Positions 1-64,000 of a stretch of DNA of 64,000 nt are shown piece by piece. Position 1 is the stretch's first letter. Each line of letters starts with the position of its first letter. The stretch spans positions 16,554,001 through 16,618,000 of the forward strand of contig CM097886.1 in NCBI GenBank assembly GCA_044892525.1. Direction: 5' to 3'. Under the pieces are notes generated by a model. The model saw only the letters and a list, made by a program, of their open reading frames with translations. It was not told where the DNA came from and ran no database searches. The position numbers and the translations under genes were made by a program. The DNA comes from Schmidtea polychroa. Its lineage: Eukaryota.

Positions 1-57
<57 letters not shown>
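1..57. repeat. (ATT)n microsatellite
   Basis: Pure ATT run from the window start. Confidence 0.95.
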
Positions 58-1154
58 GTTGTTATCATCGTCTCCATCATCATAATTCTAATGATCAAAC
101 GTTTTTCCAAATAAGTTTAACAAATCAAAAATCAAAAATCAAAATAAATATATTCTTGATCTTAAGTCAAAGTATACTTTGCTCTGTAAATGTGTTTTTT
201 TGAATTTTCAAATTGAGAAAATTATTCTATGGTCTGTTTCTAACCTAACGAAATTTATCTGAAATTATTTATCACAGAAATTGTTATTTTAAATTTTAAA
301 ATTACCTTTCATGAACTGAATTTTATGTATTGTATGTCTGAATGTCAAAGGTGCGATATTGTGTTATTTATGCATGTGTGTATCTTGGTCAAGATACTTA
401 CAATATAATTTCTTCCTCCTGAGGTATAATCAGTTTCTAGTAATACTAAATCCTATGTCTCCAAAGTCTTCTAACAAACTATGTTTTAATATTTTTCTAC
501 ATTATATTATATTTTTATAAGAACTTTCTTCAATTTTCATCTCTGATTTCTTTTCAGTTGACATTGTATTTATTAAAAAAATTACTAAGATATTTTTAAT
601 ATATTATATTTTTCTAAATTTTATAAATATTTCAATTATTTAATTTATAAGAAATTAAAAGATTAAATTTTAAGCACTGTAAGTAATATTTATTTAATTA
701 ATAAATCATTTAAATTTATATAATTATGCTTTTATTAAATTCAAAATTCGAGAGAAATTATTTTATCTTATTTAAATTTAAATATCCTAAATAAATTTCT
801 TTTTTACAAAGCAAATTCTTAAACATAGCTGTTAATTGAAATTACAAATAAATTAATTATTCAAGTAAATTGTTAATGAGAAATTATTTAATATTTGTTA
901 AAACGAACTGAAGTGATGAAATAAAATACTTAATAAATCATATCAAAGAAATTATTAATTTTTTTATGTTATTCCAGATAATAAAATTTTATTAGGGAAA
1001 TATTGATGACAGCGCAATTTTTCCAAGAACATATTATATTTATTATAAATAAAATTATATTATATATTATATTGGAAATTTATTTTTCTATTTATTAATA
1101 TATTCTTGAAAACACTCTTGAATAAAGTTAAATCTTTTTTAATATTACGATGAT

Positions 1155-1540
1155 CAGTGGCGTAACTAGTGGACGCAGGACTCTGCGTTGTGGGGGCCCA
1201 CCAACTATAGGGTGCCCAAAATTATTACTAAAAAAATATTTACAATCATTTTCTGAAACTTTTTTCCCGCCGTTATATTTGCCTACAAACATAAAACTAT
1301 CATTGAATAGCGGTTGCTGTGAATAACTATGTATTAAACTTTAACCGAAAATTTTTTTTGCCAATATGAAGGCAAGGAGGAAAGATTTTAATATTTAAGG
1401 TCCATTAAGTTTTAGTTTCATTTTTGTATTATTTTTATGATATATGAAATAAATATCTAACTTGTTTTTGTTAAAAAAAAAATTATTGTGGAATTATTTT
1501 ACATTGCGTGGGGAGCCCAAATTTTGAAGTTCCGCCACTG
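1155..1540. mobile_element. hAT-type MITE (386 bp)
   Basis: Ends CAGTGGCGTAACT / AGTTCCGCCACTG (12/13 inverted match). Perfect 8-bp TSD ACGATGAT at 1147-1154 and 1541-1548. Confidence 0.9.
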
Positions 1541-1555
1541 ACGATGATACTTATC

Positions 1556-1873
1556 ATGAAATTTATTCGACCGCCTGAAACATTTGAAATTGGTGATGAC
1601 GTTAATACATATTTTGAAGAAACAGACAAATTCTTTGAACTTACTCAAACATAGGAAGATTACAAAAGGCTAATTTTAAAGGCGTTTTTATCAATGGAAG
1701 CAACTCGGAAATTTGACCAAACCGATGCTGAATTACACTACAAAATGAGAATCCAAACTGCTTTTATAAAAACACAAAATTTGGCAAGTAATATCAATGG
1801 TGCTTTATCTTATTCGAGATTAGGAAGGAATACAAGTGATCTCAGGAGATTACCACAACGAACCATTAACTGA
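1556..1873 (+). pseudogene. Decayed Gypsy gag-like fragment
   Basis: Frame MKFIRPPETFEIGDDVNTYFEETDKFFELTQT*EDYKRLILKAFLS resembles a Ty3/gypsy Gag N-terminus. In-frame TAG at 1652. Judged by eye only. Confidence 0.4.
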
Positions 1874-2560
1874 ATATAGATATTATTTTGAGCAATATGT
1901 GTATGAAATTTAATGATTGTGAATGCATATATAATGTGAATGAAGGTCATTTAATTTTCAATACTTTTGATAAAAGTGGGAGTGATTTACTAATAATGAA
2001 TATTTATAATAAAAATAATGATTTAAATGAAAATAAATTGATATTTGGCGTGACACGTCAATGGAAGAAGAAATATGTGAACATATATAATATTAAATCA
2101 AAACATTATAAACATTGTTCCATCAAATATAATCATAGGGTAGGTCGACCTAGTGTAGAAATTGAAATCGATAAAACGAAAATTATGTGTTTTTGTTATA
2201 CTTTAGGTATTTATAACGTCCATAATTCACTTGAAAAAGGCAGTGCCGAAAATTTGTGAGTATCAAAAAACAACGATATATTACTGATTTATAGTCTNNN
2301 NNNNNNNNNNNNNNNNNNNNNNNNNNNNNNNNNNNNNNNNNNNNNNNNNNNNNNNNNNNNNNNNNNNNNNNNNNNNNNNNNNNNNNNNNNNNNNNNNNNN
2401 NNNNNNNNNNNNNNNNNNNNNNNNNNNNNNNNNNNNNNNNNNNNNNNNNNNNNNNNNNNNNNNNNNNNNNNNNNNNNNNNNNNNNNNNNNNNNNNNNNNN
2501 NNNNNNNNNNNNNNNNNNNNNNNNNNNAAAATTAAATTATTGAATGGATTTTTCATTCAG

Positions 2561-2969
2561 TTATACTCTACAATGCGTCCTGCCAGTAAATTATTTCGTC
2601 GAAAAAGTTTACGTCTTCCTTTGGTTCTGGTTTATAATTTTAGGAGTTTTAACCACAATAAGTACAGCGCAGTGGATTGCGAACGTATGCATCCCGCCAT
2701 GGAGAGTCCAATTCATTAGACAATATCTCAAAGCTCTCAAAGTTATCTCAGGACCAGAGGAAAAAGACTGTAGTAGATTCGTGAATAAAAAACTTGGCTG
2801 TGATGGAATTTTCTTGTTACATTCGGTCAGTAAATTGTCAAGTGATCTAATAGCTCTAGATGTAGCCGGGCATTTGTGGCAGAATTTTAAAATGGCCAAA
2901 TCTCAAGGGAATGAAGTAGATTTGAATAATTTGATACAGTCGATACATAGAGGGCCAAATGTAGTGTGA
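2561..2969 (+). CDS. inx: Innexin (gap junction protein), terminal coding exon
   Basis: Acceptor tttcattcag at 2560, then YTLQCVLPVNYFVEKVYVFLWFWF (innexin EL2 Cys and TM4 motif) and the C-terminal GCDGIFLL...LWQNF pattern. Stop TGA at 2967-2969. Upstream exons were not identified. Confidence 0.92.
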
Positions 2970-5475
2970 ATGAAATTGCATTAACTTCTTGCTGTATTTC
3001 ATATTATATGTAGATTTTAATAAATCTTTTCCTTGTTTATTTTCCAATTTATTCTCGGTAAATTAGGCGATAGCTTTTACTCAGTTATTATTGATCTCTT
3101 TCGTAATCAAAATAAATGAAATATTCAAAGAAAACAGATCAAAAGTGAACAATAAAAATAATAACAATGTCTTTGATTAATACGAAAGTAAACAATATTA
3201 TTTTTGGAGTTGTATAAAAATTCACAAATAAAAGTGCAAAAATTCAAAGTCGAAGAAGGTAAAACCTGAAAGCTTGAATTAAAAATAAAATGAATTCTGT
3301 AGTTCCTCAAACATGCATATTAATTTTATTTATTAAGTTTTTTTTAATTAATTAAATTAGAATTTACAAATGCATTATCGATATAATATACAAAAAACGA
3401 CTTTTTTTAAATATTTACATTTTACATCGCTACTTTTATGCAAAACTCTGTAATTTTATCAATTTGTCAAAAATCTATTTCATTTTAGCATATATTAATT
3501 CAAATATAAATTCAATTTTACAACCATCAACGACGGCTTGTTGAACACGGAATGGTTTCTCCTCTATGCATGATTGAATCTGCACCAATCTTAATGTTCT
3601 TCATATATTTCTGTATTGTCAGTATTCGAAGTTCATCTAACGGAAATATAAGATCGCATTTCAAGAGTCAATATGACAATCCACGATACATTGGCTTGTT
3701 GAACATGACTCTGCTGGAAATACCAGATCTCAAATTTGAAAAAATAGATCAAACCATTTTTTTGTATCATTATCGAGATTGTTATTATATGAATAAGTTT
3801 ATTATATGAATATATTTTTAAATTGTCAGTCTTATGTTCCTACAAATTCAAACTAGAAATCAATATTTAACGTATGGGATAGCTATGCGTGGGTAGCAAA
3901 TGAAAAGTTAAAGACAAATATAGTATTAAAAATTGATGAACAATCCCCAAATAAAGTTATTATATAAATAAAACTATTTGGCTAAGAAATTAATTATTCA
4001 AAAATTTTGCTAGTAATCCCCAATTACTCAGGTCTCGGATCAGAGATTGTAGTTTTGGGAACACCTGTTTTAGACGTGATCATCCGATTATGAACGATAA
4101 TTACCAGCTAAAATTCAGGTATTAATTGTACAATAAGTTGTCACCGAACCGTATATAAGTAGAAGCATTAACAAAATGGGACACGCCAGGACACAAATAA
4201 ATAAAAGAAATTGGATCGACGAAACAGTTTAAAGAATCCAGGAACTGAAAGGAGAATAAATATACTATAGAGAAGTTAGACTGTTGAGATCTTATATTTT
4301 GCTTAAATCATAAAACGTTAAAAGCGCCATTACATAGTTTACCTTTCGTAAACCTACTCAATTATTTTTATCAAAATTGAATTTGGTTATAAAATTACAG
4401 ATTTTATGAAATTGTGATATAAAGAAAATAAACTTTTCTATTTGTTGGGTTCTGTGTGATTTAATCGAAGGGACTCACGGAATCAGGTAATCAGATCCTT
4501 TCGGGACGGAACATTTTATAATAAACCCAACATTATGATACAGATAAAAAAAATGTTTTTTACGAAGAAAATAAAAGCCACAAACAAATCAATTATAATA
4601 TCAAATTTACTAAAGAAAATCTTTTAAAAATCGTTTTAAGAAATGTCTTCGTGAGTTCTAAAACTCAAAGGAAAATTCTTGAAAACATAAGCACGCAATA
4701 ATACCCGTAATTAAAGATCAACATATTGATTTGGAGAAATATAATGGAAAGTGGATATGTCTAACAGGCGTGAAACGCATGCACTCCCCCACGAGGTCGC
4801 ATCAAATATCACATTTTTTGGTGTAGTTCATTGTTTTAGGTTTGAGTCCTGGTGTTGTCGCCATGTTAATTGTTATACTTTTAGTATTTATAACGTCCAT
4901 ATTTAAATACAAATATTTAATAAATTCTAAACAATTCAATTTGTTTCTAATATTCAAACAAATTTCCACGAAAACCTTTTTTTCAAAGTTAAATAATGTA
5001 AGAATAAAGAATTTGTATACCACATCAATTCACAATATACATTCATTTAATATTTTACTTTACTTAATTTTTTTAATTATTTATTTAATTAATTAATTCA
5101 ATTATATTCTCACTCTACCGATGAGAGTCAAATAAGAATGAAACTAGTCTGACATTAGAAAGTGCATTGAATACTACTTTTTAAAACTATACTTCTTAAT
5201 TTTATAAAATTGTAAATGTGTGAATGAGATGTTGTAAATTTGTGTTTTTTTAAGAAAAAGTAAATAAGGCAATTAGGTATTGAAAGTTATTGTTTGAATT
5301 TATTGTGTCAGTAATATCAAAATATTATTNNNNNNNNNNNNNNNNNNNNNNNNNNNNNNNNNNNNNNNNNNNNNNNNNNNNNNNNNNNNNNNNNNNNNNN
5401 NNNNNNNNNNNNNNNNNNNNNNNNNNNNNNNNNNNNNNNNNNNNNNNNNNNNNNNNNNNNNNNNNNNNNNNNNNN

Positions 5476-5614
5476 ATAATTTAAGCCTTTTGCTGCAAAT
5501 AATATATTTAATGAAAGAATTTTCGACTATATAAGATAGTCCTTGTCAAGGACTATCTTATAGTCGAAAATTCTTTTATTAAATACATTATTTGCAGCAA
5601 AAGGCTTAAATTAT
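5476..5614. repeat. ~139-bp near-perfect palindrome made of two head-to-head MITE TIR segments
   Basis: ataatttaagccttttgctgc...gtccttg-t-caaggac...gcagcaaaaggcttaaattat. Arms are ~68-70 bp with few mismatches. The same sequence forms the TIRs at 5641/6401 and 55336. Confidence 0.9.
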
Positions 5615-5640
5615 CATTTTATTATTTAAAACAATGAAGT

Positions 5641-6401
5641 GATAATTTATGCCTTTTGCTGCGAATAATGTATTCAATGGAAAAAATTTCGACTATAAGA
5701 TACTCCTGTCAATCTCCTAGAATTTAGCAATCTTCTTCCCGAACATACATTTTTATTTTTATTTTATTTCTTTTTTCTTAGCCAATGGAAACATCCAAAA
5801 AAAATGTCAGATGCAAAGAAGCAGTTCTCATTATAAAAAGAGGGCCAAAAATCAACACTAAAGAAAAAATCAATGAAATCATCAATTTGATATGTTGTGA
5901 ATAACTGATAACCTTGAGAATAACTGATAATATATAAAATATATTAAAAAAATTAAAAAAAGTAATAATTAAAATAATATAGAAATTTTAGGAAATATGC
6001 TTTCAAAAGATAGCAGAAAATCAAAATTGACACATTTATTAAAATATTTAAATCGCGTATATAATTATTGGAGGATTTATTTTATAAATATTTTAAAATA
6101 TTTTATTAAAGTAGGTTTCTAGAGGCTAAATATATAAGATTTAAAAATTTTAGTTGGTGCCATTTTGAATTTTAAGTGATATTTATTTTAATTTTTAATA
6201 AAATTTTTAAAAATTAAGAAAAAGAAAGTATATCATTATATTATATTATATTTATAACCAATGAGAAGTAAGAAAAAGAAATAAAAGAAAGATAGAAATT
6301 TATGTTCAGGAAGAAGATTGCTAAATTTCAGGAGATTGACATGGACTATCTTATAGTGGAAAATTTTTTCATTAAATACATTATTCGCAGCAAAAAGCTT
6401 A
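5641..6401. mobile_element. Long-TIR (foldback-like) MITE, visible part
   Basis: 5641-5745 is the reverse complement of 6303-6401. The right TIR runs into a ~144-nt masked tract. Interior matches 55336-56010 in the opposite orientation. Confidence 0.75.
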
Positions 6402-6949
6402 NNNNNNNNNNNNNNNNNNNNNNNNNNNNNNNNNNNNNNNNNNNNNNNNNNNNNNNNNNNNNNNNNNNNNNNNNNNNNNNNNNNNNNNNNNNNNNNNNNN
6501 NNNNNNNNNNNNNNNNNNNNNNNNNNNNNNNNNNNNNNNNNNNNNTTTTTAACGGGCTCATATTAATCTTTATTTTTCATTGAATAAAATATCACTTATA
6601 TGCAAGTGAACGTGTTTGTTACTTGGCATTGAACAAGAAAAATCAAGTTAAAACAGTAAATCTTTCCTCACCTTTCCTACTTTTCTTAAATTCTTCAAGC
6701 AGATTTATATAGTTCATTCCCAAAACCACGACTGCCTCGGGATCCGATAATTATAAATCATTTGCTGAAACTATTATAGTTGTTATTGTCAATGCAAATA
6801 TTTACGAATTTCGTCAATCTCAGGACATCATTAAAAGAACTACTCAGCGACTAACAGATGGGTACAGAATGTAAATTTATCAAATACATTCGAAACAGAA
6901 ATTGTCACATTTGTAGGTACACTATCATTAGTGGTTCTGTTTACCCTTT

Positions 6950-7790
6950 TGGCTATCCAGACTATCATACCTTAAATATACACATGCAATAGAACGCAGA
7001 ATTTCCCCCCATTAGATCCCATAAGTAATCTCGCATGCTGCCTTTAATAGAAACACATGCCATGGCATCGCCGTCCTCTTCACTCGTTCTACAGGTAAAT
7101 AACCCGAGGCTATAAGTATGAAAATGTTGGAATTCATTTAATGCTGCTAAATTGTCACTCGTGGCTGTTTGTGGAATACAATTCGAAAAATTTCACTACT
7201 ACTACTTGGCCGTTGATGTTGAGTTGATGGTTTTCTGTGAAAAATATTTCCTAGCTACCTGTTTTGCCATTAAAGTGACTCATTATCTCCTATTTAAATG
7301 ATTCTTTCCCAATGTAATTGATGATACTCTTTAATTATGAACAAATTCATTCTTTGACTGTCGGCTTTAATTAGCCTAATCTCCCACGCCTAAATCCCAA
7401 AGTTATTTACCAGATCTCCCAAACACAGATCATAAAATCTCCATCTACAATGGCTAAGTGGATACTACCCGACATTATCCCGAGTTTTGCATTGTTTTCA
7501 CCAGTCGTTTTTTGCCGACTTTCTTTTTTATTTCGCTCTGTTATTTCTGTTGCTTTGGAAAATTGTTTGAAAATTTCAAACGCCATTCATCAAATGAGGA
7601 AGATGGAAAAATTTTCCACTTAAAGGAAAGTTTGTTTTGACACCTGGTAATTGATGCACTGTCACTGAATGTTGAGACTGGAAAATTTGGCAGTGAAATA
7701 ATAATTTTGCTTTTTTTCCGCGAAATTACTATCACGATGCGAGATTCGTAGGTCTTGCAGAATTTTTGCCGTTATATCATTATTTATCGG
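6950..7790 (-). pseudogene. Heavily decayed BEL/Pao-like integrase C-terminal region
   Basis: Broken minus-strand fragments in BEL order: ...KWKIF..., KKKVGKKRL, GQVVVV, EDGDAMACVSIKG. Many stops and frameshifts. Confidence 0.35.
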
Positions 7791-8841
7791 AAAAACAAAT
7801 TTTGTTTCTAAATATATATCTTTTCTAAAATAGAATGGATTAAAACAATAGACCTCTATTAGGTAGTTGGAAACTCAAAAGTCTGGCATTAAACATCAGA
7901 GAAGTTCTGTCTGAGAATTACAAGTAAAGAGTGGCAGAATATAATATCAAACTTGAAATCACAAAGCAGATAATGACAGTGAAGAAAGTCATGATGGGAC
8001 ACCTTTTTCATCACAAATTTTCATCACAAATACATTCATACGAATATTTTGGATAGCTGAGAGAAAAAAGAATATAACTATAATTTAAAATAAAAGAAAT
8101 TACGGCAGAAATATTATCCTTTTTTTACCTTATCCAAAACTTTTACTTCAATAATTACATAAGTTACAATTTTAAAAGGTTTTTTAAAAAAATTTTCTTT
8201 CCACCACTCGATTTTATTGAATGATATTATATTTTTCATTTGTAATTTGATTTCATTTACATTAAATTAACCCAACATATTTGATACCTCTGTACCCAAT
8301 TTTTTGTGGCGCCCCTTAAAAAATTGGGTAACCCCTAAAATCAATATTGTATTTTACACCTAAAAACACGCCAANNNNNNNNNNNNNNNNNNNNNNNNNN
8401 NNNNNNNNNNNNNNNNNNNNNNNNNNNNNNNNNNNNNNNNNNNNNNNNNNNNNNNNNNNNNNNNNNNNNNNNNNNNNNNNNNNNNNNNNNNNNNNNNNNN
8501 NNNNNNNNNNNNNNNNNNNNNNNNNNNNNNNAAATATTTAAATTCAATTCAATTTAATTCAGTTGATAAAATTTAAATAAATAGAAAACATTAAATTATA
8601 AAAAATAATAAAACAAAAATCATTTGGTAAAAGAATATAGAATTACAAAGAAATTTTTCGAGATTTTGATTCATCAAAATTTCGAATATTTCATCACAAT
8701 TAATTTTATCAAACTTATGTGATTTAATTGCCAATTAATTATAAATATTTAATTTTTCTTGTTCTAATGATGACCTAAAATGATTTTTATTCTTTTCATA
8801 GAAAAATTATGGCGGTAATTTGTCAGCACAATGCTTATAAA

Positions 8842-9284
8842 CATGGGCGTCCGCAAGGGAGGGCAAGTGGGGGCACTTGCCATCCCCCCTGAATTTCCCA
8901 AACCATTCTATTTTTCGATTAATTTAAACACATTTTAATAGATGCGCTCAAATAATCTAGGAAAATCTCAAGACAAAAAAATTAATAAAAAAATTTAATT
9001 TAAAGAGGCTTCCTGTTTTTTTAATGTTATTAATTATATCTGGAAATCAATGATTTCAAATCACCTTATTTGTATAAAAACTTTCAATATTAACTGACGT
9101 TCTGGTTTTGAAAAAAGTGTTCTATTTCGTAAATAAACGAAAAAGAAGTCCTATCTTGTATAATGCCCAAATATTTATTATACATATGCATTTTTTTCAG
9201 CTCTCTTCCCCCTTAGAAAAATAGTCTACTTGTTAAAAAAAATATTTTTGCCCCCCTTTGGAAAAATTCCTGCTGATGCCCATG
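8842..9284. mobile_element. hAT-type MITE (443 bp)
   Basis: TIR CATGGGCGTCCGCA / TGCTGATGCCCATG (12/14). Perfect 8-bp TSD CTTATAAA. Same family as 16473-16945. Confidence 0.9.
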
Positions 9285-10180
9285 CTTATAAAATATACGA
9301 TATACTATTTCAATATTAGGAAAATTAGATGCAATTTTAGAATTAATTGTTTTTTGTAACATGGTTTCAGACCTTAACATAGTTTCATCACTATTTTTAG
9401 ATATAATGTTTTTAAAATAAATATTTTTCAATAAAACTTTGCAAAACTCGGGAGCTTTATTCCTTATTTGATTTCCATCTACAAATTTGATATATATCAT
9501 CATGAACTTTTTTTTCTTTAAATTGTTCTGTCATAAGTTTTTCAATAATTTTATAATACAACTGTTATCCGTCAAAAATGACGGAGCAATTTTTGAGTTT
9601 CGATATATTAAAATCCCTGCTGAAAATTTATATTTAATTGTATTCAAAACATATAACCATAAAAGACCTTATTTAATTGAAAAGCTCTTTAATGAAAATA
9701 ATTTTAGTGAATGTTTTCGAGTTATTAAGTAATCGCCCCTGATATTATGTCTCTTTAACTAAAATGATTTTTTAATCTACTTATAATTATAGAGTAGTAT
9801 AAAATATTATTTATCAATTTATTTTATTTAATAGCGTTATATTCATACAGACAGACTGTTTCTTTTTGCATTGACTGGTTATTTCATACTCAACAACCAG
9901 AAAAAACCAGATAGCCTAATTCTTATTTTTTATAATAATAAAAAGATTCTGAGCTTCTCTTCTATTGAAAATATTCTTAAAGAATTCTGCTACACATTCA
10001 TCAATTAAGTTTATTAGTATATTGATAAATTATTATAATTTGAATGATTTAATTCATAAAATAATATTAATAAATAATATAAAAATAAAGAAAAATTAAC
10101 AATTTCATACAAAAAAATAATAAATAAATTCATTAACATTTCTAAATAAAACAATCACAAATTCAAATAAAAAAGACATT

Positions 10181-10440
10181 CTAAAAGTTGTCAAACATTA
10201 TTTTTTGTTCATTCTCATGTTCTGATCTTCTAGGAGGTTGATTAGCCGCGCGATGATTTTTTAAATAATATTCGACATATGGAACTGGTTCGAAATCATT
10301 AAAAGATTTCCCATTTAAACAAATGGACATTAAGTCAGAAACATGTTTTATAGTCAATGACAATCTTTTTATTGTTCGTAAAGCTGAAGGCTCGTTCAGC
10401 CTCAGTGGTACTAACTGCAATAGTGTCCAAGATCTGTAGC
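10181..10440 (-). pseudogene. hAT transposase C-terminal dimerisation-domain remnant (ZNF862-like type)
   Basis: TIAVSTTEAERAFS, a frameshift, then VSDLMSICLNGKSFNDFEPVPYVEYYLKNHRA. Confidence 0.7.
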
Positions 10441-11039
10441 TATCAAATTTAATTCCCTTTGGTTTTTAGGCAGTTGATGGTAAAAAGTATATAACTTATG
10501 AATGATTTAATTCTTTAATATCTTTTTATGAAATCACTTAATGCTAATTGTAAATGATGAGCAACGCGATGTTAAATTATAAAGTTGGGAAATTTTTGTA
10601 GAAGTTTGATAGCAACACCCTATTTGTTTCCTAACATAACACTAGCTCCATCAGAACAAAATGCAATGAAATTATTTTTTAATAACGGATAACTCCAAAT
10701 AGTGTCCCGGACAATATTAAATAGTGTCACCAAAAATATTTAAAAATGACAGGTTCCCATAAAATAGGGACACTATTTGCATTTTATGAATTTTTAATAA
10801 AAATATTGAATAAAAAACAATATAAATTTATTTATCAATTTATTTTATTTAATAGCGTTATATTCATACAGACAGACTGTTCTACTTCAAATTCATCTAA
10901 TTCTTCGGAAACAATTGTTTTATCTGCTAGATCAAATAATTTCCTTTGTAAATATTTTTCATTATATAATTTTTCGTTAGATAAAACACCATTCATTGCT
11001 ATAGGGAAAACATAATAATTCATTTTAGAAATAAGGAAA

Positions 11040-11905
11040 TACATTATTTTTGTGAATCCGATGGATGAGAATGCATGCTCAGATTCGACACTCGTCGGTT
11101 TCACAGTCATTAAAAATGAATGAGCTCTTTCAAAAATTCACCAGTGTACCTTCATTTTTGAATAATGTCATTTCTTTTTGAATATTTTGACAAAAATGTC
11201 TCATCTCTAACTGACTGCATCAGTGATTCTTCTTCTTTAATAACCCGATTGAGTTATTATTCAATACTCAAGGGATTAGTTACGGCCTCAGATACCATTT
11301 CAAGTTCCACAGTAAAATCCAGTGTATCGGACACAAGTGATGCTCGCCCTACAGCAAGATTGGAAACATTTAGTCTTTCGATCCATTCTTCCAAATATTT
11401 TCGTTATTTAAATGAAGAAGCCACTGTAATTATTTCTTCCTCGATTTGAACGTTGCTTTGACCATTACGAAGGCATTGCAGAAGTCCACTCATATCAGTT
11501 TGACGTTCATGCATACGAAGCATTAAAGCTGCATACAATTTCTTGCTTATGCTATTATCGGCATCTTTTTATTTGTTTTGCATAGAATTTATGGCAATTG
11601 TGGTTGTATACAGGCTACCATTCCGACGAAAATGTGCTTGAACCGTTGCTTTTATGAGAACTAGACCTGTAATAATCTCTGATAATATGTAGACTTATAG
11701 AATTATCTTGGATCGGATAAATATCAATGAATGCTTTTTTTATTCAATCTTTTACTTGATAAAATTGTTCAAGCATTGATAAAAAACCTCTCCGCCTTGT
11801 TTTGCAGTCCATTATTAGACATAATTGTTTTCCAAATTCAGTTTTTACATGTGTATGTAATTTGTTGTTCTTGGTAGGTGATCGTCTAAACATTGTTATC
11901 ACTTT
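11040..11905 (-). pseudogene. Decayed hAT transposase
   Basis: MFRRSPTKNNKL...IMDCKTRRRGFLSMLEQF (degenerate D-x-x-TRWNS-x-x-x-MLERF) and VKPTSVESEHAFS (catalytic-E dimerisation motif, degenerate). Multiple stops. Confidence 0.75.
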
Positions 11906-13483
11906 TCGTACCTTTATACCCCATAATGAACTTCAGTTAATTCACATTGAAGTCTTTTATTTTCATCATCGTAGTCCTGTATATATCTTTCCCAATGATA
12001 AGTTAAAAGGTATTTATTTTTTTACAAAATCAATTAATTTTCCACTATTTTTTTACAGTTAAAGTATAGTAATAAATACTTAGAATTCCTTAAAAAATAA
12101 ATACAATAAATACAAAAGAAATCAGTGGTGAAATTTGAAAAAAAGTTCTTATAATATACATATATAGTTTTTAATTGCTCAATAATCTTTCAACTTTTAT
12201 GCAATGTCAATGGAAAATGTAATCAGTTCATAAATAATCAACATAAACAATGAACGGAAAATGAAAAAAACGTTGCTGCATATTTAAATGAAATGTTTAT
12301 AATAAATAATATTAAAAAAATCCCGAAATAATGAGGGGCTCGTAAATTATAAAACACAAAAATTAACAAAGATTATTACAGGGCTTACGAGCCCCGTATA
12401 GCTCATATCCATTATTACTGTTAATATATATATATAGATATTACATTATTAAATATATTACATTATATGTAATATTGGAAAAGTTGTATAGTTTACATAT
12501 TTTCCGTAATTTCTAAACACCTTCGAAGTTTATCTATGGATAAAACGAGGAAATTTTATGAACAACTGGAATCAGAACAAGAATTTTGGAGACTTCAATA
12601 AAAGCTATTTATTTCTGTCATAAATCCATCTAAATCATCAATTTTCAAACCTCTGTACTCCGTCGACCATATTGACATAAAAAAATAACTTTGGGCCTCG
12701 AAAAAAATATTTTATTTTTTATCAATTTTAATTTAAAAAATAATTTTAATAAATCAAAACCTAAAATATAAAACACAAGAGCTAATTTGTAGAAAAAGAC
12801 CTAATAATAATATCCTATGTTCATTAATATAATATAAAATGTAAAAGTTATTAAAGCGGGCAATGACTTCCTATGTTTTACATATGTTATCTCTTCAATT
12901 TTTGTTAAATAAAAAATTACTTCTTTTCAATGTCAGAATTTACTAAAATGTTTAATTCATACTTTTTTCTAATAAATTTATATCTAGCTTATACATGAAG
13001 TGGTAAAGATTTTATATTTTAGGAGTTAAAACTATACGCTTTCTGTAGCATTATTATGTTAGAGTCAACAAGCTAAACTTTCCGAGTTGTAAAGTTTTGT
13101 AATATTATTTAATTTTATATTTTTAGCGCGCATATTAATAAAAATATTAGTTAATAAATTATTGGTGTGTTTACATATCCGATCCTGAAAACGTTTTATT
13201 TATTTATACTCTGCAAAATCAGTAATCGGTAAATAATAATTACGATTGGTCTATTTTAAATGAGTTCAATTTACAATATGCAATCCAAATGATCTAGTCA
13301 CAGAAAATAAATAATATTTTTTTAAAGCAAATTCTTATTAAAATTTTCATTGAAAATTTATATGCAAAATTTACATTTTGAAGAAGACTTCAAATTTTGT
13401 CGTTATAAAGAACGTAATTGTTTTAATTAAGATATATTTTTTGAATAAAGGAAAAGTTAATAATATTTAAAACAAAGAATAAT

Positions 13484-14329
13484 TTATTTTTTTGAAAATA
13501 ATGATATATCTATAAGTGAAGGTGTCATGTTTGAAACAAGAGATGGATTGAAACCTTTCTTCTTCATCATTTGAAGCATGGACATTGTCATCTGATACGA
13601 GTTAGGAGTCATTTGAAACGAGTTTCCAGTATTCATATTATGAAAGAGAGATTTATTGGCTCCTCCATACTGCGATGATCGAAGAAGTGAATCTATTACA
13701 CTGTTATAATAGCAATGACTGCCGAATGCATTCACCGATCCATTGGTGTTGAATGAATGGTTGCTCATTTCATCTTTATTTGTCAAATCTCGAGTTGGAA
13801 AATTCGGGATTTCAAAATTCTGAGGATTTTTGGTGTCGATTTCTGACTCTATTTGTTGTCGTCGTTTCTTTGTCTTATAACGTCTATTTTGAAACCAAAT
13901 TTTTACCTAAATAAGACATTTCAAAATGAATCCGAAAGAAAGAAAACCTTTACGAACTTGATTTTCTGTCAACTTCAAATTTCGAGCCAACTCAGTTCGT
14001 TCGGGTCCGGAAAGATACGTTTGATGACTAAATCGCCTTTCCAATTCATAAACTTGATTATGAGAAAAAGCCGCTCTTGATCGTTTTTTCTTCATTCGTT
14101 CCGAAATGTTTGTTGGCTGAATTTTTTGATGATCAATATTAATGGAGTTCTTTGACACTTCCAAATCGCTATCTGGAATGGGAAATAATCTTTGAAAATT
14201 TATGTTGGAAACTTTACCATTACTGAAATACGATTCCACATCACTGTCAATATTTTCGCTGATGTCGTCATTTTCGTAAGTAGTTTCGCTCAATAAACTC
14301 TCAATTAAAAATGTGCTCTTTCGTAGCAT
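13484..14329 (-). CDS. NKX3-2: NK3/bagpipe homeobox transcription factor, 2 exons (14329-13958, 13906-13484), 264 aa
   Basis: N-terminal eh1/TN motif FLIESLL. Homeodomain [44 protein letters not shown]|[17 protein letters not shown] 51-nt GT..AG intron (13957-13907) sits at the usual NK position and restores the frame to TAA at 13484. Confidence 0.93.
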
Positions 14330-15309
14330 CTTGAATTTATCAAAAACAAAAAAATACTAAATAAATTTGGAATTCAAGATTTTAAGCACTTTTTATGAAT
14401 AAGAAATATTTGATTGGTCAATTTTTAGCACACACACACGAACATATAATTAATTAGCGGTGATGTGTGTGTGCTTAAATGGGGAAAAGGGGTAATCAAA
14501 GTTTATAGAATCGGTGATTTAATTCGCCATATTCGGATCAAAATTANNNNNNNNNNNNNNNNNNNNNNNNNNNNNNNNNNNNNNNNNNNNNNNNNNNNNN
14601 NNNNNNNNNNNNNNNNNNNNNNNNNNNNNNNNNNNNNNNNNNNNNNNNNNNNNNNNNNNNNNNNNNNNNNNNNNNNNNNNNNNNNNNNNNNNNNNNNNNN
14701 NNNNNNNNNNNNNNNNNNNNNNNNNNNNNNNNNNNNNNNNNNNNNNNNNNNNNNNNNNNNNNNNNNNNNNNNNNNNNNNNNNNNNNNNNNNNNNNNNNNN
14801 NNNNNNNNNNNNNNNTATTAATAATAATAATACTTATTTTTATTCTTATTATTATTATTTATTATTATTTATAATTATTATTATTCTTCCAATAATATGT
14901 TGTCAAGAACTGTTGAGATGAAAGTAAGTTATAAACACGTTTGTTTATATCAAAAACTAATTGTTAGTTTTTTCTAGGATGCACACATTAGTATGTATCT
15001 ATCTTAGATTATTTTTATGACATAATTCTGGAAAAAACATTTTCACCCTCCGGCAACAAAATAATTTCGTAATGAATTATACTTAAACAAACAACAGTGG
15101 GCAACATAAAGCAATTAATGGAGTTAACTATCTCCCAGTTCCAGTCTCAATTTTACTCCTCAAATCCGTGTCGAACCAGAAATTCAAACTTGAATTCCAA
15201 AAGATTTAAGATTTGTTTTCTGTTTGACGAAAACTCTTTTCAATGTAAGGAATGATCAATTAAAACAAAATTGAATTTTTCTTTTAATTTAATTTCAGAA
15301 GTCAGCAGT

Positions 15310-16370
15310 GAGATTGGGAAATTGTTATTACAATTTCGGCGCCTGTATTTACTGTCGAATTGGTGGCAGTGTGCGTTTCAACTTCTACTTCAGGGGGACA
15401 AAGATGCAGATGTTGACGTTGAGATGTATCCTAAAACGAGCTTGGTAATCAATTTGTAAATTTTTCACTAAGTACTCCAAAGATGTCATACTTACAACTT
15501 GTTTCTCGGGCGGCAGCCACCTACTGTGTTTGTACTATACTAGGGAAATTGCAGCTGCACAATCATCAATGAAGACATTTATTACCGTTTCTTTTTTTAC
15601 AAAAGATTTCCTTCAGTCTGTCTATATCAGAAACTTGACCTCGTTTGCGCACCAGTCTACCTTTGAAGTGGAAATGTTCTCCACCAATTTTCTGATATCT
15701 ATTAATTCTAGAAATGGGATTCATACATTTGTTATACATTTTGTATTTATTGCTCGTTGATGGAAAATTTATGTTTTTGTTACATAGGCGGGATAATATA
15801 TCGTATCATTTTATTAATGAATACACACAGAAATGGGTTTACAATTTACTGGGGTAGCCAACTGTTTATTACTTACCTTTTATCTCCCAGCAATTAACCA
15901 GGAGAATTTCGTACATATTTACTTTCAGTTGAACTTCGAATGAACCACTCGAACTAAAAGCAACGAAATTAACAATATTTTAGTTCGACAAAAACGAAAT
16001 ATTGTTTCGAAATGGGTTCACTTTCCATCCTGTTTGCCGTGTTTTGCTTGCTTTCTCAGGCTTGAATTCGATACAAACAAACAAACTAGGTAAACAGGTT
16101 AATTATCTTAATGGATGGGTTTAATTATCCACCACTTGCTTGGATATTTTTTACAATCATCAGATGAATTAGAAGTCAACTCGGTTCGTTGGTTCATTTT
16201 AAACTCTGTAAGATCGAAAAAGAGAGTTTTTATTTATTTTCTTGAATACATTGAAATGCTTATTCAACCGTCGGTAGTAGACCACCTGATAATACAGGTT
16301 CCTTTATTTACCCTAATTATGGCACTTATATTAAGTCATACTAAAGAAATTTTTATCTATTCAATGTCCT
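15310..16370 (-). pseudogene. Possible stop-riddled spliced gene of unknown identity
   Basis: GTAAGT donors near 15876 and 15494 and a ttttag acceptor near 15430. Joined frame ...FIDDCAAAISLV*YKHSRWLPPEKQV|DTSQRQHLHLCPLK*KLKRTLPPIRQ*IQ looks protein-like but has many stops. Confidence 0.25.
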
Positions 16371-16472
16371 AAAAATAAGGATCGTCATTCTTCGAGGGGG
16401 TATCTAACTAATTGATTATTTTTATAATATGGTTTTTAAAAATAAACAAATCCCTTTTTCGATAGTGCATAG

Positions 16473-16945
16473 TTTGGGCGTCCACGTGAATTATTCCAAT
16501 GGGGTGGGGCAAAAATATTTTTTTGTCAAGTAGACAATTTTTCTAGGGGAGAAGAGAGTTGAAAAAAAATGCATGTGCATAATAAATATTTGGGGCATCA
16601 TACAATATATACTTTTTTTTCGTTTATTTACAAAATAGAACACATTTTTTAATAATTTACAAAATAGAACACTTTTTTAAAACCAGAACGTCTGTTAATA
16701 TTGAAAGTTTTTATACAAATAAGATGATTTGAAATCATTGATTTCCAGATATAATTAATAACATTAAAAAAAACAGGAAGCCTCTTTAAATTAAATTTTT
16801 TTATTAATTTATTTTGTCTTGGATTTTTCCAACATTGTTTGAGCGCATCTATTAAAATGTGTTTAAATTAATCGAAAAATAGAATGGTTTGGGAAATTCA
16901 AGGGGGCAAGTGACCCCACTTGGCCCCATTTTGCGGACGCCCATG
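16473..16945. mobile_element. hAT-type MITE, inverted copy of the 8842 family
   Basis: Right TIR TGCGGACGCCCATG, left TIR degenerate. TSD GTGCATAG/GTACATAG (7/8). Interior is the reverse complement of 8842-9284. Confidence 0.85.
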
Positions 16946-17198
16946 GTACATAGTAGAAAATATTCTAATCTCATTTCTAAATTTATATCAATGTCACTAG
17001 TGATTTCTGTTAAATAATGGATTTTTCTGAAAATACTTATTAATAATTAATAATTTTCCTCAGCTATACCTAATCTAAATTATTGTAATTAAATTAGAAA
17101 ATAAATACATTGAAATAGTTCCGTATATTCTTAAAAAATTATTTAGGGATTAAATTATTTTTTCCAACCCCTTTCCTGCGTGCGAAACATTGTATATA

Positions 17199-18200
17199 CA
17201 GGTAAACTTTCATTTATTCGACGTCTGTTTAATTCGATTTTCCTATTAATTCGAATTTCGACTTTCATCTTTAAAAATCAAACCAAATACTTTGACAACA
17301 ATATAGAAGAACTGGGAAAACATCAAATCCAACATATATGAAAATTTGCAAGGAAAAAAATTCAAAGGGACAAGTAATGAAAAACACAATGAACTTGAGC
17401 ATAGTGTCAGAGCCGGCTTTAGGTATAGGCGACATAAGCGGCTGCCTAGAGCGGCATTATTTTAAATGATGAAAAATTAAAATTAAAAAACATTTTTTAT
17501 GTTATGAAAATTATTTGTTGTGCTTCATGCTACTAATTATATAGCACAAAAAATATATAGTACTTTTTATGTAGCACCAAATTGTCTAAGGCCGGCACTG
17601 CGATCACCCCCGTGGTAACAGATTACCCAAGCTAATTACCCGTCTAGAGCGTCATAATTTCAAAATTGTCTAAAGCCGGTACTGCATAGTGTAATAACAT
17701 TTGTTAACAACCTCGAAGTCATAACTTTCCCATAAATAGATCCCTGATTGAAGAAAAAGCAAAGCAGTTGAGCAACAATATTACAATTAATAATTTTTGT
17801 GACAGTTCAGGTTGGTTTCAGAGATTATAAAAGAGAAATGGTCTGTGATAGAAATGCCTTACTGGGAATGTCGCTGAAGCCTATGAAAGTGTTTCAAACG
17901 AATGACTTGTAAACGTGTTTAAGCCATTACAATTACTTTATAATGAAAATGGTAAGCTCAACGAAGATGAAGCTTATGTTTTTCAAATGCCTACCAGATA
18001 AGGTCATGTAGTTTAGAAATGATAAATGCAAAAATCCTAAATTCAGTAAGGAGTGTATAATGGTTTGCACTAATATGACAGGTATGGAAAAGCAAAACTA
18101 ATAATTATTGAACTATCAAAGAATCCATGTTGCTTTAAAAATATTAAAAGCCTAACAGTCAATTACGAAAATAATAGAAAAGTCATGATGAACTTCGCTT
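17199..18200 (+). pseudogene. Tigger/pogo transposon remnant (CENP-B-type HTH), interrupted by a hAT MITE
   Basis: TA+CAGGTAAAC end. After removing 17408-17692 the frame reads ...NELEHSVITFVNN...FPINRSLIEEKAKQL...FCDSSGWFQRL*KRNGL (HTH_Tnp_Tc5 pattern, one frameshift). Confidence 0.75.
17408..17684. mobile_element. hAT-type MITE (277 bp) with a duplicated right end
   Basis: Ends CAGAGCCGGC / GCCGGTACTG. Perfect 8-bp TSD CATAGTGT. A second terminal motif aattgtctaaggccggcactg lies at 17581-17601. Confidence 0.88.
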
Positions 18201-18232
18201 CATTTGAAAATAGTTCATTGGATTAGATAGAC

Positions 18233-18574
18233 CAGGTATGTCCAAACGTCCAAATCCTATTGAATTGTAAACTGAAATAATAGAATATTTGATATTATAT
18301 TAAATACGATAAACAAATAATTGTAATATTATATTTTGTTTATAAATAATCAAGAAACATTTAGTGAGTTATATTCAAACAAAAACTATAAATATAAATA
18401 TACAAAAAGTATAAATATTAAATCATTATATTGGATTACATTTATAAATATCAATATCAATTATTAAAAAAATAATTTTAAGCATGAAATTTCATGTCTT
18501 GAATTATATCTAATTGTAAATAAATTCATTAAAAAATCTCTATGACATGGCGGGCTGAAATTTGGACATGCTTG
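18233..18574. mobile_element. hAT-type MITE (342 bp)
   Basis: TIR CAGGTATGTCCAAA / TTTGGACATGCTTG (12/14). Perfect 8-bp TSD AGATAGAC. Confidence 0.88.
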
Positions 18575-19993
18575 AGATAGACGGTTAACTTAAGAAAATA
18601 GAAAAGTATTATATTATTAAATGAATTAATTAATTAATACATTAATTTTACAGTCTATACATTACAATATTTTGTAGAAGATGACGTGAATATGAAATGT
18701 TCCAAGCAATAATACCACAAACTGTAATCGAGACCTTTGTAGATTATATCAACACAGATGAAAACGTAATGGTTGAAGATTCAATGAGTGATTAGGATAT
18801 TATTGAAATTTTTTAGGAAACATTAACTAAAATCTTTGGAACCAAAATTCCACTTGCAGATGGGCGCCAAATGTTACCCAAATAAAACAAGATTTTTTGG
18901 AAAATTTCAATTTTATTTTGGACGATTTCTGGGAAATATATTTTAAATTAATAATTATTGTAATATAATTAATTATTTCCTTTTTTTCAATTTTCTGATA
19001 AAATATGTTATAAATAATGTTTGTAGTAAATCAATCAAATATCTCCATTTATAAAACGTTCTTTCTTCTTTCATTCTGAACACCTTATTTTTCTAAGAGA
19101 GTGATATTTTTAAACGATAAGTACAGAAAAGGCAACAAAAACACTCATTGTAATTTCGAACTTTCTGGAGTTTAAAGATGTTGCTTATTAAATTCAGTAA
19201 TAATCTTCAAATAATATCGAAATGAATATTCGTGGATTCCTCATATGTCCGAATGAAATCAGTAAAATTTAAAGCTTAACGTGAGCCGGTGTTCTTATTT
19301 ATCGCGAAAAAGAGTAGTATTTTGTATAAGCATAGGTAAGTAGCGACTATTCGTAATATATTATAGATTATTTTAAGATAGGTAATGCATTCAATTATAA
19401 TTATATTTGTATTATATTCTTATTACAAGTATATTCTATATTTTATATTACTGTATGTTTTTTGGATGGGGCGTCAAAAAGGTATCGTGCCCCGGGTGCC
19501 AGTAATTCATGTTGCACCACTGTATTCAACAAAACCAAACAATTTAATCGGTTTTCAATACTTAGTAAGCTCTTTTGTAGTTAATTATTTCTAGTTAATA
19601 AATGAAATAATTTCACTCATTAAAATTTGTCACTCATTAAAACGTCACAATAAATTTAATGATTTTTATGGTCTTAGAGGCGAGTTGAAGTCCGCGAGCC
19701 GCCATTACCCTGGTTGTGCGCGTGCTTTGTATAATATACAGAAGTTGGACAATATTACAATACCGTATTGTGATGCCATTTTATTATTGTGTTATTTTAT
19801 TGTTTCAATATTTTATTAATCTATTTTGTTGTTAATATTCGAATCACATTGAATTGTAAAGAAAATTTGAACTTACTACAGAGATCAAAAAATATTTACG
19901 AATAAAAAATCTATTTTGGAAGACAGTGTAACTTCTATAAGCGAGGCATGATTTTTCCCATGTGCCTCGCTTATAGAGTATATCCCGCTCATG

Positions 19994-22764
19994 CAGGCCC
20001 GACGCTAGAGTATTTGGCGCCCTAGGCAAACTAAAAAAATGGCGCCTCTAGTCTAGAAACAAACCCAATAATTAAAGAAGTAAATGAAAATAAAATAACT
20101 ATACTTCATTTATTTATTACACAAAAATATATATAAAAACAAAAACCATTTAAAATTTAATTTTTCGTGCTTTTAGTTTAGCGAAATCTTCAAGCAGCAA
20201 CTTCGTATCTATATCACGCGCCATTTCGTGTTCAATCGACAATATTGCTAATCCCACAAGCCGTTCTTGTGACATTGTAGATCTTATATATGTTTTGATC
20301 TGTTTAAGCTTCGAAAAGCTTCGTTCACCGCTTGCCACAGAAACTGGTAGGGTTAATAAAATTCGCAAAGCAACATCGATTCGGCTCTCCCATCTTGTAT
20401 CGCTCAATGGCTTCACTGTCAAGTTTGAAGCATGACGTTTTAAAACTTCCCATCGACGTGTTGAAGCGGCAAAATAGACATATATTCGTTGCACTAACAT
20501 AAAAAATGATGTAGCATCTAAACAACAGCTTACAGCGTCATTAACAACCAGATTCAAAGAATGCGCAGAACAAGGAACAAATAGTGCTCGTGGATTTAGA
20601 TTCAGAATTCGCCGTTGCACGCCATTTTCTTTGCCTTTCATATTGCTACCATTATCGTATCCTTGGCCACGCAAGTTCTCAATAGGTAATGACATATCTG
20701 CTAACATCTGAACGATTTCATCGGTCATACCAGCACCAGTTGTATCTGTTAGTTTCACAAATCCCAAAAAATGTTCTCTTATGCATATGGGATCTAAATC
20801 ACAATTTTCTGTATTTGTATGGACAAAACGAATAATCAACGTCATTTGTTCAGTATGGCTAACGTCTGGTGTGCAATCCAGGATTATTGAAAAATATTTA
20901 GCCATGGAAATCGATTTTAAAATTTTTGTTTTAATACTCTTAGATAAAAGTTGTATTAACTCATTCTGAATATCTTTTCCCAAATAATGAACTTGTGTTT
21001 CATTGTTCTTTATTCTGCGAAGATGCTCACCCATAATTGGATCAAAAGAGGCCAAATATTCTACAAAGCTAAGGAAGTTTCCATTTGCAGGAGAATACAA
21101 TTTTTCATTGCTTCCGCGAAATGCAATATTTTGCGTAGCAAGCACTTTAACTAGACCTATAAGACGCTCTAAGACTTGTTGCCAGTGTCTCTCTTCTTGT
21201 TTTATGAGACGCAAATTATCCTGGTCAATAGTTTTATTCTTTTTTAAACGCAATTCTAGCTCCTTCCAAGTTTGAAAATTAATTAAATGATCCTTATTTT
21301 TCTCATGTCTTTCTAAAATTACAGACATATTTTTCCAATCGCTTGATCCTTTATCGGAGAGATGTATTACACGCTGGTTATTATTAAAAATTTTGCAACA
21401 AAAGCAGAAAGCCGAATTAGTTGTTTTGGAATACTGTAGCCAATGACGCCGCATTTCTTCTCCATTTGCAAGTCTCCTTCTATAAAAATTCATTGAAAAT
21501 TTTCTATGGCTCTCATTTTGAGGAAAATCAAATTCTTCAATTTGTTCTGGTCCGTGTTCAACCAAAATTTGCCTCAAACGGCCAGAACGTAAGTCATGTG
21601 AATTTAACCAAGTTGCCGGATCACTATAATCAAGACTCGAATTTACGCTTTCTAATATTTCCAAAGTTTCATTAATTAAAATTTCTTCAGTGTCTTCTAT
21701 AGTTTCTAATACAATTTCTTCTATAGGTTCTTCAACAGTTTCTTCAATTGTTTCAACTTCAGTTTCTTCTATAGTTTCTTCCACATTCGTATGTGGAAAC
21801 TCAGTCAAAATAGGCACCTCTGCATTTCTAGTTGTAGAGTTCCTATCCATTTGCTCTTCCAAATTGCAGTATACTTGTTTTCTCGGAGTCATTTCATTTC
21901 GATTTTTATCTTGTGATTGTTGACGACAAATATATTTCAGAAAAGCACCTTCTTGCTTTTTTTCTTCATTTTTCTTTTCAGCTTTACGTTTTCTATTTTG
22001 TGCGCCAGATAATTTTTTTCTATCTGCCATTATGCTACCCCAAGTAAAAATTAATAGAATATAATAGATTTAATAATAGGTGTAGAAAAATCCAATATAA
22101 ATTAAATTACTGTGTTGTATATATGTAAAAATTATACTGGAAGTACGACCGAAATTATATATACTTTAAATAAAAAAAATTTGAGCCCTGCACTAATTAA
22201 ATTTTATTTTTTTTTCACTTTCTGTTTATTTATTTTTTAACTTTTTTAACATTTACTTTAGTCTTTTAAAACTTTACTGCATGTGACTTTATTCTTTTAA
22301 AATAAAACTAAAAATTATTGCGCAATTTAAAAAAATTTCAGAGCATGCTATATGCTAAATTTTTTTTAAAACCGCTTTTCAGTTAACTTTTTTGAACTTG
22401 CAAAATATTTTTTTAAATCGATTTTCCGTTGTATTTTTTTAAATTTTAAAAGAAATAAGTAATCGGTATCGGACTAAAACAACGATNNNNNNNNNNNNNN
22501 NNNNNNNNNNNNNNNNNNNNNNNNNNNNNNNNNNNNNNNNNNNNNNNNNNNNNNNNNNNNNNNNNNNNNNNNNNNNNNNNNNNNNNNNNNNNNNNNNNNN
22601 NNNNNNNNNNNNNNNNNNNNNNNNNNNNNNNNNATCAATATAAAGATAGAAAGTTTATAAAATATTTAATTTACTTGATAAAAAAAGCAGAACTATTTGG
22701 CGCCCGCTTGTAAATCGGCGCCCTAGGCTGCTGCCGACGTCGCCTATGCCTAAAACCGGGCCTG
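19994..22764 (-). mobile_element. hAT DNA transposon (2771 bp)
   Basis: TIR CAGGCCCG / CGGGCCTG, subterminal ggcgccctaggc motifs, perfect 8-bp TSD CGCTCATG (19986-19993, 22765-22772), transposase ORF inside. Confidence 0.95.
20150..22030 (-). CDS. hAT transposase (DUF4371/ZMYM1-like, TTF-type zinc finger), 626 aa, with an in-frame internal deletion
   Basis: WLQYS...FCFCCKIF...WKN...HE zinc finger, FSIILDCTPDVSHTEQ, GQGYDNGSNMKG, CSAHSLNL. TRWESRID is joined directly to VALRILLTLPVSVASGERSFS. Confidence 0.92.
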   Translation of the reverse strand: MADRKKLSGAQNRKRKAEKKNEEKKQEGAFLKYICRQQSQDKNRNEMTPRKQVYCNLEEQMDRNSTTRNAEVPILTEFPHTNVEETIEETEVETIEETVEEPIEEIVLETIEDTEEILINETLEILESVNSSLDYSDPATWLNSHDLRSGRLRQILVEHGPEQIEEFDFPQNESHRKFSMNFYRRRLANGEEMRRHWLQYSKTTNSAFCFCCKIFNNNQRVIHLSDKGSSDWKNMSVILERHEKNKDHLINFQTWKELELRLKKNKTIDQDNLRLIKQEERHWQQVLERLIGLVKVLATQNIAFRGSNEKLYSPANGNFLSFVEYLASFDPIMGEHLRRIKNNETQVHYLGKDIQNELIQLLSKSIKTKILKSISMAKYFSIILDCTPDVSHTEQMTLIIRFVHTNTENCDLDPICIREHFLGFVKLTDTTGAGMTDEIVQMLADMSLPIENLRGQGYDNGSNMKGKENGVQRRILNLNPRALFVPCSAHSLNLVVNDAVSCCLDATSFFMLVQRIYVYFAASTRRWEVLKRHASNLTVKPLSDTRWESRIDVALRILLTLPVSVASGERSFSKLKQIKTYIRSTMSQERLVGLAILSIEHEMARDIDTKLLLEDFAKLKARKIKF

Positions 22765-23476
22765 CGCTCATGGAATTATTTTCTAAACATTTCTAATGGG
22801 TATCCAAAATTAAATGTACCAATAATTATTAAAAATAGTAAAAAAGCTGGAAATTTGAAATCAAAAACGCCAAATAAACATGCTAAAATATATTTATACA
22901 AGACGATATTTAAACTAAGATTTTTATTAATATTAGTAATATTATTTTAATGCAGATAAGCAAATGATTAACTGAATTAAATGAATTGATTATTATTTAT
23001 TTTAGAGAAAATTCAATAAATATATATTTTTATTCAAGAAATATGACTTATTTTTGTTAGTTTATAAGGCTAGTAATTAAAGAAAATTAAACCAAATAAT
23101 AACTAACCAAAAAATAAGTTGCCCCACTTATCGAGTGTGGCCCAATTATAAGTGCCTCGCTGATAGAAGTTATGTTGTAAATAGAAATTATGAAGTTCGT
23201 AAAAAAATTTATACTTATGTTCGTTGGGTTCGTGAAGGTTTTATAATTTTATTTTATTAATAAATTGTTTGTAAGTCAGAAATTTTGTTGTTACTTATTA
23301 TTATTGTTATTATTTTTATTTTCAAACAAATCTTATTAGTAGGGTATTGTGTGGACCCGGGAACAAAGACATATGACGTCATCGATGATGTCACAAAGAC
23401 ATATGAGTCATACCCCCACCCCGGGGTTTTTTTTTAATTAAAAAAAAAATTTTTTTTTTAAAATTTTTTTTTAATT

Positions 23477-23578
23477 TATATTACGTTGCGGTATTTTAAA
23501 ATTTATATTACGTTGCGGTATTTTAAAATTTATTATATTTTAATTATTAAATATATTACGTTGCGGTATTTTAAAAAA
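23477..23578. repeat. Subterminal 27-bp repeats in the Polinton left end
   Basis: tatattacgttgcggtattttaaaa occurs twice in tandem (period 27) plus a third copy near 23552. Confidence 0.85.
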
Positions 23579-23884
23579 CTTATTTTGACGAAAAAGTTGA
23601 CAAAATTATTATTCACACAATATAGTCTATCAGACAAGATATTCTGTCACACACACACAAGGTATAAAAAATATTATTAGTGTCCACACACGCAACAAGT
23701 TAGTGTTCTCATCGATAGCTATTGATATATTATTATTAATCTATATACTCCGAGTCTATCCGACAAAATATTCTGTCCCCTTATGGGTACTGCTCACAAG
23801 GGTACTGGTCACGCTCAACAACTCACAATGATATTATCAAACAATGTAATAAAACACATATTTTCTAAATTTATTACTATTATT

Positions 23885-23895
23885 ATGATTATTAA

Positions 23896-23958
<63 letters not shown>
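23885..23958. repeat. (ATT)n microsatellite
   Basis: ATT run; it produces the spurious poly-Ile ORF 23783-23968. Confidence 0.9.
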
Positions 23959-23959
<1 letters not shown>

Positions 23960-24604
23960 ATTGTTTAAAAAACTTAAAAACTTATAACAATAAATAAATA
24001 CTTACATTTTCGTCCTTTCGAAAGAAATTTTCCAGCATCAGAACCAGCAGAAGTATTTATTACATTTCCATCTAAAAGCATAATAANNNNNNNNNNNNNN
24101 NNNNNNNNNNNNNNNNNNNNNNNNNNNNNNNNNNNNNNNNNNNNNNNNNNNNNNNNNNNNNNNNNNNNNNNNNNNNNNNNNNNNNNNNNNNNNNNNNNNN
24201 NNNNNNNNNNNNNNNNNNNNNACTTATGAAAAGAAGATTTATTTATGATGATTTTGAAAAGAAGATTTATGAAAAGAAGATTTATTTATTTATTTATGAT
24301 GATTTTGAAAAGAAGATTTATTAAATATGATGATTTTGAACATTATAATTAATAACTTTTATATATTATTTATGAAAATAAAATCTATTTTAGAAAATGA
24401 ATTATTTATTTATGAAAATGAATTAAATTATTTATGAAAACGAATTAAATTATATATTTTATAATATTTTTTATAATATTTTTTATAAGATACTATTTAA
24501 AAGACAATTTTGAATAATATCTTACGAAAAATATCTTAAACTTTAAAAATGATTATTATCTTAATATTTTTTAAACATTTTATGATAAAAATATTTTCAT
24601 AGGT

Positions 24605-26963
24605 TTGAAATACCAAAACTTTTGTAATAGTCAATATCATAATGACTGCGATGATATAATGGAAAGATATTATAGTCATAAATATAACGGTGTCACCTAC
24701 ATCCTATGCCCTAAATGTGAGGTTATTGAAGTTATAACGTATAAGGAATTTTATAATAAGCATAGACTCCATCTCCAACAATTTAAACCTTCTAAGAAGT
24801 CTCTTTTCTATAGCTTANNNNNNNNNNNNNNNNNNNNNNNNNNNNNNNNNNNNNNNNNNNNNNNNNNNNNNNNNNNNNNNNNNNNNNNNNNNNNNNNNNN
24901 NNNNNNNNNNNNNNNNNNNNNNNNNNNNNNNNNNNNNNNNNNNNNNNNNNNNNNNNNNNNNNNNNNNNNNNNNNNNNNNNNNNNNNNNNNNNNNNNNNNN
25001 NNNNNNNNNNNNNNNNNNNNNNNNNNNNNNNNNNNNNNNNNNNNNNNNNNNNNNNNNNNNNNNNNNNNNNATACTAACAACACCAATAATAATGATATAA
25101 ACGAAATAACTAAACTAAAAGATCAAGTAAATAAATTAAATGATCAAATAAATAATCTAATTAATATGAATAAAAGAAAAAATAATGAAAAAATAAATTC
25201 AATACCAAGTAAAAAATCTAAAGTTATTGATGTAATTACAATAAGTGATGATGAAATAATCAACATAAGTGATGATGAAATTGATAATAGTAGTAGTAGT
25301 AGTAATATTTATTATAATAATAATGGTAATAATAATAATAATAATATTAATCAAATAGGTTATGGTGTCGTAGATGTCACCAGTGATTTAAATAATAATC
25401 ATATTATATTAAAAATGGACGTTTCGTCTTTAGATTTAAAAACGGTCTTTGTTCCAGACATTTTAATAAATAAATTAAAATTATATGTAAATAAATTAAA
25501 ATCATGTAAAATTCAATTTTGTCTAAAGGTGGAATTTATAAAAGATGATGAGTTACAATCTTTTGTAATCTCGAATTCCGCCCGAGTTTGGAGCGATACA
25601 TTCATTGACGAAGGTATTGCTCGTTTAAATGAAAAAATAATTAAAATTAATGAGAAAGGTAGTAATTGGACTATCAATAAAATAGAATACATAAGCTTTG
25701 TTCTTACTAAATTTGCTGAAATAAGTCGGTTAAGTGGTAGAAGTTTTATTGAAACCCCAAAATCTTTAAGAAACTTAAGCTGTCTCGTTAATGTAGTTAA
25801 TAATGACCACTTCTGTTTTTTGTATAGTTTCTTGTCAATTATTAAATATGATAGTATAAATAGGCAATATAGAAATCGCCCTAATTCATACAATCTTTCT
25901 GAAATTAAATTTGATCCTAATGATATGCCGATGAAACTATCAAATATAAGTAAATTTGAACAACAAAATCCAGGTTATAGTATAAATGTTCTTACTTATA
26001 ACGAAAAGGCTTTGATTGACATTTCCGATGAAGATGCAGTTATGAAACATCCCTTTATTGATATAATATACAGGAGTAAGATAGTAGGAGCCATACCTAT
26101 CAATTTATTATTAATTAAAAAGAATGATGATTATCATTATCTTGGAATCACAGACCTAAATAGATTCCTTAATTGTAGGAATAGTTCAATCACTCTTGTT
26201 AGGATTTGTAGTCAGTGGTGCCCTAGATGTTTAAACGGTTTTAGAAATGATGACGCTTTTAATAGACATAAGGGTCTTTGCGATAAAAATCAGCTTGGTA
26301 CTACCTTGTACACATTGCCTAAAAATAAATATTTAGAATTTACTGATTGGAGTAAAACAGTCACTCCTCCCTTTGTTATTTACGCTGACTTTGAGGCTAT
26401 CTTACCTAAAGACACTCGCTACTTTCAACGTCATCTGCCTATTTCTGCCGGTATGCTTTTTATTAATAATTTTACGGGCGTAAAAATTTATAAGTCGTTC
26501 ACCGGTTTAGATTGTGTCGATCAATTTCTTACTGAAATTGAAATGATAGGGAAATATATTGTAACTCCTTATTATTATAAAAATTATCAAAAGAAAATGA
26601 TAATTACAGATGAGCAACAATTAATGTTTGAAAACAGCACATCATGCTATTTGTGCAATAAGCCTTTAGTTAGTCCAGTTAGGGACCATGATCATTTTAC
26701 AGGTCTATATCTCGGTGCCGCTTGTACAACTTGTAATCTGTCGAGGCAAATTAGACATACCCTTCCTGTAGTATTTCATAATTTAAAGGGTTATGATCTG
26801 CATCATATCTTGAAATTTGGCCTTTCAAAATATCATTCATGGAATATTAGTTGTATTCCTTTAACCAGCGAGAAATTCCTTAGTCTTTTTGCTAGGATTG
26901 ACTCATTAACTGTTAAATTTATAGACTCTTATCAATTTGTCAGCGAGTCTTTAAATAATGCTG
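24605..26963 (+). pseudogene. polB: Protein-primed family B DNA polymerase, 5' part (interrupted)
   Basis: ExoI VIYADFEA, endonuclease-VII-like CYLC...DHDHFTG...AACTTCNL, ExoII FHNLKGYD, DSYQFVSESL. The frame is conserved across the masked 24818-25070 tract. The true start codon is uncertain. Confidence 0.92.
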
Positions 26964-28559
26964 TGTTGGGCTAGAACTGATTTCTAGACCCAAAGTTAGG
27001 AATGGGACGAAATGTGTCAGTACACAACACGCATACCCAGCATTAAGTTTACTTAAATAAAAATATATAAAACACCAAGTAAACAATGATAATAGAGAGA
27101 TAATATACCCAAAAATAAAACATCTGAATTAAAAATAAAATAAAACACGAGCAAGAAGTATTACACGAAAACTTACTCAAATATAACCAAAAGACATAAA
27201 ACAACAAAAAACAAATTCGAATAAAGGCAATTAGTAAAAATTAAAAAAGAAAATTAAAGAAAATCTTCATAAAATCTTACGTAAAGAAAATTATATCGAT
27301 ATTTTGAATAAAAATCCAGAACAATTCATAAAAATGGCGAAATCCATCATGACGGCCAAACGACCCAATAAAATTTATAAAAAATAAATATTTTAGTTTA
27401 AAAAATAAATATTTTAGAAAAGAAATCATAAAAAACAATTTAAAAATAAGAAATAGATTAAATTTAGCATGGAATGTTCTGGAAATGCTGAAATCCATCA
27501 TGGAGGCAAATTTAATAAAAAATAATTCGAAAATAAAATTTCAAAAATAAAAACAAAAATTCTTACTGAAAAATCGCCATTAAAATCGATAAAAATTAAA
27601 AATCGAATGTTCGAGAATTAAAATAATTCGAATTTGTTTTACTGCATCAATGCACGCATGTATACTTACACGTCAAACAGAGGCTATATAAACTAACACA
27701 TTTCGTCACTTTTTAAGCAAGGAAAATATGCTAATGCTTACTCTTATGCCAAATTTTTGGGTTTTGATTTTTTCTGAGATTGTAGGTAAGAACGATTTCA
27801 TTGTGAATTATAAATTATTATTATTGAAACCTTGTTTTCATTATTTCTTTCTAACTATAGAAATGTAGGTTTGAGTGAGATCGTCGGTTATCATTGATTT
27901 TGAAGCGAGATCCCAGCCAACCCTGCACCTATGCACTTTATCATCGATGAGTACACAGTTCACAATGATTGCAGGCCACTGCCTGGCACGCACTTATCAA
28001 TATTATTGGTTTCCTTTTGTTCGGTCATCGGAGGTCGGCCACTTCATGGTTCTACCATGGAGTTGTGTCGATAAAACCCCTCCGCTATGGCTCCATATAT
28101 TTATTTATCGGTCGACAGCGATGTTTCGACTCCACACAACAGTAAGGTTTGTCGTAGTGGTCACAGTGGGGCCGCGAAAGCAAACACTCTTCCCGACTTT
28201 CAATGCATGAATAATTTACATAGTTAAAATCTACATCCAAAATCATCACAATACAATACACTAAGGTTAATAAACAGAGTAGATCTCAGACCTAAATTAA
28301 TCACAACTCTACAATTCACAATTAATGTAGACGGTTAAATATCATCAAGAACCAACTCTACCTATACGTTTGTCGAATCTAGATTTATAAATGTCTTAAA
28401 TAAATTTTCTAGTAATAGTTTAAAGTAAAGATTGTTTAAAAATGAGTGATTTAGTAGTGATAGTATTCATAAAGGTGTTCGACATGCGCATCAGCAAGAC
28501 TTGGATTTTAAATTGAATAGACTCTAAACTAACTATAAAAATTCAAATCGTAAACCCAT

Positions 28560-29230
28560 AACAGTATAAATTATCCTCTCAATTTCATAAAAATGTGAAT
28601 TATACTTATAGATTTAATTTCTTCAAAATATAAATTATGATTAGTTATAAAGGTATAAATTATAAATTTAATTTCTTGAAATTATAAATTACAAATTTGT
28701 ATTGACGATGAAAATTATAAATTATAACTCTAAGTTAATTATAAAAGTATAAATTATAATCTTAACTTCATAAAAATATAAATTATAAAATTATATTAGC
28801 TTTGGAAATATAAACTATAAATTGAACTTCACCAAATATAAATTATAAACTTAAAAGTATAAATTATAAAATTATATGGGCTCTAAAATATAAACTATAA
28901 ATTTAACTTCATAAAAATATAAATTATAAAATTATATTAGCTTTAAAATATAAACTATAAATTTAACTTCATAAAAATATAAATTATAAAATTATATTAG
29001 CTTTAAAATATAAACTATAAATTTAACTTAACTTCATAAAATATAAATTATAAACTCAAAAGTATAAATTATAAAATTATATTAGCTTTAAAAACATAAA
29101 CTATAAATTTAATTTCATAAAAATATAAACTTATATTGGCTGAAAGACTATAAATTATAATCTTAATTTGGTCATAAAAGTATAAAATATAAACTACGTT
29201 AGCGATAAAAATATAATCTATAAAAAGTTG
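28560..29230. repeat. AT-rich TATAAATTATAAAA satellite inside the LTR (also ~44825-45495)
   Basis: Recurring tataaattataaaattatattagctttaaaatataaac units with a period of ~60 bp. Confidence 0.85.
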
Positions 29231-29239
29231 TAAATATTT

Positions 29240-30260
29240 TATAAATACCCCCCCAAGTTACGTAATGGTCGAAACAAATGTCCAGATTCATAATCTAACT
29301 TATATATGTATATTTGAAACTTATAAAAGTATAACTTACCTTTTTCGTGAGTACCCCCCTCAAACTATACATTAGTCGAGAACAATATATATAGCAATAA
29401 ATTAACTTATATATGTGCAGTTATCAAACTTAATAATTCCTCAGATCACCTAACCATTAATTATTGTCTAAATACATTAATACATTATCTTTACGATATA
29501 AATTTGGAAAATTTTGATAAATGACCCCCCTTAATTCATATAACCATTAACCACTACCTGATACACTAATTTAGACTATTTAATATATATGCTTAACTTA
29601 GATTACCTTTAAAATTATAGTTGAAAAATTTTCATCAAAGACCCCCACAAACCATATAGTCATCAACTACCACCTAAATATACTAAATTAGCTTATCTTA
29701 ATATACATTTAATTTATATTATATTTAAAAATATAAATTGTAAATTTTTATGAATGACCCCCTCAGAATCATACAGTCACTACCCATTACCTAAGCATAC
29801 TAAATTAACTTATTTTAATATATATTTAACTATCAGTATATTTAAAATTCTAAATTGGAAATTTTCATAACTGACCCCCTCAAAATTATACATTCATTGT
29901 CCATTACTTAAATATACTAAATTGACTCATTTTTAATATATATTTAACTTATATTATATTTAAAAATGTAAATTGTAAATGTTCACACATGACCCCCCCC
30001 CCCCCTCAAACTTATACATACTAAATTGGCTTATTTTAATATATATTTAACTTACATTATAATAAAAAATATAAGTGGTAAAATTTCCTAAATGACCCCC
30101 CTCAAATTATATATTTATCTAAATTTACACTAAGATAGACTACTATTATATATATATGTATATGTGTGTGTGTATATGTGTATGTGTATATATATGTATA
30201 TATTCATCTTATATTTGATTTTAAAATGATAACTCTTAAAATTCCTAAATGACCCCCAAG
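29240..30260. repeat. Degenerate ~105-160-bp tandem array marked by ATGACCCCCCTCAAA inside the LTR (also ~45505-46520)
   Basis: C-tract motif recurs near 29247, 29352, 29521, 29641, 29755, 29875, 29989, 30092 and 30250, with shared atactaaatt...ttatttttaatatatatttaac context. Confidence 0.85.
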
Positions 30261-30961
30261 CTATATACCCGTGGTAATTTCATAAAGATATCAAGGTACA
30301 TTCGCCGTTTATCATTATTGTTATTTTAACATTACTGCTACTATCATTAGTATTACTATTACATTTTATTGATATCATTGATTTTATTTTCCCCAGTAAC
30401 CCCACTAAACTGATTATATTATTAAAGTAATTATTATTTCTTAAAAATAAAATTTTAAACAAAATTATCGATTTTGGGATTCCCCTATCTCTAAATTTAG
30501 TCTCGATGGCCCTATCTTCCAATAAAATTACGGAAAATCACGAAAATCTATTTTTAGTAACACCCCTCCCCCCTGAAAACGACATCAATATTATTAATTT
30601 AAATTATATCCATATATAGGTATGTGTGTATATGTATATGTATGTATATATATATGTGTGTGTGTGTATATATATATATAGGTGTGTGTGTATGTACATA
30701 CAGATTTATAAAGCAACCTTATAAAAATACGATAACCTTCCCCCTCAAGACCCCTGTTATGTGATGGTCACAACCCCCTTAAGGTGATGGAGCGAGGTTA
30801 GAGTAGTTTACTGAAGTAATTTAGTAGAATCATTTATTGATTTATTAGAATTATTGGATTTATTTTTAACTAAATCAAAAGAGACTAAATTTATTTTTAA
30901 CTAGATCAAAAAAAGGAAAAAGAAAAACAAAGACTAAGTTTATTGATTTCGATCATCAACT

Positions 30962-31427
30962 TTATTCATATAATTGTTTCTTTGAATCATAGTTATACCA
31001 AGGTCCTTCGAGCACGGTTGATGGACCATCCCAATGAAATACATTTCCTGGAGTTGGAAGACTTCTGGGTAATTCCTTATTTTCTGCTTCGTTCCTTTTG
31101 GTTCAATGACTTACATATTGATTTGACGTAATATTGTTGGATGGCCAACTATATTCCTTGCATCTCTTTTTGAGTAGTCATTGTCAGATAATTCCGCCAG
31201 GAAGATTAGTTGGTGGAACTGACCTTGGGGCAATCAAACCTTCGTACCTCACTGAATTATTATCAACTCGATTGCTAAGGAAATTAATGAAGTTAATTAA
31301 TTAAATTAAGGAAGTTAATTACAATTTTCTCATTGGTGTTGTCAAACGATCTTTGCTCATTCGAGATGTCATAATACATTATTGATCAATAGTAATTGTT
31401 CGGAGATTCGGCCGACTGCTGATATTC
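30962..31427 (-). pseudogene. Antisense spliced ORF inside the 5' LTR (48-nt intron 31322-31275), interrupted by stops
   Basis: ATG at 31372: MTSRMSKDRLTTPMRK|FNRVDNNSVRYEGLIAPRSVPPTNLPGGII*Q*LLKKRCKEYSWPSNNITSNQYVSH*TKRNEAENKELPRSLPTPGNVFHWDGPSTVLEGPWYNYDSKKQLYE*. An upstream 54-nt GT..AG intron is possible at 31481-31428. Confidence 0.55.
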
Positions 31428-32414
31428 CTGAAATATTATGAAATTTTAGGATATAAATGCTTAAAATTTTAATTTATTTACATTATTATATCAAAATTAA
31501 CTAAAATCATATATTTATTCAAAATTTGTTATTTAACATTAATTATAATTACTATAATAAAACAACGAAAATTTAAATAATGTTAAATAACTTTAACAAA
31601 ACAAAAAGTAATAATGAAATCAAAATTCCATTACTTTATTTAAATTATTAGTTACCAACTTGTTCTAGTATTTTAACATAATGAATTCAAGTATATTACG
31701 GAGTTAGTTTGGTCATTTGAGGAATATTATAAATTGAAAATTTAAGTAGATTAGAATTATTTACTCTTCATAAGAACTTTTATGATTGTAATGAATCTAA
31801 ACTTCATATATTAATATTACCCATAATTTACAAGTGATATTTGGATTATGTTAAAATAGGTTGTAAGTTAACTTAACTAAATTGAAATTCTCTTTTGATC
31901 AGGTTATCGTGGGGAATGCATGTTATCTTTATCATTTCTATTGTTTCAGTTTATTAAGTTTTTTTTTTATTTTCTAATTAAATTCATTAGTCTCAAAAAT
32001 TTCTTGAGGTTTGTTTAATAAACTATGGTTATGTTTCACTTAATTTATATTCAAACATTTTAGATGTGGTGTTGTATGAACAGGCTTTAATAGAGTAATG
32101 TATGATTCCTGATGACTTATGATCGTTTGAGGATAGAAAGTTTGTATAGGCATAGTTGAGGAAGTGATTATAATAAGGGACCTGCGTAAATCGGACATAC
32201 ATCTTCTAACGATAGTCCGTGAACCCATTAGAGTGCTCGACAATTACAGTGCAAGTAGTGCGCTCACTTTTTGCGAGTACTCACCCTCTTGATACAGTAC
32301 CAACGTTGATCGTTCAACGGGTATCAAGCGGTAAACAATGTTGTATTCTGGGTTACGCTGGAAACAGCACTAAAGAACAAAATATTTGATCATCAGTAAC
32401 CCACCATACAAATT

Positions 32415-32432
32415 TGGGGGCTCAGCCGGGAT
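32415..32432 (+). other. Primer-binding site, tRNA-Pro-like
   Basis: TGGGGGCTCAGCCGGGAT, 16/18 identical to the canonical tRNA-Pro PBS TGGGGGCTCGTCCGGGAT, 8 nt after the LTR end. Confidence 0.85.
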
Positions 32433-33307
32433 CTTAAACTTTCTTGGTAAAGGAACCTGTAAATAGACGGGAATACATAGCGTTTTTTTGATCAGGAAAT
32501 GAAATGCTTTATGCAAGAGTAAGAAAGATTGTTTTCTCAAATAAATAAACATGATGTGTGAATATGCGTGTATGATCAAAATGAATGTTGAATGTTGTAC
32601 ATGATGAATAAAAAGTTTCAAATTATGTAAATATAGAAAATCGATGAAACTAGATATGAGAATAATGCATGAGCGTTCCGTGTTGATGGGATAGAATGTT
32701 GATGGGTAAGAAATGAAAAAAAAAAAAAAAAAAAAAATCAAAAATAATAAAAATTGTAAATATAAACAACTAATACTTTGTAAATATAAGAAAATAATAA
32801 AAAACTCAAAAATAGGGAAAAGGGGGGATAGAAGATAACGGTATATAGAAAAAGGGGATAAAGCATAAAACAGTGAATTGCGAAATAGAAATAGATAGGT
32901 GATGCAATTAATTAAAAATAGGGGGAAGATGTAAAAATAAGTTAAAGATTAAAGGGTTATATTGAGTACTTGATCAAATGACTAAAATTAATGACACGCT
33001 GGGATCAAAAGGGTTACGTAGACTAAGATAATAAACTAGAGGGAACGAATAAGAATGCGCGGAACATCATTTAATGGATTGGGAGCCTAAACTAACAGGG
33101 TAAAACAGCTATTGAACATACTTAATTTGAATAAGGAAATAAATGGGTAGAGGTAAGCTAATTAAAGGGGAATAAGAACACTTAATAAAATTCTGAATTA
33201 ATAAAGTATAACTTGATGGAATTAACCGGCTACATTATAAAGAAACTTGAAAATTCGTAAATTTAACTAACAACTCACTACAAAGATTGAATTGAAAAGC
33301 AGAGCAG

Positions 33308-33719
33308 TTGGCAAACATCCAAGAAGGACTGATCTTAAAACCAAGACCAGTTGATGATGAATTGTGTATAATGACGAGAATTGCTACACCAAATGTGGAA
33401 TTAACTACTCAAAGAGTATATCAGATTCAGAATTTACGTTTAGATAAGGCCAAATTTAACATCAAATGGCAAGAATTAAAGATAAAAATTTAAACGGTTG
33501 AAGATGCGATAAGAGAGGCGATCGATAATGAGTTCAAATGTTGTGTGTGTAGAAGCAATGAGATAAAAATAATGATGGTACATTGCGGACATCGATGTTA
33601 TTACCAAGATTATGCATTGAAACTGAAACCATTGTAATGTATGTGATGCAAACGTGAGAGAAAGAGTAGTAGTATACATCCCTAAGGGAGATGTAGAAAA
33701 ATTAAAGATGATGAAATGA
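33308..33719 (+). pseudogene. Decayed coiled-coil + IAP/MDM2-type C3HC4 RING finger ORF
   Basis: ...KIKI*TVEDAIREAIDNEFKCCVCRSNEIKIMMVHCGHRCY[Y]QD[Y]ALKLK, a +1 shift, then CNVCDANVRERVVVYIP. Spacing fits C-x2-C-x11-C-G-H-x3-C-x2-C...C-x2-C, with the 5th and 6th ligands as TAC/TAT (Tyr). Confidence 0.75.
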
Positions 33720-34425
33720 ATTGCTGCTGAGTGTGAGTTAGTAAAAAGTTAGTAAAACTAATTCCATAATAGCAACCGAAAGGTATAAAACATACGTTGA
33801 ACATAGACATATGAAATACACAAAAGCCGTTAAATAAATAGACAAGCAACACACAAATTAAATTGGCGAAAGCCGTGAATTAAATACAGGACTGGCTGGG
33901 ATCGCATCAAGTGTGAGCTGATCTATAAGATCAGTACGATTACCATTTTTTTTTCCTGTTTTTTTTTTATTTTTGGCATAGAGAGACAGGACCATAAGGG
34001 GATGAGAAGCATATCGTCCCTACGATGCTTACCCGGATGGGGAAATCCTGATCACCTTGATGAGAAGAGTATAGTAGGGCCCATCGCAAATGTTGGGGAG
34101 TTTCTGTCGAGTGACTGATCACCACTTGTGGGAAATGAACCAACGCGATTATTATATTTTTTGAATTTGGGAGACAAGGACAAACTAGAAGGTAAATAAA
34201 AAGAAAAAGATAAAAAATAAAAATTGAAAAGGTGCACCAAAAGATAAAAATTTTAATTATCCGAGAGCAGCTGCGGATTTGAAGAAACCGTTTTTGGACT
34301 TCAAATTGGATGATATGAATTTTTCCCTAGCGAGTGATGAGGCACCCGAGTACAGCGGCTAACCACCGGACTGTAGTGTCCAGGAGATTATCAGCCAAGG
34401 GTCTGATGATGCTGGATCACCCAAT

Positions 34426-34990
34426 ACAAAAACCCGGATACCCACACCGAGTATTGGGTGCATTTTTTTTTGATTGGCTAGCGGGACTTGATACAAAAAC
34501 CCGGAAGGGTAGCGAGCGAGAGAGACCCAGTTACCTACACCGAGTATTAAGGAGCCCAGTGAAACGGTTGTGAGATGCGGGTCAACCGGTAAAGGACTCG
34601 TACTCAACAGGCAACCAAGATTGGACCAGTTGTGAGGCGGGAGACCGAGAGTCAACTGCATATCCAATTTCCTTTTATCTTCACTAGTCGGGAGATCTGG
34701 TTCATCACTTTTGAGAATCAAGATCGAGGCGATTAGGCATTTCCGTGTTTTTTAAATCCTGATAGATAGGATGTTTTTTCTTCGTGATTATTGCTAGCAG
34801 GGGTCGGTACAAAACCCGGATGCCCACACCGAGTACCGATAGGCCCAGTGAAACGGCGATGAGATTAGGGTTACCGGTATTAAACTCTTTTCAATAGGCG
34901 GCCAAGAATTGAGCTAGTTGTGAGGCCTCAGCAGATTAATAATTTGAGTAGGAGGAACCTTAAATTTTTAATTGGTCCGAAAGTCAACTG
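34426..34990. repeat. Degenerate direct repeats in the element's 5' leader
   Basis: acaaaa(a)cccgga...cacaccgagta at 34426, 34494 and 34809. The block cccagtgaaacgg...agttgtgaggc...gtcaactg occurs at ~34556 and ~34845. Confidence 0.8.
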
Positions 34991-35110
34991 TCAACTCAAT
35001 TTAATCGCGGTAGGGACGATAGTAGGTGTAAAAACTGAAGGCGTCTGGGGGTTGAAGAAACCTCATTTAGGGCATTTGAAACCGATCAGGGACCGAAGAC
35101 CGCGAATACG

Positions 35111-35480
35111 GCGTAAAGGTGTAAAAGCCCAGGCGTCTAGGAGTCGTAAAAGACTTCAAAGATTAAAAGTATAATTAAACCGGCCGGAAGCCGATGCCGA
35201 CGCGGAGGTCTAATAAACCGAAGCGTTGATGGTTGATAGTGAATTATATGGCGTAACGGTGTAAGAACCCAGGCGTCTAGGAGTCGTAAAAGACTTCAAA
35301 GTTTAAAATATGATTAAACCGGCCGGAAGCCGATGCCGACGCGGAGGTTTAATAAACCGAAGCGTTGATGGTTGATAGTGAATTATATGGCGTAATGGTG
35401 TTAAAGCCCAGGCGTCTAGGAGTCGTAAAAGACTTCATGAGATTAAAATGAGTTGATTAAACCGGCCAGAGAGCCGATGG
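35111..35480. repeat. 139-bp tandem repeat (2 full copies + 1 partial, with a degenerate tail to ~35600)
   Basis: ggcgtaa.ggtgt..aagcccaggcgtctaggagtcgtaaaagacttca...aaaccggcc...gccgatg starts at 35111, 35250 and 35389. Confidence 0.92.
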
Positions 35481-36052
35481 TAATTGAATGAAAATAAATG
35501 ATTTAAATGAAATAAGAGAGGTGATTAAACCAGCCAGGGAGCCGATGGTAAATAAATGTAGACGTAGAGGTCGCGCGAACCGAAGCGTCGATGATTAACT
35601 ATGAACGAAATAAAAGAGATAAACGATTAAGATGAAATCGATTAAATTGACATAGATTAAGTGCGACAAAGAGGTAATGATTAAAGGAAAATTATGATAG
35701 AGCGCCGGCGCAAGAGAAACTGAAACCAAATTTTTGAATGGGGAAAAGCGAATGAGGAGACGTTAATTAAGTTACTGATGAGTTTTATATGTATATGACT
35801 AATGATATATGTTTTCAATTATATAATTGATGTTGTGATTATATGATAGATAATTGATACGACGATATAGATAATTCATACGAGTTATAGATAATTAAAA
35901 ACGGACTTAAATTCAAAGGGGGTGAGTAACAAAAAGTAAAAGCGTACCATGAATTAGAAAAGGAACAACGAGAGAAATAATGAGTAAAGAGTAGTATAAA
36001 ATAAGGGAAATAAGGAAATAAATGAAGGGTAGGATAAAATGAATAAAATATT

Positions 36053-37861
36053 ATGATATGTACTAGGAGTGTTAATTATTTTAGAATAAAGCAAACCATT
36101 CAGAAGGAAATCAATAGAAGCCAAGAATTCAAGAGTAATAAAGAGAAATCAAAAATTCAAAAGAAACCAAGCAAAGAATCAAGAGAATCAAACGAGGATA
36201 GAAGAAAGGTAAACAAAGTCAAATTAAATACCAAGAGGAAAATTAAAGCGTTGGCCAACGAAACACAGTGAAATTCAAAAGAGATTATTAAAGCAAGAAA
36301 AATTGATAATAAAGCCAATCGAACGAGATCGCAGAGCAAAGGAGGCTCTAGTTTATTAGGAAACGCAGGGAGACAAAGAGCCAAGAGAAACAGAAGAATC
36401 AATAAGAAACCAGCGTCAGTGAAAACATTATTTGAATCAGACAGCTTAACCAACGAAAGTGAAAACAGCGACAATATTAAAAGAAACGAATTATATCCGG
36501 TAACTGATATCAAACCAACAGACAAGGAAGATAGTAGTTCAGACATAACAAGTTTGTGTCGAGATATAATGTTAGACGGAAACCAAGTGAACAACCCGAA
36601 TGGGTCAGAGTCGACATACACACCGGAGATAAACCATGTCAACGTCAATGTTGGAGAATTTAGAGAAAGATTTCGAGGAGAACCATTCGATGGGAATATT
36701 AATGAACTAGAAACGTTTATAAAAGAATTCGAGGTATATATTACGATATGTCACTGGCCAGACATAGTCGTACGAGAGCGAATACCATTATATTTAAGAG
36801 GAAGTGCACAAGATGTATATTTAGAGGCAAAGTGTGATGCAACAAAACTAAAAACATGGAAATCAATAAAGAATTTTTTAATAAAAACATTCGGTAGCAA
36901 AAGGGAAGTAAATCGCAAAATGTTGGATTTTCTGCATCGAAAGCAGAAATACAATGAGTCAAACGCACTATATGCATGTGAATTAAGACGACTGGCAAAA
37001 GAAGCATTCGATTCAAATCAAACAGTTCCGGAAGACAAGATAATAGCCGTATTCGTAGAGGGATTGAAAAGAAAGGACATACGAGCAACAGTGGGGTGCC
37101 GAGCACCAGACACGCTCGAGGAAGCATTAAAAATCGCTAATAAATGCGAAAACTACTTGACTCCAGTACAAGTAGCAGCAATGGCAGCAGTACCAATAGC
37201 TACAACACCAACAACGACAACCGAAATTAATCAAACCAACAATGGAAATCTAGGAATGAATCAATTTATCTCAGAATCGCAACAGTTCTTCAAGGCGCCA
37301 AAAACGACAAATCCAGATAACAGAGGTAATATTCAATTTTACACTAATAATTTCAGGAACAACGAGAACAATAATCGGAAGTGTAACATATGTCAACGAC
37401 TAGGACATTGGAGCAACGAGTGTTATAAGACAAGGATATGCCAAAATTGCGGTAAAAGGGGTCACACAGAAAATATATGCCGAGGACCAATGATGTCGAT
37501 GAGAGGAGGAAGGACTAGAACCTGCTACAGTTGCAACCAACTTGGACATGTGGCGAGAGAATGCGCGATGAGGACAAAGCATAATCAACCAAGAGCAAAC
37601 GAGTCAAGTCAAAATATACAAGTCAACATCATGCAGGAAATAGGACAGTTGAAAAAGATGATCCAACGGATACCAGAGGATATCCAAAAACGACCAACAA
37701 GAGAACAAAAAGATCAGCAACGAATCGAAGGGCAGAGACCACTAAACGAAAAAGCCAGAGAAATTCAAAAAGATGGAAAAGCGAGAAACCAACACCGGAA
37801 GAATAAATATGATGAGATTAATGAACAAAGGGGAACCGCACACTGCGGAGCAGTGTGTTAA
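36053..37861 (+). CDS. gag: Retrotransposon Gag with three CCHC zinc knuckles (one in-frame TGA at 36269-36271)
   Basis: Capsid-like FDGNINELETFIKEFE...LYLRGSAQDVY...FVEGLKRKDIR. Knuckles CNICQRLGHWSNEC, CQNCGKRGHTENIC and CYSCNQLGHVAREC. ORFs 36053 and 36419 are in the same frame. Confidence 0.9.
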
Positions 37862-40800
37862 CAAGGAAGGGAGCGATATGACCGTAATCAACGAGACAAA
37901 AGTGATAAAAGAAAATGGGTCACATCAATTGACGGAGCAATTGACAGAACTGAGTAGCGAGGATAAAATAAAAATAATACAAGGGTTCACCAAAGAAGAA
38001 AAAGAAAAGAGACGAAGAAGAGATGAAACAGGGCACGAACCAAAAAGCAACGAGATTGTTACAAAGAATCGAATTCAGAGGGTATTACTACAAAAAATTG
38101 AAAATAGAATTAGAAGAGAAGAACCAAATTTAACGGATGAGCAAGTAAAAGAAAAAGTAAAAGACAACTGGTTCAGGAAAAATGAGTGGTTCGAAAAGAA
38201 AGAACCAAGTAATAGAGCCAATATAAACATGCTGAGACAAATACAGAAGGATCAGACGGACCAGGAAGACGAGAAAAGTGCGGTGAGTAGCCTGAGAAGT
38301 GAATTATTTCAATCAAGTGATGAAAATAATGAACAAGGAACACCTCAAATTAACGAAGAGGGTGAGAGCGACGATATGGAATCACCGATAGAAAATGACG
38401 ATGAGGAAATATTTGAGGAAATTTCCGACACGGTATCGGAAAGAGAACGAAATGAGAGCTATATCAACGAACCAACATACAGAAAATGTATAAAACTGAT
38501 AACTCAAGCATACCAGTGGGAAGGAGGTATATTAACGGCAACATGGAAAGATTTGGCGACGAAATATAAAGGAAAATTGAAAGAAGTTGATCCAGATCAA
38601 TACCAAGTAGGTATTCAACACCCTGAAACTCAGATGCAGATTATTGAATTAAAAGTAACAAATATCGATGAACTGTATAATTGGGTACAGGAAAAGATGG
38701 GAACAAGTCATAAGAATAAACAACTATACGATAATGGTTACAAAGTTAAAATGAGCATACATCTAGTAGATATGATGAGATGGCCAAACGAAGTTAATAT
38801 CTTAATCTTAAAGAAAAACAGAGACAGCGAATCAGTAACGGAAATACTGAGGAAAATCCAACAGATATTCAACAATGAAGTGGAACCAGAAATAGAAAAG
38901 ACTGAACAAAAGATAATGAAGGAAAATCAAATAATCGTAGTAAAACAAGCAATCGATCAAGCGAAGAAATATATTAACAGATTTAGGGAAAGATGGCCGC
39001 AGCTAATGAAACAGTTTGTCAAAGACGTACGGGATACTGAGATTATGGGATTTGAATATAAACGAGCAACGGAGTTGATATCAAAATATGGTGAATACGA
39101 GAGAATCAGATGTGAACAAGAATTACCATGGCCATCCAACAGAAAAGTGACAATAGTAAGAGAATCACTGAAGAATAGTCATTTAAATAAACACGAAGAA
39201 ATGATCAAAACATCACATGTCGAAGACGACATTTTTGGAAAAGGCCGGAGTGGAAAAAATGACAAAGACCATAACGACAAAAATGAGGAAGACGACGGGA
39301 ACCATGAAAGGAACAACATAAATGGGAACTCAAACGAACGAGATAATGAAGAAGACAAGGAGTCAGAAGATGACGACGAAGACTTGAAGGATACTGAGGA
39401 CAACTCAGACCAAAGTGAAGACAACCAACATAATGAAACAGAGAACGACAAACGAAAGTCCCCACTGCATAACATAGTAATGCGGAAGAATCTAAACCAG
39501 TCACTCCTACTACAAATTATCCTAATAATACTAACGTCAATTTGCCTAACAGAAACGAAAAATACGCGAATTACGAGAGGAAATCTGAAAGAAGGCGAAC
39601 TATTCATGATAAAAGTCAGCGGCAACAACGGAAACGCGGTCGGGATATGCATCCAATTGATGGAAGGAACCGGAGTAAGTTGTGATTTTAGAACGATAAC
39701 AAAAGGGAGGATTTTCAATAGTTAAAATGGAGAACCTGAATTATGCGGAGACTACAACATTTGCGAAGACATAACATCAGAAGAAAAAGAATTGGAAAGA
39801 GCTAACGAAACCGGAGTACATGTCGCAATTAAAACTACAATGGAAGGTATCGAAATAATAGATAAAGGAAATTTGCCAACAACGCAAATATGTTTTAGAG
39901 ATGACGAAGACATATGTATAACGGTAGACATGAAACGAGATCGCGAATTTTTTTGGACAAACGTAAAACCAAACACCAACATGGTGGTATGCGCAGGTAC
40001 CCAGGCAATAGTGGTATGTAAAGCAGTTAAAACCGCGCAAATAAAAAGCAGGCCAAAAAGTATGGCTAGTAAAAGATATCAACCAAGGATCAAACCGGCA
40101 ATTAAGAAACCCCAGAAACAATCCCGTACGGGAATGATAAGAGGACAGCACCAAACCAAGAAAAACACAACAGTAATATGGATCAAATATGAGAGACGAG
40201 AAGTACTAGTAAATGTCGAATTCAACAAGAAAAGAGAAGAAGTAATCACGGTCAGAAACCAAGGTGAAGAACCAATAGTAAGAGTATGTGTACTAAACAG
40301 GACAGGAATAGTCGACTGCATAGAAACACTACTTGACAAAGGTGCAGAAGTTAAAATGACAATAGGAGAAAGAAAGGGACGATACCACATATGCGTTCTT
40401 AAAAACGGAAGCGATTTAAGTTCATGCCAAGCAATAACCAGACAACGACCACGGTTGATAAACATACCATTGGCAACCAGAAAACCAAAAGAAGTGGAAA
40501 AGCCAAAAGGAAACGAACATCTAACGGCAGAAGAAACGAAACAGTTATACCAGATGCTCAAGAAAAATAAAACACAGGAGGCAACTACAACAGAAACTAA
40601 AATGATGATGACGACAGGAAAATTCAACAACAAGACACTGATAACCGTTAAAATGATGTGGATCGCTAGCGCAATAATGAGTGCAGTGATAACATCAATA
40701 ATAATCCAATGGATAAGAACCTCCAAAATATGTAAACAAAAACCTAAAGGCAGAAAAAGATGGCCACAAGTGGAGAATTCCGAATATGGTATTCCAACAG

Positions 40801-40988
40801 AAGACCCGAATCCAGAAGAGTACGAAGCGATTGAAGATCCAAGGTCAAGCAGACTATGGACGCAAGAATTACTCAGAATACAAACCCTAGACGATTGGGT
40901 AACCGAATTTGACATATACCGGCTAACGGATGAAAGATATGGGGGAATGCGCACATTGCATTCAGGTCCCCTGGCAACAATGGTATAA
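37773..40988 (+). CDS. Charged/coiled-coil region followed by an internal signal-like segment, a Cys-paired ectodomain, a TM helix and a tail (env-like); one in-frame TAA at 39723-39725
   Basis: ORFs 37773 and 39792 share a frame with a single stop between them. Hydrophobic LLLQIILIILTSICLT, six Cys pairs, six N-x-S/T sequons, TM MMWIASAIMSAVITSIIIQWI, basic RTSKICKQKPKGRKR. Confidence 0.75.
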
Positions 40989-43227
40989 GAAAGTGATGAG
41001 TCGATGTAAATAGTGTGTAGATAAACGTGAGGGTAAAAGTAGTTTAGTAGATTAGCAATATGTTCAAAAAAAAATGTAAAAAAAAAAAAAAAAAAAAAAA
41101 AAAGGTACAAAAAAAAAAGGTACAAAACAAAAAGGTACAAAAAAAATGGGTATGATAACTACGTATTATAAATAAATCAGAGAAACGAGGATCAAGTATA
41201 TCAAACGAGGATACCACATGTTGTTGAATTGGGAAATCAACCACTAGTAAACATTAATCAGACATAAATAGTAGAAATTGATACAAGTACAACGATAAAC
41301 CAACCAAGTTAGTCAGCAGGATCAATGTGAAGAACACAATGTGAATTAATGACAAATGACAAACCATACCCAAGAATAACGGTTACGTAATTAGAATGCG
41401 TTAATGGGGAGCATCAATAGAAACTCGATATATATAACAAGAATGAAAGAGCAATAACAAATAATCGCACAATTAAAATACAATAACAAACAGTTGATAA
41501 GCCAAATAAAATGGGAGGCAGGAGAAATCGGGAGATTACACGAAAACCATCAGTATGATGATATAACGAGTTAAGTTGAGTGGATAACTGGCCTACCAGG
41601 AACTGGGGAACCGGACTCAGCGGGAGACATAAAAGAAGGGGAAAGTAGCCCTGTAAACAAACAAAATTATAGCCAAAGTAGAAGCTCCGAGATTAAACGC
41701 TATCATGGCAGAATGGCGAGAGAAAGTGGAGAGAAGTGGAGGAACAAAACTATTAACTATGAGCTGATAAGAAAATATTAGGTCAAGTCCGATGAATTCG
41801 AGGAGAGACTATTGTGTGCGGACAAAGATTATTAATAAGAGCACGTCAGACCCTATGAGGATGTAGACTATGACATGGAGGTACCACACGACTTGTAACA
41901 AGAAAAGCAGTAGCTAAAGAGAGAACCACAGCAAGCATCAGCCACATCCCAGATGACAATAATAATAAAAATCTTAGAAGAAAAAAAAAAAAAAGCAGCA
42001 AATAATGATGACTGTCAACAAATGTCCGAGCAACTATGAAACAAAGACACTCGAAGAAATAAAGGAAAGGGTAAATAACGCAGTCAAAGAAAAGCCAATT
42101 ACTCAAGATGAAATAATAAAAACATTGAGAGAGATATAGATGGAAATAATAACAACTATGAACAAAATCCCCATGAACCATGAGACAATAACCAAAACTT
42201 TAGAAGGAATAAAAAGGAGAATATCAACTACCTTCGACGAAGACTTCGCTTACTAAAATGTCCTAATAAAGATAGGGAAAAGAGTAATGATGACAGTCAA
42301 CAAAACCCTACACACTAAATCAAATAACCTCGAAGAGGAACTCAACTCGACTGATACAATCCAACTAATGAAAACAGTGAGCATGTGACGAGAGATAAAG
42401 AAAGAAGTGGCAATCAAAACAAGGTCAACAGAGAAAAAATAAATAAATAAAAAAAAAAAAATAAATAAATAAATTTGAATGTAAAGAAAACCCCGAATCC
42501 ATAACAGTACTGATCCTGTTAGCAGCGAATCTCATGATAAATAACAATACTGAACTTGATAGCCTTTAAACCTACTCAAATCCATAGAAGTACAAAAACT
42601 CAAGTTGAAAGAACAATTCCGAAGCATTCGCATTCTAATAGAAGAACCAATACCCAGAGACCAAATCTATCAAATCTATCAAATCTATCTTCTAAAATCT
42701 TCAAATCTAGAGCCGTCATCGAGATGAGATCCCAAACAACCGAGTGTTTAAATCCTGATATAAACCGACAATGATCCTGATATAATCTGACAACGATCTT
42801 GAGTTGATTGAAAATGTTCTTATTATGTGTTGACAATGATCCTGATTCGATTGACAATGATCTGAAAATGATCTAAATTTGATTTAACAATGATCCTGAC
42901 ATGATTCGACAATGATATGATTTGACTATTATTGTGATTTGATGCCAATATTATATATTACTTTGATATTATTTGAGCATAACAATTTGATTAAATTTTG
43001 TGTGGACCGACCGTGGTCTTCTTTCTCTTCAACTTTAAACCAATCTGTAGCATGTAGCGTATCAGTAGAAACTTTTTATGTATGTGGGTATTGAGGTCAC
43101 GACCCTGTAGCTCGTGGACCCAATTACATGTAGGCACTTGTAATACAGTGCAACCAATTCTGTCTAATTATATCTTGAACTTTGATTAAATTGCGGGTCG
43201 CAATTTTATGGGCCCCCGAGTGTTTTA

Positions 43228-46200
43228 TGTTGGGCTAGAACTGATTTCTAGACCCAAAGTTAGGAATGGGACGAAATGTGTCAGTACACAACACGCATAC
43301 CCAGCATTAAGTTTACTTAAATAAAAATATATAAAACACCAAGTAAACAATGATAATAGAGAGATAATATACCCAAAAATAAAACATCTGAATTAAAAAT
43401 AAAATAAAACACGAGCAAGAAGTATTACACGAAAACTTACTCAAATATAACCAAAAGACATAAAACAACAAAAAACAAATTCGAATAAAGGCAATTAGTA
43501 AAAATTAAAAAAGAAAATTAAAGAAAATCTTCATAAAATCTTACGTAAAGAAAATTATATCGATATTTTGAATAAAAATCCAGAACAATTCATAAAAATG
43601 GCGAAATCCATCATGACGGCCAAACGACCCAATAAAATTTATAAAAAATAAATATTTTAGTTTAAAAAATAAATATTTTAGAAAAGAAATCATAAAAAAC
43701 AATTTAAAAATAAGAAATAGATTAAATTTAGCATGGAATGTTCTGGAAATGCTGAAATCCATCATGGAGGCAAATTTAATAAAAAATAATTCGAAAATAA
43801 AATTTCAAAAATAAAAACAAAAATTCTTACTGAAAAATCGCCATTAAAATCGATAAAAATTAAAAATCGAATGTTCGAGAATTAAAATAATTCGAATTTG
43901 TTTTACTGCATCAATGCACGCATGTATACTTACACGTCAAACAGAGGCTATATAAACTAACACATTTCGTCACTTTTTAAGCAAGGAAAATATGCTAATG
44001 CTTACTCTTATGCCAAATTTTTGGGTTTTGATTTTTTCTGAGATTGTAGGTAAGAACGATTTCATTGTGAATTATAAATTATTATTATTGAAACCTTGTT
44101 TTCATTATTTCTTTCTAACTATAGAAATGTAGGTTTGAGTGAGATCGTCGGTTATCATTGATTTTGAAGCGAGATCCCAGCCAACCCTGCACCTATGCAC
44201 TTTATCATCGATGAGTACACAGTTCACAATGATTGCAGGCCACTGCCTGGCACGCACTTATCAATATTATTGGTTTCCTTTTGTTCGGTCATCGGAGGTC
44301 GGCCACTTCATGGTTCTACCATGGAGTTGTGTCGATAAAACCCCTCCGCTATGGCTCCATATATTTATTTATCGGTCGACAGCGATGTTTCGACTCCACA
44401 CAACAGTAAGGTTTGTCGTAGTGGTCACAGTGGGGCCGCGAAAGCAAACACTCTTCCCGACTTTCAATGCATGAATAATTTACATAGTTAAAATCTACAT
44501 CCAAAATCATCACAATACAATACACTAAGGTTAATAAACAGAGTAGATCTCAGACCTAAATTAATCACAACTCTACAATTCACAATTAATGTAGACGGTT
44601 AAATATCATCAAGAACCAACTCTACCTATACGTTTGTCGAATCTAGATTTATAAATGTCTTAAATAAATTTTCTAGTAATAGTTTAAAGTAAAGATTGTT
44701 TAAAAATGATTGATTTAGTAGTGATAGTATTCATAAAGGTGTTCGACATGCGCATCAGCAAGACTTGGATTTTAAATTGAATAGACTCTAAACTAACTAT
44801 AAAAATTCAAATCGTAAACCCATAACAGTATAAATTATCCTCTCAATTTCATAAAAATGTGAATTATACTTATAGATTTAATTTCTTCAAAATATAAATT
44901 ATGATTAGTTATAAAGGTATAAATTATAAATTTAATTTCTTGAAATTATAAATTACAAATTTGTATTGACGATGAAAATTATAAATTATAACTCTAAGTT
45001 AATTATAAAAGTATAAATTATAATCTTAACTTCATAAAAATATAAATTATAAAATTATATTAGCTTTGGAAATATAAACTATAAATTGAACTTCACCAAA
45101 TATAAATTATAAACTTAAAAGTATAAATTATAAAATTATATGGGCTCTAAAATATAAACTATAAATTTAACTTCATAAAAATATAAATTATAAAATTATA
45201 TTAGCTTTAAAATATAAACTATAAATTTAACTTCATAAAAATATAAATTATAAAATTATATTAGCTTTAAAATATAAACTATAAATTTAACTTAACTTCA
45301 TAAAATATAAATTATAAACTCAAAAGTATAAATTATAAAATTATATTAGCTTTAAAAACATAAACTATAAATTTAATTTCATAAAAATATAAACTTATAT
45401 TGGCTGAAAGACTATAAATTATAATCTTAATTTGGTCATAAAAGTATAAAATATAAACTACGTTAGCGATAAAAATATAATCTATAAAAAGTTGTAAATA
45501 TTTTATAAATACCCCCCCAAGTTACGTAATGGTCGAAACAAATGTCCAGATTCATAATCTAACTTATATATGTATATTTGAAACTTATAAAAGTATAACT
45601 TACCTTTTTCGTGAGTACCCCCCTCAAACTATACATTAGTCGAGAACAATATATATAGCAATAAATTAACTTATATATGTGCAGTTATCAAACTTAATAA
45701 TTCCTCAGATCACCTAACCATTAATTATTGTCTAAATACATTAATACATTATCTTTACGATATAAATTTGGAAAATTTTGATAAATGACCCCCCTTAATT
45801 CATATAACCATTAACCACTACCTGATACACTAATTTAGACTATTTAATATATATGCTTAACTTAGATTACCTTTAAAATTATAGTTGAAAAATTTTCATC
45901 AAAGACCCCCACAAACCATATAGTCATCAACTACCACCTAAATATACTAAATTAGCTTATCTTAATATACATTTAATTTATATTATATTTAAAAATATAA
46001 ATTGTAAATTTTTATGAATGACCCCCTCAGAATCATACAGTCACTACCCATTACCTAAGCATACTAAATTAACTTATTTTAATATATATTTAACTATCAG
46101 TATATTTAAAATTCTAAATTGGAAATTTTCATAACTGACCCCCTCAAAATTATACATTCATTGTCCATTACTTAAATATACTAAATTGACTCATTTTTAA

Positions 46201-48668
46201 TATATATTTAACTTATATTATATTTAAAAATGTAAATTGTAAATGTTCACACATGACCCCCCCCCCCTCAAACTTATACATACTAAATTGGCTTATTTTA
46301 ATATATATTTAACTTACATTATAATAAAAAATATAAGTGGTAAAATTTCCTAAATGACCCCCCTCAAATTATATATTTATCTAAATTTACACTAAGATAG
46401 ACTACTATTATATATATATGTATATGTGTGTGTGTATATGTGTATGTGTATATATATGTATATATTCATCTTATATTTGATTTTAAAATGATAACTCTTA
46501 AAATTCCTAAATGACCCCCAAGCTATATACCCGTGGTAATTTCATAAAGATATCAAGGTACATTCGCCGTTTATCATTATTGTTATTTTAACATTACTGC
46601 TACTATCATTAGTATTACTATTACATTTTATTGATATCATTGATTTTATTTTCCCCAGTAACCCCACTAAACTGATTATATTATTAAAGTAATTATTATT
46701 TCTTAAAAATAAAATTTTAAACAAAATTATCGATTTTGGGATTCCCCTATCTCTAAATTTAGTCTCGATGGCCCTATCTTCCAATAAAATTACGGAAAAT
46801 CACGAAAATCTATTTTTAGTAACACCCCTCCCCCCTGAAAACGACATCAATATTATTAATTTAAATTATATCCATATATAGGTATGTGTGTATATGTATA
46901 TGTATGTATATATATATGTGTGTGTGTGTATATATATATATAGGTGTGTGTGTATGTACATACAGATTTATAAAGCAACCTTATAAAAATACGATAACCT
47001 TCCCCCTCAAGACCCCTGTTATGTGATGGTCACAACCCCCTTAAGGTGATGGAGCGAGGTTAGAGTAGTTTACTGAAGTAATTTAGTAGAATCATTTATT
47101 GATTTATTAGAATTATTGGATTTATTTTTAACTAAATCAAAAGAGACTAAATTTATTTTTAACTAGATCAAAAAAAGGAAAAAGAAAAACAAAGACTAAG
47201 TTTATTGATTTCGATCATCAACTTTATTCATATAATTGTTTCTTTGAATCATAGTTATACCAAGGTCCTTCGAGCACGGTTGATGGACCATCCCAATGAA
47301 ATACATTTCCTGGAGTTGGAAGACTTCTGGGTAATTCCTTATTTTCTGCTTCGTTCCTTTTGGTTCAATGACTTACATATTGATTTGACGTAATATTGTT
47401 GGATGGCCAACTATATTCCTTGCATCTCTTTTTGAGTAGTCATTGTCAGATAATTCCGCCAGGAAGATTAGTTGGTGGAACTGACCTTGGGGCAATCAAA
47501 CCTTCGTACCTCACTGAATTATTATCAACTCGATTGCTAAGGAAATTAATGAAGTTAATTAATTAAATTAAGGAAGTTAATTACAATTTTCTCATTGGTG
47601 TTGTCAAACGATCTTTGCTCATTCGAGATGTCATAATACATTATTGATCAATAGTAATTGTTCGGAGATTCGGCCGACTGCTGATATTCCTGAAATATTA
47701 TGAAATTTTAGGATATAAATGCTTAAAATTTTAATTTATTTACATTATTATATCAAAATTAACTAAAATCATATATTTATTCAAAATTTGTTATTTAACA
47801 TTAATTATAATTACTATAATAAAACAACGAAAATTTAAATAATGTTAAATAACTTTAACAAAACAAAAAGTAATAATGAAATCAAAATTCCATTACTTTA
47901 TTTAAATTATTAGTTACCAACTTGTTCTAGTATTTTAACATAATGAATTCAAGTATATTACGGAGTTAGTTTGGTCATTTGAGGAATATTATAAATTGAA
48001 AATTTAAGTAGATTAGAATTATTTACTCTTCATAAGAACTTTTATGATTGTAATGAATCTAAACTTCATATATTAATATTACCCATAATTTACAAGTGAT
48101 ATTTGGATTATGTTAAAATAGGTTGTAAGTTAACTTAACTAAATTGAAATTCTCTTTTGATCAGGTTATCGTGGGGAATGCATGTTATCTTTATCATTTC
48201 TATTGTTTCAGTTTATTAAGTTTTTTTTTTATTTTCTAATTAAATTCATTAGTCTCAAAAATTTCTTGAGGTTTGTTTAATAAACTATGGTTATGTTTCA
48301 CTTAATTTATATTCAAACATTTTAGATGTGGTGTTGTATGAACAGGCTTTAATAGAGTAATGTATGATTCCTGATGACTTATGATCGTTTGAGGATAGAA
48401 AGTTTGTATAGGCATAGTTGAGGAAGTGATTATAATAAGGGACCTGCGTAAATCGGACATACATCTTCTAACGATAGTCCGTGAACCCATTAGAGTGCTC
48501 GACAATTACAGTGCAAGTAGTGCGCTCACTTTTTGCGAGTACTCACCCTCTTGATACAGTACCAACGTTGATCGTTCAACGGGTATCAAGCGGTAAACAA
48601 TGTTGTATTCTGGGTTACGCTGGAAACAGCACTAAAGAACAAAATATTTGATCATCAGTAACCCACCA
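43228..48668 (+). repeat. 3' LTR (5441 bp)
   Basis: Near-identical to 26964-32406; starts TGTTGGG, ends CCCACCA, followed by TSD GCTG. Confidence 0.96.
47224..47689 (-). pseudogene. Second copy of the LTR antisense spliced ORF
   Basis: Same sequence as 30962-31427 at offset 16262. Confidence 0.55.
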
Positions 48669-48672
48669 GCTG

Positions 48673-50279
48673 TCAAAACTTTATCATCTTTACCTTTGAC
48701 CGAATCAGAATTTCAGGGTACAATAATAACTGCAAAGGGGATTTTTCCTTATGATGCCGCAACTTCATTAGAGGTTTTACATAACACTCGTCAGTTACCT
48801 CCTATTTGGAAAGATGTGACTCCCGCTGAATATGAGAGAGCTCAGCGAATTTGGGTTGAAACTTCATGTACTTCACTTTTCGATTACATGATGGTTTATT
48901 TAAAACTTGATGTTTTCCTTTTAGCCGATTTTTTCCAGCAATTTAACCGACTAGAGCCATTAAATTTCTTAGGGATTCCAGGTATGTCTTGGAATTCAGC
49001 CTTATTAACTTTAAACTCTCCAATTGAGCTCCTCACCGATATGGAGATGTATAACTTTTTCGAGGGCGGTATCCGTGGCGGACTAACTTTTGTAAATAAA
49101 CATTATGTAAAAAAAGACCCGGATACCGCATTGCTTTACATAGATATAAATAATTTATACGGTTGGGCTTTAAGTCAACCATTACCTTGCAGTGACTTTG
49201 AATGGGTTACTGATGATAATTTATTAAATAATATAATTGTTGAATGCACAACGGTAGATTTAGATCTGCTTGATTATGGTTATACCATAGAAGTGGATTT
49301 AGAAATACCGACGTCAATTCACGACAAACTGGACGATCTTCCCGTTGCCGCTGAAAAGATGTGTGTACCGGGTTCGAAAATAGAGAACCTGTTGCTTACA
49401 CACAGCCCCAAGAGGAACTATGTTCTTCATTGGAGGCTTCTACAAATATTTATTAAATTAGGTGTTAAAATATCAAAAACACATAGAGCAATTAAATTTA
49501 AACAAGATAAAATTTTCAAAAATTATATTAACACAAATACGGCGTTACGAGCAGCGTCGACAAATAAACTCGATAAAAATTTTTATAAATTATTAAACAA
49601 CAGTCTTTACGGCAAGACTGTTGAAAATCTTAAAAAACGTATTAATTTACGTCTGTGTAATTCTTCACAGAGATTATTAACATTCTGTTCGAAACCGACT
49701 TTTCGTAAATCCACGAAAATCGATGATGACTTGATTTCGGTTTTATTGAGGAAGGACATAGTGTGTTTGAATAGACCTAGTTACGTTGGTCAAACCGTAC
49801 TTGATTTATCCAAACTCAGGATGTACCAGCTGCAGTATGAAGAGTTGCAAAAATATCGCGACGAATTCAACTGCGAAATTAATATCGTTGCTGGAGACAC
49901 AGATTCCTTCTTCTTGGAAATTAAACATTGTAGTCTTAACATTCTTTTACCTGCGATGATTAGAGATCAATTATTAGATACTTCGAATTATGACCCAAAT
50001 CATCCTTTATATAGTAGGAACCTTGATTCTGTCATTGGTAAATTCAAAGACGAGAATAAAGGGTTATTATATAAAGATTGGGTGTTCTTGAGACCTAAAT
50101 GTTACATTTTGATGGGTGTTGAGGAAAGTATGAAGGCTAAGGGGATAAGTATGAAAGATACTGGACTAACACATCAGTCGTATCTAGATTGTTATTTAAA
50201 TGATAAAATATACACAGTCCCTCAGTTTAGAATAACGTCAAAAAATCACCAACTTTTTAGTATTAAAAATAATCGATGA
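48673..50279 (+). pseudogene. polB: Protein-primed family B DNA polymerase, 3' part (C-terminally truncated at the TIR)
   Basis: KGIFPY, ExoIII Y...DVFLLAD, motif A YIDINNLYG, motif B KLLNNSLYGK, motif C GDTDS, LRPKCY, KAKGI. The TGA at 50277-50279 lies inside the right TIR. Confidence 0.93.
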
Positions 50280-50361
50280 CGTCATATGTCTTTGTTCCCG
50301 GGTCCACACAATACCCTACTCTCATTAACTTTATCATAACACGAAATTCACCCTGAACCGT

Positions 50362-50520
50362 TGTAACACGCTTTTACAGGTGATTCGGTTAGGTTTAGCA
50401 ATTTCTCTTATATACACGCACTCTGACTAAAAATATATAGTTACAAAATATATTTTATTAGAAATACAAGACACGTATTATATAGAAAGTTTCCAAAGTC
50501 AATAAAATACAAACGTTACA
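50362..50520 (-). repeat. Possible small Gypsy LTR relic (159 bp)
   Basis: TGTAAC...GTTACA inverted ends, with TATATAAG and AATAAA on the minus strand. No TSD found. Confidence 0.4.
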
Positions 50521-51129
50521 TTAGACTCAGAATGCAAGAGGTTTTGGCTTTTATCCTTTGTCTTATAGGGTTTAACGCAAAAATAGAAAAGTGTTCTGCT
50601 AAATAACCAAGCTTTTTAAAGGCTTTTCAAAACCTGGAGGTTCTAAAGATTATTTACTAATTGCTTGATATCTAAGATGTCCTTCCATTTATAAAGATAG
50701 AAAAAATGTGATCTTTGAGCCATTAGATGAACAGTTTCTTTTGACATTGTATGGATCCTTTATACAGTGTATTAACACTTTAAACAAATATATATTTTTG
50801 TGGTTACAAAAATATGAACAAAAATAATTTAAATTTGCAAAGCATTTGAAATTCAAGAAAATAAATTTATTTTATAAACAAATTAAAATTTAAATAAATT
50901 GAAAATCAATGTAGTGCCTCTGACTAACACTTTTATCAATTTAATAATTGAACTAAAAATATATTATTAAATTAATTAAATTAAAATTAAAAACGATTGT
51001 TTAAAATTTAATCGGAATGGATCTATTCAAGCGACATTCTAAAATCCATTTAAACCTTGGTGGTAAAAAAAATCCAATTACCATCTCACTCGCATTAAAA
51101 ACGATGAAATGCGAAATCTATTCCCTCAT

Positions 51130-51657
51130 GCCATAAATAGATCATACGAAACTGAAACCGATCACGATGCCAACTCGTTGCTCATTAACTAAATCATCAC
51201 ACTTCTAAAAAACAACATCATTCAAGGAAGCCGAAGTCCTTGGAGAGCTCAATGCCTTTTGATCAAAAGAAAATATAAACATCGCCTCGTGATAGATTAT
51301 TCAAACACTATCAACAGATTTACGAAATTGGATTCTTATCCAATGCCATGAATAGACGATCTTCTAAACAAAGTTTCCAGAAACTCGATCTTCAGTAAAG
51401 TAAATCTTAAATCCGCTTACCATCAGATTCCAATATGTCCCACAAAATTTACCTTACTGCCTTTGAAGCTTGTGGTAAGTTGTTCGAATTCAAAAAACTA
51501 CCATTCGGATGCTCTAACACTGTTCCAATTTTTCCATCGACAGATTTATCAATAATCACGATCTTAAAGAAACGATAGCATACCTCGACGATATTATTAT
51601 TGGTGGCAAAACTCAAGAAGAGCACGATAAGAATTTACAAAACTTTCTCCAAAGTAT
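51130..51657 (+). pseudogene. Decayed Ty3/gypsy reverse transcriptase fragment
   Basis: IIQGSRSPWRAQ, HRLVIDYSNTINRFTKLDSYPMP, SAYHQIP, TAFEACGKLFEFKKLPFG, AYLDDIIIGGKTQEEHDKNL, with stops and frameshifts. Confidence 0.9.
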
Positions 51658-52253
51658 ATTCTCTACGACTTCAAGGGAATTAAGGTCATACATTTTTTTA
51701 ATATCTAAATCAGAGTTTAAATATTTTCGACCTGGAGTGCGATGAGATCTGTTATAGTGACTCTCACTTGCTGGGGGAAATAAAAATGTGTTCTTTCATA
51801 ACAGTAATCTTATCCTCCCTATATTATAGTTGACGTGGTAAAGTAAAAAAGTGAGGAAAAATCATTCACGGTACTCCATCTATTTCTCTAATGCTTTATT
51901 TTTTGCTTTGGTTGTATTTAAATATGTCGGGATTTTCTCAAATGCCTCAGTTGATATCATGTTTAAAATTTAGGGAGGGAAGAGGCTTTCAGATATTCAG
52001 ACTTCACTATATGCAATTAATTCTTTAATAATAAACCGATCATTACAGAAATATTTGTAAATTAAAATAAATTCCCGTTAAAATAAGCAATTTATTTTTA
52101 CAGAATATCTCAACGGAAGATTTTAATAAAATCGATAAGTTTGTCGGGGAAAGTTTTCTCTCGTTATAATACGAGATTTGATTGGATCAGACTGAAGAAG
52201 AGGGAGGAGGAGCGCGAAAGGGTAATGAATGCCTAAAATAAAGAAAACACTTA

Positions 52254-54658
52254 TCAAGTCCAATTTCCGTCGAGATTATTCGAGTCAAATAATAGAAAAA
52301 TCGTATAGATAAAACTCAATAAACAAATTCCACCCGATAACCACCATAAGCATAGTATGGTGATCTGATTCCGACTGTTTTCTCTATGAATCGTCAGTAA
52401 ATGACTGGAATCAGTTTCAATGATTGACAAATCGTTTTCGCTATTCAACAAATATTTCCCAGAATTTTCTCTCAATTTGATATCGAATGGTGAAAATTTA
52501 TTCGAGAATTTCAAAGTAAATTTTCCATTCGAATGATTTTCATAACCGGCAAATTTAAAGGACGTCAAAAACGGATATTGCGCTCGGAGATTCTTATTCA
52601 ACTCCACGCACAAATGCCGAATCAAGTTCTGTGTGATTCTAACGGAATTGTCTCCATTAAAATTGTTGTCGGTTTTCCGGTTTATGAGAAGAGAATTCAC
52701 CTTTTCTCTTGAGTTCAATGAGAGAATAATCAACTTGGAATTACGGAGAATGTCTATGGAGAAAATGTCGAAAATATTATATTTATTAGACAAGTTTTGA
52801 AACAGATTTTGATTATTTGTAGAACTGCTGGTCAACGAACAAACGTCAATGGTCTTGTAACTGCTGGAGCTGTCGTTATCTTTCCCTATACTTTTGGAGT
52901 CTTTTCCGTATTCCTCTTCTTCTGTCACGCAATTCCGATAATTGTTAATTTCTAAAATTTCATTTTCCAAATCCGATTCGTTTTCCGTTGATTTAGATCT
53001 CTTTTCAAATTCATCATAAACAGAAACTTCATTTTTTTTCTCTGTTGTTTCTGAATATTTCACTTTCACGGTCATGAAAAAAGACGAATCCCACAATTCA
53101 GATTCCAACTCATTGATTATAGCGGCTAGAATCTCAGTTAAATTCTGATTTTCCGTTCGGCATTTGTCGAAAACGTCGTCTATTATTATAGTCTCTATAA
53201 ATGCTAGAATATTGATTCTTTCATTTTCAGAAATGATTCCCAGACTTTCATTTTCATAGAAGTCATACATGAGTATTTCCCGTTCGACGACGTTTTTGGT
53301 TTTCTCAATCGTCGATTTTGAAAAGTTTAAGTTGATTTCAGATTCTATGGAATAAAAAATGTAATCGGATTGAGAATTGGAAATCTTTTCTAGTGCCTTC
53401 TCAATAAGTTCATAATGAGATAGTTTAGTCTCCTTTGGCATTGATGTGAGAATCGGAATATTTTCTGATTCAATTATATTGTGGTCTTTATTTTCTAGGA
53501 TTGCTTTTTTGAAAATTTGAATCTTTTCAATATATACGTTAATGAATGTTTCATTCCTTTCATTAAAGAGCTTGGATTTTGACGACGAAACGTCCGCCAA
53601 ACAATACGTAGACAATGACGAAAATGATGGATATTTCACCGGTGTGGTTTCTGTTGATTCATCTGTATTACTTATCTCTTCTTTAACCCTGTTAGGTTTT
53701 GATTGTTCATTAGTTGAAGTCTCTGCGGCAAAGTTTAAAGGCTTTATATTAATTCGATTTATCGATTTAATTGGGTGAAAGAGTTCCGGATTATTGATTT
53801 CATTGTCGATTAAAAAATTTATTGAACCATTGATCAGATCAACATCGTGAACTTCTGATGAAGAAATATGTTTGGAAATTGTTTTTATTATTTCGCATTC
53901 GGATTTGGTTCTTATTTCAATAAATATTTGATCGTGATCTTCGTCGGCACCGGATTTTAAGATTTTCTTGATATTTTTATTGGTAGAGATAATTTTCACA
54001 GGATTATTTATTCTTGTGCACACCTCACCGGATTGAATTTTAAGATTTTTATCCAACAATTCGGTATTTTTAAAAATACTTTGGTGAATCGAAGATTCAA
54101 ACTTCAAAGAGATTCCCTCAACCTCTTTTTTGATATCTTCGAAATTTAATGCATTTATCCTACTTTCAGAAAACTCGGCCTTCCCCAAAGAATTGATATT
54201 GAATTTCATACAATCCTGGGAAGTCGTTTGTAATTCCTTTAGGTCAATAGAAATAACTATCTTCAAATATATTCCAATGTCTGACCAGATTGAAGATAAC
54301 CTTTCGTTGAGAAATTCATCTACTATTTCATTTAAAGCTTGCTTTTTCAATATCCATGACAGGACGGTTTCGTCCAGGACATTTTCCGATAGGTCGCTTG
54401 TGATTTGAGCATATATCAAGGTATTTGAATCTAAAGTTTCAATGTGTAGTTGGGACTCAGAGTTAAGACTAGAGAAAGTAAAGTTTGGAAGTTCATTGAA
54501 GTGTACAAGGTCTGTTTCCATTGTTTGTTCAGGAGTATTTATCGAACCGATCCAAGCTTTTGTTGAAATTTCGTTGGCAATTACATTTAAATTTTCCATT
54601 GAATTAGAAATTTCGCCGTTCTTGAATTTGTCATGTGCTTCACTCTTTCCAACAGACT
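52254..54658 (-). CDS. Terminal exon of a large acidic protein with a C-terminal TM helix
   Basis: Acceptor ttttattttaag at 54659. The exon starts with 2 spare nt (AG) and is open for 801 codons, ending ITILCLWWLSGGICLLSFIYTIFLLF-DSNNLDGNWT*. Confidence 0.75.
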
Positions 54659-55335
54659 CTTAAAATAAAATGGATGGAAAATAGAATTAATAATTTGTTA
54701 TGGCTATAAAATATTATTGACCAAGGTCTTTCATTTCTGATTCTCATTCTAGATAATTATATTTTATTTTGTTTAAAACATCATCTATGATAATTATGTT
54801 ATTACGCTAGCTTGATAACAATTTGATATACAGTGGGAAATGCATCAAGAGACTCACATCCTTTCATTGAAACATTATTATTATTATTAGTTACCATTTA
54901 CAACAAATCAGAATTTTTAGGATTTTTGAAAAAAATTATTAAAAAAATTATTTAAAATATTAAATAAATAAAAAAAGAGTAAAAAAAAAGAAATTAAGAT
55001 AAAAAAAGAAAATGGGGAAGAATAGAGATTTTACTATTAACTTCTAATTTTAATAATAAACATGATATTTTTATTCCAATATTATCTGAAAATCGATATT
55101 TTTCTATTGAATGATACAAAATTTATGTTATTTATTTAAAAATTGTTATAGTATGTAAAATATTAGAAACCTATTTTACATTTAACANNNNNNNNNNNNN
55201 NNNNNNNNNNNNNNNNNNNNNNNNNNNNNNNNNNNNNNNNNNNNNNNNNNNNNNNNNNNNNNNNNNNNNNNNNNNNNNNNNNNNNNNNNNNNNNNNNNNN
55301 NNNNNNNNNNNNNNNNNNNNNNNNNNNNNNNNNNN

Positions 55336-55768
55336 TAAGCCTTTTGCTGCAAATAATCTATTTAATGAAAACATTTTGGACTATAAGATAGTCCTTGTCA
55401 ATCTCCTGGAATTTAGCAATGTTCTTCCCAAAAATACAATCTTTCAATCTTTCTTTTATTTCCTTTCTCGTAATTCTGATTAGTTGTAAATATAATATAT
55501 TTTTTATTAAAAATTTTTAAAATTTTACTGAAAATTAAAATTAAAAATAAAATAAAATAAATACCATTTAAAACTTTAAAAATTTTTTTATACAGCTTCT
55601 ATAATTAGCTTCTAGAAGTCTAATAAAATATTTCAAAATATTCTAAATAAAGCCTCCAATAACTACTTATATATGCTATTTAAATATTTCAATAAATGTT
55701 TCAATTCTGATTTTTAAATCCTATTTTTAAAAATTTTTCTATATTATTTTAATTATTACTTTTTAATT

Positions 55769-55832
<64 letters not shown>

Positions 55833-56010
55833 CTTTATATATTGTCAGTTATTCTCAAGGTCAATGACAACAGATCAAATTCGTGATTTCATTGATTTCC
55901 TCTTTAGTGTTGATCTTTGGCTGTCTGTTTATGATGAGAATTGCTTCTTTGAATCTGACATTTTTCTTTTGGATGTTTCCATTAGCTATGATTTTTATTG
56001 AAATATTTTT
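55336..56010. mobile_element. Second copy of the long-TIR MITE, truncated by the Penelope insertion
   Basis: Starts with the same TIR after a 148-nt masked tract. 55850-55970 is the reverse complement of ~5800-5930. Contains (TA)n at 55772-55823. Confidence 0.7.
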
Positions 56011-57180
56011 TTCTTTCCTGGCAGAAATAGATTCAACGCTCTCAAAGGTTTGTCACAAAATCATGGAGATAGTTGAGAAGGAAAGAAGAAAACCATATTT
56101 CTCAAACCTAACGAAAGACGAACAAGCAATATTAAAATCCCTTAAAAAGAAACCATACGTTTACTTATCAAGTGACAAGGGGGGAGAATTTTGCATTATA
56201 GAGAAGAATCGTTTCTGTGAAGCAGGTTACGAACACCTCGGCAACATCGAAACATACAAGAAAGTCAGCCGCATGTCACCAAACACCATCGAACTGAAGA
56301 TCAACAAAGTATGGAAACCCATAGCTTTTGAAATGAAGCTCAATAACAGAATAACCAGCAGCTTCGTCACAAACACTGAGGACCATACAACCCATCGGTT
56401 TCTATGCAAGATATGTAGATGATAATTTCATCACGACCAAAAGCAGAAAAAGAAGCGGAAGAAATATTTCATACATTCAAAGCGGCTCACCGAGATATTA
56501 AGTTCGAAATCGAATATCAGGAAGAATATGGATACCTCAATGTATTTGATTTGAGAATTAAAATAGAAGCAAATACATACGGGTTCTACAGAAAACCAGC
56601 TAGCAAAGAAATATTTATGCACCAAAGATCAGCGCTTCCATACTTACAGAAAGTACATGTCATAAGAAACGAGAAACGAAGAATAGCCAATCGATGCATG
56701 GAAAAAAACGAAAACTTTAAAGAGCAATCAAATTTCAATAAAATCCTACACAGAAACGGATACCAAGGTGAGGACATTGAAAGAATGAATTCTGCCCCAA
56801 AAAGATCTAGGGAATTAACACAAAAGAATCAGAAATATTTCTATCTGAATATCTCATTCATCAGTGACATACTCGACTTCAAGATCCTGAAAGAACTTAA
56901 ACGTACCGGTCTTCCAATTCAGATAGCACATAAATCTTGGACATTGAGAAGGGCTCTGGCAGGCAACATAAATAGAGAAAACAATTGCACAATGAAAAAC
57001 TGCCAGACACCGAAAGTTATGTGCTTTAGAAAAAACATTGTCTATTGCATCACGTGCAATGTATGCAATGAAATCTACATTGGAAGTACACTCAGGACCT
57101 TGCACCAAAGAGTTAAAGAACATCTAGATCCTGGTGGAACATCCTCGTTAAGCAGACATCTCCCAACAGTCACTAAATAG
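56011..57180 (+). mobile_element. Penelope-like element fragment (RT + GIY-YIG endonuclease), internally deleted and frameshifted
   Basis: NLTKDEQAILKSL...SDKGG (PLE RT N-terminus), RYVDD at 56409-56423, HRDIKFEIE...LNVFDL thumb region, NIVYCITCNVCNEIYIGST.R.L..R..EH GIY-YIG. Confidence 0.88.
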
Positions 57181-57287
57181 TGGCATCGATTTAAATATAA
57201 GTAAAAACGCCAGTCCAACATATATGAAAATACAATATATTTCGACAGACTCATTGTCATCATCAGGTATAGTTTAAATTCGAACAA

Positions 57288-57818
57288 CCGTGTTTTTTCT
57301 ATTATAAGCGGTATCCCGAATAAAGGAAGTAGCGTGTTTTTATCCTTGTAAAAAATAAGCGACCTTCCGAATATAAGCGGTAGTAAATATATAAACCGAA
57401 TGTACAAGAAATAGTCAAGTGGGTTAGTAATGCCTGGGCTAAAATTAATGATAAATGTGTTCAAAAAGCTTTGAAAACTGCCTATTTGGACAAGTCGGCT
57501 TCATTCGAAGAAAGCTTCATAGCAAAAAAATGAGATTAGGACCACTTATCAAAGATAAACTTAATTCACAGGAATTAATTGAGAATGTTCAAAATCTTGT
57601 TTTTTTTTGAAGATGTCGCAGAGGAGGAAGATTTAACTGTGTTTGATTAAAATGCCTGTATATTTTTTAAACATTTGAAATATTATAATATTAAAATATA
57701 TTATGATTTTTAAAGTAATCGGTAATGAAAATATAAGCTGTTCTCCAAATATAAGAGGTACCCCACGTTTTTCGTCGGAAAATAATATTGGTGGCCGCTT
57801 GTAATAGGAAAAACACGG
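57288..57818. mobile_element. Tc1/mariner (pogo-type) MITE (531 bp)
   Basis: CCGTGTTTTTTCTATTATAAGCGG / CCGCTTGTAATAGGAAAAACACGG TIRs; TA on the right flank, AA on the left. Confidence 0.75.
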
Positions 57819-59161
57819 TATATCAATAGAAATTGCTCTTTTTCAAAAAAAATTAATTCATTATATTTTTTAAATTATATTTTGCTAAAAAATCATAAAA
57901 TTATGTTTTCTCAATTCAACTGTCGATTGAGGGAATTGATTTATATCAGCAAACACAGTTTTATGTTTAATTTACATTTTTGTATTTGGGGAGTGTTAAA
58001 CAATTTGCGTAAAGATTTTGAACAAAAAGTTGTGTATTCAATGTTTTAAGGTGGTTTCTAATTCATGTTTTTTAAAAACTTCGTGCTTGTTTGTGGATTT
58101 CGACTGAAAGCATTAATTAATATTAGTAAACACAATTTTGTGAAAAATTTATTGAGATATTGTTTGATTTCAACTTTTATAAGTTTTGGGAGTTTTAAAA
58201 TTATGAAACTTTTAATAATTTTAAAAGTTTGAATCGAGAAAACAGAATTTTATGATTTTTTAGCAAAATATAATTAAAAGAATAATGAATTTGTTTTTCT
58301 GAAAAAGGGCAATTTCGATTGATATAATTCGAATTTAAATTATACCTGATGATGACAATAAGTCTGTNNNNNNNNNNNNNNNNNNNNNNNNNNNNNNNNN
58401 NNNNNNNNNNNNNNNNNNNNNNNNNNNNNNNNNNNNNNNNNNNNNNNNNNNNNNNNNNNNNNNNNNNNNNNNNNNNNNNNNNNNNNNNNNNNNNNNNNNN
58501 NNNNNNNNNNNNNNNNNNNNNNNNNNNNNNNNNNNNNNNNNNNNNNNNNNNNNNNNNNNNNNNNNNGTGCGTGATATGAGGCTGTTATTTAATGGAAATT
58601 TGAAGAACCCGAAAGAGTCACCGTTAAAACTTGTGGCGGGACAATCGGGGTGCGTGCTATATTTAACGATATTGTAAATACAAATAAAATAAAAATAGCA
58701 ACGAACAATAATGTATAATGAACCAAAACTTTATTTAAAATATAAATTGAATGACCTGAGTTTATACGATAGATGAACTATAAACTTTCCTTGCTTTGTT
58801 GTTTTGATTTCTTGGATATTTTAATTTTTCTTTGTACAGTTTTCTATTTAATTTCTTCCTTATGGTCGTAATGACTTGTACAATTGATTTACTGGGTCGT
58901 TTGGTGTCCGTTAGCTTAGTTATTCACTAGTGATTAGCTAGTGATTATATTTGTAAGTAGAGAAATTCCGCTTCAGGATCGTATATTCGTATGTTTGAAG
59001 CTATAACCTGAATAATTTGTTTTCTTTGGAATATTTCAGTCCTTTATCTTTTTAGGATAACAATTTCTCTGATACTGTTTTCTTTTGCTTAGTATATCTT
59101 TAAGTTGAGGATATATTTGCTTAAATTTCTATCGATTTTTTTTCTATTTTTTTTATTTTAC

Positions 59162-59283
59162 TATAGCGATAATTTACTATAGTAAATTATCGCTATATAG
59201 TTTTTTTTTGAAAGTCTGGATTTCCCAGATGGGGCATTTTATATTTTAGTATTCACAATTCCTAATTGTGAACACTAAAATAT
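59162..59283. other. Intronic inverted-repeat cluster (36-bp perfect palindrome + 20-bp hairpin)
   Basis: TATAGCGATAATTTACTATAGTAAATTATCGCTATA at 59162-59197. Stem 59241-59260 / 59264-59283 with a 3-nt loop and one mismatch. Confidence 0.9.
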
Positions 59284-59326
59284 TAACAAAAATAACTGTA
59301 CATTACAATTATTATCAAAAACTTAC

Positions 59327-62300
59327 CGATTATTGAATATATTGATTCAAAGATATACTTTTCTATCGTAAATTCCAAAATAAAGTGAGAACAGTCTTTA
59401 AAGATGTGTTCAAAGGTTTGCCTACTGTCATCAAACTTCTTAGAGATTATACCTTCTTTTTGTTGCTGTGAAATGGATTTGTATTCATCTTCTGCAAGAC
59501 TATGGTCAACCGAATTCAAATCCCGATGGGGAAATTCTGAAACAGTGTTTGGCATATGAAAACCAGTTGTCGTGTTTAGATTTTCACTTTCATCAAAAAT
59601 ATCTGAAATATCGCAGAAGTTACTTATTTTCATGGCATTAATTTGAGAATCTTTTATGTCTAGGTTTTGTGGTTGGTTTTGATAATTTATTGGCTTTTTA
59701 TACAGGACATGTTGAGAGTTGTCAACTTTCTCAATAATCGATTCAGGGAAAATATTTTTGTCAGGTATTTTGTCTTCGTCATGCATATCATTTGTGATCA
59801 TCTCTTGGAATTCCATGTCTGGACGGGGATCCTGTGCATATCTGCCTGCATCCTCAGATCTGTGTCCTTGGATTAACGGATTTACCTCTAAATTTGTTTG
59901 ATTTGTATAAATTTCTCTGTTGTCGAATGTAATTGAAATCCGAAATGGTTCATCTAATTTTATATTCTTTACCTGTCGATCTATTTCATCAGAATCTTCT
60001 GAACAAACCAGCACAATAAAATCTCCAATATTTGATTGCTTAAACCTTTCACTATGATCTGAGCATTCATTACATGGTTCATCAACACATGAACTATCTT
60101 TGACATAGTCATCAGTGCTGCAAAATTTACAGTCAACTGAATTTGATGTATCAGTTTCGATCTTATTTTCGCCTTCGTTTTCTGACAAATTTTGTACCAG
60201 TTGTGATAACAGAACGTCTATATCTATGTCTTCAGCTTTTACTGATGCACCTTCAACTGATGGAAGGTAATCTACAGAAAAGGACAGACAACTTGTTTGT
60301 CTATGTTTCGATGCAACATCTGGAGTTTGAGATGCATCATATTGAAAATTGTCTACAGTTTCTTCATTTTTCTGGAGTTGAAGATTTGAAGTGTCGACTT
60401 TTGTAGCATTGGTATCATGTTGACTTGGGGCCAAAGGATAATCCTCTGTAAAATAAACAACACTATCTTTTTTACCAATTAAATCTTGACCAAGTGTTTT
60501 GGATATTTCATGATTTATTGGACTTATTTCAACAAGTTCATCCGTTTTATTTTTTATAACATTATCCAAACCATGTTCCAGTTTGGTTCCAGATATTTCA
60601 TCTTCATTTACTTCTAGATTATGTAATTCTAATTTTATAGATATCTCGTCATCTCTAATCAGAAGGTCAACATTTAGAGATGGAGAACTTTCCCCTTCTG
60701 TTTCATTCCAATCGGTTGTCTGGCCTGCTTCTATAACGATTTCATTATTTTTTGCTTTAGAATCTTGTTCCACAGCATAGGGTATGTCTTCTTTGCTTTC
60801 TGTAATATTTTCAATAGTTTGAACGTTTTCACAATTAAATGATAAAAAGCTTTCTTCATTTATATTTGAGACTTTGTCTGATAAACGACAAATTTCTAAT
60901 TGTATATTACTAGGCATCTGTTTTAAATCTTTGTTCTTTTCAAAATAATGAACCAAAGATTTAATTTCCAAATTCTTTTCTTCAAGTTGTGCTGGAAAAG
61001 GATCTTCTTCAATATTAATATCTGCCTTCAAGGATGTGTAGCTCTCATTTATCTTATTCAAATGCAAATCAGTGGTCTGGCATGCTTCAAACTCAACCTC
61101 ATTATGCGTAGTTACAAGATCTTTGCGTTCCTGAACGACCATTAAAGACATTGGATCATTTTTAATGTTGTCGTCTTCAGTTTTCACAGCACTTTGGTTA
61201 GGTATTACTGAATCTTCGACTACATAGGATAAATTGCTTTTATCTGTATAAGTTAACTGTATTTCTGGTATTTGGCATATCTCAAAATTTGTATCCGTAC
61301 TTTGAATTGGGAAATTTTCGGTTTCCTCTAAATTATTAATTTCTGAATTTTGATCTTTTAGCTGTACAGGTAAGTTATCCTCTCCGATTTCGTGATTAGG
61401 CTTGAAAGATGAATAACTTTCTTGCTTTTGATTAGAAAATAAATCAGTGGATTGACATGCTTCATACTTAATCTCATTCTTTGAAGTTTGAAAGTCTTTA
61501 TTTTCCTGAACTACTGATAAAGATATTTGATCGGGTTGAATGTTCTCATCCGTTTTTACAGTATTTTTATTAAGTAAAAATGGGTCTTCGAGAGCAATAT
61601 ACAATCCACTTTCTTTTGATTTTTCTGGCGTTATTTCCGGTATTTGATCATTATCAATGTTCCCATCCTCAGTTTTCTCATTACTTTTATTGTGTATAAA
61701 TGGATCTTCAAGTACAAAATACATCTCACTTTCTTTTGATTTTGCAGACGCTACTTCCGGTATCTGGTAGATCTCAATATTTGCATCAGTATTTTGAATA
61801 GGAGGATTTTCGTTGTTCTCTAGATTAGTAATCAAAAGATGGCTGATTTTAGAGATCTGGTCATCTTGCTGTGGGGAAATATTTTCTGCTTCAATTTGAG
61901 CCTTAAATGATGAATAGCTTTCTTGTTTCTGAATTGAATGAATATCCGCTGTCTGGCATGTTTCAAACTCTATCTCGTTTTGTGAAGTCGTTAAATCTTT
62001 ATCCTTCGGGATAATTGATAAAGATATTTGATCGTTTTGAAAAGCTTCTTTGTCTAATTCCAGTCTGGCTTCGTCCATAACTTCAATTCTATCGGCATGA
62101 TGACCTTTGTCACTTTGTTGGTCGAAGCCAATTGGCTTTGAATCTTGATGCATGGATAAATGATCCAGCTCATCTAATATTTTATCTTGAACCAAATGCT
62201 TTTCTAGATCCATTGATCCATGACTTATTTCCCTTACTACAGAAGTCGTTCCCAAAGTCTGACATAAATCAAATTTCAAATTACTATCAATAGTAAGAGC

Positions 62301-64000
62301 ATCTTCATTACCTTCCGTTATCTCTAAATATTTTGATTTATTATCAGAAGTGTGGTCTATTAACTTTTCAGAAATGATGCATACATTTGAGGAATAGTCA
62401 ATGGGAAAAGATTTACAACTTTCTTTATTATTTAATGCCAAAGTGGTGGTTTCTGAAACTTCATATTTGACTTCACTTTCTTTAGTAAAACTATCTTTCT
62501 TTCCTTCCGAATCGGATAATATGTCTTTATCTTCCACGATCAAGTTCTCATCCTTCGTGGACATATTATCTATATTTAATGGATAATCTTTTTTACCCGA
62601 CATACGCTCTCTATTTTCATCCAAATTTAACCCTGTAATCTCACCATCTTCAATTTCCTTCTTTATCTCAACAGATTTGGATTTATTATCAAAGGTGTTA
62701 TCCACTAACTTTTCTGAAATAATATCTGCGTTGGATGAATAATCAAAAGGAAAAGATTTACAACTTTCTTTTTTATCTAATGCCAAAGTGGCAATTTCTG
62801 AAACTTCGTATTTAACTTCACTTTCTTTAGTAAAGCTCTCTTTCTTTCCTAAAGGATCAGATATCACGTCTTCATCTTCCATGATTAAATTTTCATCCTT
62901 TGTGGACAGATTACGTATAACTAATGGATCTTCTACTAACTTCCCTAAAATAAGATCTGCGTTGGATGAATAATCAAAAGGAAAAGATTTACAACTTTCC
63001 TTTTTATCTAATGCCAAAGTAGCAATTTCTGAGACTTCATATATCACTTCACCTTCTTTAGTAAAACTTTCTCTCCTTCTTTCCGAATCAGATACTATGT
63101 TTTTATCTTCCACGATCAAGTTTTCATCCTTTGTGGACAGATTATATATAACTAATGGGTATTCTTCATTATAGGGCATACTTTTGCCATTTATATATGA
63201 ATTTAAATTCGTGATTTCACTAACTTTATATTTTGTTTCTTTGTCAACCGGCGTAAAATTATCTATTTCCATAATAATATCGGAGGTCATGTTTGTTTCA
63301 TTTATATAGCATGCGTTTATTATATAATCCTCCGTGGAAGACATGTATTTCTCATTCGGTTGTGATATAATGAAATCAGAAGATTTACTTGGAAGCACTT
63401 GGTTGCTGTCGTAAATCTCAGGAAAAGTCTCTTCGTCCTGTTCAGCATTTAACAGAGTTTTTAAATCATTTTCTAAGTTTTTGTCTTCATTCGTATTTAA
63501 AATTTTCGTTTCATCATCAACCGCGGGAAGATCCTTTTCTTCCAAACTATTGGATATTCTTTTTGCCTTTTCTAAATTGCAGATATCTGAATTAGCAGTA
63601 AAGGACATATATGGTTCATCCGTTTGCGATATAATAACATTGGAAGTTTTAGTCTCTTGAACAAATTTATCTTCTTCTGTACCATGAAAGGTCTCCTCGT
63701 TCTGTTCCACATTTAAAAGAGATTTTAAATAATTTTCTAAGTTTGAATCTTTATTTTTATTGACAACACTTTCTGAAACAGTTGGGTAATTGGTATTGGC
63801 AATATTTAGTTCGCTATTAATATATGAACTTTTTTCCTCTTTTAGTTGATTCACTAACACATTTTGTAAATTTTCTTCTTTAATCTGTTTGCTTGAATCA
63901 TCAATTGTAAAAGGCTCATTCTTCTCTTCAATTTGACGTAAAGTTTCATCAATGATTTGTCCAGCTTTGAATTCAACTTCTTTATTACTGACAGGTAGTT
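59327..64000 (-). CDS. Giant internal exon (>=1557 codons, open past the window edge) of an acidic low-complexity repeat protein
   Basis: No stop from 63998 to the donor ATCG|GTAAGT at 59326. It leaves 1 nt (phase 1), which complements the 2-nt start of the exon at 54658 (G+AG=Glu). Internal protein repeats are present. Confidence 0.8.

Follow-up and report, generated by a model that had tools for sequence, protein, structure and literature searches.

The planarian giant gypsy element Burro (GYPSM1) is described, in the accessible part of the account (PMC6431247), as having LTRs of ~5 kb, a Gag with three CCHC motifs, gag, env and pol in frame in a polyprotein of 4,873 aa, and TRAF and IAP accessory ORFs; neither a non-autonomous family nor a second, terminal signal-ectodomain-TM module is mentioned in that part. 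Platyhelminthes, Nematoda and Bryozoa have GAG-ENV-POL errantiviruses with a gB-type Env (PMC13524379, in the portion available), and in the MDG1 group a short membrane protein, sORF2, is encoded by Env-less elements that carry Pol (10.1101/2025.03.14.642691, likewise in part). Families that lack pol and yet are coding are described from plants. The pol-less Athila families of Arabidopsis, with LTRs and gag or with gag and a membrane ORF, have 3-31 copies each, evolve under purifying selection, are mobilised in trans and recombine with autonomous elements (available sections of PMC2410132), and TR-GAG-type elements, termed semi-autonomous, have kept the gag ORF and lost the enzymes (available sections of PMC13570524).

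The window, the whole 64,000-nt stretch analysed here, is positions 16,554,001-16,618,000, forward strand, of contig CM097886.1 in the Schmidtea polychroa assembly GCA_044892525.1. It holds an LTR element with a total length of 21.7 kb (26964-48668), one member of a family designated A. The sequence comparisons make it quite probable that family A is a Burro-type deletion derivative, without Pol and Env and with an ORF running from Gag to a membrane protein, that is mobilised by the protease, RT and integrase of a second family, B. The features of the window copy, in window positions, are as follows.

26960-26963 and 48669-48672, no strand: 4-bp target-site duplication (TSD), GCTG, read from the window copy
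26964-32406, + strand: 5′ LTR, 5,443 bp, by LTR-LTR comparison
32415-32432, + strand: PBS for tRNA-Pro(TGG), 8 nt past the LTR end, matching the 3′ end of the host's tRNA
33251-33683, + strand: decayed remnant of a 160-aa leader ORF that is open in 5/5 autonomous copies
34250-35450, + strand: non-coding leader block, near-identical between A and B, by fixed differences and identity scan
36047-36271, + strand: upstream frame of 74 codons, ending in a fixed TGA and outside the polyprotein
36272-40988, + strand: main coding region, ~1,571 codons stop to stop, a single ORF in 47/82 other family A copies
36683-37159, + strand: Ty3/gypsy capsid domain (PF19259, E 2.4e-7; PF03732, E 5.4e-6)
37382-37564, + strand: three CCHC zinc knuckles, by motif and domain search
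37565-39119, + strand: charged region after Gag, with 67-79% identity to B polyprotein residues ~433-967
39120-39200, + strand: MATH-domain scrap of 27 residues between two deletion junctions, by alignment to the B polyprotein
39492-39548, + strand: internal signal-like hydrophobic segment, by hydropathy only
39549-40652, + strand: predicted ectodomain, ~367 aa, with 12 Cys and five N-glycan sequons
40653-40985, + strand: predicted transmembrane helix (40653-40709) and ~92-aa tail, by sequence prediction
41172-42744, + strand: decayed scraps of partner 3′ accessory ORFs (a 153-aa ORF, the start of the TRAF ORF, a 341-aa ORF)
43186-43244, + strand: 59-nt block at the 3′ LTR junction, with a hairpin and a GC-rich motif, identical in an autonomous B copy
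43228-48668, + strand: 3′ LTR, 5,441 bp, by LTR-LTR comparison

The complete 5.4-kb LTRs, TSD, PBS and gag reported in the preliminary description of this DNA are all present, gag being recognisable by its capsid and three CCHC knuckles. The two LTRs are 99.945% identical (1 mismatch and one 2-nt gap), and the PBS lies inside a 42-nt block of exact identity between the window element and a family B copy; there is no polypurine tract at the 3′ junction block. That description had also noted the lack of protease, RT, RNase H and integrase and had proposed a tblastn search of the interior for a decayed pol. The search bore out the absence: no trace of these enzymes, or of a fusion Env, was found in the interior (best E 0.55-8.1), and the same queries gave E 3e-36 or better in a control element. 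At 21.7 kb the element is shorter than the >30 kb given for Burro, while its LTRs fit the ~5 kb given, and its Gag has the retrotrans_gag motif as well as the three knuckles. A single polyprotein with Env, PR, RT, RH and IN is present in B and not in the window element, in which the Burro cargo (MATH, BCL2-like, ankyrin, BIR) is reduced to the MATH scrap.

A one-off deletion of an ordinary autonomous element does not account for this structure. Family A consists of about 107 copies that carry one common internal deletion, with the junction present at 107/107 A-specific sites (105 by pattern, the remaining two on inspection) and no pol-bearing member, as expected of the multi-copy Pol-less family that had been proposed. 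These sites were gathered with exact-match patterns, which left aside two orphan and 18 unlisted A-type PBS sites; at 20 further sites with an A-type LTR end, A-type gag followed by pol was seen in none. In a capsid tree family A is one clade (support 86/100), with no Pol-bearing row on its branch. Within copies, LTR pairs are 97.9-99.96% identical (10 copies), a 4-bp TSD flanks 8/10 other A copies and 3/3 autonomous B copies read, and A copies, with sites on all four large contigs, differ from each other by up to about 5%. The insertions are thus recent, TSD-flanked products of real transposition, and A, with intact LTRs, PBS and TSD and no pol, is a coding non-autonomous LTR family. Tandem A copies with a common LTR also exist, as in the left flank of the copy designated L013.

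The autonomous partner sought, matching A in LTR ends and PBS and carrying pol, is family B, a Burro-type family (a label that rests on the accessible part of the published Burro description, PMC6431247) of about 35 kb with at least 188 sites. Its single Gag-Env-Pol ORF of 4,791 codons encodes, in order, Gag, MATH, ubiquitin-like, BCL2-like, Env, PR, dUTPase-like, RT, RH, IN and ankyrin regions; the ubiquitin-like, BCL2-like and dUTPase-like labels have no Pfam match and were placed from the same part of PMC6431247 and by eye. MATH, ankyrin and BIR are matched in Pfam, Env, a fusion glycoprotein of class III type in frame between gag and pol, is PF24664 (E 5e-69), and the accessory ORFs include TRAF and IAP. 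Residues 5-951 of A align to B 6-967 (72%), residues 949-980 to B 1248-1278 and residues 964-1571 to B 4184-4791 (55%). By this alignment, the A polyprotein is the N-terminus of B joined to its C-terminus, and ~3,200 residues, containing the ubiquitin-like, MATH, BCL2-like, Env, PR, dUTPase-like, RT, RH, IN and ankyrin regions, are gone. The two deletions together keep the reading frame.

Homology of A to a Burro-type element is collinear through the LTR ends, leader, gag and 3′ region, as for descent from the Burro lineage, and the 42-nt and 59-nt exact blocks lie at the two LTR junctions of both A and B. Only one 20-mer, at the PBS, is common to A and families C, D and E. Shared ancestry of A and B, the deletion, and their common termini and PBS are shown by these comparisons. 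Outside a ~1-kb leader block the two families diverge by about 20-30% (dS 0.5-2.5; dN/dS 0.06-0.43), and A is, as judged from these comparisons, descended from a B-like autonomous lineage not found now. In A the leader ORF, whose Cys pattern we take to be RING-finger-like, has two near-fixed stops (29/30 and 37/39), and at the 3′ side the IAP ORF and two other B ORFs are deleted.

The main ORF is natural. It is uninterrupted from the capsid to the transmembrane helix in 47/82 other A copies, and the first common ATG, at residue 100 (36569), is present in 79/79 rows. The 99 codons that precede it are open and under constraint (dN/dS 0.34 relative to B), and translation could begin at a non-AUG codon or after splicing. 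Two breaks interrupt the ORF of the window copy, a shift of frame near 37,770 and a stop at 39,723, and at each site 35/39 copies read through; 4/83 rows have the broken type of the window copy, and no fewer than two of these are independent insertions. The preliminary description had placed three breaks correctly and had taken all three for lesions; these two are lesions, and the TGA at 36,269 is not, being a stop in 78/78 A copies that span the position and matched by a stop in B. Consistent with this boundary, the single ORF of ~1644 aa (36053-40988) that had been reconstructed was found in no copy examined. Readthrough of this TGA was also considered and ruled out, the upstream frame being without selection among A copies and its B counterpart holding several stops. 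The capsid is 90% identical to that of B, and two candidate protease-site motifs are kept in the charged post-Gag region.

The abandoned ORFs hold 8 near-fixed stops in ~563 codons, and the main ORF, over 1,472 codons, holds 0 (Poisson 8e-10); among the stops in A copies 26 are singletons and 1 is in four or more copies. Amino-acid changes in Gag are rarer among shared variants (33:24) than among singletons (73:19; p 0.009), and on these variant counts, which are of moderate strength as evidence, Gag of A shows recent purifying selection since pol loss. No purifying signal was detected among A copies in the post-Gag region (p 0.16) or in the membrane module (91:29 shared versus 110:51 singletons, p 0.18, in the opposite direction), where shared-variant dN/dS is 0.93 for the ectodomain and 1.23 for the TM and tail. 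Lesions common to 2-6 copies all fall at or after residue ~498, downstream of Gag, whereas lesions in Gag are all singletons. The module nevertheless has 0 fixed stops in 511 codons, compared with 8 per ~563 in the abandoned ORFs (Poisson 7e-4). The low A-B dN/dS does not serve as proof that selection acted after pol loss and is not dated to that period, the abandoned ORFs likewise giving 0.13.

The membrane protein had been read as an env moved beside gag. This does not hold, as the deletion took out the partner's real Env (PF24664) along with pol. With B Env as query the interior of the element yields E 0.55, and the retained module instead matches B 4184-4791, the last ~600 residues of the partner polyprotein, downstream of integrase and ankyrin. 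By sequence it is therefore Burro's own terminal signal-ectodomain-TM module, which each of the Pol-bearing Burro-type families examined (B, D and E) also encodes, and the Gag-TM fusion is two polyprotein ends and no new design. All 12 A ectodomain Cys are common to B, and hydropathy, the 12 Cys and the sequons would fit a predicted type I surface protein. With about 480 residues past the signal, the module is not a short protein of the sORF2 or FAST-like fusogen kind. A single-sequence structure model was unusable (pLDDT 36). A 7-stranded Ig-like sandwich is predicted for ectodomain residues 217-299 (about 40197-40445; pLDDT about 60-80 there, 41 overall), with a best fold match of Z 8.6, rmsd 2.7 and 71 aligned residues, unrelated rows being not far below; an ectodomain motif spotted by eye could be FN3-like. 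A phmmer search of 1.84 billion representatives gave 2 matches, both ankyrin-repeat proteins and taken as noise, the ESM Atlas gave no usable match for the ectodomain (one domain best 0.86), Pfam and PDB sequence searches with a 14-row module alignment gave nothing above the cut-off, and a BFVD fold search gave poor alignments alone (TM 0.20 or less by query). Such blank searches prove neither novelty nor absence of homologues. A search for long proteins with Gag found 0/828 candidates, which is weak evidence.

The leader block differs from the rest of the element. A-B identity is 91-97% in 34400-35400 versus 74-78% in 33200-34000, with 3 versus 131 fixed differences, and the stem of the A clade among B rows is 0.007 in the leader-block tree (midpoint root, rough bootstrap) versus 0.19 in the capsid. 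This pattern suggests that A likely captured its leader block from B by recombination, and we infer that 34250-35450 is a candidate packaging region. Its folding is no better than that of shuffles (z -1.6). The likeness of A and B here could owe something to constraint or to DNA-level conversion as well. Autonomous and non-autonomous soybean elements reportedly swapped LTRs (Du et al. 2010), an exchange of cis sequences similar to that in A, where it is in the leader and not the LTR body.

In the proposed mechanism, Gag of A would co-assemble with the Gag-Pol polyprotein of B, favouring A RNA with its B-like leader, B RT would prime on tRNA-Pro, and B integrase would act on the LTR ends common to both. 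The C-terminal module would, by prediction, enter the ER by way of its internal signal and be freed as a surface protein of type I; it is not the fusogen, is not needed in cis and, if active at all, would most likely be an attachment or accessory protein beside the B fusogen. The chance that it is still functional in A is about even. Only slightly less than even is the chance that A is a satellite in which Gag alone matters, the module being a drifting in-frame passenger of the deletion, as its lack of a purifying signal, its dN/dS values and the distribution of shared lesions would suggest; set against this are the absence of fixed stops, the frame kept jointly by two deletions and the 12/12 match of ectodomain Cys to B, though much of this likeness may be older than pol loss. 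It is unlikely, but conceivable, that the Burro type represents an enveloped virus whose polyprotein is cleaved to yield two surface proteins, one a class III-type fusogen and the other its Ig-like partner, and that A, having lost fusogen and enzymes and taken the helper's packaging leader, keeps its own capsid and a divergent second surface protein as a satellite that steers or competes for helper particles.

B is favoured as the partner because the 42-nt and 59-nt blocks are shared with it, compared with one 20-mer with C, D and E. D and E, with RT 92% and IN 82% identical to those of B, a tRNA-Pro PBS like that of A and a related hairpin at the 3′ side, could help A too; that one of these, or any Burro-type family and not B specifically, is the helper is very unlikely given LTR ends unlike those of A and a Gag region 29-36% identical to A's. 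The large A-B distance, which arose mostly while the accessory ORFs of A still worked, and the A-type PBS sites outside the examined set would fit an autonomous parent of A's own, absent from the assembly or missed by the exact-match patterns, a reading made highly improbable by the junction at every A-specific site, the capsid tree and the B-like leader. DNA duplication of a single dead deletion could yield the tandem copies, but as the source of the family it is scarcely credible given the distinct TSDs, the dispersal over all four large contigs, and LTR pairs that are near-identical within copies that differ from each other. Mobilisation by B remains the preferred reading, under which one animal genome houses two recently active giant retroelements, a helper and its satellite.

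Contigs of one sequencing run (X1, its RNA label a guess) cover 30/30 bins, one piece crossing both junctions, those of a second (X2) cover 22/30 at low depth, and a third (X10) contributed no reads. No splice joint was seen in these contigs, which cannot show transcript starts, and the coverage is not counted as evidence. The natural deletion in A points to the cis needs of Burro RNA, namely the LTR ends, PBS, ~1-kb leader block and, seemingly, its own Gag. RT-based repeat surveys would miss A, about 2 Mb of the genome if most copies are full length (107 x 21.7 kb). The module that closes the B, D and E polyproteins, brought to light here, can now be tested for being a second envelope protein. 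No report of a non-autonomous Burro family or of the terminal module was found in the literature, where Grohme et al. 2018 or Repbase could list one. Pol-less coding families as such are already known (Athila).

Compared with the accessible descriptions of known systems, partner B, with its 4,791 codons, has the same domain order as Burro and similar ~5-kb LTRs, and A is a separate, shorter family of 21.7 kb without Env, Pol and accessory ORFs (PMC6431247). B also fits the GAG-ENV-POL errantiviruses, with PF24664 between gag and pol, a glycoprotein that A lacks (PMC13524379). The module of A differs from MDG1 sORF2 in its ~480 aa and Cys-rich ectodomain, and in being encoded by an element without Pol. 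A is much larger than TR-GAG elements, its coding part extending ~1,100 residues further and including a predicted surface protein (PMC13570524). In Athila the env-like gene is a separate ORF, whereas A has lost its fusogen and keeps, in frame with Gag, a membrane module of another kind; A also differs from Athila in its animal host, its about three-fold or more copies and its very young insertions (PMC2410132).

The retroelement in the window belongs to family A, a Pol-less LTR family of about 107 copies, and has the following layout.

26964-48668, retroelement of family A, delimited by its LTR pair and flanking TSD
36272-37861, + strand, first tandem sense frame of the interior, from the ORF reading of the window
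37746-39725, + strand, second tandem sense frame
39726-40988, + strand, third tandem sense frame

The two LTRs (5,443 and 5,441 bp) are identical apart from a single mismatch and a 2-nt gap, a 4-bp TSD is present on both sides, and the PBS, 8 bases past the 5′ LTR, matches host tRNA-Pro(TGG) over 18 nt at the tRNA 3′ end. The first frame encodes a Ty3 capsid and three CCHC knuckles. These features agree with the preliminary description, as does the lack of pol. With domains of family B, the proposed Burro-type gypsy helper, as queries, protease, RT, RNase H, integrase and Env were unmatched in the window interior (E 0.55-8.1), as against E 3e-36 or better on a control element. Families A, B and two others with a tRNA-Pro PBS, D and E, have a short hairpin and then a GC-rich motif before the 3′ LTR (window 43186-43227; D055, D064, E051, E057), and no polypurine tract was found ahead of the 3′ LTR in any of the four; judged by eye, the GC-rich motif could pair with the PBS. 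Genes for tRNA-Pro(TGG) lie in large tandem arrays whose repeat unit is 475 bp long (L081), with 2,190 pattern matches across the genome. The insertion splits an ORF for a protein-primed DNA polymerase of the polymerase B family (24575-26963 and 48669-50279), the right part matching PF03175 (E 8e-21) and the left having an endonuclease VII-like match below cut-off; we take the interrupted element to be probably Polinton-like. The window also has, on the minus strand, an ORF for a hAT transposase (20150-22069; PF14291, PF05699) and an 801-codon ORF (52254-54659) without a Pfam match, whose C-terminus is hydrophobic.

A 701-nt query returned 425 candidates, 40 of which were scored, and the 39 scored places besides the window were fetched. 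Together with 40 of another 60 listed sites that carry an A-specific motif (two of every three taken) and 3 more, they provide 82 A copies. Over their aligned length, the 39 long stretches all keep collinearity with the window, and none has an added block at the pol position. The main ORF is open in most copies: 47 of the 82 have it unbroken, capsid through TM helix (22/39 and 25/43; one of the 47 is cut short in the tail, and the 5′ end is uncovered in 4 of the 43). The single Gag-to-membrane-protein frame proposed for the family is therefore upheld in these copies, at ~1,571 codons rather than ~1644 residues because the TGA at 36,269 closes the frame in 78/78 copies and an ATG is present at residue 100 in 79/79 rows, from which 1,472 codons are counted. 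Three interruptions were originally regarded as lesions. At each of two of them, the stop at 39,723 and the frame offset around 37,770, reading continues in 35/39 copies; at the TGA it does not. The 99 codons ahead of the first shared ATG (36272-36568) are open, show constraint in the comparison with B (dN/dS 0.34) and are homologous in D and E, and codon 11 is an ATG in 12/39 copies. Insertion has been recent, with LTR pairs 97.9-99.96% identical in the 10 copies age-checked, 8 of which have their own 4-bp TSD. The leader of the copy in the window (34300-35050) clusters with one A sub-lineage (L042, L022), its ORF lesions are common to a different one (L011, L012, L023), and this discordance makes the window copy a likely recombinant between A copies.

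The PBS sequence occurs 1,077 times in the genome, the first 30 sites comprising 2 of family A, 11 of family B with A's LTR end, and 17 of other families. Five whole B copies measure about 35-38 kb, their LTRs matching at 99.3-99.98%, and a 4,791-codon ORF is intact in one and broken in the other four. Pfam identifies CCHC, MATH, a fusion glycoprotein (PF24664, E 5e-69), RT, RNase H, integrase and ankyrin in this ORF, a protease below cut-off, and TRAF and IAP in the 3′ ORFs. PMC6431247 gives this same layout for Burro, with an in-frame env between gag and pol. Family A descends from such a B-like element by deletion. Its ORF aligns to B 6-967 (72%), a 27-residue scrap of B MATH and B 4184-4791 (55%), with about 3,200 residues, Env and Pol included, lost through two deletions jointly in frame; a third loss removed most of the 3′ accessory ORFs. 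The membrane protein, initially read as Env, is by alignment the terminus of the B polyprotein, the B Env having been deleted. The D and E polyproteins (L197, L200, L203, L206, L211) likewise close with a signal, an ectodomain that is shorter than in A, TM and tail, at about 25% identity to the last domain of A. A recurring motif, defined by one strict pattern, has 6 instances in B, 2 of them kept in A, and is a candidate protease site. Another B-derived unit forms a tandem array (L208-L209, contig G000:C1; PBS sites about 15.8 kb apart), ends shortly past the gag start and contains a duplicated 322-codon antisense ORF. A family C copy (L193-L195) that shares the PBS contains a Gag-like ORF of 877 codons and, within 30 kb, nothing matching B pol; it is possibly a second Pol-less family or a single damaged copy.

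Families A and B share 42 nt at the 5′ LTR-PBS junction and 59 nt at the 3′ junction; the only 20-mer common to A and families C, D and E is at the PBS. The A-specific motif left of the deletion junction occurs 107 times, with the junction at the expected spacing in 105; inspection showed the other two sites, and 30/30 inspected loci, to be collinear with the window, so that all 107 have the A junction. The A-type LTR-end motif occurs 118 times (the B-type at least 188), and 20 sites outside two orphan and 18 unlisted ones were fetched: 3 hold complete A elements, 6 members of a B subfamily with B polyprotein, 3 truncated copies of B type and 8 copies that are truncated or rearranged. No Pol-bearing A was present among the 107 motif sites and 20 LTR-end sites, nor was a decayed pol found in the interior of the copy in the window. 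A capsid tree built from 27 rows, leaving out the too short L138, places the 11 A rows on one branch (length 0.19, support 86/100).

In the leader, compared over 43 A and 30-31 B copies, A-B identity is 74-78% in 33200-34000, with 131 fixed differences, and 91-97% in 34400-35400, with 3, about equal to the within-B level. A tree of the latter block (73/74 rows, midpoint root, rough bootstrap) has A as a clade among B rows on a stem of 0.007. The closest rows are of the B subfamily (L134, L136, L137, L139, L143, L144) that bears A's 39-nt LTR-end and PBS motif. Since A-B distance falls several-fold in this block while within-B diversity is only about halved, A appears to have captured it from B, the simplest route being a template switch inside a common particle, although conversion at the DNA level could also produce this likeness.

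A-versus-B dN/dS (0.06-0.43) was considered as a sign of selection after the losses, but abandoned ORFs are also low (0.13) and the values therefore mostly reflect time before the losses. Two tests bear on the period since the losses. Four abandoned ORFs, open in B, have 8 near-fixed stops per about 563 codons versus 0 per 1,472 in the main ORF. Among 83 rows, stop variants comprise 26 singletons versus 1 in four or more copies, and amino-acid changes in Gag are rarer in shared variants than in singletons (33:24 vs 73:19, p 0.009). Weighing against a function of the remaining ORF, this contrast is not significant over the whole ORF (p 0.23) or the post-Gag region (p 0.16) and leans the opposite way in the membrane module (p 0.18). 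Lesions common to several copies are all downstream of Gag. As the broken type of the copy in the window is found in 4/83 rows, and the two of these that were checked differ in TSD, the module is dispensable in cis; whether it keeps some role in A is evenly balanced. By hydropathy, a signal-like segment and TM helix flank a 367-residue stretch with 12 Cys, all common to B, and five sequons. An alignment-guided model of this ectodomain (mean pLDDT 41) has one 7-stranded sandwich at pLDDT about 60-80, with a middling match to Ig-like domains (Z 8.6, rmsd 2.7, 71 residues). Sequence, Pfam, PDB and ESM Atlas searches found no homologues of the module beyond this genome.

Family A is probably a satellite, as first proposed, with B as its helper; B has the same LTR end and PBS together with pol. 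The blocks common to both families at the two LTR junctions and the B-like leader are signs that A depends on B. A Gag would enter mixed capsids with the B polyprotein and prefer A RNA, and B enzymes would do the cutting, copying and insertion. The module is predicted to reach the cell or particle surface and A, lacking a fusogen, would exit the cell only inside a B envelope.

Burro elements are abundant and expressed upon piRNA-pathway knock-down, according to PMC11410931, PMC8532177 and PMC13238120, and the flatworm GAG-ENV-POL order is already described in PMC13524379. The literature searched, which lay outside Grohme et al. 2018 and its supplements, yielded no non-autonomous Burro or account of the terminal module. 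TR-GAG elements, in passages of PMC13570524, retain gag alone. The Athila retroelements, as portrayed in sections of PMC2410132, include Pol-less families that retain gag, alone or together with a membrane ORF, under selection, and family A resembles them in lacking pol and retaining coding capacity for Gag and a membrane protein.

Follow-up and report, generated by a model that had tools for sequence, protein, structure and literature searches.

A membrane-protein block within a Gag frame

The window analysed here, a 64,000-nt stretch of the Schmidtea polychroa genome (contig CM097886.1), contains at positions 39480-40988 a block that a sequence-only reading had presented as a free-standing, env-like gene for an unrecognised type I membrane protein. 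The locus raises the question of which element makes this protein, what fold it adopts and what it might do.

The block resides in a 21.7-kb LTR element devoid of pol and of a fusogen (Table 1). It is not a stand-alone gene but forms the final ~500 codons of a single Gag-fusion frame of 1,572 codons, which in the window copy is broken by a frameshift in Gag (near 37,760-37,780) and by an in-frame TAA at 39723-39725 that interrupts module 1 and recurs in three other copies. The frame supposed to start at Met 39480 is open already from 37746, and this Met is missing in all 19 copies read of a related family of longer elements, hereafter the partner. The separate gene thus has to be abandoned, whereas the rest of the description holds: the LTR element does encode a type I membrane protein that is unrecognised, all-beta and stapled by Cys pairs.

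Most of the anatomy proposed earlier was confirmed. The hydrophobic segment LLLQIILIILTSICLT is present at 39504-39551, and 12 Cys form six pairs with the reported spacing (x10, x5, x7, x8, x9 and x10), a pairing found in 0 of 200,000 random placements; their grouping into three two-pair modules is supported. All 12 are common to the partner family, at 59% identity. The Thr-rich stalk (33% Thr across 27 residues), the transmembrane anchor, the basic stop-transfer and EYGIP-x7-EYEAI are all in place. The six sequons described are luminal, and one more sits in the basic n-region; only NET holds its position in the partner family. A type I topology with a luminal ectodomain is predicted from hydropathy and conservation, and the (-3,-1) rule predicts a signal-peptidase site between IILTSICLT and ETKN, a stretch of the internal signal kept in the partner. 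The IV-x-R motif closing the acidic linker is a possible protease site. In the tail, YEAI is a Yxx-hydrophobic motif, its YEAI/YEVV form being of the endocytic type, and the earlier description had overlooked a class I PDZ-type C-terminus, ATMV, present in 97 of 98 copies.

Table 1. Parts of the LTR element in the window
Feature	Positions	Strand	Remarks
Left target-site duplication, 4 bp, GCTG	26960..26963	+	
5' LTR, TG...CA, 5.44 kb	26964..32406	+	
Primer-binding site, same sequence in partner	32415..32432	+	
RING-ORF remnant, dead; counterpart upstream in partner	33200..33700	+	family-wide 2 stops, 1 frameshift
Gag: Ty3-type capsid (~36683-37159) and three CCHC knuckles	36272..37861	+	
Domain of unknown function, 62% identical to match in N-terminal half of partner	38460..39122	+	
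Deletion junction and MATH-domain remnant of ~25 residues	39123..39197	+	
Acidic linker; basic patch and IV-x-R motif at its end	39198..39479	+	
Internal signal sequence	39480..39551	+	
Ectodomain module 1, Cys x10, x5	39567..39776	+	
Ectodomain module 2, Cys x7, x8; modelled at low confidence as a beta-sandwich	39807..40028	+	
Linker, basic, poorly conserved (40% identity to partner); no furin consensus	40029..40166	+	
Ectodomain module 3, Cys x9, x10; Ig-like beta-sandwich, pLDDT ~60-87	40167..40439	+	
Stalk; Thr-rich part near membrane	40440..40655	+	
Transmembrane anchor	40656..40718	+	hydropathy of 2.1 across 17 residues
Cytoplasmic tail: basic stop-transfer, YGIP, YEAI, C-terminal ATMV, stop	40719..40988	+	
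Dead remnants: first accessory ORF of partner and start of TRAF ORF	41150..41870	+	family-wide 7 stops, 2 frameshifts
Dead remnant: last accessory ORF of partner	42495..42743	+	family-wide 2 frameshifts
3' LTR, 99.945% identical to 5' LTR	43228..48668	+	
Right target-site duplication, GCTG	48669..48672	+	

A pol-less derivative of a giant gypsy-like element

The partner is a 34-kb element with ~4.3-kb LTRs and a polyprotein of 4,791 codons; 65 of 85 copies have an open frame of 4,735-4,846 codons in which Gag-Pol and the block are joined. This polyprotein comprises a three-knuckle Gag, a MATH domain, a fusion glycoprotein, PR-RT-RH-IN and ankyrin repeats, and the block forms its C-terminus, 3' of integrase and ankyrin repeats; the partner also bears TRAF and BIR-RING ORFs. 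The region between gag and pol is matched by PF24664 (Monjiviricetes_fusion; E 1e-68), that is, a chuvirus-type, class III fusogen, whereas the same profile does not match the block. Hydropathy peaks along the polyprotein alternate as signal/TM/signal/TM, with additional weak peaks in protease (1.5) and in module 2.

The window element is colinear with the partner at 55-76% protein identity, with a MATH remnant at the junction, where the ubiquitin-like, BCL2-like, fusogen, PR, RT, RH, IN and ankyrin parts are absent. The first 22 nt compared and the last 13 nt of the LTRs are identical in the two elements, and the primer-binding site, which we take to be of the tRNA-Pro type, is also shared. 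Judged from such comparisons, the window family is an internal-deletion derivative of this 34-kb, Burro1-like element, with which it shares descent and cis-signals. The ~5-kb LTRs, Ty3_capsid, zf-CCHC and three knuckles of Burro/GYPSM1 are all found in the window element, whereas the Burro-type single ORF of ~4,800 aa is absent from it and present in the partner family. A search for a closer autonomous parent returned 114 junction versus 120 family-type ectodomain matches, and none of the seven odd copies among the matches listed was autonomous. Loose contig ends that had hinted at an 'ectodomain-swapping cassette' came from the homologous partner family, and this idea was rejected.

The partner also bears on the proposal that the block is the Env of the element, given that the fusogen is encoded elsewhere in the partner and is deleted in the window family. 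An env gene standing alone, with a start codon of its own and acting as an entry or fusion protein, would suit the env-like place 3' of pol and the signal, sequons and TM, but the block is in frame with Gag or Gag-Pol, the start Met is lacking in the partner copies read, and a separate class III fusogen is at hand in the partner. Furthermore, as reported, there is no furin site (no RX[KR]R in the window, the open copy or the partner), and hydropathy reveals no other strong hydrophobic stretch between signal and TM that could resemble a fusion peptide, so that the furin site-fusion peptide-heptad repeat pattern of errantivirus/baculovirus-F Env, and of retroviral class I Env, is missing. The stand-alone gene structure is largely refuted, and we give this reading hardly any credence.

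Fold of the ectodomain and its sister families

In all likelihood, the ectodomain consists of three homologous, Ig/FN3-like beta-sandwiches stapled by the six Cys pairs. The modules behave as homologous repeats (1 versus 3, z 6.3; 2 versus 3, z 4.4; 0 of 400 shuffles each), and the model of module 3 has an Ig-like match (Z 9.4, rmsd 2.2, 77 aligned). Module 3 alone is modelled as a seven- to eight-stranded sandwich of ~80-95 residues and can be assigned to the Ig-like fold with moderate confidence; modules 1 and 2 have no confident fold (pLDDT <30 and 51, respectively; Z at most 6.0). The fold of the ectodomain, an Ig/FN3-like sandwich, is probably not new. No module and no sister ectodomain is matched by Pfam fn3 (PF00041) with the cutoff set at E 10; the FN3 assignment derives from an ESM Atlas look-alike (0.92) of a sister family only.

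Two further fusogen-bearing families occupy the post-integrase slot with an FN3-like ectodomain. Their tails, only ~15-25 residues long, terminate in PPSYYETRL and YEETWV, and a class I PDZ-type motif closes the tails in all four lineages. The similarity between the block and the sister FN3-like ectodomain is weak (best z 3.3 of nine cross comparisons; hhalign probability 0.4%). A Farnesoic acid O-methyltransferase domain (PF12248) was not supported, the ESM lead of 0.76 falling below the 0.9 threshold with no Pfam match; the genome search gave zero matches anywhere, controls included. Foldseek matches to viral proteins at E <0.001 were discarded, with rmsd of 24-33 and an origin in the unfolded part.

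No homologue of the block was found beyond its own genome, whether in word-indexed searches of proteins of 276-879 and 880-2,510 aa, among viral and metagenome contigs or among PDB sequences, and the sister ectodomain alignment used as query found nothing either. The phmmer search over 1.84 billion representatives gave seven matches, all of which were dismissed as summed weak similarity to ankyrin, Ig or Calx-beta repeats or as an unannotated frame. The ankyrin likeness of module 3 was rejected because this module is modelled as a beta-sandwich and its partner counterpart is without the residues that resemble ankyrin. These blank searches are not evidence of novelty, since the searched collection seemingly holds no planarian retroelement proteins.

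Selection on the block in the derivative family

The derivative family comprises ~115-120 copies in the genome, other copies being likewise flanked by 4-bp TSDs, and 55 of 100 scored copies (hand count) have a frame of 1,565-1,580 codons opening with Gag. LTR pairs are 99.7-99.9% identical. The family is still amplifying, which argues for selection on the element rather than on one domesticated locus. Family-wide breaks number 14 in ~433 codons of the dead accessory genes versus 0 in 496 of the block (Fisher p 2e-5; 1e-3 with stops only). Because the signalling cargo was lost or decayed whereas the block stayed open, the block appears to be tied to Gag and not to the TRAF/IAP cargo.

This pattern might also arise for reasons other than the fold: the frame could be kept open because translation has to reach the natural stop, for RNA stability or cis-packaging, or because only the signal is needed, as a Gag membrane anchor, with the ectodomain a passenger in the derivative and functional in the helper. 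Consistent with such a passenger, variants common to at least four rows of the 98 derivative copies comprise 71 nonsynonymous and 19 synonymous changes within the block (86:48 in the Gag half; p 0.025), although such an excess is equally expected of a host-facing surface protein. Amino-acid changes in the block have not been suppressed recently, so that the selection check suggested earlier reveals no recent purifying selection on residues. By contrast, the 12 ectodomain Cys show zero shared changes and three singletons in the 98 copies (low power), ATMV is nearly invariant, and the 478 codons past the signal contain no family-wide break versus 10-15 expected. The dN/dS of the block against the partner is ~0.2, equal to that of the dead ORFs, and therefore mostly reflects the autonomous past. 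Copies with breaks keep transposing: 21 of the 98 carry one within the block, and because the window stop is common to four copies, at least one of the others with its own TSD, the block protein is dispensable in cis. Overall, we regard a purely non-fold explanation as unlikely.

A candidate accessory attachment protein

The reading that we favour, tentatively and with a probability of roughly 0.45, is that the block gives Burro-type gypsy elements a second membrane protein, which assists the fusogen as an accessory factor for attachment or targeting. The polyprotein would be threaded through the ER membrane in a flavivirus- or alphavirus-like manner, the internal signal moving the three disulfide-stapled Ig/FN3-like domains across, signal peptidase releasing the N-terminus of the ectodomain and the TM halting transfer. 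The Yxx-hydrophobic and PDZ-type tail motifs may then determine which membrane or cell contact the protein reaches. At that site, it would act as the accessory attachment or targeting factor of the particle, with fusion performed by the class III fusogen; the derivative, retaining Gag and block in frame, would depend on the 34-kb helper for enzymes and fusogen. Targeting, spread and Tyr signalling, the roles proposed earlier, are plausible as candidate functions.

Cytokine or adhesion receptors share the anatomy predicted for the block (three FN3-like domains, TM, Tyr motifs and PDZ ligand), and the protein could be a captured, cytokine-receptor-like one that signals or absorbs a host ligand for cell survival, need not be on particles and would cooperate with the TRAF, IAP, BCL2-like and ankyrin cargo of Burro elements. 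The TRAF and BIR-RING ORFs of the partner fit this scenario, as does the tail, the last 27 residues of which are the best-conserved part (85% identical to the partner, dN/dS ~0.1), but the block survived the loss of TRAF/IAP/RING cargo in the derivative and the sister tails are very short. IFNAR2, IFNLR1 and IL-20R domains are listed for module 2 at Z 4.6-5.5, amid generic sandwiches, for a low-confidence model and within background. The window-family tail contains no ITAM (YxxL/I-x6-12-YxxL/I; its first Tyr is in YGIP), box1 (PxxP), WSxWS or TRAF-binding consensus. In rabies virus, a glycoprotein tail ending in ETRL is reported to govern survival via PDZ partners (PMC6520365). On balance, such a receptor mimic is rather unlikely.

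Alternatively, the protein might block or remove the receptor of Burro particles and prevent their re-entry into the carrier cell or lineage. Fv4 and enJSRV are receptor-interference envs, which a fusogen-less family retaining just the putative binding protein resembles, and the tail has an endocytic-type motif; however, ongoing amplification of the family is difficult to reconcile with interference, which we consider highly improbable.

Extending the accessory-attachment reading, an entire clade of planarian gypsy elements might represent enveloped viruses with two-protein entry from a membrane-threaded polyprotein (a chuvirus-type fusogen plus a captured three-FN3 attachment protein), the window family being a satellite with its own Gag and a diversifying attachment protein. 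We consider this broader scenario possible but doubtful; if true, the satellite could send particles made by the helper into other cell types, e.g., stem cells or the germ line.

Relationship to known systems

LTR retroelements are usually described with one Env, and two membrane proteins are unusual among them. A fusogen paired with a non-fusogenic surface protein is typical of herpesviruses (gB and Ig-fold gD) and paramyxoviruses (F and G/H/HN), whereas KSHV K1, a type I protein rich in Cys, is variable and has a Tyr tail. The block is alike in the two-protein plan but has no sequence or specific fold match to these proteins, lacks the ITAM and is produced as part of a retroelement polyprotein.

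In planarians, Burro elements are both abundant and active, and half of their polyprotein lacks an explanation. The recurrence of a second, receptor-shaped membrane protein at one constant slot in four lineages suggests the way in which such elements pick cells or membranes and gives a defined protein for study in a tractable animal. The derivative, which kept Gag and block whereas enzymes, fusogen and anti-apoptotic cargo are gone, amounts to a natural deletion experiment on the needs of the parasite. Burro1 is reported to be protective of stem cells (cited in PMC13465017).

Burro1/GYPSM1, described as giant gypsy-like elements of planarians (PMC6431247), resemble the partner in long LTRs, a single giant ORF and domain order, a comparison made by description only. 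The available portion of that description names neither a membrane protein after integrase and ankyrin nor a pol-less derivative joining Gag to a membrane protein (PMC6431247); the window element differs from Burro1/GYPSM1 in its shorter length and the missing pol and fusogen. Similar to the window family, TelKA2n of Adineta vaga is a non-autonomous LTR element that has lost most of pol and kept a membrane glycoprotein, but there a paramyxovirus-F-like fusogen is retained as a separate ORF3 and gag is partly lost (PMC5408684), whereas the window family has a full Gag, no fusogen and a non-fusogenic Ig/FN3-like protein fused in frame. Anakin carries a chuvirus glycoprotein, of the broad class of the PF24664 fusogen of the partner (PMC7642597), but is a mosquito BEL/Pao element for which the abstract reports one glycoprotein and mentions no second, receptor-like protein. 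Rabies virus G is, like the block, a type I glycoprotein with a class I PDZ ligand at its C-terminus, and the attenuated form and one sister-family tail both end in ETRL, an analogy only (PMC6520365); unlike in rabies G, the motif of the window tail, ATMV, is on an accessory protein and not on the fusogen.

A membrane protein at the end of a Gag-fusion polyprotein

The Cys-paired membrane protein segment (hereafter, the block) lies within a 21.7-kb LTR element which is flanked by a 4-bp GCTG target-site duplication; its Gag is of the Ty3 type and has three knuckles, and pol is absent. A genome search using the 420 residues that follow the in-frame stop as a query recovered 539 candidates, the best 100 of which were scored. 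In 55 of these (hand count), the block is held in a stop-free frame of 1,565–1,580 codons, encoding, in order, Gag, a linker, an unknown domain, an acidic linker, a hydrophobic segment, the ectodomain, the TM and the tail. Natural copies thus run in one frame from Gag to the tail, and the block is therefore the C-terminal part of a Gag-fusion polyprotein rather than an independent gene. The sequence-only reading had proposed a stand-alone env-like protein starting at Met 39480; that Met is replaced in all 19 copies read of the autonomous partner family described below. Despite the env-like layout of the block, a stand-alone env is hence very improbable. The window copy itself is broken twice, by a frameshift near 37.76–37.78 kb and by a TAA which interrupts module 1.

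The sequence features of the block proved accurately described. The 12 ectodomain cysteines form six close pairs with the spacings given in the sequence-only reading, an arrangement seen in 0 of 200,000 random placements. Six luminal sequons, a Thr-rich stalk, the TM, a basic stop-transfer and EYGIP-x7-EYEAI in the tail are all present, and the furin consensus is absent.

Purifying selection acts on the ~220-residue domain that follows Gag, which the derivative has retained and which matches nothing in Pfam. Several derivative copies are tandem and share an LTR, for instance pairs ~16 kb apart such as C2:16295523 and 16311524, and stretch L154. The LTR interior contains arrays of ~60-nt and ~117-nt units, and the long 5′ leader carries three ~140-nt repeats and a 289-nt-spaced pair. 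These repeats, partly common to the partner, are possible packaging or promoter elements.

A deletion derivative of a Burro1-like element

The partner was located with two contig-end sequences used as patterns (55 and 142 exact genome matches). The 55 matches correspond to an older, mostly broken subfamily (L046–L055). One natural partner copy spans 34 kb, with 4.3-kb LTRs and one frameshift, and encodes zf-CCHC, MATH, a fusion glycoprotein, protease, RT, RNase H, integrase and ankyrin, then the block, with TRAF and BIR-RING ORFs lying farther downstream. The glycoprotein is a Monjiviricetes fusion glycoprotein (PF24664, E 1e-68). Frames of 4,735–4,846 open codons are found in 65 of the 85 scored copies, one of the 65 having stops inside the match (hand count). 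A BCL2-like domain had no match in the partner piece tested and matched only in a sister family, weakly (E 0.03). The partner's last accessory ORF (L069:8554-9540) has no real Pfam match; with a signal-like N-terminus, a short Cys-rich part, a coiled-coil-like middle and a TM, it looks like a third membrane protein.

The derivative aligns to partner residues 1–951, then to a ~25-residue MATH scrap and finally to the C-terminal block, and its LTR ends and primer site, presumably of the tRNA-Pro type, are identical to those of the partner. The window family is therefore a deletion derivative without pol or fusogen, and the partner most likely mobilises it in trans. Pattern matches place the junction at 114 and the family-type ectodomain at 120 genomic sites, and none of seven odd copies checked was autonomous. 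The two versions of the block are 59% identical (85% over the last 27 residues), with IILTSICLT↓ETKN, EYGIP and EEYE kept. All 12 cysteines are kept in the partner family. The block is real and conserved, but is to be read as a second membrane protein belonging to a giant element that is already known.

The partner shares its plan with Burro1/GYPSM1, with env between gag and pol; the available part of that account (PMC6431247) names nothing after the ankyrin repeats. Neither a Burro membrane protein behind integrase nor the pol-less derivative is described in the accessible portions of PMC6431247, PMC11410931, PMC8532177, PMC13465017, PMC5408684, PMC6520365, PMC7642597 and bioRxiv 10.64898/2025.12.11.693146, although Jurka 2007, Grohme 2018, Lee 2026 or their supplements may already annotate a TM region at the C-terminus. 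With that reservation, the slot after integrase/ankyrin and the satellite family are both previously unnoted, whereas the giant element itself is already known.

Fold of the ectodomain

AlphaFold2, run on a 13-sequence alignment, gave a mean pLDDT of 41 and left modules 1 and 2 unfolded, with module 3 modelled as eight strands (pLDDT ~60–87). The best structural match of module 3 is a generic Ig-like sandwich (Z 9.4, rmsd 2.2, 77 aligned); 11 of 48,161 chains match at Z ≥8, and no single family stands out among them. In sequence, module 3 resembles module 1 (z 6.3) and module 2 (z 4.4; 0/400 shuffles each), modules 1 and 2 resembling each other at only z 1.5; when modules 2 and 3 are aligned, their Cys pairs occupy the same columns. 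Modelled alone, from an alignment to which modules 1 and 3 and domains of the sisters contributed, module 2 (pLDDT 51, Z ≤6.0) is compatible with an Ig/FN3-like fold, without being proof of it. Given the module 3 sandwich and the likeness of modules 1 and 2 to it, the ectodomain, described earlier as six short beta modules, most likely consists of three stapled Ig/FN3-like domains. Judging by strand position, each pair would bridge a beta-hairpin. The fold is probably of a common type.

The same slot in sister families

A genome search for PF24664, in which 68 of 2,581 candidates were scored and 12 stretches then read, revealed two further families with a membrane protein in the post-integrase slot. 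Where stretches reach past the integrase, the slot encodes a signal, a beta-rich ectodomain of ~270–280 residues, a Thr/Ser stalk, a TM and a short tail. The sister ectodomain is nearest to FN3 proteins in the ESM Atlas (0.92, although the 161 shared features and the recognition value of 1619 fall below the tool's marks). Its homology to the derivative/partner ectodomain is only hinted at: module 2 resembles the sister's first domain (z 3.3, 1/400 shuffles, the highest score among 9 cross comparisons), and the hhalign probability between the ectodomains is 0.4%. The tails end in PPSYYETRL and YEETWV in the sisters and in ATMV and ATLV in the other two lineages, so that all four share an S/T-x-V/L C-terminus (~2% chance each by composition), albeit not independently, because the lineages are related.

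One sister family (L071:3191 to L072:3195) forms a single 3,334-codon ORF encoding Gag, a ubiquitin-like domain, a weak BCL2 match, fusogen, PR, RT, RH, IN, a signal, three FN3-like domains, TM and tail, with no accessory ORF of at least 200 codons seen downstream. Its PPSYYETRL tail combines a PPxY motif with a PDZ-type C-terminus.

Selection on the block

Between derivative and partner, dN/dS (one open copy per family, two transition weightings) is 0.20–0.30 for the modules, 0.10–0.12 for the last 27 residues and 0.05–0.08 for the capsid. These values mostly record the autonomous past, because the dead accessory ORFs also yield ~0.2. Frame maintenance is more telling. Across 16 derivative copies (the window and 15 others, 13 of the latter chosen for long open frames or identity spread), four accessory-ORF remnants (~433 codons) carry 9 stops and 5 frameshifts that are shared by half of the copies or more, whereas the 496 codons of the block carry none against 10–16 expected (Fisher's test: p 1e-3 with stops alone, 2e-5 with every break counted). 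Two caveats apply: some frameshifts called close to the edges of alignments may be artefactual, and decay of the accessory ORFs may have preceded the loss of pol.

On the other hand, 21 of 98 derivative copies (of 100 scored) have a break in the block. In these 98 copies, best protein matches and thus biased toward intact ones, variants in at least 4 rows number 71 nonsynonymous to 19 synonymous (singletons 134:58, p 0.12), compared with 86:48 (singletons 176:50, p 0.007) in the Gag half of 70 copies; the shared variants of block and Gag half differ at p 0.025. The break rate and the shared-variant ratio speak against strong constraint on the block. The window's stop is common to four copies, one of which has its own TSD and flanks. 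Therefore, the frame was kept over a long time, its residues recently drift or diversify, and a copy can do without its own intact protein in cis. That the frame stays open for RNA or anchoring reasons agrees with this weak constraint on residues but sits less easily with the ATMV end kept in 97 of 98 derivative copies and with the lack of family-wide breaks in the block, and we consider it rather unlikely.

A putative attachment or targeting protein

Partner hydropathy displays a signal and TM (fusogen), then again a signal and TM (block), with only weak extra peaks, implying an alternating polyprotein topology. Gag, PR-RT-IN-ankyrin and the tail would be cytosolic, and the fusogen and block ectodomain luminal. 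Signal peptidase, following the (-3,-1) rule, would cut at the conserved CLT↓E site and so release the ectodomain. Just upstream of the signal, an IV-x-R motif resembles, off by one residue, a motif recurring at other domain borders.

We tentatively favour, at roughly 45%, an accessory attachment or targeting protein, since the block is made one-to-one with Gag and fusogen, the slot recurs in three autonomous-type families, sorting motifs are present in the tails (Yxx-hydrophobic, a PDZ-type end and, in one family, PPxY), and the derivative retained the block together with Gag as its signalling cargo all decayed. Fusogens are paired with a separate surface protein in herpesviruses (gD/gB) and paramyxoviruses (G/F). 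A receptor mimic for survival signalling, comparable to KSHV K1, would suit the TRAF and BIR-RING neighbours, but a search of the tail with consensus patterns found no ITAM, WSxWS, box1 or TRAF-binding motif, and this role appears unlikely, if slightly less so than an RNA or anchoring function. Receptor interference, as by the Fv4 env, would fit a putative binding protein retained without the fusogen, yet is improbable for a family that is still amplifying.

Other features of the window

Features of the window by position
Feature	Position	Strand	Remark
Innexin exon	2544-2969	+	
Homeobox exon	13484-13906	-	read from sequence
hAT transposase	20150-22069	-	
Polinton/Maverick-type frame	24575-26974 and 48636-50279	+	endonuclease VII, DNA_pol_B_2; split by LTR element
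5′ LTR	26964-32406		pair 99.945% identical
Unit arrays, LTR interior	28550-30120		
Leader repeats	35106-35479 and 34525-34871		
Post-Gag domain	38460-39122		
Block	39480-40988		
In-frame TAA	39723-39725		
TM of block	40656-40718		
3′ LTR	43228-48668		pair 99.945% identical
801-codon frame	52254-54659	-	
GIY-YIG (Penelope-like) frame	56419-57180	+	
1,571-codon frame	59283-63998	-	

The open frames of 801 and 1,571 codons have no Pfam match and are possibly Polinton genes. Polinton-like DNA also lies ~3.5 kb from one of three other derivative copies checked (L151).
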